39,330 nt of DNA. It comes from a virus (Duplodnaviria; Caudoviricetes). How positions within the stretch are numbered: the first letter of the stretch is position 1; every line of letters begins with the position of its first letter. The stretch lies in IMG/VR virus record IMGVR_UViG_3300043409_001052, positions 1-39,330 of that record; one strand, written 5' to 3'. The position numbers and the translations under genes are program-made. The notes below the pieces were generated by a model. It searched no databases. It saw nothing but the letters and a program-made list of their open reading frames with translations, and was not told the DNA's origin. Below are positions 1 to 39,330 of this stretch, one piece after another.

Positions 1-364
1 ATGGGGTACTCTCCCAAATAGGTCGCAGACGAGTCTGTTGCCAATCTTGCGCGTTCGGGTCATTATCTCGCAGAAGTAATGTCGGTCCTGGGGCGCGGGC
101 TGGAATGAAAGTAGACCATAATTCAAGCAATGATGTTTTCCCACTTTGAACATTTGCGGGGACAACAATTGTTTCGGTTTCTGGATTTTGAAGCTCCCTA
201 AGAATTGGCGCGAGGTAAGGCGTTGACTCAATTCTGAAGGGTCCAGGGTTGGGAGAGTACGGTATATTTTTAACATTGCGTTCAAGCCAAGTAACCATGT
301 CCCCGTCTGGGTCTGGTGCAAGCACAGACCTTAGGACATCTTCAAAATCTTTCTCAACGCTCAT
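1..364 (-). CDS. terL: Terminase large subunit, 5' part (duplicate, cut by window edge)
   Basis: Same reading frame as 38492-38855; only synonymous differences. Confidence 0.9.
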   Translation of the reverse strand, partial: MSVEKDFEDVLRSVLAPDPDGDMVTWLERNVKNIPYSPNPGPFRIESTPYLAPILRELQNPETETIVVPANVQSGKTSLLELWSTFIPARAPGPTLLLRDNDPNAQDWQQTRLRPIWESTP

Positions 365-839
365 CAGTGTTGGTTAAGCCGTCCTTGGCATCTTCTGTCA
401 TGGATGACAGTCGGCCTAATAGGGAATTCACTTCGTCCTCGATGGCTTTCATTGCTGTACCAGGATGGTCTGGATTAGCTTTGGTAGCCATACGCTGACC
501 CATTTGAGTTAGTTCGTTTCTTACGGTTACTAAAATCTTACTAAAAATAGAAATAGCTGTTTGTGTCTCAATGTACTTCTTTGCGGCAATATCACGTGAT
601 TGCTTTTCGCGTTCAAGGGCAACCAATGTTTTAACAAGCTTGTCGTACGTAGCGTATGACTTGGCCTGTTGGTTTGAGCGCTCTGCCAAGTCGTCTTCGT
701 ACTGCCTGTAAGCTAGTGCTTTTAACTGCCTGTGTTTATTTACAATTTCCGCAAAGGTAGAGTCATCGACTGTTTCGGTTTCCACGACTGAGCTTTCAAA
801 GGCATCCGCGCCTCTTGCAGCCCGCCTTGAATTGTACCA
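1..839. repeat. Terminal overlap, copy 1
   Basis: Ungapped match to 38492-39330 with 22 substitutions (hand alignment). Confidence 0.97.
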
Positions 840-950
840 TGCCTCTGCTGACTCAATTGAATCTAGGGGCATACCTTGGTTTACAAACTTGTTAATAGCC
901 TGTCGAGACAGTCCAAGGTGTTCCGCAATCTCAATAGGTCTAATGCTCAT
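354..950 (-). CDS. terS: Terminase small subunit (Nu1-like)
   Basis: N-terminal HTH (EIAEHLGLSRQAINKFVNQGMP), coiled-coil body, overlaps the start of GpA-type terL. Confidence 0.85.
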   Translation of the reverse strand: MSIRPIEIAEHLGLSRQAINKFVNQGMPLDSIESAEAWYNSRRAARGADAFESSVVETETVDDSTFAEIVNKHRQLKALAYRQYEDDLAERSNQQAKSYATYDKLVKTLVALEREKQSRDIAAKKYIETQTAISIFSKILVTVRNELTQMGQRMATKANPDHPGTAMKAIEDEVNSLLGRLSSMTEDAKDGLTNTDER

Positions 951-1474
951 TTTTCAAATCTGTTACCGTTAAAACAATTACGCGGTAGGTTAAGGCGTTT
1001 CTGAATGCTACGTACTCGCCATGATACGTTAGCCTTGGGCAGATTGTATTTCTTGCAGATATCCTTTTGCGATTTGCACGATGGCATTCCAATGGCCAGC
1101 TTCATGCAGTCTACATGGATCTTAACCTGCTTATCCCTGGAGCAGTCAAATGCGCTAATGACCTGTGCTGCGATGTAAACGGCAAACCCCATCTCTGGTT
1201 CGCTTTCAACTTCTATCTGACTCTCTATGTGTTTACGAATTAAATCCTTTTTAGTAATGCGCTGAAAGTACGACTCGTTCCATTTTGAATATTCTGAATC
1301 TTTTCCACCGCGGGTATCAATGCCACGATGTACCATTGGTAAGTTATTTGGAAACGGACTGTATTCACCAATGTCAAAGCCAGCGTCGATGAGCTTTTGG
1401 ATGTCATCCTTTTTCATGGACACGATCCACTTGTCCCATTCCTGTTTTAATCTGGTCTGTTTATTAGTTGCCAC
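947..1474 (-). CDS. Putative transcription regulator with C-terminal sigma-region-4-like HTH
   Basis: C-terminal SQKDICKKYNLPKANVSWRVRSIQKRL resembles a sigma r4/HTH; GTG start; ATGA overlap with terS. Confidence 0.5.
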   Translation of the reverse strand: MATNKQTRLKQEWDKWIVSMKKDDIQKLIDAGFDIGEYSPFPNNLPMVHRGIDTRGGKDSEYSKWNESYFQRITKKDLIRKHIESQIEVESEPEMGFAVYIAAQVISAFDCSRDKQVKIHVDCMKLAIGMPSCKSQKDICKKYNLPKANVSWRVRSIQKRLNLPRNCFNGNRFEK

Positions 1475-1506
1475 TGGTATTAGGTATTAGCCGTATTATA
1501 CCATAG

Positions 1507-1827
1507 TCAAGCTAAAAACTCATACATACCGTTAATATGCTTTTTAATGACGTTTTGCCTTATAGCGAACCTGCACCAGTTCCAGGCTTGCTGGTTGGTC
1601 AGTTCCTCGTTGTAGACGTCCCGCCAAGCTTCAGCGATATGATCGCGCATGACGCAGGGTGGTAGCTGCTTTTTTGGCATTAGGTTCTGGATGCCGCGGA
1701 ACTGCCTAACCTTCTCGTCGACCTTCTGGAGCTGTTGGGCATTCAGCATGTCTAGGTTGGCTCGCTGGCGCTCTGGGTAGCGTTTCCAGATGTCGGCCCA
1801 GTAGCCTGGCTTGCGTTTGTGTTTCAT
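1507..1827 (-). CDS. Hypothetical basic protein (start MKHKRK at 1827)
   Basis: Clean ORF co-oriented with terS; A/C-rich leader before the ATG at 1827. Confidence 0.65.
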   Translation of the reverse strand: MKHKRKPGYWADIWKRYPERQRANLDMLNAQQLQKVDEKVRQFRGIQNLMPKKQLPPCVMRDHIAEAWRDVYNEELTNQQAWNWCRFAIRQNVIKKHINGMYEFLA

Positions 1828-1929
1828 GTTTGGTTTTGGTTGGGGGGTGAGGGGGGCGAAAAGGGATGCTCCCATAGGGCGCGCCGCCGTAGGCAGGCGT
1901 TAGCCCTAATGGGATTGCGTTTAGCAATT

Positions 1930-2079
1930 CCCTTTCATTTTATTTTTATAGGGTTTATCCCTATAATAAAATGAGGGTTTGGCGCTACGGCTTGACGTAC
2001 GGTTTGTTAACATAACAACCCGTATGGTAACCCGTATGAGACGGTGCAAGCCCAAAATGCAAAAAAGTGGGTTTTTTGC
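1930..2079. other. Palindrome/direct-repeat cluster, candidate packaging (cos/pac) region
   Basis: Imperfect inverted repeat 1930-1977 (TCATTTTAT..TATAGGG/CCCTATA ATAAAATGA), AACCCGTATG twice at 2017-2038, GCAAAAAA-N5-TTTTTTGC at 2059-2079; noncoding, upstream of the terS operon. Confidence 0.35.
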
Positions 2080-2439
2080 GGTTTACACACAAGAAACTTA
2101 CGAGGTGCCTCGCCGTTGGCTCCCTCCGTGGGGGGGGTGGGAATAGATTTCTTCGTGGGGTAGGTAGGCAGGGACGGCGGGTGCGCGGCTGTCAGGCCGC
2201 TGTCAAATCTCGTCATTTTGGCCTGTTTTCTCGTTTTGTCGCTCGTTTTCTGCGCGCGCAAGCGCTCGGCGCGCTCGGCAAGCGCTCCGTGATCGCCGAC
2301 AAGCGGCGCGGATCGGGTCAGGCGCGGCGGGTGGATCGTTCCGCGCGCGTCAATTTCGTGATCAATCGCGCGCCGATCGGGTGGCTGGCGCGGGCTGGTG
2401 ACGGCTTCGCCGCGCGCTCGGATCGTGGCAAGCGGGCGC

Positions 2440-2472
2440 AAGAAAGCCCCTCAGCGTGGCGCTGAGAGGCTC
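2440..2472 (-). terminator. Intrinsic terminator ending the high-GC operon
   Basis: Minus strand AGCCTCTCAGCG-CCA-CGCTGAGGGGCT hairpin running into TTTCTT, about 70 nt after the last ORF. Confidence 0.7.
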
Positions 2473-2542
2473 TTGACCGTCTCTCCCCGCCCTACCCCCT
2501 GCCCTGTGTAGGGCGCGGGGCGTGGCGGGGCTGTGGCGTGGT

Positions 2543-2830
2543 TCAGGTGCGGTAGCCAAGCGCCTCGGATCGCCGCTTGCCTTCGTCCACGATCAGGCGG
2601 GCAAGCGCTAAGAGGTCTTTGGAAGTCTCGAGCGCCTTGACGATCCCCTCCTTGTTCGGTGGATCTTCTTGGCCGTTGCGCGTGGCCTCAAGGATCGCGG
2701 CGGCGATCTTCTCGCGCCATTGATCGCGATCCTGTGGCGGTCTGTTCGCGTGATCGGCAAAAAGCGCGGTCAGGTATTCCGCGAGAGTGTCGGACGGTGG
2801 GGGCATTTTTATTTTTTTAGGTTTGGGCAT
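2543..2830 (-). CDS. Hypothetical protein
   Basis: Tiles with neighbours; helical; leader CCCACCCTATG. Confidence 0.7.
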   Translation of the reverse strand: MPKPKKIKMPPPSDTLAEYLTALFADHANRPPQDRDQWREKIAAAILEATRNGQEDPPNKEGIVKALETSKDLLALARLIVDEGKRRSEALGYRT

Positions 2831-2840
2831 AGGGTGGGGA

Positions 2841-3041
2841 TTATTTCCAGCGGTTGGTTGCGTTGGCGGCGCGTAGGAAAGCGCGCGCGCGGTTCAACTT
2901 GCGCGCGCACTCGGTGAGGTCGCACGATTGGAGCGCGGCAAGCGCAAGGGTCAGGCATCGGCCGACCTCCTTGATCAATTGCTCGGTGGTCATCGGCTCG
3001 CCTTCGGGCGCGCCTTCATTGGGTGGTTGTGGTGTAGCCAT
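2841..3041 (-). CDS. Hypothetical protein
   Basis: Fills the gap between co-oriented ORFs; leader CCTTTCCCAATG like neighbours. Confidence 0.6.
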   Translation of the reverse strand: MATPQPPNEGAPEGEPMTTEQLIKEVGRCLTLALAALQSCDLTECARKLNRARAFLRAANATNRWK

Positions 3042-3050
3042 TGGGAAAGG

Positions 3051-4055
3051 TCAGGCGGCGAATGAGACAGTAAAGCCAAGCGCGCCGAGTTGTCGGGCGA
3101 TCTCTTTGCGGGCGCTGTCGGGCGTCTCAAAAGCGCTTTCGCCGTTTTCTGCGTCTGATAGTTTTGGGAGTTCGTAGGATCCAACAGGGTTAAGATCCTT
3201 TCGGTGATCACTGCGCGGGTTTCCGTATCCGCGCCGCAACTCGTCAACGGTGACGGGATCGGTCAGATCGCCGATCGACTCAATGGCGGCAAAGTGGATG
3301 CGCCGAAAGGTTGCGGGGTGCGCGAGGGATACGGCCAGACGGTCAAGGCTCAGGGCGGCGCCCGCTTCCTTCACTAAGTGTCTGATCACCGTTTGCTGGT
3401 TTTCGCCTTTGTGCGTGTCGTGGTGGACGCTGTGAGTCTCTACCTCTACGCTGTGGCCGCCGTTTTCTAAGGCATCGATCACGGAGGCGATCGCGGCGCC
3501 GCGATTGCATAGCGCCTTGGCGCTTACGCCGCACGATGCCGACAATGGCACGATCAATCTGACGATCTTTGACTTTCCACCTGTTAGATCTTCCGCGTCT
3601 GTCTCAAAGTGGCAGGGATCGCCCGCAATGAATGAAGGGGTGCAAAGTGTGCCGCCCGATACATCAAAGTCAGGCGGCGGCGTCAGGACAAAGTCGCCCG
3701 CAAGTGAGGCAAGCGCGTTGCCCATTTTCTTTCGACCTTCAGGCCAACCGTTGTTTGCAAGATCAAGCGCGCCCTGCCATCCCGCGCCGAGATCCCAATC
3801 CATTCCCTCCTTGCCTTGGTGCGGCTCGCGACTGCTTGGATCATTCGCAAATTTCGCTTTGGGCTTTCCTGCCTCGCTTGTGATCCATCGGACAAGCGCC
3901 GCGAGTGAGTCGGCGCGGATCTGAACGGACGCGATCAAGTTTTCTTTTTCTTGCGTGTCAGGCTTATAAGCGGGATTTTTGCGGCGCGGGTGGCGCGTGA
4001 GTCGGACGCCTTCGCAAAGGCGCGCCGATGTGTCGGGTGGTGGTGGTGTGTCCAT
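3051..4055 (-). CDS. vWA-like protein (degenerate MIDAS), partner of the MoxR ATPase
   Basis: RLIVPLSASCGVS...RGAAIASVIDALENGGHSVEV strand/helix pattern typical of phage vWA-like proteins downstream of MoxR/CobS ATPases. Confidence 0.65.
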   Translation of the reverse strand: MDTPPPPDTSARLCEGVRLTRHPRRKNPAYKPDTQEKENLIASVQIRADSLAALVRWITSEAGKPKAKFANDPSSREPHQGKEGMDWDLGAGWQGALDLANNGWPEGRKKMGNALASLAGDFVLTPPPDFDVSGGTLCTPSFIAGDPCHFETDAEDLTGGKSKIVRLIVPLSASCGVSAKALCNRGAAIASVIDALENGGHSVEVETHSVHHDTHKGENQQTVIRHLVKEAGAALSLDRLAVSLAHPATFRRIHFAAIESIGDLTDPVTVDELRRGYGNPRSDHRKDLNPVGSYELPKLSDAENGESAFETPDSARKEIARQLGALGFTVSFAA

Positions 4056-4095
4056 TGGTAGATCCTGGGGGTATTGTTCGGTTCCCTGGTTTTGC

Positions 4096-4695
4096 TTAGT
4101 TGCGGGATCCGTCAGGGTTCCAATCGCCGCCGCCGCCGTTGCGCGGGAACGGTGGCAGATCGTCAGGCTTGGGCTTGTCGGTCTTGGGCTTCAACTTGGG
4201 CTTCAACTTGGGCGCTTCTTCGGTATCAGGTGACAGCAAGCGCGCGGCGTCTGCCTTGGCCTCAGGTGTGCGCGGCGTGATCACTCCAGCCTTCAATGCG
4301 TGTTTCTTCTTTAGCCATTTTTGGGCGCGTAGGTGCGGGAGTTCCTTCCCTGAGTTTTCAACGATCTCTTGCGGGTCTGTCAGGTTAAGCGGTTCAAGTT
4401 TCGCGCCTTCCTTGCTAAAGATCTCGTGAACACTCTTTGCAAATGTCTCAAGCGTGGATCCTTCCGTCCCGATCAGGTGGCAAACGATCTCCAAGATCGT
4501 GTTTCCCATTTCGAGATCGTTCAGGTGCGGGGATGAGTCGGGAAGCGCCTTCGCGATCTTCTCATTATTCATCTTTACGGCCATTGCGAGAGCAAGGGCA
4601 AGGGCGAGGCCTTCGCCGTTGTGCTCGATCCATTTAATGAGCGCCTGAGGTGGAACGGCGAAAAGCGCGCCGTCATCGTTTTTGGGTTTTTCCAT
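4096..4695 (-). CDS. Hypothetical protein (start MEKPK at 4695), Pro/Lys-rich tail
   Basis: Lies between the ATPase and vWA genes; ACACCTATG leader; PKLKPKLKPK repeat. Confidence 0.7.
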   Translation of the reverse strand: MEKPKNDDGALFAVPPQALIKWIEHNGEGLALALALAMAVKMNNEKIAKALPDSSPHLNDLEMGNTILEIVCHLIGTEGSTLETFAKSVHEIFSKEGAKLEPLNLTDPQEIVENSGKELPHLRAQKWLKKKHALKAGVITPRTPEAKADAARLLSPDTEEAPKLKPKLKPKTDKPKPDDLPPFPRNGGGGDWNPDGSRN

Positions 4696-4705
4696 AGGTG
4701 TATTA

Positions 4706-5833
4706 TTAGACGGTGAACGGCTGGATCGAGTCAGGCGCGGGCGGCGGTGTTGCCTCGGCGCTTTCCTCCTGTGCGATCTTCGCAAGCGCGGCGGCGTGGG
4801 ATGCCTTCTCGCTTGCCTCCTTTACCTCGCGAAAGTGGGTCAAGGCGTTGGCGGCCTTGTTGAGTCGCGTCCGATCTTCGGCGCTGGCAAATTTCTGGAG
4901 GATCAGGGCGTCAATCATCTCGCGTTTGGTGAACCCTGCCACGATCAGGCGCGCGCCGTTAAGGGCGGCGCGTGGCGATAGGACGCCGCGCAAGCCTTCG
5001 GCGTTCATAGCCTCGCGGTAATCTTGCACGATCCGCGCGAATTCAATGGCGCGATCCTTGTCGGCCTCGGACAGATCCAGCGCGTGGATCAGGCGCTCGG
5101 TCAGGCTTGGATCATAGTCGCAAGTGAAGATCGTAAACCGATCCAGCGTTGCGCCGTCTAATTGGTTGCGGCCGCAATAATCGCGCGTTGCGCCGCCGCC
5201 GTTCGTGTTGGCGCTGGCGATAAATCGAAAATCCTTATGCGCGGTTATGCGCCGATCGGGGAAGTCGCAAAAGCCATTAGATAGCGCCGCATTGACTGAG
5301 AGAAGCGCGGCGGGTGTGCTGGCGTCCACTTCGTCAAACAGGAAAACGCCGCCGTTTTCGAAAGCATCCCTGAACGCCGTCCGCACGATCTGGCCTTGCG
5401 CGTCCGTGTATCCGAGCAACTCGTGCTTTTTATTGACCGCGCCTGAGAAGTGGAACGCAAGGCCGAGCGCGTCCGCAACTTGGCTGGCAAGGGTGGTTTT
5501 ACCCGATCCAGCGGCTCCAATGATCAACGGCGCGACTCCTACGGAAACGGCGCGACATACAGGGTCGAACAGGGGATGACAAATGCGCTCGCCGAGATCT
5601 CGGACGCCGAGGGGGTGGACGATCTCAAGGCGCGCGGGGCGTATCTTGGCGGCTTCCTCTTGCGCGATGCGGCGGATCGTGGCCGTATCGTGGCCGAGAT
5701 CGACAAGGCCACTTAGCGCGTGAAGCGCTTGCGCGGCGATCGTGCGCTTTTCGTCTTTCGACATCCGCGCGAGTTTTGGGGTGATAGACGGCGCGGGTGT
5801 CGCGCTGTCCGTTGTGTTGGGTGTTGGGTTCAT
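4706..5833 (-). CDS. MoxR/CbbQ/CobS-like AAA+ ATPase
   Basis: Walker A GAAGSGKT, Walker B VFLFDE, H..FRFIASANT, Y.GRNQLDGATLDRF, SPRA. Confidence 0.9.
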   Translation of the reverse strand: MNPTPNTTDSATPAPSITPKLARMSKDEKRTIAAQALHALSGLVDLGHDTATIRRIAQEEAAKIRPARLEIVHPLGVRDLGERICHPLFDPVCRAVSVGVAPLIIGAAGSGKTTLASQVADALGLAFHFSGAVNKKHELLGYTDAQGQIVRTAFRDAFENGGVFLFDEVDASTPAALLSVNAALSNGFCDFPDRRITAHKDFRFIASANTNGGGATRDYCGRNQLDGATLDRFTIFTCDYDPSLTERLIHALDLSEADKDRAIEFARIVQDYREAMNAEGLRGVLSPRAALNGARLIVAGFTKREMIDALILQKFASAEDRTRLNKAANALTHFREVKEASEKASHAAALAKIAQEESAEATPPPAPDSIQPFTV

Positions 5834-5847
5834 TGGGTGGGAAAGGT

Positions 5848-6090
5848 TTAGAGGTTAAGAAGTTTAGATTGGATCGCGGCGGCGGCTTGGATCGCCTCCG
5901 AGATCTCGGCAACGGCGGCGCGGCGCTGTTGGGCGCTGGTCAGGCGCATTTGTAAGCGCTCGGCGCTGGTGACGATACCGTCCGCGCGTTCAAGTCGCGT
6001 CTCGGCCTCGGCAAGCGCATTTAAGGCGCGGCGGAGAGTGATCAACAGGTGGCGCGCAAGGCGCTCGGCTTTAACTTGTTCAGTTTCCAT
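5848..6090 (-). CDS. Small helical protein, paralogue of 6094-6378
   Basis: 24/60 identical residues in an ungapped hand alignment. Confidence 0.8.
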   Translation of the reverse strand: METEQVKAERLARHLLITLRRALNALAEAETRLERADGIVTSAERLQMRLTSAQQRRAAVAEISEAIQAAAAIQSKLLNL

Positions 6091-6093
6091 AGG

Positions 6094-6378
6094 TTAAACG
6101 ATCTCGGGGTTAAGTTGCGATGTGATCGATCGGGCGCTTTCGTAGGCGCTTGCAATGTCGGCGGCGGCTCGGGTGCGGGCGCTTTCGGCGCGCGTCCTGA
6201 GTGCAAGGCGCTCGGCGGCGGTGATACAGGCATCCGCGCTTTTCAGATCACGCTCGGCGTTAAACAGGGAGATCATAGCGCGGTTAAGGTCGGACGCGAT
6301 AAAGACGGCGGCAGACTTGGCAAAGTCTCGATCACAGATCAGAGACAGGCGTTGAAGGTGTTCGGCGTTTGTTTCCAT
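6094..6378 (-). CDS. Small helical protein, paralogue of 5848-6090
   Basis: Shared L.RA...L..AE..L..AD...T.AERL..R pattern. Confidence 0.8.
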   Translation of the reverse strand: METNAEHLQRLSLICDRDFAKSAAVFIASDLNRAMISLFNAERDLKSADACITAAERLALRTRAESARTRAAADIASAYESARSITSQLNPEIV

Positions 6379-6390
6379 AGGTGGCAGGTG

Positions 6391-6537
6391 TTAGGCGGCG
6401 AGGATCACGGCGAGCGCGATCAGGGAAGCAAATGCGGCGAGCGCCCAAAGGACGGCGGCGGAGCCTGGTTGCGTTGTGACGGTAGGAAGCGGGCGCGCAA
6501 GGTTGCGCGCGGCGCGGGTGTGTTTGTGTGTGTTCAT
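6391..6537 (-). CDS. 48-aa C-terminally anchored membrane peptide (not in ORF track)
   Basis: MNTHKHTRAARNLARPLPTVTTQPGSAAVLWALAAFASLIALAVILAA; tiles the gap; CTAAACTTCCC leader. Confidence 0.65.
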   Translation of the reverse strand: MNTHKHTRAARNLARPLPTVTTQPGSAAVLWALAAFASLIALAVILAA

Positions 6538-6561
6538 TGTGGGAAGTTTAGGTGATCGGGT

Positions 6562-6816
6562 TCAGGCGTTGCGCGGATCGGGTGCGCCTTGTTCAACGCG
6601 GGTCAGGGACTCCAAGATCTCGGCGGCGGTGCAACCGACAATCCCCGATCGTTGTTCGTAGTTATAACCCGCCGCGAGATCCACGAAGATCATTCTTCCC
6701 TCAGGGTGCCACTCGGTGTGGTAGGACTCCACGCGGTGATCGGCGTCAAGTTTCGCGGACAGTTTCGCGGACAGCGGGCGGCCGTCTTGGGAGAAAGTGC
6801 AAAGTTTAGATTTCAT
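6562..6816 (-). CDS. Hypothetical protein
   Basis: Tiles the operon; CTAAACTTTCCC leader. Confidence 0.7.
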   Translation of the reverse strand: MKSKLCTFSQDGRPLSAKLSAKLDADHRVESYHTEWHPEGRMIFVDLAAGYNYEQRSGIVGCTAAEILESLTRVEQGAPDPRNA

Positions 6817-6843
6817 CTTGGGAAAGTTTAGCGGGTGGAAAGT

Positions 6844-7143
6844 TTAGCGGGTCAGGTTTTCAATGATCTTTTCAAGCGATCCAATGTCTCCGTCACCGTT
6901 GCGCGCCGCTTCAAGTGAGAAGTGGATCGCCTGTGCCGCGTCCGACAGATCGCAAAGGCGCGTCCGCAAGATCCTTTCGTTTTTCTCCTTCACCTCGGCG
7001 GTGAAAGCGGGATCGTTCCGCCACTCCTTAGCGGCTTTAAGATCAACGGAGAGAACTCGCGCGCAAGTTTTCAGGGCGCGAAGATCGTTAGTGAAAAGGC
7101 GCAAGGCGTTGGCGGTGCGCTCGGGTGTTTTGGGTGTGTCCAT
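6844..7143 (-). CDS. Hypothetical helical protein, first gene of the high-GC operon
   Basis: ATG 6 nt downstream of the predicted -10 element. Confidence 0.7.
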   Translation of the reverse strand: MDTPKTPERTANALRLFTNDLRALKTCARVLSVDLKAAKEWRNDPAFTAEVKEKNERILRTRLCDLSDAAQAIHFSLEAARNGDGDIGSLEKIIENLTR

Positions 7144-7149
7144 CCCTTG

Positions 7150-7188
7150 ACCGTAGGGCGCGCGGCCTGTATGTCAAAGTCTTTTTTT
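7150..7188 (-). promoter_or_regulatory. Sigma70-type early promoter, probably giving a leaderless mRNA
   Basis: A7 tract, TTGACA (7177-7172), 16-nt spacer, TACGGT (7155-7150), ATG at 7143. Confidence 0.6.
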
Positions 7189-7210
7189 GGCATACAGGGG
7201 AAAGCGCCGC

Positions 7211-7260
7211 CGCCGTGGATCATCCCGCGCCGTGGATCATCCCGCCGCCGTGATCCACGG
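7211..7260. repeat. GATC-cored 17-bp tandem repeat plus inverted partial copy
   Basis: CGCCGTGGATCATCCCG twice (7211-7244); TGATCCACGG (7251-7260) is the reverse complement of CCGTGGATCA. Confidence 0.9.
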
Positions 7261-7470
7261 TCAAACGGCCTACGCGGTCAGGCCGCCGCATTTACCTTTG
7301 GCGCGTTTGCCTATGTCCTGACATACCCCTACCCCTTCCGAGCGCTTGGCGGGGCATTTGCGCGCGATCCTGAGGGGATCCAGCCGCCCGCGCTGTCAAG
7401 CGCTCGGCGATCGCGCCGCGCGTATCAGGCGCGCGTGTTTCCAAGCGGGCAAGCGCGCGCGTCCTTCTTA

Positions 7471-7718
<248 letters not shown>

Positions 7719-8016
7719 TCTGGCGGCCTGGAGCGCTGTGGCATAATTATCTTACCTTTATTATAACCATTATATCAAAGGATTGTATTCCAGATGAAAT
7801 CTCAGATTTTAGTGCCAGAAATTTTTGAAGGATTTTTATCCTATACATTATGCCATGCCATATGGAACAAGACCCAGGGGGGGGTATGCATAGGGACAAA
7901 TTTGAGTAAAAAAAAAGAAAAAAACAAAGCCACCCATGGGGTGTATTTGATCGGGTCAAAATCCTGTTAAAAAAAAAGAAAGAATAAGGCTGCGGGGTGG
8001 GGCGCAATCTTCTGTC

Positions 8017-8062
8017 AAAAAAATAAAAAAAGATTGACTAAGGGGGTAGGGTGGGGCATTTG
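8017..8062 (+). promoter_or_regulatory. Possible promoter for the replication arm
   Basis: A-rich UP-like tract then TTGACT at 8034-8039; -10 element poor. Confidence 0.3.
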
Positions 8063-8081
8063 TATTGAGACCACCAACACT

Positions 8082-8270
8082 ATGAACCAACAAACCATTA
8101 TGTATTACATCCATAACATCCTCAACGGAACGCGCAAGGTTAGTAGCATGGCAGAGGCCGTGCAGATCCTTGAAGCCGTTGAGTTCAACTCTGAGAAGTA
8201 TTTGATTACTCATCAGAACTACGAAGTATATACGGCCATCAAAAACTACGTAGAGGGTGGCAACAAATGA
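8082..8270 (+). CDS. Hypothetical protein (start MNQQ at 8082)
   Basis: First ORF of the plus arm; ATGA overlap with the ligase. Confidence 0.65.
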   Translation: MNQQTIMYYIHNILNGTRKVSSMAEAVQILEAVEFNSEKYLITHQNYEVYTAIKNYVEGGNK

Positions 8271-9124
8271 TTATCGCCGATACATTTATGCCACATGGAT
8301 ATAAGCCGATGCTGTGCAACGAATACGATGGGCGCGATTTGAAAGGTTACGTTGCAGAGCCTAAGTATGACGGAATACGTTGCGTTGCCATACATGATTG
8401 CATCAATCGAACCACACGTCTTTTAACTAGGTCTGGTAACATCATCTATTCTTGCGCTCATATTGAAGCCGCAATCAACAATTCAACTGGCCTTCCAAAT
8501 CATGGCATCATAGTACTTGATGGAGAGCTATGGACTCCCACGTTGTCATTTGATGAGATTAACGGAGCGGTCAGAGCCATAATGCACAGCCCTTATTCAG
8601 CAGAGATTGGTCTACGCGTGTTTGATATGGTCCATTGGATTAACGGAGCGTGGAATAATAAAGACACTTACATTCGTAGGAAATATTTACTGTCAAAAAG
8701 CATTGTTGATACATCCACGTTGTCGGTTGTTGGCAGCGAACCTGCGGATGGGGCGTACGAACGAGCCGTAGCCAATGGATACGAGGGGGTTATTTATAAA
8801 CGAGCCAATTCAAAGTACAAGTTTGGGCGCACAATTGATTGGATGAAGCGAAAGCCAGTCATGACAGACACATTTGTTGTCGAGTTTTTCACGGAGGGTG
8901 ATGGAAAATTTAAGGATTCACTTGGAACTATTAACTGCTCGCATTGCGGTTCGCTCAATATAAACAAAGGCATTCATTTAGTAGGCACAGGATTTGACGA
9001 CGCAACGAGGCAAGAGTTATGGAACAATCGGAACAACTTAATCGGACAAAAGATTGAGGTTGCTTTCCAGTCAATTACCGAGGATGGTCGGCTAAGATTT
9101 CCTTCATTCAAACGCTTTATCTAA
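8267..9124 (+). CDS. Minimal ATP-dependent DNA ligase
   Basis: EPKYDGIRC, VLDGEL, VFDM, EGVIYK, WMKRKP, VGTGF, LRFPSF motifs. Confidence 0.95.
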   Translation: MIIADTFMPHGYKPMLCNEYDGRDLKGYVAEPKYDGIRCVAIHDCINRTTRLLTRSGNIIYSCAHIEAAINNSTGLPNHGIIVLDGELWTPTLSFDEINGAVRAIMHSPYSAEIGLRVFDMVHWINGAWNNKDTYIRRKYLLSKSIVDTSTLSVVGSEPADGAYERAVANGYEGVIYKRANSKYKFGRTIDWMKRKPVMTDTFVVEFFTEGDGKFKDSLGTINCSHCGSLNINKGIHLVGTGFDDATRQELWNNRNNLIGQKIEVAFQSITEDGRLRFPSFKRFI

Positions 9125-9128
9125 CACC

Positions 9129-9584
9129 ATGACCGACCTATCTTTATATCTATCTGCCGCCGCTATTGCCGCACTACCCCTTAACATGACTACTAAAGAA
9201 GCCGCTGACTGGAAGTTCCTCAAAGCCGTTGCACTCGTTGAATCGGGTGACAAGTACAATACCATCGGCGACGGTGGACGAGCATTGGGCAAGTATCAGA
9301 TGCACGTCAGCGCATGGGTTGATGGCAACACTTGGCTTAAGGCCAATGGTCGTAAGACATGGACTCGTAGCTCCTGGCTTAACCCTAAGGCACAAGACCA
9401 AGTTGCCTACGGATTTTTACAAGCAACCAAGGAACGTTTAATCAGAGGTGGCCATGAGGCTGATCCAATTACTATTTATCTTGTATACTCAATGGGCTAC
9501 CAAGGATGGAAGGACGCTGGGAGAATGATACCTGTTGACAAAGCCGATGGGGCTGTCAGAGTTGCCAACCTATTCGCACAATGA
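9129..9584 (+). CDS. Lysozyme-like / lytic transglycosylase fold protein
   Basis: AVALVESG...GDGGRALGKYQM catalytic Glu motif; hydrophobic Ala-rich N-terminus. Confidence 0.75.
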   Translation: MTDLSLYLSAAAIAALPLNMTTKEAADWKFLKAVALVESGDKYNTIGDGGRALGKYQMHVSAWVDGNTWLKANGRKTWTRSSWLNPKAQDQVAYGFLQATKERLIRGGHEADPITIYLVYSMGYQGWKDAGRMIPVDKADGAVRVANLFAQ

Positions 9585-10078
9585 GCGCCTTAAATGTAAA
9601 CAACGTTGGCCATGATGAGTGGTTAACCCCTAAGTATATAACTGATGCGCTTGGGCCTTTTGATTTAGATCCATGTTCCCCAATCAATAGACCATGGTCC
9701 ACTGCCAGCACTCATTTAACTATTTTAGATGACGGACTGGCAACACCATGGAATGATGGAGTTGTTTGGATGAATCCTCCATATGGACGTGAGACTCCTA
9801 AATGGATTCGCAAGATGAGAGAACACAACAACGGTATAGCTCTTATTTTTGCACGAACAGATACAAAGATGTGGTTTGATGATGTGTTTCCTCATGCTAG
9901 GTCATTGCTGTTTATCCAAAAGAGAATTAAGTTTTTCAATGTTGATGGAACGGAAGCACCGTCATCTGGTGGCGCACCAAGTGTTATTGTTGCTTACGGA
10001 GACGAGGCAAATGCTCGTTTGATTTCAGCATCAATTTCCAAAAGCATTAAAGGTCAATTTATCCCATTAAACAAATGA
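9581..10078 (+). CDS. Phage Dam-family N6-adenine DNA methyltransferase
   Basis: DEWLTP, FDLDPCS, VWMNPPYG, FARTDT.WF, RIKF motifs. Confidence 0.9.
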   Translation: MSALNVNNVGHDEWLTPKYITDALGPFDLDPCSPINRPWSTASTHLTILDDGLATPWNDGVVWMNPPYGRETPKWIRKMREHNNGIALIFARTDTKMWFDDVFPHARSLLFIQKRIKFFNVDGTEAPSSGGAPSVIVAYGDEANARLISASISKSIKGQFIPLNK

Positions 10079-10284
10079 GTTCTTACACTACACCAGTTTT
10101 TGCACCAGTTGTTGTTCCTATTCCAACGGACAATGGTTCTTGGAAAGTACACGCAAAACATTGTCCAGAATGTCGTTTAATTTATGAAGAAGAAACAAAA
10201 CTACAAAATCAGATTTTTGCCATTGCGTTTGTGTTGGTAGTTGCTGGTTTTATTTTTCTTTACTTTAAAACAAAAGATTTATGA
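10075..10284 (+). CDS. Small membrane protein
   Basis: C-terminal TM segment; HCPEC motif; ATGA overlaps on both sides. Confidence 0.65.
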   Translation: MSSYTTPVFAPVVVPIPTDNGSWKVHAKHCPECRLIYEEETKLQNQIFAIAFVLVVAGFIFLYFKTKDL

Positions 10285-10730
10285 GTTCCTACATCTCTAT
10301 CGACCCTGGTGCTAAAGGGGCAATCGCTTGCTTCTCTTGTACTGCTCCAGAAGGCGTGAGCATCATGTCGCTATCAGACCCTCCTCAGTTGTCAGACTTT
10401 GCAGAGTTTAGCCCTACCCATTACACGGCAATCATCGAGGAGATTCCAATGGGAGGATGGGGTCCTATACCACAGTCGACAGTTGCCAAGCTTCACCAAG
10501 GCTATGGCCGTATCCTAGGTATTCTAGAGGTACGCGGCTTCCGTATCATACGCGTCCGTCCGCAAGAATGGCAGAAGACTATCGGCGCTGGCAAGAAGCG
10601 CGATCACGGTAAGGACTGGAAGAAACACTTGGCCCAAATTGCCAAAGACAGGTTCCCCACCGTAGAGTTCAAGCAAGAACAAGCCGACGCTCTCTTGCTG
10701 CTTGACCACGCCAGACAACTTAACCTATAA
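10281..10730 (+). CDS. RuvC-like Holliday junction resolvase
   Basis: ISIDPG..GAIA, IIEE, VRPQEWQK, ADALLL. Confidence 0.85.
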   Translation: MSSYISIDPGAKGAIACFSCTAPEGVSIMSLSDPPQLSDFAEFSPTHYTAIIEEIPMGGWGPIPQSTVAKLHQGYGRILGILEVRGFRIIRVRPQEWQKTIGAGKKRDHGKDWKKHLAQIAKDRFPTVEFKQEQADALLLLDHARQLNL

Positions 10731-10737
10731 TACAACC

Positions 10738-10881
10738 ATGAATTACAAAACATTAGAAAACGTTAAAACTTACATCGAAATGATGGAGCAAGAAGAATAC
10801 AAAGCAGGTCACTATAAGCTTGCTGCTGATCTTCGTAGGCTTCTTAATCTCCTTGAAGAAACCAAACCAACTAACAAATAA
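10738..10881 (+). CDS. 47-aa hypothetical protein (not in ORF track)
   Basis: MNYKTLENVKTYIEMMEQEEYKAGHYKLAADLRRLLNLLEETKPTNK; leader TAATACAACC identical to that of the next gene. Confidence 0.65.
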   Translation: MNYKTLENVKTYIEMMEQEEYKAGHYKLAADLRRLLNLLEETKPTNK

Positions 10882-10888
10882 TACAACC

Positions 10889-11080
10889 ATGAACGAACAA
10901 AACGACGTACAACAAAAACTCGACGCTCTCATGTCTGACGAGAGTCTATCAAAAACTGATCGGCAAATTATTCTTGCTGCTCTGCTTTTGAATGATGCTA
11001 TCAACGACATGATTGCAGACAAGAAACCCGACAAACAAGTAAGCGACTTCTGGAACAGTAGCCGCTTCATGCAAAACTAA
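10889..11080 (+). CDS. Hypothetical protein (start MNEQ at 10889)
   Basis: Leader TAATACAACCATG. Confidence 0.65.
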   Translation: MNEQNDVQQKLDALMSDESLSKTDRQIILAALLLNDAINDMIADKKPDKQVSDFWNSSRFMQN

Positions 11081-11101
11081 TAACAACTAACGCCACCCAA
11101 T

Positions 11102-11521
11102 ATGAAACTTAATAATGAATCAAGAACCACCAGAGGACTACCAGGAACTCCATCAGAGAGTCCAGTCAGCCCTAGCCCATCCATGCATCGGAGAGTCCGA
11201 CAAGCGGGACCTTCGATACCTGTACGGATCAATGCTAATGATGGCGGCGGCCGTAAAGCTGTTGTTGGACGACGTGGGCGCGTAAAAGGATACAAGCGTC
11301 CACCGCTTAAACTGATCCCTTACTTCCCTTCGCGTAAGTTAATCCAGCGCATCGGTACTACTCGCTACGTCATCTCAGAAGACGGCACGGTTTATTCCAT
11401 GCTCAAGCCGACGATCACTGGCTGGAAAGTTAAGAAGAAAAGTTACAACATTGTTGTTGACGGCGTGATTCGCCGCTATACACAAGAGGAAATCAATAAC
11501 CTCTTAACGCTATCCAAATGA
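11102..11521 (+). CDS. Hypothetical basic protein with NUMOD4-like segment
   Basis: RYVISEDGTVYSMLKP; no HNH motif follows. Confidence 0.5.
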   Translation: MKLNNESRTTRGLPGTPSESPVSPSPSMHRRVRQAGPSIPVRINANDGGGRKAVVGRRGRVKGYKRPPLKLIPYFPSRKLIQRIGTTRYVISEDGTVYSMLKPTITGWKVKKKSYNIVVDGVIRRYTQEEINNLLTLSK

Positions 11522-12225
11522 GCAACGAAATCCAACCAGTCCCTCAAGCACTCTCGCTTGAGTTGTATGATAAAATGTCTGACCCGATGGAAGCCATCAA
11601 GACTCTTGGCGCGGCTATCTTTAAGTCTGGTATGTTTGGATGCACCAAGACGGAACAAGGCGAAGTGTTGGCCATGCAGTGTTTGGCTGAGCGCAAGCCG
11701 CCTCTTGAGATTGCTAAGACCTATCACTTCATCAACGGCAAACTGTCTATCAAGTCTGACGCATTGCTTGGTAAGTTCTTAATTGCTGGTGGATCAGTCC
11801 AATGGGGTGAGCGCACGGCTACCAAGGTTGTCGGCACGTTCTCCAAGGGTGGAAGCAGTGTAGTTATTACGGCCACTATGGACGAGTTCATTGCCAACGG
11901 AGTTGCCACTGGCAACAACAAGGAGACATGGCGCAAGTACCCTAGGCAGATGCTTACGGCTCGCGCTATCTCCGAGGGCGTACGCCTGGTTGGTCCAGAC
12001 TGTTGCTTTGGTTTATACACGGCAGAGGAGATGGATCAGAAGGTCACTCGCCGTCCAGGATCTATTATCGACATCGTACCCCCAGGCAAAACCGAGACAG
12101 CCGTAAAGCTTTTGGTCAGCGCTGGTATGCTTGAGGAAGGTCAGCAACTTTCAGACTTGTCAGCACTCGATGAGGAGTCTATCTTAAAGAAGCCACAAGC
12201 TTTCATTGAAGCCATTAACAAATAA
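11518..12225 (+). CDS. RecT/Red-beta-like single-strand annealing protein
   Basis: TWRKYPRQML.ARAIS..VR...PD...GLYTAEEM. Confidence 0.8.
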   Translation: MSNEIQPVPQALSLELYDKMSDPMEAIKTLGAAIFKSGMFGCTKTEQGEVLAMQCLAERKPPLEIAKTYHFINGKLSIKSDALLGKFLIAGGSVQWGERTATKVVGTFSKGGSSVVITATMDEFIANGVATGNNKETWRKYPRQMLTARAISEGVRLVGPDCCFGLYTAEEMDQKVTRRPGSIIDIVPPGKTETAVKLLVSAGMLEEGQQLSDLSALDEESILKKPQAFIEAINK

Positions 12226-12229
12226 TCTT

Positions 12230-12565
12230 ATGTCCCAAATCCTAAAAACACACTACCTATGCTACTCAGCCGTCGGCTCAGTCGCGCAAACAGGTCAAAT
12301 CCTAGAGCGTCTTTCCGACGTTGCTTACCTTGTTGAAGTTAAAACTCAGCACGGTGAGGACGTTAATACGTTCTTCCGCGTGGCTTCGCTTAGCGAGATT
12401 GCATCATGGCGCTTGTACTCCAAGCAGTACCATATGGATAACGCCGTTGAAGAAATCACAGAAGCGTACAACCTTCGCGTTGAAGCCGAGAAGGAAGCCG
12501 CCGACAAAGCCGCTGCCGAAACTGTCAGCGACGAAGCTAACGAAATTAAACCCGACCAGAACTAA
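12230..12565 (+). CDS. Hypothetical protein (start MSQIL at 12230)
   Basis: Tiles between the annealing protein and the exonuclease; acidic tail. Confidence 0.65.
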   Translation: MSQILKTHYLCYSAVGSVAQTGQILERLSDVAYLVEVKTQHGEDVNTFFRVASLSEIASWRLYSKQYHMDNAVEEITEAYNLRVEAEKEAADKAAAETVSDEANEIKPDQN

Positions 12566-12566
12566 T

Positions 12567-13340
12567 ATGGATAACTATAAAGACATTAAAGCACTTAACT
12601 ATTCTGGCGCTAAGCAGATCCTTAAGTCACCTGCTCACTTCCAGGCTTCATTGCTTGAGGAGCGTAAGGACAGCCCTGCACTTAAGTTCGGTCGTCTCGT
12701 TCACTTGGCCTTACTCTTACCGCGCGAGTTTGTACGCATTGTAAAGATTAAGCCAGACCTCGATGGTCGTACCACCGAAGGCAAGGCAGCAAAGAAAGCG
12801 TTTGAGGAATCCCTGGTCGAAGGCGATGAGATCGTTGACCAAGAGATGTATGATGTCATTAACGACATCACCGAGAGCGCCGAGATTGCTGTAGCTAGCC
12901 TTGGCATCGACGCGGCAACCTGGATCACCGAGACTCCGTACTCCATGGAGTACAACGGTGTAGCCATTAAGGGTCGGCCAGACTTGATTACCAAAATCAA
13001 TGGAGAGCTAGTAGTCGTTGACCTTAAGACCTGTATGGACGCAAGCCCAGCAGAGTTTGCGCGCACAGTCCACAACTTCAAATACCATATGCAAGCAGCT
13101 TGGTACTTGAAACTGACTGGCGCTAAGAAGTTTATCTTCGTGGCAGTTGAGAAGGAATACCCCTATGCCTTCCGAGTGTATCAACTGGACGAAGCTTCGA
13201 TTTCTGAGGGTCAAAAGCTAATGGATGAATCCGTGCTTATCTATAATAATAGCACCAAGTTTAATTCTTGGCCTTCATACACAAAAGACTTGACGGAGCT
13301 ATCTTTGCCCCGCTATGCTTTCACTTCAACTAACCAATAA
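12567..13340 (+). CDS. RecE/exonuclease VIII-like PD-(D/E)XK nuclease (start MDNYK at 12567)
   Basis: LNYSGAK.ILKSPAHF, G.LVH, KGRPDLI, VVDLKT, YHMQAAWY, FIFVAVEK. Confidence 0.88.
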   Translation: MDNYKDIKALNYSGAKQILKSPAHFQASLLEERKDSPALKFGRLVHLALLLPREFVRIVKIKPDLDGRTTEGKAAKKAFEESLVEGDEIVDQEMYDVINDITESAEIAVASLGIDAATWITETPYSMEYNGVAIKGRPDLITKINGELVVVDLKTCMDASPAEFARTVHNFKYHMQAAWYLKLTGAKKFIFVAVEKEYPYAFRVYQLDEASISEGQKLMDESVLIYNNSTKFNSWPSYTKDLTELSLPRYAFTSTNQ

Positions 13341-13360
13341 CCAAATAACCAAACACTACC

Positions 13361-13807
13361 ATGTCGTTTAAGTTCAATCCCAATGCCGCTGAAGAACGCA
13401 AGTTCGTTAGCAAACCAGGCACTTATGATGTCACCGTTCAGTCGGTTGAGTATAAGTATATGCCACCATCCGCTGACTTCTATGCGAAGTTCACGCTGAT
13501 CACCGCCGACGGCGAAGTGACTAGCGCGGACATCTTCTTGAAGCCAGAGCGCAACGGTGAGTACGGCCGTCTCAACCAGTTCGTTGCCTCAACCTCAACC
13601 GATGCAGAAGTCAAAGCGCTTCTCGCGCGCGGTGAGTTTGATGTCGACGAGGAGTTCGTCCGTCTTGTCGCTGACCGTGCTGTTGGTCGCAACCTCAAGG
13701 TTGTGGTCACAGAGCGTGAGTATAATAAGAAAGACGGTAGCAAGGGTGTTGCCTACAACGGCAGCTTCTTCCGCCGACTTGCCTCTGGACCAGTACAACC
13801 GTTCTGA
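13361..13807 (+). CDS. Putative single-stranded DNA-binding protein (DUF669-like)
   Basis: PGTYDVTV N-terminus, beta-rich, ends in PF, located in the recombination module. Confidence 0.6.
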   Translation: MSFKFNPNAAEERKFVSKPGTYDVTVQSVEYKYMPPSADFYAKFTLITADGEVTSADIFLKPERNGEYGRLNQFVASTSTDAEVKALLARGEFDVDEEFVRLVADRAVGRNLKVVVTEREYNKKDGSKGVAYNGSFFRRLASGPVQPF

Positions 13808-13833
13808 TTAAACTGAGCGCCGCCACCTCGCTC

Positions 13834-15291
13834 ATGGAAGTCAAACTCAGAGATTACCAGGAGACCGCTGTAGATGCGTGTCTCCTTTTTCTTTCCCAAA
13901 AGGTTAACCCGCTACTGGTTGCTCCGACTGGTGCGGGCAAAACCGTTATCGCCGCGTCGATCATGAAGAAGTGGCAAGACGAGCATGGTCATCCCGTGTT
14001 CTTCTTTGCCCATAGGCGCGAGTTGATTAAGCAAGCCGAGGACATGATGGAAGCATTCGGCATTGTCGGTAAGGTTTACTCGGTGTTCCAACAGGACTAC
14101 GAGGTAAACATTGAGGACGTTAAGCATTCGTTATGTGTATTTGACGAGGCTCACCACGCTGTCGCTAGCTGTTGGCTACGCGCACAGCATTACTTTCAAG
14201 GTCCTAAGGTTGCTATCACTGCAACGCCAGACCGCATGGACAAGCAGGAGTTGGACAAGGCTGGGTTTACCCTGTGCCATGAGATCGCCATACGTAAGCT
14301 AATAGACGATGGCCACCTAGTACGCCCTATGGCTCAGAAGCTTGGCGTCTTTATTTGCGACAACATCCTAGCCAGCCGTGACGATGCTATTGAGCAGGTT
14401 GCCAAGTGCGTTATAGACGAGTTGGCTCGGTATGACCGCAAGCGTACGATGGTATTCTTGCCAGACGTCAGCACGTCCGAGTCGTTTAACATTGCCCTTA
14501 GGAAGCTTGGCATGAACTCGGCTCACTTGGACGGTGGATCTGGTAAGCTACGCGAGATAACCGTTAAGAAGTTTAAGGCTGGTGAGATTGACATCCTTTG
14601 TAACGTCCAGCTATTCACCGAAGGCTTTGACTGCCCAGAGATTGATTGCGTAGTCCTATTACGCGAGACCAAGAGCCGCGCGCTATGGTCACAGATGATT
14701 GGCCGTGGCTTACGTAAGTCTCCAGGAAAGACTGATTGCCTTATTCTAGACCCTATGTGGGTGTCGGGTATCCATAGCCTATGCCCAGCCGACGCCTTTA
14801 CCACCCATGAGGATTCCTTATGCAAGCCATCACTTGGCCTATCTAACCCACTGGATGAGGCTATGGTTGAGGACAGGAACAGGGAAGAAGACTTCCTCAA
14901 GCGACTCAAGGCTGCCGAAGATGCTAAGGAGGCTAAGTATGCCAAGGAGCGCGGTCTAATTGACCTATCGGTTGCTAAGCCATTGCTTGGTCTTACACCC
15001 CCACCTATAGAAGAAGGTGACGAGCTATGCAATGAGATCCAGGCCAAGCAACTGGAGAAGTATAACCTTTATATCCCTAAGTCCATAACCTCGATCCAGG
15101 CGGACTGGCTTATACATACCATGCGCGAGCGTCAACAACGCGGCATGGCATCCTTGAAACAGGTACGGAAGCTACGGCAGTTCGGACACAGGAACGCCGC
15201 ATATTATACATTGACACAAGCAAGTAAGGCCATAGGGTCTGATTGGCGGATCGCAGGTGGGACTCGCTACAAAAAAGTTTTTAACAAATGA
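13834..15291 (+). CDS. Superfamily 2 helicase
   Basis: LRDYQ, PTGAGKT, DEAHH, TATP, TEGFD, QMIGRGLR. Confidence 0.93.
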   Translation: MEVKLRDYQETAVDACLLFLSQKVNPLLVAPTGAGKTVIAASIMKKWQDEHGHPVFFFAHRRELIKQAEDMMEAFGIVGKVYSVFQQDYEVNIEDVKHSLCVFDEAHHAVASCWLRAQHYFQGPKVAITATPDRMDKQELDKAGFTLCHEIAIRKLIDDGHLVRPMAQKLGVFICDNILASRDDAIEQVAKCVIDELARYDRKRTMVFLPDVSTSESFNIALRKLGMNSAHLDGGSGKLREITVKKFKAGEIDILCNVQLFTEGFDCPEIDCVVLLRETKSRALWSQMIGRGLRKSPGKTDCLILDPMWVSGIHSLCPADAFTTHEDSLCKPSLGLSNPLDEAMVEDRNREEDFLKRLKAAEDAKEAKYAKERGLIDLSVAKPLLGLTPPPIEEGDELCNEIQAKQLEKYNLYIPKSITSIQADWLIHTMRERQQRGMASLKQVRKLRQFGHRNAAYYTLTQASKAIGSDWRIAGGTRYKKVFNK

Positions 15292-15893
15292 ACAAAAAAC
15301 ATATCATAGGTATATCGGGCTATGCCCGCTCTGGCAAAGACACGCTGGCCGACGCCTTGATGACAGAGTTCTGTCACCGAGATGTTTGCGCTAGTAAGCT
15401 TAAGTTCGCTGGCATTCTTAAGAAAGCGATTGCTCGCTCTCTTGATACTGTCGAGCTTGCGTTCTCTGTGGACACCGAGAACACCGAAGACAAGACGGCT
15501 ATCCGCCCCCTCATGGTAGAGTTCGGCAAGTTCTGTCGTAGCCGAGACAAGGACATTTTCGCCAAGCGTACGGTTGATAACGTAGAGTACATGATGCGCA
15601 TTGGTTCACAGGTAGTTATTGTACCAGACCTGCGCTACGAGAACGAAGGCGAGCTGTTGCATGAGTGCGCTAAGCGTAATGGATTTGGGTATCACCATGT
15701 TGACATTGACCGCAGGGGTACATTCGCAGCTAACCAGGAGGAACTGGATAGCATCGAAGCGTTGCTTGACGCGTCGTACAGAGAAGCATGGTTCTATGGG
15801 ATCTCTTTCTCTGACCGTGACATTGCTGGCATATCTATGTGGGCAGCAGCCATGGCCGACAACCTGGTGCACAACCGAGAACATACCAAATGA
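15288..15893 (+). CDS. Deoxynucleoside monophosphate kinase-like P-loop protein
   Basis: IIGISGYARSGKDT, KFA..LK, VPDLRYENE. Confidence 0.82.
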   Translation: MNKKHIIGISGYARSGKDTLADALMTEFCHRDVCASKLKFAGILKKAIARSLDTVELAFSVDTENTEDKTAIRPLMVEFGKFCRSRDKDIFAKRTVDNVEYMMRIGSQVVIVPDLRYENEGELLHECAKRNGFGYHHVDIDRRGTFAANQEELDSIEALLDASYREAWFYGISFSDRDIAGISMWAAAMADNLVHNREHTK

Positions 15894-16123
15894 GCGAAGG
15901 AACCGTAGAGATACCTATCGAAGTATGGGAGCATTGCCAGCGGGATGCAGAGCGTATGGCATACTTGCATAAGGAGTGTATTAAACTCCAATCCGAGAAC
16001 GAGCGACTGCGTGACGCTGGCGATGAGCTTTATCTTATTTGCCAAGTGTTGACTAAAGATAAATCAGAGATTGCTCGCAAGGGTTGGTATAACGCTAAGA
16101 AGGAAGGAAGGGACGCAAAGTGA
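15890..16123 (+). CDS. Hypothetical protein (start MSEG at 15890)
   Basis: ATGA overlap; short coiled coil. Confidence 0.6.
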   Translation: MSEGTVEIPIEVWEHCQRDAERMAYLHKECIKLQSENERLRDAGDELYLICQVLTKDKSEIARKGWYNAKKEGRDAK

Positions 16124-16193
16124 GCGACGCTAAACCTAAAGACGATGCGTTAAGCATTTGGTACGAGATTAAAAACGGCAAGGGGCTACGCTA

Positions 16194-16397
16194 ATGGATC
16201 ACGACCAACATCTATTCGAGAAGCATCACCGCAAATGCCCTATCCGTCACGGTGGTGCAGCTTGTAAGTGTTCCGAGATTTATACGCCTCCGACTATTTC
16301 TCGCTACCAACGACAACTTATGAAAGAAGCAAAAGAAAGGTCTGATACCTCAAGCACTTACTACGACGCTAGGAAAGACAAGAGGCTACGCAAATGA
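16194..16397 (+). CDS. Hypothetical His/Cys-rich protein
   Basis: HHRKCPIRHGGAACKC; tiles the operon. Confidence 0.55.
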   Translation: MDHDQHLFEKHHRKCPIRHGGAACKCSEIYTPPTISRYQRQLMKEAKERSDTSSTYYDARKDKRLRK

Positions 16398-16633
16398 GCC
16401 TTTGGAAAATTGGCATTTTTATAATGATAACGATATGGTGCGTATTCTTTATAATTATTTTTGGTACACTATTTTTTAGTTTATTGTTAGAGTCTTGCGA
16501 ACATACATTTGATAAAAACCTGCCAAAAATTGAGCGTCTTATAAACGGGTTTTGTTTCTTTTGTTTCTCTGCAATGCTCGTGTCTCTCATATTGATTGGC
16601 ATTTCATTATTCAAAGGAGACTTAACTTTATGA
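16394..16633 (+). CDS. AT-rich two-TM membrane protein
   Basis: Two hydrophobic segments; ATGA overlaps on both sides. Confidence 0.6.
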   Translation: MSLWKIGIFIMITIWCVFFIIIFGTLFFSLLLESCEHTFDKNLPKIERLINGFCFFCFSAMLVSLILIGISLFKGDLTL

Positions 16634-17376
16634 ACAAAGAAACACGCATCGTCGTCATGGGCGACAACCACGGCAACCACGGCGACAAAGATACGCTTAA
16701 GGCGATTCTGGAGTTTTGCTCCGATTTCAAACCGCATCACCGTGTTCATTTGGGCGATAATTTTGATTATGCTGCGTTGCGCAAGGGCGTATCGTCTCAT
16801 GACAAAGAGGCAAGTTGGGCAGTACTTAAGGACGATATGGAGCAGGGGTCAGATTGGTTAGCCAAGTACAGACCGACGCACTTCCTCATGGGAAATCATG
16901 ACTGGCGCGTACGTGATGCCATGTACAACACGGACAGCATTACCAAGTTAGATGCCCTCAAGGACGTTGAGCTAGCAATGTCCAAGGCTATTCGCAATTC
17001 TGGGTGCAAGGTCATCAAGCCATACACGGTACAAGAAGGGTTCATTGACATTGGCCCTATGACATTTACCCACGGGTTCTTCCACGGGAATGACGCTATC
17101 CTTAAGATGGCGCACAGGTTCAACAGCGGTCCAGGGCATGGCCTAGTAATGGGTCACCTGCACCGTGCAGAGCAGCACAACCTAGAGCGACGCGGTGGCG
17201 GGGCTGTGTGGATATGCGGCTGTGCTTGCGACACTAACCTTCAATACGCCGAGCGCCGTCCATCTACCCTGCGCTGGCAAAACAGCTTCATGGCCTTTAT
17301 TGTCAAGGATGAGCATTACATTGGACGCCAAGCTCACAAGTTTAACAACGAATGGATCATGCCGTTTTCAACATGA
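16630..17376 (+). CDS. Calcineurin-like metallophosphoesterase (start MNKE at 16630)
   Basis: GDNHG, LGDNFD, GNHD, THG, GHLH motifs. Confidence 0.9.
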   Translation: MNKETRIVVMGDNHGNHGDKDTLKAILEFCSDFKPHHRVHLGDNFDYAALRKGVSSHDKEASWAVLKDDMEQGSDWLAKYRPTHFLMGNHDWRVRDAMYNTDSITKLDALKDVELAMSKAIRNSGCKVIKPYTVQEGFIDIGPMTFTHGFFHGNDAILKMAHRFNSGPGHGLVMGHLHRAEQHNLERRGGGAVWICGCACDTNLQYAERRPSTLRWQNSFMAFIVKDEHYIGRQAHKFNNEWIMPFST

Positions 17377-17603
17377 AGAACGCGGACGAGTTATTCCTTA
17401 ATCTGCGCTCTGCTTATAGTAGCATTACTCTTGAGCCTCCTGCTGGTTATAAGACTACGGCTGAGTTGTCTAAGCTATGGAAACTGTCTCCAACAAGAAC
17501 AAGTCAAATTATAAACCGAGCAATCAAAGATAAGATATTGACACGGATTAAAGTCATGCGTAATTCAAGACTTGTACCTTACTACGGTAAGCCCAAAAAA
17601 TGA
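17373..17603 (+). CDS. Small winged-HTH DNA-binding protein
   Basis: TTAELSKLWKLSPTRTSQII followed by a beta wing. Confidence 0.6.
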   Translation: MKNADELFLNLRSAYSSITLEPPAGYKTTAELSKLWKLSPTRTSQIINRAIKDKILTRIKVMRNSRLVPYYGKPKK

Positions 17604-17842
17604 GCAAAGACTACATCCGCGTAGAACCAGCAGAGTTCTATGACACGGCGATTGTTAAGGAAGCCAAGGATGGTAAGCTTACTTACTCATACCATTTATT
17701 AGCTCGTAGCGTTATGGAAGAATATGGCTACGAAGACATCGACATGGAGCAGGCGTACGAATGGGTAGATTATAACATTTTACCATTGCAAGGTGTAGGC
17801 GGAGGCTTCAACGTCAGCTACTCAAACAAACACGCCACATGA
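17600..17842 (+). CDS. Hypothetical acidic protein
   Basis: EQAYEWVDYNI motif; ATGA overlaps. Confidence 0.7.
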   Translation: MSKDYIRVEPAEFYDTAIVKEAKDGKLTYSYHLLARSVMEEYGYEDIDMEQAYEWVDYNILPLQGVGGGFNVSYSNKHAT

Positions 17843-19833
17843 CACACGAAGACAGATTGAAGGGCGCTCGCGCCTATATCGCTAAGCTACCCCCTGCTGT
17901 CTCTGGACAGGGTGGGCATCCAGCAACTTATCGAACCGCGTCGATCCTGGCGCATGGTTTTGATTTACCATACACAGACGCCTGGGAGCTTCTGGAGGCA
18001 TGGAACCGTACGCATTGCTCACCGCCTTGGTCTGAGAAAGACTTGAAGCATAAGTTGAACGACGCGTACGTAAAGCCGCACACTAATCCGAAGGGCTGGC
18101 TTGATAACAAGAGCCGTGCAGTAGGTACAAACGGACGAATGATTTTTGATGCTAAGCGTATTGCTGAGATTGTATTCGGTGCAGTTCCGTTAACCACGGC
18201 TGATCTATTGATGGCAGCCTTTAAGGACGATGACATTATCTGTATCACCAACGAGGCTGGCCAAACAGAAGATGGCCGATGGTTCCCAGCGTCAAAGGGT
18301 ATGTTCCTTACTCGCGCTGAATGGTTCACCAGGTTCTTTGGGCCAGCACCTGTTAACAAGGTTTACTTTAATGATAGTGAGGCTGGTGCCTGGGTTCGCA
18401 TTAACCCTTTTACCAAGGATGACTTTAGCGGTACTGACACTTCGGTTAGCGCATACCGCCACGTATTAGTTGAATTTGATAAGCTGCCTAAGGACGAGCA
18501 GATTGCTATATTCAATCAATCTAATCTACCTATCACGGCGCTTATTGATAGCGGTGGCAAGTCCGTCCATGCATGGGTTAGGGTTGACGCACAAGACAAG
18601 ACTGAATGGGAAGCGCGTAGAGATGCTATATACGAGTTCTTGGCCGACCATGAACCAGACCCACAGAACAAGAATCCGTCGCGCTGGTCACGTTTAGGTG
18701 GCATCATGCGCGGTGCAAATGAACAGAAGATTCTTGCTTTGAACGTTGGTGCGGTTGACTGGGATGCCTGGGTGGTATGGAAGGATGGACAGGACTTGCC
18801 AGATGAATTGCGGATGGACGAACTGTTGTCCTACGATACTAAGAATGACCCTAACCATGTCATTGGCTATGGTCGCTGGCTATGCCGCGGTGGATCACTT
18901 CTGATTACTGGACAAGCTGGCATTGGTAAGAGTTCCTTTACAATGCAGATGGCCTGCTCGTTTGCCCTAGGGCGCGAGCTGTTTGGTATCCCTACCAAGC
19001 GCCCATTGAAGATTGCCGTGATCCAGGCGGAGAACGACATCGGTGACTTAGCCGAAGCGTTCCAAGGTGTCACCTCTGCTATGGAGATGACGGCCGACGA
19101 GCGCGTACTTCTTAATGAGAACCTTAAGTTCTACACGGAGACTACTAAGACTGGAGCGGCCTTTGCCGAGATGCTCCGTAAGATCGTCGTCCGTAATAAA
19201 CTAGACTTTGTTGTTTGTGACCCTCTGCTATCTTATGTTGGTGGCGATATGAGTAAGCAGGAGGTCGCAAGCAACTTCCTTCGTAACCTAATCCAGCCTA
19301 TTCTCAAGGACACTGGCGTAATCCTTTGCTTCATCCACCATGAAGGTAAGCCTAAGCCAAAGGAGCAGACTAACGGCCAGACCTTCTCTGACCTGTCCTA
19401 CTCTGGTCTTGGTTCATCAGAGTTGGTTAACTGGGCGCGTGCTATCATTAACATTCGCAGAGAGTCCATAGAGCTACCAGAGTTCTCGTTCAATCTGACT
19501 AAGCGCGGTAAGCTTGCAGGTATGCGTAAGCCAGACGGTAAGGAAGCATTGTCTATCAAGCTACGCCACGCTGAGGGCAAGGTCCTATGGGAAGTTGCAC
19601 CGTTCGTATCCAAGTTTGAACTGCTCAAGGTCGGTCAGCAGTATGCCCACTTCGGAGCTAAGCCGTCTACGTCCCGCGCTCTTATCATTAAGGAGCTAAT
19701 GGATGACTACGGCTTGGACAGGGCGCAGTCTGAAAGCGTACTCAAAGCCCTAGTAACTAATGGGGTGATGAACCCTATTAAGATAGGCGCCGCGATGTTC
19801 TACGAGGGGACTGAGACTGACTCCATGTCCTAA
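17839..19833 (+). CDS. Primase-helicase (AEP/RepB-like primase plus RecA-family AAA_25 helicase)
   Basis: VLVEFD, DSGGKSVHAW, DPQNKNPSRWSRL; GQAGIGKS, QAEN, VVCDP, IHHEGK. Confidence 0.85.
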   Translation: MTHEDRLKGARAYIAKLPPAVSGQGGHPATYRTASILAHGFDLPYTDAWELLEAWNRTHCSPPWSEKDLKHKLNDAYVKPHTNPKGWLDNKSRAVGTNGRMIFDAKRIAEIVFGAVPLTTADLLMAAFKDDDIICITNEAGQTEDGRWFPASKGMFLTRAEWFTRFFGPAPVNKVYFNDSEAGAWVRINPFTKDDFSGTDTSVSAYRHVLVEFDKLPKDEQIAIFNQSNLPITALIDSGGKSVHAWVRVDAQDKTEWEARRDAIYEFLADHEPDPQNKNPSRWSRLGGIMRGANEQKILALNVGAVDWDAWVVWKDGQDLPDELRMDELLSYDTKNDPNHVIGYGRWLCRGGSLLITGQAGIGKSSFTMQMACSFALGRELFGIPTKRPLKIAVIQAENDIGDLAEAFQGVTSAMEMTADERVLLNENLKFYTETTKTGAAFAEMLRKIVVRNKLDFVVCDPLLSYVGGDMSKQEVASNFLRNLIQPILKDTGVILCFIHHEGKPKPKEQTNGQTFSDLSYSGLGSSELVNWARAIINIRRESIELPEFSFNLTKRGKLAGMRKPDGKEALSIKLRHAEGKVLWEVAPFVSKFELLKVGQQYAHFGAKPSTSRALIIKELMDDYGLDRAQSESVLKALVTNGVMNPIKIGAAMFYEGTETDSMS

Positions 19834-20128
19834 GTCCTAGGGCAACGGCTATGCCGATGCACGAAATGGATAGTATGATGCTCTCTGATTGGGCATCTAC
19901 TAGTCCCTTTGTCGCTGAAGATATGGCTGCCTCGTCCTTGGCTGAATCTGACATGATACCCTTGTCCGTGACAATGAGGGCTAGACCTTCGCCAGTCTGG
20001 ATCGTCGTAAGAACCGTATTGGTATGATGGTATACGCGGAACGAGGAATACGATGCCAATAGAAGAAGGCCAGCTAGTGCTATGGTTACAGGGTCTGCAC
20101 CCTTAGCGCTGGTCTTCTTAGGTTTCAT
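19778..20128 (-). CDS. Two-TM membrane protein at the end of the lysis cassette
   Basis: Hydrophobic N- and C-terminal segments; converges with the primase gene. Confidence 0.6.
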   Translation of the reverse strand: MKPKKTSAKGADPVTIALAGLLLLASYSSFRVYHHTNTVLTTIQTGEGLALIVTDKGIMSDSAKDEAAISSATKGLVDAQSESIILSISCIGIAVALGLRTWSQSQSPRRTSRRLS

Positions 20129-20490
20129 TTCTTCTTGTTCTTCGCTCTGCTTACCTGCTCCTCACCCTTAGCCTTGATATAGCGTAGAACGTAGTCCATG
20201 ACCTCTGGGCTGGCGTAACCGATGCAACCAACGGCGGCGTAGCGCAATCCTTCTGAGTGAATATAGTCCTGGGTGGCAAAGCCAGCGATGACCGATGTAA
20301 CAGCTGCGGCTAACATACGGCGTAGTATCCAGCCAAAAGACACGGGTTCCTGTGACATTAAGATACGCGCTAACATCGAAGCTGCCCCTAGCGGTGCAAA
20401 CTTTGCAATGTCATCAATCATCTTGCCGTTATCAGACATGGCTTCCTGGGCAATCTTAGCCAGCTCTGGATCTATTGGGGCTGCGCTCAT
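20125..20490 (-). CDS. Putative holin (start MSAAP at 20490)
   Basis: Three small-residue TM segments, AAVGCIGYAS motif, basic C-terminus KNKKK. Confidence 0.7.
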   Translation of the reverse strand: MSAAPIDPELAKIAQEAMSDNGKMIDDIAKFAPLGAASMLARILMSQEPVSFGWILRRMLAAAVTSVIAGFATQDYIHSEGLRYAAVGCIGYASPEVMDYVLRYIKAKGEEQVSRAKNKKK

Positions 20491-20780
20491 TTGATGTCTG
20501 CTCGTCGGTATCCCTGTTTCCATAGGACGTTGCAAATAAGGGATGCCATGTGGTTTACCTCTGTCTCGTTCAAGTCTTTATCCTTTTTTAACAACCAGTC
20601 GGAAATATGAAGCGCCTCATGAATCAAGGAATTCATCTTTTCCTTGGCTGGCTGCTGAGGGTGAATAGAGATGACGGCATTGCCATCTTCTAGTTCGGCC
20701 AGCCCATAGTACTTCCTGCCTTTGTGGCGGAGCTTGCGCTCTACCACAGTGATACTCTTGGCTTTAAGAGGCTTTGCCAT
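20487..20780 (-). CDS. Small HEXXH zincin-like protein (start MAKPL at 20780)
   Basis: YYGLA...ISIHP...SLIHEALH...ETEV. Confidence 0.65.
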   Translation of the reverse strand: MAKPLKAKSITVVERKLRHKGRKYYGLAELEDGNAVISIHPQQPAKEKMNSLIHEALHISDWLLKKDKDLNETEVNHMASLICNVLWKQGYRRADIK

Positions 20781-21474
20781 CTTCGCCAGGGTCTGAGGGA
20801 CAATTGTGAGCAATCTTGTTCCAGTTGAAGGCTAGGATAGACGCGGTAAGGGTAATGATGATACCGCTTACGATCCAGATGAAGGCGGGGGAGTCCATGT
20901 ACTGAGGAAGGGATACAACGGATGCGCCTATCGCGATACCGATGCCAGCATTCTTTTTGCTAGCTCCGAACATAATCATAGCCACTCCTGCTAGGATTAG
21001 AACACCGCCTACACCGATGATGATGGTATTGCGGTGGGTCTTCTCAGCGGCTAGGAGTTCCTGCTGCTTGGCTTCCAACTGGTCTTTGGCTTTCTGCTTC
21101 TCGGCCTCGACTTTAGACCAGAGGTCGTCGAGTGCGCGTTGATGCGAGTCCGCAACTGCTTTAGCTTTCTCATATGCTTTCGGGTCGGCTTTGTCCGCAC
21201 GTGCTTTTGCATAGGCTAGGTCTGTGGCTGTGGGTCGTGGTAGGTAAGATTGGGCAATGTCTAGCTCTGCGGACGTGACATTGGTTAGACCTTGGCGGTT
21301 AGCGTCGGCAGCGACTTGTACGGCTGCGGCGGCGCGGGACATCACTAGGTCATTCTTGTCCGCGTACTGATCCACCTGTCCTGCTTTGGTTGTGACCTCG
21401 GCAGGAGCTTCTGGACTGCGCCATAGGAAGCAACCTTGTAGGAGCAGAGTGATGGCCAGTAGTATTGTTCTCAT
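20764..21474 (-). CDS. Lipoprotein with coiled coil and C-terminal TMs (spanin-like; start MRTIL at 21474)
   Basis: Signal peptide with lipobox LQGC, Ala/Gln/Lys-rich helix, 2-3 C-terminal hydrophobic segments. Confidence 0.6.
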   Translation of the reverse strand: MRTILLAITLLLQGCFLWRSPEAPAEVTTKAGQVDQYADKNDLVMSRAAAAVQVAADANRQGLTNVTSAELDIAQSYLPRPTATDLAYAKARADKADPKAYEKAKAVADSHQRALDDLWSKVEAEKQKAKDQLEAKQQELLAAEKTHRNTIIIGVGGVLILAGVAMIMFGASKKNAGIGIAIGASVVSLPQYMDSPAFIWIVSGIIITLTASILAFNWNKIAHNCPSDPGEDGKAS

Positions 21475-21623
21475 TTGATGGGTGGGTATTGTCCAGGGAA
21501 CCGCTTGTTCCATTCTTGACGGTTCTTGGCCTGTTGTTCCTCAGAGTTCAACTTGAGGTTAACGGTCTGACTGACGCAACCAGAGACAGTCAAGGCAATG
21601 GCGATGACTGCTAAGGTTCTCAC
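21471..21623 (-). CDS. 50-aa lipoprotein (not in ORF track)
   Basis: GTG start; MRTLAVIAIALTVSGCVSQTVNLKLNSEEQQAKNRQEWNKRFPGQYPPIK; start/stop overlaps on both sides. Confidence 0.7.
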   Translation of the reverse strand: MRTLAVIAIALTVSGCVSQTVNLKLNSEEQQAKNRQEWNKRFPGQYPPIK

Positions 21624-21742
21624 TTTTTGATAGCGTCTAAAATGTCTTTGGCTTTGGCGAGTTTTCTTGAGTTGGCATTTTTAACGCCAGCGTAGAAGCC
21701 GCCAGCGAAGGACAGGGCGATGAGGATGAGTGTAGTGATCAT
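21620..21742 (-). CDS. 40-aa N-anchored membrane peptide (not in ORF track)
   Basis: MITTLILIALSFAGGFYAGVKNANSRKLAKAKDILDAIKK; overlaps on both sides. Confidence 0.7.
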   Translation of the reverse strand: MITTLILIALSFAGGFYAGVKNANSRKLAKAKDILDAIKK

Positions 21743-21933
21743 AGGAGTTCGATTTTGATAAGTGGGGAAAGGTTAAGGGGTTCAATGCCATCAGGGACGG
21801 TCACTAAGCATTCTGATTCAGATAGGGTCACAGCCCATCCATCAAAGGCAGGGAAGATGGCAGAAACTAAAGCAGGTGGGCAGGTGGATGCGTCCAACTT
21901 TCCAATAATGTATGTGATGCGATAGGTTTTCAT
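21739..21933 (-). CDS. Hypothetical protein downstream of the fibre
   Basis: TGATG coupling to the fibre gene. Confidence 0.65.
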   Translation of the reverse strand: MKTYRITYIIGKLDASTCPPALVSAIFPAFDGWAVTLSESECLVTVPDGIEPLNLSPLIKIELL

Positions 21934-23480
21934 CAGTATGTTCTAACCTTAAACTGTGTTGCAAACAAACTTAGCGTTGTTCCTGTTAAAATTGCAGAGT
22001 TAATAACTTTGATTGAAAATGCGTTTCTGTAATTTGTAGCAACCAAACCTATTGGGCCACCTGTCATTGTTAATGATGTTCCTGCTATGTTGAATGTCAC
22101 AGTCCCTGCACCGTCAAAATGCATTGTTGCTTTATAAAAAGTCCCTGCTCCTGTCACAGAAACCGCAGATGAAAGTGAAAGTGTTGTTCCATTGTGGACA
22201 AATCCATAAGCGTTTGTGCCTACAATTTTGATTCCAAAAGATTTATCATTTGGTGCAACTGTGTTTATAATCGTGCCGCCATCACCAATCACAAACCAAC
22301 CTTCACTATTTATGTCCGTTCCACCGTTTCTTCCAAACATCAAACTAACATCAAACTTTTTAGAAAAAGTAAAAGACGAGTTCCAAGAAGAACCTATTGT
22401 GTGTCCCGAAACTGTCCACCGCATCATTGCATAACCAGCGGCTGAAGTAGGGCCGTTAACTGCTTTTGAAAATGCGGTGGTTGCACTTGCTGCAGAACCT
22501 GCTCCGCTAGTTGAAATTCCTAATGAACCGTTTGGGGTCATGTCCCAGCAAGTGTCAAAAAATGCAGTCTCTAAAAGACCTTCTGCGGTAATCGCCTTAG
22601 TAGTATTCGTCCCTGCAATCGCTTCAGCCGTAGTAGCCAACTGAACCTTGCCTTCTGTGGATGTCGTAGCAGATGCAAGCGTGGTCTGATAACCATCAAT
22701 CGAAGCACCAGATGGAATCGTCACCGTTCCTGTAAATGTAGGCGAAGCAATCGTGGCGTAAGGCGACAAGTCTTGAGGGCCAGTATAGGCCGTTCCTTGG
22801 AAACTTGAGTCTGGGAATGTGATACCAGCCCAACCAATGTTTAAGTAGTAGTCAGTCCCTCCATCGTTTCCGTGCAGATTGATACCTGTTGATGAGTATG
22901 TAGCATCTACTAAAACTCCACCGTCTTGAAGATAAAGATAAGGAGTGTCTGTGCTTATCGCAAGTTGACTTACAATGGGCGCGGCTGAACCAAGTTGAAG
23001 AACATAAAAACCACTAGCGTTAATTGATATGCCAAGTTCAGTTCCTTCTACAACGGTTGTTCCAAACTTTACATTGTCCGTAGTGTTCAACGACTGGTCA
23101 AACGGATTAGGCTTATACTCTGGGTCAATGCTGACAGTCTGCGTTCCGCTATCGTATTGGATAGGTGCAGTTGCGTATGCTACGCCAGAGTCGCCAGTAT
23201 CTCCCTTGTCGCCTTTTACGCCTTGGATCCCCTGGATGCCTTGGATACCTTGGATACCTTGGATACCTTGGTCGCCCTTGTCACCCTTGATACCTTGGAT
23301 GCCTTGCGCGCCTTGAATCCCTTGGATGCCTTGTATTCCTTGATCGCCTTTAGGACCAGGGGTTGTAATTTCAGCAAGAAGGATATTAGACGGTTCAACA
23401 TTAGATGTAAACGATGCCTGGTCACCTTCGACACTCGCTATGAATGAGCCTTGACCGCTGACCGTAATGGCAAATGGCAT
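21933..23480 (-). CDS. Collagen-repeat tail fibre / receptor-binding protein
   Basis: About 19 Gly-X-Y triplets, [16 protein letters not shown] fibre repeat, beta-rich C-terminal domain. Confidence 0.85.
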
Positions 23481-23483
23481 GGC

Positions 23484-23798
23484 TCAAAGAGTGATTTGAG
23501 GGACAATATTAAATACGTATGTCTGCGTGTAGACAATGGTTCCATTGATAGCTACCTTGATGTCCCAGTAAGCTGGGCCAACTGCCCATTCTGAGGTAGT
23601 ATCATTACGCATGATAAAGTTGATGCCATCTTCCGTTGGGTTAGTAACGGTTAGGTCGTGGCGGAAGCGGTCTTGATCCAGGATCGACGATGTTAGTGTG
23701 GCGCCGATTAGGTCTTGTAGGCCACCTTCTACTGGTGTCCATACAACTGGGTCAGCTACGAAGCTGCTGCCGCGTTTGAATGTAGTGAAGTCAGCCAT
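23484..23798 (-). CDS. Small tail adaptor-like protein
   Basis: FKRGSSF...DLIGATLTSSI...AYWDIKV..YTQT Ig-like pattern typical ahead of fibre genes. Confidence 0.55.
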   Translation of the reverse strand: MADFTTFKRGSSFVADPVVWTPVEGGLQDLIGATLTSSILDQDRFRHDLTVTNPTEDGINFIMRNDTTSEWAVGPAYWDIKVAINGTIVYTQTYVFNIVPQITL

Positions 23799-25747
23799 TA
23801 TACGAGTCGGGCGGGAACCCAGTAAGCAGTACCAGTATCGTCAATGACTTTAATTTCATCTGGATAGTGAGTGTAGAAACCAGCGTTTGTGTACCCAGAC
23901 GCATTGGCTTGTTGCTCACGGACGACACGAGTATTTTGAACTGTTGTATCTGCAAATGTGATACCAGTTGCCGAAGCAATGTTAAGAGTGCCACTAAAAA
24001 TGTCTATAAAATCAATGCTTGCCGCAGACCAATTTGCAGTTCCGTCATTGATGAACGCAGTCGTTTGTACTGTCGAGTCAGCGTAATGAATACCGCCAGA
24101 ATCAAGTGTGACAGGACTTGCACCACCAGATGATACTGGAGCCGTGATGCTGACAAACGAAGGACTGTCAGTTGTCTTTAGGCTCTGGTCGAAAGAGGAC
24201 TGCAAAGCATAGGTGCTTGCCGCAGTCGTGATGGTCAGATAAGTTGAAGCCGCAGTCGTGACCGTCAAGTAGTCAGCAGGAATGAAGGCCGTGTTCTGGA
24301 CGGTAGCATCTTCAAAGGTTATAGACAGTCCTGTACCAGAACCTAAATCAATTCCACCTGCCGCACCGTTAATAGCAATCTGTCCAATGAACGCAGATGT
24401 TGCACCGTATGAACCTGTATCTCCGTCATTTATAATTATTCCAGTAAATGTAGGACTGTCAGTAGTGTTAAGGTCTTGGTCGAAAGGGTTGGAGCCTACT
24501 GCCGCATAACGAGTGTCGCCATCCGATACCGTTAGGAAAGGGTTTCCGCTTGCAGGTGATACCGACGCGTTGATGGCAGCCACCGTGTCAGATCCGTCTG
24601 TCGTGACACCAAGGTTCTGCCAGAGTATGTCCTGCGTGGCAGTCGATGGCGCGTCTACTAAATCCTTACGGATGAAGCGAGCGTTTGCCACTGACTCCGT
24701 TAGCAGCGTGCCGATAGTGATTGGCGATACCGCTCCGCTTGCAATAACACCGTTAGCTACCGTACAAGCAACTTGGCAAAGCGTACGTGTTTGACCAGCT
24801 GCCGTGGAAGTGATTTCCAACGAAGCGGTCTTACTAGCTTCGCTTCCTAGGTAAGCAATCAGTTCAGATGTGGCTAGGCTGATTGGTCCAGTTAAGCCAG
24901 ATGATGCAATCAATCCAGAACCATTGGACGAAACTGCTACGTCTTCAGTAAGAACTAAGTCATACTGGAATGATCCAGTCTGTGACACTGACGATACATT
25001 TGTGATGCCAGAAACCAACAAAGCAGTATTAAAATCGTTGGTACTTGCAACAGCTGGAATTGTAGCTGACTTAGCGCCAATGGTAAGAGAGTAGGAACCA
25101 CTCTTAGGATCTGGCTCAATGGATACGCGGACTACCTTGTTTGAACCATTCCATGCAGATACGGTTGTCGTGCTTACGACAGGGGTTCCGATAGCCGTGA
25201 AAGTGTCAGCCAGAGCTAGGGGTGCTTGGCGAAGCTCTACAAAGACGATCTCGCGGGTGGACACGTCACCTGCTTGAAGTACTAGGATAGACTCATATGA
25301 GGAGGGGGTTAATGTGTCCGACCCAGCGAGAATAGAAGGTTTTGTGCCTACGGTATTCCAAGTGATGCTATAGCCACCGCCTAGGGCTGATACGGTAACG
25401 CCACCATCGGTGCTGACCGCTGATATGGCATTTAGGGCTGTTTGGACCGCAGAGGCCGCCGCGTTGAACGCTAGGTCGGATGTCTCTGTTGAGTCAACAG
25501 ACAGCCTCCATTGACCAGCCAGGGGGGCTGTAGCCACCGTTCCTACGGCTACTTCAATGGCTGCACCAGCGGGGAAAGGGATCTCGTATGGAACACGCGC
25601 AACGCCAACTCCAGCAACAAGATGCAGCTCTAGGTCTACTTCGTTACCAGCATAAAACACCTGGCCTGGGGCCGATGCCGATGCCGATGCACTTGCTAGC
25701 AACCTACCAGTCTCCGCGTTAATCCAAAGCTTTAGTGTGTTCGCCAT
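23798..25747 (-). CDS. Tail fibre/spike-like structural protein
   Basis: Ser/Thr/Ala/Gly-rich; LAFNAAASAVQTALNAI module; FDQ.L.TTDSP.F repeats. Confidence 0.75.
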   Translation of the reverse strand: MANTLKLWINAETGRLLASASASASAPGQVFYAGNEVDLELHLVAGVGVARVPYEIPFPAGAAIEVAVGTVATAPLAGQWRLSVDSTETSDLAFNAAASAVQTALNAISAVSTDGGVTVSALGGGYSITWNTVGTKPSILAGSDTLTPSSYESILVLQAGDVSTREIVFVELRQAPLALADTFTAIGTPVVSTTTVSAWNGSNKVVRVSIEPDPKSGSYSLTIGAKSATIPAVASTNDFNTALLVSGITNVSSVSQTGSFQYDLVLTEDVAVSSNGSGLIASSGLTGPISLATSELIAYLGSEASKTASLEITSTAAGQTRTLCQVACTVANGVIASGAVSPITIGTLLTESVANARFIRKDLVDAPSTATQDILWQNLGVTTDGSDTVAAINASVSPASGNPFLTVSDGDTRYAAVGSNPFDQDLNTTDSPTFTGIIINDGDTGSYGATSAFIGQIAINGAAGGIDLGSGTGLSITFEDATVQNTAFIPADYLTVTTAASTYLTITTAASTYALQSSFDQSLKTTDSPSFVSITAPVSSGGASPVTLDSGGIHYADSTVQTTAFINDGTANWSAASIDFIDIFSGTLNIASATGITFADTTVQNTRVVREQQANASGYTNAGFYTHYPDEIKVIDDTGTAYWVPARLV

Positions 25748-25757
25748 GACGATGTTT

Positions 25758-25772
25758 GTAGCCAGCAGTCAA
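25758..25772 (-). promoter_or_regulatory. Late motif copy TTGACTGCTGGCTAC
   Basis: One of five copies; 10 nt before the ATG at 25747. Confidence 0.75.
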
Positions 25773-25776
25773 GGAA

Positions 25777-26670
25777 TCAGACCCAGAACCTTGGGGTCAT
25801 GCTGTTTAAGGTCATTGTCATTGATACTGAATGACCTGTGACAATTGGGTATGGGTAAAGATTTTGAGGTACTGTGCCTGTCCAGTTGTCACGAATAGCG
25901 CCGCTATTGATTGCTCCATTGATAGTAGTGTTTGTTACAATTGGAGGATCAACCGTGAAATCAGTTTCCGTTACATGAAGCGTGTAAGACACAGTACGGT
26001 CAAAGTTATTCATAACGCCTACGGCAAATCCACTATTTCCCTTACTTAAAATAGATTTATAAGGGTCAACTGGGTACGAAACCTTAAACACAATGTTTTC
26101 ATCTTCAGAATATGATTCAAGTTTTGGGTAATCAATGCTTCCCCATGTACCGCCCCTTGTCCAAAATGGTGCGTCAAAATCATCTTGTGATGAAACATTC
26201 CAATCTCCTTCGGTTGCTGGTATACCATATGCTGGAATTGCAACTCCATAATCAGTAGATGCGCCAAGTAAAAAGGGCTCAACTATTGGATCTTGGTAAT
26301 ACACCCAAGATTGCTCTGTGCCAAACTGTTTTCCAAAGTCTTGAAAACTAAAACTTATCCCAAGATTGTATAACAAAGAATTTATAGAATTAACGTTTTG
26401 AGTTCCAGTTCCACGAATAGCTGGCTGAAGTTCTTTCACTTCGTATGTATCGTATTGTGGGAAAAGAACCCATGCTCTATCTGACCTTTCATCAGTCAAT
26501 CCTGGTCCTGGAGTTGCTATAAACATTTTCATTTCCTCGTTTGGAGGAACGCCAGCGGTTGAGTTTTCCGTTGGATGCCAATACATATAATGCAGACCGT
26601 TGTAATAACAGTCTTCGCCTTTCGAGTACGACAGGCTTGAGTCCCAAGGCTGTCCGTTTTCGTAGGCCAT
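25777..26670 (-). CDS. Tail-tip protein with N-terminal CBM5/12-like motif
   Basis: WDSSLSYSKGEDCYYNGLHY; position in the tail module. Confidence 0.55.
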   Translation of the reverse strand: MAYENGQPWDSSLSYSKGEDCYYNGLHYMYWHPTENSTAGVPPNEEMKMFIATPGPGLTDERSDRAWVLFPQYDTYEVKELQPAIRGTGTQNVNSINSLLYNLGISFSFQDFGKQFGTEQSWVYYQDPIVEPFLLGASTDYGVAIPAYGIPATEGDWNVSSQDDFDAPFWTRGGTWGSIDYPKLESYSEDENIVFKVSYPVDPYKSILSKGNSGFAVGVMNNFDRTVSYTLHVTETDFTVDPPIVTNTTINGAINSGAIRDNWTGTVPQNLYPYPIVTGHSVSMTMTLNSMTPRFWV

Positions 26671-27278
26671 TATCGGGAACTGAATGACCAGATCGCTGTC
26701 TCTGAACCAGGCTTCGCTCGGATCACTACCTGCGACGCGTATACAAGCTGATTTACACCTGTTATGACAGGGCCGTTGGCTGAGTTCTCACCAGTAATTG
26801 AAGCAAGCGCAAGATAGCCATAATTGTCTGTATCTACTAATACATCATAATTATCCAATAAAACTATCTCGCAAGTGTGAGGGAAAAACCTAACGCCATC
26901 TTTAGTTACTTTAAGTGCAACAATCTTTGTCTTGGAAGAAGTGAAATTAACAAAATGAACATATGGTTTAGGGGTAGCGTCGAGATAGTTGCCGCTAATC
27001 TTTGGCATAAAATTATTAACCGAACCTGGTCGTACGTAAACTGCTGTTCCTAAATCAATATTGTCAAGTGTTACCTTAAACGGGTAATCGTATATAATTC
27101 CGTTTTCCTCAATGGAGGAGTCCATGAACACCGTACCAAATAGACCTTGAATAGCTTTTGTAGAACTACTGTGTTTAGTTGTACCATATCCAGCCAACTC
27201 ACCCAAGGCATTAAGTTTTGTAGCGGAGAGAAGTTCTCCCGCGTGAAACATACCAGCCTTTGATCTATTGCCTTCCAT
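26670..27278 (-). CDS. Putative tail-tip structural protein
   Basis: Position; TAATG coupling; beta-rich. Confidence 0.55.
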   Translation of the reverse strand: MEGNRSKAGMFHAGELLSATKLNALGELAGYGTTKHSSSTKAIQGLFGTVFMDSSIEENGIIYDYPFKVTLDNIDLGTAVYVRPGSVNNFMPKISGNYLDATPKPYVHFVNFTSSKTKIVALKVTKDGVRFFPHTCEIVLLDNYDVLVDTDNYGYLALASITGENSANGPVITGVNQLVYASQVVIRAKPGSETAIWSFSSR

Positions 27279-28210
27279 TATGCTGATTGATATGGATAGA
27301 TGTCAGCGTCCCAACCCATTGGGCCAGAGAGAAGAAGGTCTGCTTGAATCTTGTATAATCCACCAAATACTTCCATGTTGATTCCAGTAATTAACCAGCT
27401 TGGACCCTTTGTCAGTGCTTCATCGTCTGAAGCAATTATCAATTTTGGCTGTAAAGCTATAGCGCTGTAAGCATCTGGTATTTGGAAAACTCCCCAAGCC
27501 TTAGAACGGGTTGCCCAACCTGTGTATTTGCAAGTATCAGTAGCAAGCGCAGTGTTTGATGTATAAGCAGTAAGCTTCATGGTTACGCTTGGTCTGAAGA
27601 ATGACTTAACGCCAGCCTTGATGTTTACTTTATCTGAAAGCTTCTGCTGTGGCAAGAACCCTACGAACTGATAATTAAATGCTCCAGGAATTGATCCAGG
27701 AAGCCATTTGGCCCTGTAAGGATTTGTCTCATTATTCATTGTCAACGGAGGGCCAGTCTCTGTTAACTTACCACCAAGGGGTGTACCCTTTGATGGAGTC
27801 ATTTGAGGAATAAGTATTTTTGAGAAATTAGGATGCGTTTCGATTGGTTCAGATACAGCCGCAGAAGTAAGCGTTGCTTCGGTAGCAGTTGTTTCACCGT
27901 TACCCTCAACACTATCAATAGCAGCAAAATGAACTGTCCAATTAGCAATGTTGCCATCGCGTCCTTTTTCTTCTGCGCGAATAGCTGTCCAAGTTAAATC
28001 ACCTAGAGCAACTCCTAATGGGCCATCTCCATAGAAATTACTTAATCCGCGCCTAAAGAGAGTTCTTGATTCACCAGCTCCAGAAATATCAGTTGAATAA
28101 TTTAACGTAAGCTGACATAAGCCATATCCATTGTGACTAAATTGATAGTCAGATTGTAATATGAGTAAAGGTTCTTCGCCAAATTGTTTGTATGTTAGTG
28201 GATTTACCAT
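27278..28210 (-). CDS. Putative distal tail/hub protein
   Basis: Directly after the tape measure gene; EPIETHPNF motif. Confidence 0.55.
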   Translation of the reverse strand: MVNPLTYKQFGEEPLLILQSDYQFSHNGYGLCQLTLNYSTDISGAGESRTLFRRGLSNFYGDGPLGVALGDLTWTAIRAEEKGRDGNIANWTVHFAAIDSVEGNGETTATEATLTSAAVSEPIETHPNFSKILIPQMTPSKGTPLGGKLTETGPPLTMNNETNPYRAKWLPGSIPGAFNYQFVGFLPQQKLSDKVNIKAGVKSFFRPSVTMKLTAYTSNTALATDTCKYTGWATRSKAWGVFQIPDAYSAIALQPKLIIASDDEALTKGPSWLITGINMEVFGGLYKIQADLLLSGPMGWDADIYPYQSA

Positions 28211-28215
28211 AAAAT

Positions 28216-29877
28216 TTATCGGACAAGGACTGCTGGTTGTGGAGTTGTTTTTCCAGTAGATCCTGGCTTAGTGTTTTCATCTATTTTTTCAGCTGCTTTT
28301 CGAGTTCCTTCAGTAGCTTCGGCGATCCTATCAACAGGGCCGCGGTTAAGAGTTGATGCAAAGTCACCACCACCCATTGCCTGTAGCGAATTGGCTATGG
28401 CTAGGGAAGGCATTGTTCCGCCTTTTACTTTATTTGCTTCACCTATAATCGGTTTAGACTCCCTGTTGTAAATTTCTTCCAAGGGGTTGAAATATTTTTC
28501 ACCCATCCATGAACGTTCCTTTTGGTTAGCCATCATCTCTCTGACGCGCTTATCCAGCTCTTGTTTTGTTTCTCCTGGTTGCCTTAAGCCTCCTTTATCA
28601 ACTGGCTCAAACATTCCTCCAATTGTTTCATTCCATGGTTTATCAATATTTCTATTAAGGTAATCTTGGAATTGTCTGTGGAAATCAGTAGACTTAGCAT
28701 CTTTTGAACCAGCATAAGATGTTGAAAATATGCCAGTAATTCCCTCCCAAATATCTCCCCAAAACCTATCAGTATCTTTAACTGCCTGTGTCTCAAGTTG
28801 GGATTTCTTGAATCCTCCTTTTCCTAAATTTTCAATACCTCCAGAACCTTCCCTAAACAGAGGAATTAACTTAATGTATTCGTCTCCGAATATTTGCTGA
28901 ACTTGACGTGCGCCCTCTATGTTCTTTGTTAGGTCTCCATATTTATTGGCTAAGAACTGGATTGCGTCTGATGCGTCTACAGCTCCAGATGCAATTTTCT
29001 CTTGGTCAATATCCATACCCATGTCTTTTAGCAGTGAAACTTTCCTTAAACCTTCTGGATCTCCAACGACTGAACCAGATAAACTTTGTTGTAAGTTTCC
29101 AGCAATAGCGCTAATTTCATCTGGATTTGAACCTACCTTTCTAGCAGCAGTCTGCAAATTGAACATCTTCTGGTTATTAGTTCCATACAGATTGCCAAGA
29201 GTTTGAGTACCTCTAATTCGTTCAAGTCCATCACCAGCCGCTTGAATTGCTAATTGAAAAGCTTTAATAGCAATAGCCCACGGGCCTAATGTTTTCAACA
29301 AACCAGCGCCAACAACAGAATTGAATTTATCACCCCAATCCTTTGCGTTTGCCTGTTTTTCTGCTTCGCGTTTTCTTTCTTTTTCTCTAGCTTCAACTGC
29401 TTTCTTTTCAGCAGCTTGCTGATCCTGCAATGTCCTAGAATTGAATTTAAGCTTTCTTTGATATTCGGCTTGAGCTTCTTTTCTTTCTTTTTCTTTACGA
29501 GCTGCTTCTTCTTTAGCCTGTTTTTCTTTTTCTTTTTCAGACTCTGAAGCAGCAGCAGCTTGGGCACCTTGCTCGTCCTCAAGAACCCTAGAATTAAATT
29601 TAAGTTTTCTGCGATACTCAGCGTCGGCTTCTTTCCTTTGTCTTTCTTGATTAGCAGCTTCTTCACTTGCGCGCCTTTCTTGTTCTTTTTTTATTTCCTG
29701 TTCGGCATTGGCAAGCTTATCGTAATCAGACTTAGTTCCACCTCCAGGTCCACCACCCTCCCATGGCTTCCTAGTAGCCCTACTACGACGCGTATTGCGA
29801 TCTACAATGTCTGGTATTTCTCCAGCTTTCTTTTCAACATCTGAGATGTCTGCCTTAAATTCAATACTTACGGTCAT
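28216..29877 (-). CDS. Tape measure-like protein
   Basis: Long helical E/K/A-rich protein after the tail tube and chaperone; QIFG....KLIPLFREG..GI motif. Confidence 0.75.
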   Translation of the reverse strand: MTVSIEFKADISDVEKKAGEIPDIVDRNTRRSRATRKPWEGGGPGGGTKSDYDKLANAEQEIKKEQERRASEEAANQERQRKEADAEYRRKLKFNSRVLEDEQGAQAAAASESEKEKEKQAKEEAARKEKERKEAQAEYQRKLKFNSRTLQDQQAAEKKAVEAREKERKREAEKQANAKDWGDKFNSVVGAGLLKTLGPWAIAIKAFQLAIQAAGDGLERIRGTQTLGNLYGTNNQKMFNLQTAARKVGSNPDEISAIAGNLQQSLSGSVVGDPEGLRKVSLLKDMGMDIDQEKIASGAVDASDAIQFLANKYGDLTKNIEGARQVQQIFGDEYIKLIPLFREGSGGIENLGKGGFKKSQLETQAVKDTDRFWGDIWEGITGIFSTSYAGSKDAKSTDFHRQFQDYLNRNIDKPWNETIGGMFEPVDKGGLRQPGETKQELDKRVREMMANQKERSWMGEKYFNPLEEIYNRESKPIIGEANKVKGGTMPSLAIANSLQAMGGGDFASTLNRGPVDRIAEATEGTRKAAEKIDENTKPGSTGKTTPQPAVLVR

Positions 29878-29878
29878 A

Positions 29879-30496
29879 TTAGTTCATGGCTGGCTTTAAG
29901 GCCTTTAAGGGTTTTTGTGGTGGAGGGTTTGTTTTATATTCTTCCTCAAGTCTCTTAAGCTGTTCTTGAGCCATGCGGTCTTCTTCTGAGACTATTTCTG
30001 TTTCTGATCCAGATGCTATTCCAAACGCGGCGTGTAGCCAAACAGCTTGGCTTTCTGGCATTGTCCAAGCCTGTTCTAACGGTATGCTATTTTTAACAAG
30101 GTTAGTGATAACATTCAAAACCCAAGGAACTCCTTGGTCTTTACCGCCGCTTTTGCTGCTCCAGAAGATTGGCCATTGCGCTTGCTCTTGTATTGTTAAT
30201 CCAATTTGTTCGCATTGTTCTAACATTAACCCTGGATCTTCTGTCATATCTTTAACCCACTTAATGTCTTCATCCGTTACCTTTGAAAGAAGCATATCTT
30301 CCATGGTTGTGAATGAAAGAATCTTAGCAGCCATTAAAACTTCAGTTTCAGTTGGAACCCTTACGCCTGTTAAGAAGGGTGAGTCTACTTGATGGAATAC
30401 AATACGATGCCTTAGACATATAGGCTTTGTCGTATAACCGCAAATAACCCGCTGCGTAGGCAGAAGGGTAAATGCGTTAAGGAAACGGCCGTCCAT
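29879..30496 (-). CDS. Putative tail assembly chaperone
   Basis: Between tube and tape measure; AWTMPESQAVW motif. Confidence 0.55.
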   Translation of the reverse strand: MDGRFLNAFTLLPTQRVICGYTTKPICLRHRIVFHQVDSPFLTGVRVPTETEVLMAAKILSFTTMEDMLLSKVTDEDIKWVKDMTEDPGLMLEQCEQIGLTIQEQAQWPIFWSSKSGGKDQGVPWVLNVITNLVKNSIPLEQAWTMPESQAVWLHAAFGIASGSETEIVSEEDRMAQEQLKRLEEEYKTNPPPQKPLKALKPAMN

Positions 30497-30512
30497 AAGG
30501 CCGCTATCGCTA

Positions 30513-30863
30513 TTAGGCGATCTCCTGGTACTTGACTCCCTTGATGGAAACTTTGCGGTAGTCGTTATTTGTTCCGCGGTCAGTTACACCCTTAATGATA
30601 AAGGTAGTGCCGCCGTATTCAAATTGTCCACCGAGCAAGTCTTCTGAGCCTTCAGTTTTCATCACACCATCAATCGAAACTTCAATGCGCTCGTCGTCAA
30701 GACGGTCAGTGATGACGCGACCTTCTTCGTCTTTAATTTCAACGTCCAAAGCGTACTTGAGATCAAAGTCATCAGATTGAACGGTCAATGTCGCAGCTGC
30801 AACGCCGCCGCGGATTCCGTAGATGTGAAGTACTCCAAATTCTTTTTCAGTTCCAGAAGGCAT
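30513..30863 (-). CDS. Putative compact tail tube protein
   Basis: Acidic, beta-rich; canonical position; has its own late motif upstream. Confidence 0.55.
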   Translation of the reverse strand: MPSGTEKEFGVLHIYGIRGGVAAATLTVQSDDFDLKYALDVEIKDEEGRVITDRLDDERIEVSIDGVMKTEGSEDLLGGQFEYGGTTFIIKGVTDRGTNNDYRKVSIKGVKYQEIA

Positions 30864-30880
30864 AGTGGGAAGGTATGTTT

Positions 30881-30895
30881 GTAGCCTTGAGTCAA
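30881..30895 (-). promoter_or_regulatory. Late motif copy TTGACTCAAGGCTAC
   Basis: 17 nt before the ATG at 30863; overlaps the upstream TGA. Confidence 0.75.
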
Positions 30896-31320
30896 ACTTG
30901 AGGTGCTAACACGCCTTGGAGGGTAAAGCTTACGGCATTACCATAGCGGCGCTGGCTCATTCCTTCGGCATCTGATTCAAGCCACATATTATATATTTCC
31001 CCTTGATCAGTACCCCAGGCCGTTTTTACGTCTTCAAAGTTTGTAAGCAGCCCAATGATGTTGGATACCCTGTCTCTATGAGTTTGAAGTGTATCATCAT
31101 CGGCAGAGCTATAGATATACACCTTAACCCCAACGCGGTAATTACCAAGGTTTCCCGAACCAAAAGAATTGGGCTTTGATGAACTGTCTGCGTGTATGAT
31201 AACAAGCGGTAAGACACGGACTTCATCCGTGATACCCTTGTGAATAGTAAGACCAGTTGTGTTGGCCTGTACGTAGGCCACTAACTTGTCTTCGGTTATT
31301 GCTCGGATTGAATTACTCAT
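30892..31320 (-). CDS. Putative tail terminator
   Basis: Size, LPLVIIH motif and position before the tube gene. Confidence 0.55.
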   Translation of the reverse strand: MSNSIRAITEDKLVAYVQANTTGLTIHKGITDEVRVLPLVIIHADSSSKPNSFGSGNLGNYRVGVKVYIYSSADDDTLQTHRDRVSNIIGLLTNFEDVKTAWGTDQGEIYNMWLESDAEGMSQRRYGNAVSFTLQGVLAPQV

Positions 31321-32324
31321 TAGAAAGGATTTTCGGTTGATACGTCAAAGTTGCCAGAAGCTTCTAGCTTGGCAATGGCAGCTTCAATCTTTTCAGACTT
31401 ACTGTTGCCAAGTCTTTTGGCTAACTCATTTCTGATTGAGTAAGCTCTGTGTGATAGACCAGCTTTCCACATTGTAACACCAGGATCATCTGTCATTAAA
31501 TCTTGTTGCAAAGAATTGCCTACGGTTATCGAAAGAACTGGTCTTGATGATAGTTGGTTTTCCATAATACCAGTACCCCATTGATTACCTATGATCCAGG
31601 AAGGTGCGCTCAATGGAGCGTCGCCAATGGCCATCCCTGCGCTGTACCATCCAGCTTTAAGGGCGCCTACGCGCTTAGATACTTTCTTTTTATATGCAGC
31701 CATTTTTTTGTCACGACCAGCAACAAGAAAAACGGTAGAACTACTACGAATGTGCTTTTTATAATTTGGACTTCTTGATCCACCACGCGCACTTATGTGA
31801 GCTGCTTCAATAGAAGAACCACCATAAATAGCATCATACATGGGGGTTTGGTCTTCAGTGAAAAAGCTTTCGTCTGCTATATAAGTTGATTTGAATTTTT
31901 GCCATTCGCCAATACCTCCTAGACCATCTTTGAATCCATGAGGAACTGGAAATCCTCTTTCGCGCCTGTCTTGCAACCAAGCAACAAATATTCCGTAATT
32001 ATCAGTTCTGGCAATATCGCCATAAGAAGAAACAGAAAGTGGGGCAAAAAGATAGTCAAGGTCAGCCTCCATTGAATTGATACCCCTTTGATGGGCTGCT
32101 CCATTTCTTCCAGCCCTAGTACCCGATTCTGGTGGATCTGGTGAATATGGCATTGTGTAGTCCAGCATATCTTGACACAGCAACCTAGCCTGGCGTTTGA
32201 AAACTTTTTCTACGTTTGCTCCAAGTGCATTAACATAAAGCATCATGGTCTTGTTAAGACCATCACCATCTACAACAACGTGTACACTAGCAGTATTCTC
32301 AATGTTGTAGTTAGGATTCTTCAT
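31320..32324 (-). CDS. Putative neck/tail-completion protein
   Basis: Position in the connector block; RVGALKAGW motif. Confidence 0.5.
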   Translation of the reverse strand: MKNPNYNIENTASVHVVVDGDGLNKTMMLYVNALGANVEKVFKRQARLLCQDMLDYTMPYSPDPPESGTRAGRNGAAHQRGINSMEADLDYLFAPLSVSSYGDIARTDNYGIFVAWLQDRRERGFPVPHGFKDGLGGIGEWQKFKSTYIADESFFTEDQTPMYDAIYGGSSIEAAHISARGGSRSPNYKKHIRSSSTVFLVAGRDKKMAAYKKKVSKRVGALKAGWYSAGMAIGDAPLSAPSWIIGNQWGTGIMENQLSSRPVLSITVGNSLQQDLMTDDPGVTMWKAGLSHRAYSIRNELAKRLGNSKSEKIEAAIAKLEASGNFDVSTENPF

Positions 32325-32656
32325 TGTACCTTGGTTTGCACCTTAGCCACGATCCAGGCGGAAGGCGGACGGTTTGCAATGGCCACAATGCGGAACTCCT
32401 CGTCAGCGTAGGCTACGATATTACCGTATGCAAATAGCCCTGGATTGGCGTTATGGGACGCGCGGGTAATCTTTACCTCAAAGGTGGTCTGATTAAGGAA
32501 ACCACCAGTCTCAAGGTCCTGCATAATCATGGGCTGCGTCACTAGGGCTTTTAAGGCCACTGGCGTGCCTCCAGGGACGTTTTTAACAGTGATGTCTTTG
32601 CCTACCTCGGCTAAGATTTCTAATGCGTCTATTGCAGCTTCTTCAAAGAGTCCCAT
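32321..32656 (-). CDS. Putative head-closure (gpFII-like) protein
   Basis: 111 aa, beta-rich, first gene after the capsid terminator. Confidence 0.55.
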   Translation of the reverse strand: MGLFEEAAIDALEILAEVGKDITVKNVPGGTPVALKALVTQPMIMQDLETGGFLNQTTFEVKITRASHNANPGLFAYGNIVAYADEEFRIVAIANRPPSAWIVAKVQTKVQ

Positions 32657-32660
32657 TGTT

Positions 32661-32675
32661 GTAGCCAGCAGTCAA
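32661..32675 (-). promoter_or_regulatory. Late motif copy TTGACTGCTGGCTAC
   Basis: 4 nt before the ATG at 32656; fused to the U-tract of the capsid terminator. Confidence 0.75.
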
Positions 32676-32710
32676 AAAGAGAGAGGCCCCCCGATTGGGA
32701 GGCCCCTCTT
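32674..32710 (-). terminator. Intrinsic terminator after the major capsid gene
   Basis: GAGGGGCCTCCC-AATC-GGGGGGCCTCTC followed by TCTTTTT; a second hairpin GTAGGAGA-N3-TCTCCTAC at 32723-32741. Confidence 0.8.
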
Positions 32711-32756
32711 GCATTGGCGCGTGTAGGAGAACTTCTCCTACGAAAGCCTTAGGCTA

Positions 32757-33662
32757 TTAGGCCGTTAGGTTGATGCGCTGGAGAGCGTCGGGGTTGCCCT
32801 TGGACGAACCAATGAGCCACGAAGCCGAGAGCTTATGGAGACCAGCGGACCAATCGTACCAATAGCGGAGAGCGTACGAGAACTGGCTGTCTGGGTCAGT
32901 CACGATAGTCTGTTCGCCACCGCCCGTTGTAGGAGCAGCAGGGACGCGAGTTACGCAAACTAAACCTTCTTTGCACGAAACGACACCAGCGAGGGTAGCA
33001 TCAATGCCAGCAGCTTCATCGAAACCATTGTACTCGTAGAATTCGATGCCGTGAATCATTCCGAGGCGGTTGCCGCGAATGACTTCCGAAGTACCGATGC
33101 TGAACGCTTGAGCGACTGCAGGGTCCTTGGTGAGCTGGTTGTAGATGTCTGGGCTAACGAGAGCAGCGCGGCCTTCTTGAGGAAGGTTAGCCTTTGTGAG
33201 GCTCTTAGCGATGTTAGCAACCGAAAGACGGTCAAAATCTTCTAAAGCACCATTGTAACCCGATGCGAAGTCCCCGTCAACTTTGGAGAGAACTTGGTCG
33301 AACACGGACTTCACAACAGCGTTAGCCATAGGAGCCATGAACAGACGACGAAGGCGGTCAAGGCTGAGTGTAGCAACTTCGAAGTCCGTGAAAGCAACAG
33401 TGACATGCTTTTGGTCAACGAGAGTTACAGGAACGTCAGTTGATTCAGCGTCCGATTCAACGAAGCCAGTAGCGCGGCTGTAGTTGGAAGCGGTGAACTT
33501 ACCAGCGTAGCGAGTATGGACAGTGGTACCACGTTCTGCAACGTAGGAACCGAAGTCCGTCACCGCAATCTTGGTGAGGGGCTGGAGTTGTGGGACTAGC
33601 GTACGAAGGGATTCTTCGGCAACCAGTTGGAGGGTAAGGCCTCCGATTGAGTTAGTTGACAT
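32757..33662 (-). CDS. Major capsid protein
   Basis: Follows protease and scaffold; GTTVH, RAALVSPDIYNQL, GRLG-like GNRLGMIHGIEFYEYN pattern of HK97-fold coats; strong terminator downstream. Confidence 0.82.
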   Translation of the reverse strand: MSTNSIGGLTLQLVAEESLRTLVPQLQPLTKIAVTDFGSYVAERGTTVHTRYAGKFTASNYSRATGFVESDAESTDVPVTLVDQKHVTVAFTDFEVATLSLDRLRRLFMAPMANAVVKSVFDQVLSKVDGDFASGYNGALEDFDRLSVANIAKSLTKANLPQEGRAALVSPDIYNQLTKDPAVAQAFSIGTSEVIRGNRLGMIHGIEFYEYNGFDEAAGIDATLAGVVSCKEGLVCVTRVPAAPTTGGGEQTIVTDPDSQFSYALRYWYDWSAGLHKLSASWLIGSSKGNPDALQRINLTA

Positions 33663-33691
33663 AGTTATGTATTATCTTGGGGGAAAGAATC

Positions 33692-34147
33692 TCAGAGACC
33701 AGCGGCCTTGAGGATAGCCGAGCGGTTCTTATCATAGAACGCTGTTGCGGCTTTAGGGTCGACTTGCTTCAGCTTAACCCATTCTTCTGTCAGTTCGTCG
33801 CCAGACTTGTCGGCGGCTGCAACTACAGGTGACAGTTCAACAGGGTCAACACCAACGCTAGCTGCGATTGCGGCGGCTTTCTTGCCAGCCGATTCAATCT
33901 TGGCTTCGGCGCTTGCTTTAGCAGCAATAGCGCTTTCGACAATCTTTTTAGCGTCTGCTAATTCGGTTTCCAAAGTAACAACTTTAGCTTCAAGAGCTGT
34001 GGAGTTGGCTTTGAGCAATTCAGTTGCTGCAAGAGCTTCTGTTAATGCTGTTTCCTTGGCTGCGAGAGCCACTGCGTGTGCTTCAGCTTCAGCGGATTTG
34101 CCTGTGAAAGCTTCCTTGAGTGAATTGAGGGTTTCTTCGAGCGTCAT
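33692..34147 (-). CDS. Putative scaffolding protein (start MTLEE at 34147)
   Basis: Ala/Glu/Lys coiled coil between protease and capsid. Confidence 0.65.
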   Translation of the reverse strand: MTLEETLNSLKEAFTGKSAEAEAHAVALAAKETALTEALAATELLKANSTALEAKVVTLETELADAKKIVESAIAAKASAEAKIESAGKKAAAIAASVGVDPVELSPVVAAADKSGDELTEEWVKLKQVDPKAATAFYDKNRSAILKAAGL

Positions 34148-34156
34148 GGTATGGTT

Positions 34157-34171
34157 GTAGCCTTGAGTCAA
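34157..34171 (-). promoter_or_regulatory. Late motif copy TTGACTCAAGGCTAC
   Basis: 9 nt before the ATG at 34147; overlaps the protease stop codon. Confidence 0.75.
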
Positions 34172-34995
34172 AATTGAACGCTCTTGTTTAATGCTTCTTC
34201 GATTGAATTGGCCATGCCAGTGATAATGCCTTTGCCTGCGGCTTTCTTACCAGAGAACGATTGGCCTTCCATGTCTTCGTCTTTAACGTTTGAGCGAACC
34301 GACTTAACGGCCGCACGGAAATCAGCATGAATCTCGTCAACATCGTCCTGGATGTATTGGCGTTGCTCCGCTGACAAAGTGGTACCCATCACGCCGCTAG
34401 CCTTAAATTTACCTGCTTTAATTACTTCCATTTTGATACCTTCATTTTCAAATGCCTGGCTCATATCTGGGAAGGCCACGTATACTCCGATAGAACCGTG
34501 TGTCGACGATGGCGTTCCAAACGACTCATTACCTTGCGAACCGATCCACTCGGCAGCTGAACACTTTTCACCTTCGCACCATGTCAGTGTCGGCTTAACC
34601 TTGCCGATTGCTCGGTATAACGCGGCAGCTTCTGGCACCCCAGTAACTGTGCCGCCTGGCGAATCGACGTCCATGATGACCATCTTAATCGACTTGTCTT
34701 CTGCACACTGGCCCAACCATGTTTTGATGTCATCAACATCTACTGCTCCACAAAACTTTTCCAACTTAGACAGATTTGAACCAATTACCCCTTTTACTGG
34801 AACGTAGGCAATACCGTCTTCGACTTCCATCTTGGCAGGTGTTCCGAACACCATAGAAAGCATCTCCTCCATCTCGGATGATTTGATTTCGTCAAGTCTG
34901 TTAAACTTGCTTAGGCGTGATAGGTAAGCTTCTGCCTTATGCTGCTCGATAAGCATTGGCTTGAACGAGCGCAGGGCTAATGAAAGGTTGTACAT
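34168..34995 (-). CDS. S49-family head maturation protease
   Basis: DVDSPGGTV.G, CSAAEWIGS, GSIGVY, AGKFKA. Confidence 0.92.
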   Translation of the reverse strand: MYNLSLALRSFKPMLIEQHKAEAYLSRLSKFNRLDEIKSSEMEEMLSMVFGTPAKMEVEDGIAYVPVKGVIGSNLSKLEKFCGAVDVDDIKTWLGQCAEDKSIKMVIMDVDSPGGTVTGVPEAAALYRAIGKVKPTLTWCEGEKCSAAEWIGSQGNESFGTPSSTHGSIGVYVAFPDMSQAFENEGIKMEVIKAGKFKASGVMGTTLSAEQRQYIQDDVDEIHADFRAAVKSVRSNVKDEDMEGQSFSGKKAAGKGIITGMANSIEEALNKSVQF

Positions 34996-35009
34996 GGTAT
35001 AAAAATAAA

Positions 35010-36608
35010 TTATTCGGGAATTGTATCCCCTGGGCTTTGGTTCATGTCGCCGAGAGGGTAATCGTCGTCTAAGTCGTCCTCCGCGTCTTCATTCTCATCG
35101 GGCGGTTTGACGGCCATTGACGAATTCATCATGACATCAGAGATAGCTGTGTTATCTGGACGGTATACCATCCAAAGCGGCACGCCTTCCGCGGCGCACT
35201 TGTCGATAATCATCTTCGACTCCATAACGCGGCGGTCAATCTTTGTCGTTAAGTGTTCGCCGTTCTCTTGAGCGTCTTCGCCGAGGGTCTTGATGCCCAT
35301 AGCAATGTCGGCACGGTTTTGAGCCATGTCGCGCGAAGCGTCCACGGTCAAACGCTTAGGAGTTGTCCACATTACTTTTGTCCAGTTGTCACAAGCAGGT
35401 AATTCGCCATTTTTGATGGCGTTACCTATGACGTATCCCCATAGGGGAGTCAGAAAACGATTAATCAGCACCGTCTGTAATTGTTTGAACTGACGGTCTG
35501 CCTTAGCGACCACCAGACGCATTGATGCGCCACCAGCCTTGGATGGGTCGTGTACAAACTCGTACGGCAATGTACCAGCAAGCGAGTCACGGACTAAGTG
35601 CTCCATAAACCCAGTGAATGTTGGGTTAGGACGGTTTGATTCAAACGACTCTAAGCGCTCTCCAGGTGAGAGGGCCAAGATCTTGCCGCCGATAAAGGTT
35701 GAAGCTTCGTTGGGGTTAGTAAGCGCGTCGCCGTTGTAGCTTTGTGGACGCATACCGAATGCTTCAAAGTCTGATTGTGCATTGTCAAACTGTGCGGTTT
35801 CTCGTGTCAACGTACGAACAACGTCAGAACTCATTTTAACAGCGAATTTTTCCAAGGATATGATCTCTAGCATGTCTACCACGTTATTTATGCTATGTTG
35901 AAGCGGACTGTATGCGCGGGCGCCAGACGAAACCTCTGGAGTATAAACGTGCATCACTGCACCTGCTGGAACCTTGCGTGTAGAACCATCCGTACGCGTT
36001 ACCTTGTAAAATTCTGGACGGCCGTACTTCCCGAACATGATACCGTCAACTTCGTTAGGCTCTGGTGCTGAAGACTGTGCTGAACATACCCTATGTGATT
36101 CAATAAGCTGGACGCGGCAGCGGCCTTGTTCGTCTTTTACCTTCATTGGGAAGCACTCGCCGTCTCGCATAACCAGGCGAGCTGCAATCTGCTGAAGTTC
36201 GTATAGGTTGAAACGGTTTGTTATGTCGCATGGCATATTAGCCCAATCAGCAAAGTACTTTTCATACTTTTCGTCAAAGGTTGGGTTACCTGTGCGTACT
36301 TGAGCCGAGATACCGTCACCGACTGTGTAAAGAACGTAATCTGAGAGAACCTGGCGGATAATGCCAGCGTTCAACTCCATCCAGCGCATCTTGCGCGTTG
36401 TCTCAAGACGGTCAAAGACCGTCATCGTCTTCTTGAAGTCAGTCGGCCATGAAGACCAGATCCAGGATCTCTTGTTAGAGAACTTGGCTGACTCGAAATT
36501 CGAGAAGATGCCAGGGCCTCCTGTAGCCCGTGCCTTTAAGTCGGGAGTTACTGCTTTAGGCAGCTTTGCCTTGGGCAATTGTGGTAGTTTTGTTTTTGCG
36601 CGCGCCAT
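35010..36608 (-). CDS. Portal protein, lambda gpB family
   Basis: YTVGDG, RDGECF, QLIESHR, DGI.F...GRP.FY, L.PGE..E; position after terL and gpW-like gene. Confidence 0.9.
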   Translation of the reverse strand: MARAKTKLPQLPKAKLPKAVTPDLKARATGGPGIFSNFESAKFSNKRSWIWSSWPTDFKKTMTVFDRLETTRKMRWMELNAGIIRQVLSDYVLYTVGDGISAQVRTGNPTFDEKYEKYFADWANMPCDITNRFNLYELQQIAARLVMRDGECFPMKVKDEQGRCRVQLIESHRVCSAQSSAPEPNEVDGIMFGKYGRPEFYKVTRTDGSTRKVPAGAVMHVYTPEVSSGARAYSPLQHSINNVVDMLEIISLEKFAVKMSSDVVRTLTRETAQFDNAQSDFEAFGMRPQSYNGDALTNPNEASTFIGGKILALSPGERLESFESNRPNPTFTGFMEHLVRDSLAGTLPYEFVHDPSKAGGASMRLVVAKADRQFKQLQTVLINRFLTPLWGYVIGNAIKNGELPACDNWTKVMWTTPKRLTVDASRDMAQNRADIAMGIKTLGEDAQENGEHLTTKIDRRVMESKMIIDKCAAEGVPLWMVYRPDNTAISDVMMNSSMAVKPPDENEDAEDDLDDDYPLGDMNQSPGDTIPE

Positions 36609-36614
36609 AAATGC

Positions 36615-36905
36615 TTACAGACCTCGGAAGTTGTTGAGAAGATTCCCAACACGAACACGGTCAATACCACCATAAATTTCTGGTGCTTTAATCTGCAAAG
36701 CGTAACGGCACTCTAAAAGGATGGTAGGAGGGTCAATCGGCCAATCCTTGCGGACATCGGTTCCAGAGTCTTTATATTCCATAATTGTCTTACCTTCAGT
36801 GACAATTGAAATTGCCTTGTCTTTGATTGTCTCGATTTGAGCAATCGTGAGAGTCATGAAAATACCCTTCGGTGACGTTGAGCCACGATAATGTACGAAA
36901 GCCAT
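36615..36905 (-). CDS. Putative head completion (gpW-like) protein
   Basis: Small ORF between terL and portal, as in lambda. Confidence 0.55.
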   Translation of the reverse strand: MAFVHYRGSTSPKGIFMTLTIAQIETIKDKAISIVTEGKTIMEYKDSGTDVRKDWPIDPPTILLECRYALQIKAPEIYGGIDRVRVGNLLNNFRGL

Positions 36906-36909
36906 GATA

Positions 36910-36924
36910 GTAGCCTCCAGTCAA
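36910..36924 (-). promoter_or_regulatory. Late motif copy TTGACTGGAGGCTAC
   Basis: 4 nt before the ATG at 36905. Confidence 0.75.
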
Positions 36925-36933
36925 ATACTTAAG

Positions 36934-36999
36934 GCAACTAGGCCGCCCAAACAGTGATAGTAGTGCCACCCAACTCATCACAAAAAACGGCCTAGTTGC
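36934..36999. other. Long stem-loop between terL and the head operon
   Basis: Perfect 12-bp inverted repeat GCAACTAGGCCG/CGGCCTAGTTGC enclosing an inner GTGAT/ATCAC stem. Confidence 0.7.
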
Positions 37000-37004
37000 T
37001 AAAG

Positions 37005-38855
37005 TTATGATGCAGTTTCCTCCTTAGGCTTGTCAACAGTTTTTTCGTCTACGGCTGCATTTTTATTTTTACCTCGTCCAACCAGTTTGGCCATCAGTGC
37101 TGGAAGGATACCCATTACTTCGCAGTCCCACAAGTGATTGGCTCGTTCGCCTACCTGGATCCATATCGGACGGCCCGTTTCAGTGCGCGTACGGTGTTCT
37201 GACTGCATTTGCTTACGATACTCGTCTCCAGCATCTTCTGGGTAAGTATGGTCACCTTTACGGCGCAACCTAGTCAAAGTGTCTTTTAACACCAAGTTGG
37301 AGAATAAATAAAGTCTGCAAGCTTGTTTGCCAACCTGGATTATTTTGGCTGGCGCGTATGGTCGGTAAGCAATCTTGGTGCCGATAGGTGTTTGGATGCG
37401 CCATGGGAACTCTGCATTTCCAGAACCCTTAGTGGCGTTCCAACCAAACATAGCACAGTGACGGTAAACATCATCAACGTTAGGTCCGTCACCAGAGTCC
37501 ACGAATACAAACATATCTGAAACCTTAAGACGCTTCTGTTCGTCGCGTACTTGTTCCCAAGTGTCCAGGTACTGCCATCGGATCAACCGAGATTTACCAT
37601 CTATGCTCCACGAACGAACAACATAGAAAAAACCTTTACGCTGCACGTCAACGGACATAAACCGTGTAGGCAAGAATGTATGCTTGGCTTTCGTAGCTTC
37701 GTCAAACGGCGGGGCAGTGGCTCTGCCATCTACGTTGGCACCTTCTTCCTGCCATTCCTGTTCCATCATGTAACCGCTAGGCAAGATTTCTCCGCCTTCG
37801 TCATCTGGTTCATCACTCCAAGCAATTGCCAATCTCTTTTGCTTAAATTCCCTTCGCTTGGTCTCATCCCCTGTTTCTTCGAAAGCTTGAGCTGCCTCAA
37901 TGCACTCTACGGCAAGGTCACCCCACGACAAGCCCCAAAGCATTGTAAGGGCATTGAAGTGAAACCCTACGCGGCCTTTAGGCGCATTAGGATTAAGCGG
38001 AACGTACTCCGCGTCTTTAATCATTTCAGCACGTACGCTATTACGGTCTAAAAAACGATGGTCACATTTCTTACAAGCATAGGTGGTGTTCTCACGCACC
38101 ATGTCATAGTTCCATTGTCCTTCCTTCTTAGCGCCTTCTGGATACTTTATTTGCGACCATTCGAACGGTTGTCTTTCTGCGCAGTGTGGACACTTAAACA
38201 TCCACTCTCGTCTGTCAGTGGCATTAAATAAAGCTGTGAAATCGTCCCCTTCGTATCCACCTTGAGACACAAACAATGATTTCCCTTGCCAAGTAAATGC
38301 TGTACGTCGTGCCAGAGCTTCGGCGATATGTCCTTTAGGCCAGAGCCAGCACTCGTCGCCTCCAAGGTACCTAATGGAACGACCTTGTAAGTTTTTGACG
38401 TTGTGGGCGCCGAGGACCCAGGTGATGCTTCGTTCGAAGTGGGTTGCTGACCATTTGCTTTTGTCTTGGTTGTTGATCTTCCCGTAGGTTGATGGGGTAC
38501 TCTCCCAAATAGGTCGCAGACGAGTCTGTTGCCAATCTTGCGCGTTCGGGTCATTATCTCGCAGAAGTAATGTCGGTCCTGGGGCGCGGGCTGGAATGAA
38601 AGTAGACCATAGTTCAAGCAATGATGTTTTCCCACTTTGAACATTTGCGGGGACAACGATTGTTTCGGTTTCTGGATTCTGAAGTTCCCTAAGAATTGGC
38701 GCGAGGTAAGGCGTTGACTCAATTCTGAAGGGTCCAGGGTTGGGAGAGTACGGTATATTTTTAACATTGCGTTCAAGCCAAGTAACCATGTCCCCATCTG
38801 GATCTGGTGCAAGCACAGACCTTAGGACATCTTCAAAATCTTTCTCAACGCTCAT
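37005..38855 (-). CDS. terL: Terminase large subunit, lambda GpA family
   Basis: TPYL, VQSGKT, IRYLGGDE, CPHC and CKKC zinc motifs, VDVQ nuclease motif, NHLWDC. Confidence 0.93.
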   Translation of the reverse strand: MSVEKDFEDVLRSVLAPDPDGDMVTWLERNVKNIPYSPNPGPFRIESTPYLAPILRELQNPETETIVVPANVQSGKTSLLELWSTFIPARAPGPTLLLRDNDPNAQDWQQTRLRPIWESTPSTYGKINNQDKSKWSATHFERSITWVLGAHNVKNLQGRSIRYLGGDECWLWPKGHIAEALARRTAFTWQGKSLFVSQGGYEGDDFTALFNATDRREWMFKCPHCAERQPFEWSQIKYPEGAKKEGQWNYDMVRENTTYACKKCDHRFLDRNSVRAEMIKDAEYVPLNPNAPKGRVGFHFNALTMLWGLSWGDLAVECIEAAQAFEETGDETKRREFKQKRLAIAWSDEPDDEGGEILPSGYMMEQEWQEEGANVDGRATAPPFDEATKAKHTFLPTRFMSVDVQRKGFFYVVRSWSIDGKSRLIRWQYLDTWEQVRDEQKRLKVSDMFVFVDSGDGPNVDDVYRHCAMFGWNATKGSGNAEFPWRIQTPIGTKIAYRPYAPAKIIQVGKQACRLYLFSNLVLKDTLTRLRRKGDHTYPEDAGDEYRKQMQSEHRTRTETGRPIWIQVGERANHLWDCEVMGILPALMAKLVGRGKNKNAAVDEKTVDKPKEETAS

Positions 38856-39330
38856 CAGTGTTGGTTAAGCCGTCCTTGGCGTCTTCTGTCATGGATGACA
38901 GTCGGCCTAGTAGGGCATTCACTTCGTCCTCGATGGCTTTCATTGCTGTGCCAGGGTGATCTGGATTAGCTTTGGTAGCCATACGCTGACCCATCTGCGT
39001 TAGTTCGTTTCTTACGGTTACTAAAATCTTACTAAAAATAGAAATAGCTGTCTGTGTCTCAATGTACTTCTTTGCGGCGATATCCCTAGATTGCTTTTCT
39101 CGTTCAAGGGCAACCAGTGTTTTAACAAGCTTGTCGTACGTAGCGTATGACTTGGCCTGTTGGTTTGAGCGCTCTGCCAAGTCGTCTTCGTACTGCCTGT
39201 AAGCCAGTGCTTTTAACTGCCTGTGTTTATTTACAATTTCCGCAAAGGTAGAGTCATCGACTGTTTCGGTTTCCACGACTGAGCTTTCAAAGGCATCCGC
39301 GCCTCTTGCAGCCCGCCTTGAATTGTACCA
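38492..39330. repeat. Terminal overlap, copy 2
   Basis: Matches 1-839 at 817/839 positions. Confidence 0.97.
38845..39330 (-). CDS. terS: Terminase small subunit, 3' part (duplicate, cut by window edge)
   Basis: Identical to the 354-950 product except one S>A change. Confidence 0.88.
   Translation of the reverse strand, partial: WYNSRRAARGADAFESSVVETETVDDSTFAEIVNKHRQLKALAYRQYEDDLAERSNQQAKSYATYDKLVKTLVALEREKQSRDIAAKKYIETQTAISIFSKILVTVRNELTQMGQRMATKANPDHPGTAMKAIEDEVNALLGRLSSMTEDAKDGLTNTDER

What the first reader, a model, noticed from the sequence alone, without database searches (positions are those of the whole stretch)
2291..7412. GATC hyper-density: about one site per 50 bp over 5 kb
Hand count gives about 104 GATC between 2291 and 7412, against about 20 expected at 1 per 256 bp and about 30 in the 12 kb from 8000 to 20000. 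Sites occur in noncoding DNA (six in 2291-2424) and in different codon phases across ten mostly unrelated genes, so amino-acid content alone is an unlikely cause. GCGC/CGCG runs also look over-represented. Inference: this is DNA-level selection for a dense methylation or protein-binding domain, such as a self-mark, a decoy or a packaging/entry signal. Dam-methylated GATC clusters control pac cleavage in P1, but only over a short stretch.
Basis: seen in the sequence. Interest (0 to 1): 0.85.

Follow-up and report, generated by a model that had tools for sequence, protein, structure and literature searches.

The report
Methylation-site-loaded end of a phage genome
A 5.3-kb block next to the predicted DNA end of an uncultured phage has lost about ten short restriction-type DNA words yet is packed with four others (GATC among them), and its relatives pack different words into the same block, which likely makes the DNA that probably enters the cell first look like the host's own methylated DNA.

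Summary
Confirmed and extended. GATC occurs 104 times in 2291-7412 and takes 90 of 110 synonymous opportunities, against 46 of 436 elsewhere. The window is a complete lambda-like (gpA terminase) phage, host probably Verrucomicrobiota. The block (about 2130-7467) runs from a cos-like end motif to a (GCGT)n tract, i.e. the last-packaged, probably first-ejected end. It is purged of about ten palindromes (a known T5-like strategy) but loaded with GATC, GCGC, CGCG and CCTGA. CCTGA is almost absent from the rest of the genome (1 against 59 expected; 40 in the block). 14 of 16 family genomes load some methyltransferase-type palindrome in this slot, with words that switch between loaded and purged by lineage; 0 of 13 prophage-like relatives do. 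Avoidance alone, a donor genome, an assembly chimera and a P1-type pac signal do not explain it, and the phage's Dam-family gene is not required. Best reading (0.45): dense host-type methylation on first-entering DNA as a self-like mark; methylation, entry order and benefit are all untested. This scan noted GATC-rich early blocks in other phages before; my literature searches found only depletion.

The parts
2127..2151 (-). cos-like end motif (conserved GAAATCTATT box, then about 15 nt, then a G-rich run); predicted physical end of the virion DNA
   Evidence: Motif found in 12 of 18 family genomes; 13 of 20 relatives' contigs that start 1.8-2.35 kb upstream of terL begin in the G-rich run; 19 of 46 loci of the adjacent gene start 210-310 bp upstream of it
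2130..7467 (.). Loaded block: GATC 104, GCGC 162, CGCG 133, CCTGA/TCAGG 40; GC 60%
1998..7771 (.). Purged interval: no ACGT, AGCT, CATG, CTAG, GTAC, ATAT, GGNCC, GCWGC or CGWCG
   Evidence: each word is common outside
2543..3041 (-). Two small orphan genes (2543-2806, 2841-3041)
   Evidence: no PHROG, Pfam or PADLOC match
3051..4055 (-). DUF7192 protein (phrog_1909), function unknown
4096..4695 (-). Orphan gene, 199 aa
   Evidence: no informative match
4706..5833 (-). MoxR/CobS-like AAA+ ATPase (phrog_249, PF07728)
5848..7143 (-). Five small orphan genes at the head of the block operon
7207..7252 (.). 17-bp direct repeat, 2.6 copies, each with a GATC
7473..7717 (.). (GCGT)n tract, about 65 copies, at the inner border of the block; candidate entry-pause or boundary element; length uncertain
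   Evidence: relative G002 has a 210-bp GCGC/GTGT repeat at the same border; not bridged by the contigs laid
9581..10078 (+). Phage adenine methyltransferase of family PF05869; accessory, target sequence not determined
   Evidence: present in 1 of 17 and 1 of 5 relatives' records; skipped by a contig of run X4
354..950 (-). Terminase small subunit; orients the block as the right end beyond cos
37005..38855 (-). gpA-type terminase large subunit
   Evidence: PF05876 and PF20454

Best explanation
The block is the genome segment beside a predicted cos end, likely the first DNA to enter the cell; it has shed one set of restriction-type words and has been filled, by silent codon choice, with another set that the host likely methylates, which would make the entering DNA look like self. 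Shown: the loading and purging are DNA-level, sharply bounded, tied to the end motif, and use different words in different lineages. Inferred: right-end-first, slow or two-step entry; block genes then neutralise restriction so that the rest need not be purged; purged words are sites of restriction systems the virion DNA arrives unmethylated for; loaded words are sites that the usual host (helped here perhaps by the phage's own methyltransferase) methylates. Inferred: such sites carry a cost during replication, hence their avoidance elsewhere (CCTGA strongly, GATC mildly), and pay off only at entry, by damping methylation-sensing defences or by blocking overlapping cut sites.
For: Saturation of GATC and opposite codon choice inside and outside the block (Asp is GAT before C in 32 of 38 cases inside, 12 of 59 outside). 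Avoidance-only sampling reaches GATC 33 +/- 4.5 (all absent 5-mers forbidden) or 53 (all rare 5-mers forbidden), not 90. All four loaded words are at zero genome-wide in relative G001, and CCTGA is avoided all-or-none across the family, as enzyme targets are; CCTGA is a documented m6A site of a Type IIG enzyme (PMC4889913, passages). Words switch between loaded and purged by lineage: AGCT, CCGG, CGWCG, CATG, GGCC. Loaded-inside, avoided-outside recurs: CCTGA in G009 (17/9 against 8/54), CGGCCG in G010 (31/2 against 1/13), GAWTC in L455 (18/6 against 2/20), GATC in G441 (28/13 against 48/106). 14 of 16 family genomes against 0 of 13 prophage-like relatives load a palindrome next to the end. Even, unphased spacing fits 'as many as possible'. 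Restriction acting only on first-injected DNA is established for T5 and murciaviruses. DISARM DrmAB is less active on methylated DNA (PMC9142583, passages), and drmB is in 8 of 251 genomes of the likely host class.
Against: No methylation data, and the host is not identified (4-mer correlation with seven sampled genomes only 0.09-0.57), so loaded words could not be matched to host enzymes. The overlap-shield version failed two tests: purged words are not tolerated where they overlap loaded ones (0 GCWGC or CGWCG overlaps with GCGC/CGCG, against 20 and 22 for the GCSGC and CGSCG forms), and only GAAGA leaned towards GATC overlap (9 of 13, not significant over about 80 words). The DISARM preprint reports that unmethylated motifs increase targeting and that protection holds regardless of methylation; it does not show that methylated motifs beat having none. 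Right-end-first ejection is disputed even for lambda (about 50:50 in vitro; PMC10287942, passages). No block gene matches a known anti-restriction family. Why a word useful in the block is held at 1 of 59 elsewhere needs an added cost that is assumed. Several family genomes are close kin, so 14 of 16 is not 14 independent cases, and block limits were set by eye.
Confidence: 0.45

Rival explanations
1. Shut-off tag. A phage early protein binds, silences or nicks DNA that carries the host's methylation words in order to take over the host. The rest of the phage genome avoids the word, and the block is loaded so that the pre-early genes are switched off by the same factor.
For: Explains the loaded-inside, avoided-outside pattern most directly. 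T5 shuts off its pre-early genes by an unknown route (PMC10644984, passages). Two rhizobial phages have no GANTC in the 44 and 50 kb examined, the target of the orphan methylase CcrM (recalled), so being marked can itself be costly.
Against: GCGC and CGCG are not avoided outside the block (o/e 1.44, 1.18). Block genes are not shared between lineages, so no common factor is visible. The block is single-copy (depth 30 against 25), so cutting it would be lethal.
Confidence: 0.15
2. Decoy. Dense sites on the entering DNA soak up a limited pool of restriction or methylation enzymes without being cut, protecting what follows.
For: The loaded words behave like enzyme targets and tend to be under-used elsewhere.
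Against: More unmethylated sites normally mean more cutting; CCTGA occurs in both orientations (33:7), so orientation does not protect it; the block is single-copy. A search for a phage DNA decoy of this kind found nothing relevant.
Confidence: 0.15
3. Biased repair or gene conversion near the right end creates the words without selection (Vsr-like repair, or RecET exchange focused at cos).
For: The phage encodes a RecT-like protein and an exonuclease VIII; the block is GC-richer.
Against: GATC is gained by changes in all three phases, including C-to-T against the GC trend; density is flat and then stops at 7467 instead of decaying from the end; loading also occurs in a 36% GC block (L455) and in one no richer in GC than its genome (G441).
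Confidence: 0.08
4. By-product. Avoiding very many restriction sites squeezes the block into a small safe vocabulary, and GATC is one of the words left.
For: The block uses 467 of 512 5-mers against 505-507 in five other windows; many non-palindromic words are depleted too.
Against: Constrained sampling gives 33-53 GATC, 47-54 GCGC and 50-60 CGCG against 90, 125 and 102 observed. It cannot explain a word avoided elsewhere being favoured here.
Confidence: 0.07
5. Packaging or virion-protein binding field (P1 pac-like methylated signal, termination signal, or coat for an ejected protein).
For: The block abuts the cos-like motif and is packaged last; a word with positional meaning would be avoided elsewhere (CCTGA).
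Against: Several words at once, different in each lineage although terminases are 60-76% identical; no helical phasing; G001 has none of the words and 13 prophage-like relatives have no field.
Confidence: 0.06
6. Foreign DNA from a GATC-rich donor, or an assembly chimera.
For: GC step of 13 points; blocks are swapped wholesale between close relatives (G441 has unrelated block genes).
Against: One contig of run X1 (possibly the source data) spans 627-7467 and runs X2-X4 hold 80-99% identical pieces of the block. Seven sampled candidate-host genomes have GATC o/e of at most 1.56. In run X4, homologous block pieces lack several of the GATCs, so the load changes on the same genes.
Confidence: 0.02

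Closest known systems
First-step-transfer (pre-early) DNA of T5/BF23 (Tequintavirus)
   Same: A bounded terminal block of small early genes free of restriction sites that are tolerated elsewhere, ending at a long non-coding, repeat-bearing border (PMC10644984, passages).
   Different: Here the end is a single-copy cos-type right end, not a 10-kb terminal repeat; no T5 pre-early homologue was found; T5 DNA escapes Dam/Dcm methylation, whereas this block is loaded with methylase-type words.
Early-injected region of T7-like murciaviruses
   Same: Restriction acts on sites in the leading region only (PMC12455610, abstract and Discussion).
   Different: Podovirus with short terminal repeats; only depletion is described.
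Leading region of conjugative plasmids
   Same: First-entering DNA, GC-richer than the rest (PMC13478746, abstract and section 13).
   Different: No systematic change in 4-bp palindromes there; neither total purging nor loading.
P1 pac region with clustered Dam sites (recalled, not checked in a call)
   Same: GATC cluster near the packaging start in a phage with its own Dam-type gene.
   Different: pac/headful and about 160 bp; here cos-type, 5.3 kb, four words, unphased, and GATC is dispensable in relatives.
HIP1 over-representation in cyanobacteria (recalled)
   Same: A methylase-linked word far above chance in all reading frames.
   Different: HIP1 is genome-wide and an octamer; GCGATCGC occurs only twice here and GATC flanks are mixed.

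Membership tests
Restriction-site-free first-injected region (T5 FST-like) | Bounded block at a fixed genome end | tested here: met
   Starts at a cos-like motif where relatives' contigs begin; the end itself is inferred from assemblies
Restriction-site-free first-injected region (T5 FST-like) | Sites absent in the block but tolerated elsewhere | tested here: met
Restriction-site-free first-injected region (T5 FST-like) | Enters first, with a pause before the rest | not testable with these tools
   Inferred from lambda-like layout; polarity disputed for lambda
Restriction-site-free first-injected region (T5 FST-like) | Encodes anti-restriction or host-takeover proteins | tested here: inconclusive
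   Only an AAA+ ATPase and DUF7192 are named; eight orphans
T5 first-step-transfer DNA proper | Lies in a long direct terminal repeat | tested here: not met
   Single copy in a 38,491-bp unit; contig depth 30.4 against 25.4; gpA terminase
Lambda-like cos phage | gpA terminase, lambda-family portal, fixed end upstream of terS | tested here: met
P1-type methylation-controlled pac site | Short GATC cluster at a pac site, headful terminase | tested here: not met
   5.3-kb even field; gpA terminase
P1-type methylation-controlled pac site | Cleavage depends on Dam methylation | not testable with these tools
   No methylation or packaging data
GATC-specific phage Dam (T1-like) | PF05869 domain | tested here: met
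   61 bits, cut-off 28.1
GATC-specific phage Dam (T1-like) | Methylates GATC | not testable with these tools
   No characterised close homologue among the 120 listed and no solved structure

The most novel reading that the evidence does not exclude
A sequence-encoded 'methyl passport': phages write their host's methylation motifs at near-saturation into the first-entering DNA while stripping the same motifs from the rest, to satisfy a missing-self sensor. The loaded and purged word lists of such blocks would then read out, separately, the methylome of an uncultured host and the restriction systems of its neighbours, and would point to a widespread defence that counts methyl marks on incoming DNA ends.
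Probability: 0.35. Interest if true: 0.9.

Novelty: new variant of a known kind. Interest (0 to 1): 0.72.

Why it matters
Phage counter-defence at the sequence level is known as site avoidance. Here the same segment is under strong positive selection for enzyme-type sites, some of which the rest of the genome removes, and this repeats across a family with changing words. If methylation is the cause, it adds a new way to evade immunity (borrowing the host's methylases through codon choice), implies two-step entry in a lambda-like cos phage, and gives a sequence-only clue to host methylomes. The central prediction is easy to test on long-read methylation data from lake viromes.

Tried and rejected
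Close DNA relatives of the block's AAA gene: none in viral contigs, only distant ones with alignments, so conservation of GATC at synonymous positions could be checked only on fragments. In run X4, 2 of 4 GATCs in six tabulated segments were lost and none gained (43 rows out of several hundred); two loose ends show four more lost, but loose ends are divergent by selection and fragments may come from different genomes. Phage-encoded methylase as the general cause: rejected; PF05869 in 1 of 17, PF00145 in 2 of 18, PF01555 in 1 of 18 (below cut-off) records; G441 loads GATC 2.2-fold without a PF05869 gene in an 87% complete record. Its load is weaker (22 of 50 opportunities), so a boost by the phage enzyme here is not excluded. 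Overlap shielding: two tests, not supported. Helical phasing: none. Extension to unrelated phages with the same AAA gene: 26 of 80 loci show a loaded palindrome against 4 of 78 control windows, but only 3 of 80 also show two purged words against 1 of 78, and words such as TGSCA and CAWTG recur at this gene in cultured phages, so protein content may inflate it; not counted as support. Four cultured phages (phiM5, Sephiroth, P106B, P8625; two read in part) show no such loaded block. A cos-pattern scan was mostly unrelated hits and was not analysed. Host: first genome scan found nothing. Promoter scan gave 4 hits against 2.1 expected, uninformative. Atlas and PDB searches named nothing new. Literature: ten searches found no paper on loading of methylase sites in first-injected phage DNA; the library lacks most subscription papers, and no supplements were read.
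Full report
OBSERVATION. The count is right: 104 GATC in 2291-7412 and 31 in 8000-20000. In 2201-7480, base composition predicts 18.9 GATC; GCGC (162) and CGCG (133) are also 3-4 times expectation, and GC is 60% against 47% elsewhere. In the ten block genes GATC is 90 against 37.6 +/- 4.1 in 500 synonymous shuffles, fills 90 of 110 synonymous opportunities in all three phases (46 of 436 in 16 other genes), and non-coding block DNA has 14 against 3.0 expected (one search agreed, with three genes clipped by a few codons). Codon choice reverses at the border: Asp is GAT before a C in 32 of 38 cases inside (12 of 52 otherwise) and in 12 of 59 outside. Even the amino-acid order offers more GATC opportunities than shuffled orders (110 against 91 +/- 6). 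Spacing is even and unphased.

The block is also purged: nine palindromes do not occur from 1998 to 7771, though each is common outside. CCGG is absent from the whole genome. A fourth loaded word, CCTGA/TCAGG, occurs 40 times in the block (11 expected) and once in the other 32 kb (59 expected). At codon level it is 34 against about 11 inside and 0 against about 43 outside. The block uses 467 of 512 5-mers against 505-507 elsewhere, but forbidding all absent 5-mers raises expected GATC only to 33, and forbidding all rare ones to 53. Loading is therefore more than a by-product of purging.

WHERE IT LIES. The window is a complete circularly assembled phage of 38,491 bp with a gpA terminase, lambda-family portal, RecT/exonuclease VIII, primase, ligase and a PF05869 methyltransferase; no integrase or tRNA was found. 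A conserved end motif at 2151-2127 lies just upstream of the terS operon (found in 12 of 18 family genomes). 13 of 20 relatives' contigs that start 1.8-2.35 kb upstream of terL begin in its G-rich run, and 19 of 46 loci of the adjacent gene start 210-310 bp upstream of it. I read this as cos; G-run drop-out could contribute. The block is then the right end, packaged last. In lambda the standard model has this end leaving first, though one in vitro study found about 50:50 (PMC10287942, passages). Its inner border is a (GCGT)n tract, matched by a similar repeat at the same place in G002. One contig of run X1, possibly the source data, spans 627-7467 at similar depth, and three other runs hold pieces of the block; the tract itself is not bridged. 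The host is probably Verrucomicrobiota: a 71% identical terL sits in an Opitutia MAG and 38 of 401 genomes of that class match the family profile. The exact host is unknown.

THE FAMILY. I read 17 relatives' records nearly whole plus G441, and compared 16 genomes including the window. With fixed thresholds, 14 of 16 load at least one palindrome in the 3.5 kb beside the end and 9 of 16 also purge two or more, against 0 of 13 prophage-like relatives. Block limits were set by eye and about seven genomes are close kin. The words differ: GCGC/CGCG/AGCT in G002, CCGG/GCSGC/TTAA in the G006 group, CGWCG/ACGT/GGCC in G010, CCWGG in G009. A word loaded in one lineage is purged in another. G001 lacks GATC, GCGC, CGCG, CCTGA, CCGG, AGCT and CATG genome-wide, so all four words loaded here are words a relative avoids totally. 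Loaded-inside, avoided-outside recurs in G009 (CCTGA), G010 (CGGCCG), L455 (GAWTC) and G441 (GATC). Of 50 loci of the inner-border gene given, the more distant ones mostly showed no block. Block genes are not shared between the window, G002 and the larger group, and their direction differs. G441, about 80% identical in neighbouring genes, has an unrelated block and no PF05869 gene in an 87% complete record, yet loads GATC, CCGG and CCWGG. Phage methylases are rare in the family, so the marks, if real, are mostly the host's.

MECHANISM. Purging of first-injected DNA is established for T5 (PMC10644984, passages) and murciaviruses (PMC12455610, abstract and Discussion). I infer the same here: the block enters first and its products protect what follows. 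For the loading I favour (0.45) selection for dense host-type methylation. Sites of the usual host's own methylases arrive methylated, cost something during replication, and pay at entry. If GATC, GCGC and CGCG were all methylated, 37% of 6-bp windows in the block would touch a mark against 6% elsewhere. One route is blocking of overlapping sites, which is real biochemistry (BREX methylation blocks AluI; PMC11842806, passages), but my two tests of it were negative. The other is a methylation-sensing defence. DrmAB of DISARM loads on 5' overhangs and is less active on methylated DNA (PMC9142583, passages), and drmB is in 8 of 251 class genomes. However, the primary preprint shows unmethylated motifs raising targeting and does not show that methylated motifs beat none (10.1101/2021.12.28.474362, part 1 of 4 and passages). 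DISARM is thus a model for the logic, not an identified agent. A shut-off tag (0.15) explains the inverse pattern best but not GCGC/CGCG. A decoy (0.15) has no precedent in my searches. Biased repair (0.08), by-product (0.07), packaging signal (0.06) and donor DNA (0.02) fit worse.

COMPARISON AND NOVELTY. It works like a T5-type first-step region but is not one (no long terminal repeat, cos-type terminase). Plasmid leading regions are GC-rich without such word changes (PMC13478746, abstract and section 13). A survey of site avoidance in phages describes depletion (PMC6286503, passages). CCTGA is a known Type IIG m6A site (PMC4889913, passages). A lake Opitutae genome methylates ACGAG (PMC6329791, passages), and ACGAG and CGAG are purged from several relatives' blocks, though not from this one. 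PMC8594841 (passages) added nothing. Ten searches found no report of site loading in first-injected DNA; subscription papers and supplements were not seen. This scan has noted GATC-rich early blocks in two other phages (unchecked), so the theme is not unique to this genome. Verdict: real, strong, family-wide, a new variant of a known kind with an untested mechanism; interest 0.72.

Noticed in passing
window 1-39330: CCGG is absent from the whole genome (about 100 expected outside the block), as in G001 and G002, while other relatives load it.
   Followed up: partly
G001 (L081, L082): A relative with no GATC, GCGC, CGCG, CCGG, AGCT or CATG anywhere and no loaded block; its contig breaks near the end motif, so a block may be missing or this lineage purges the whole genome instead.
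   Followed up: partly
window 7172-7177 and 7143: A perfect TTGACA on the minus strand about 30 bp upstream of the first block gene suggests a leaderless host-type promoter; the scan did not call it because the -10 box is weak. In this phage the whole block must be inside before it can fire; in other relatives the genes run away from the end.
   Followed up: no
L019 5132-6454 and L438 about 1263-2235: G002's block encodes a beta-clamp-like protein (PF02767); the G441 block gene looks similar by eye. The larger group carries GP88 (PF17338).
   Followed up: no
window 9129-9584: A conserved gene with a lytic-transglycosylase-like GESG..GD motif (weak phrog_5867 match) marks the inner border of the block across the family.
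   Followed up: partly
L556 36501-40000 (Gordonia phage Sephiroth, last 3.5 kb): Only 2 GATC against 12-25 per 3.5 kb upstream, around the same AAA+ gene at the right end: a cultured case of purging.
   Followed up: no
L555, L557: Rhizobial phages phiM5 (whole) and P106B (first 50 of 56 kb) contain no GANTC at all.
   Followed up: no
window 1-839 and 38492-39330: End overlap of 839 bp with 22 mismatches: the assembly mixes two strains in terS.
   Followed up: yes
window 6545-6844 and 8276-9133: Relatives lack the genes at 6562-6816 (run X3) and the ligase (run X4, and L438/L437), showing gene-level turnover at both sides of the border.
   Followed up: no
family structural regions: CACTG/CAGTG is avoided in most family members and is low in several sampled host-class genomes: perhaps a lineage-wide enzyme target.
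   Followed up: no
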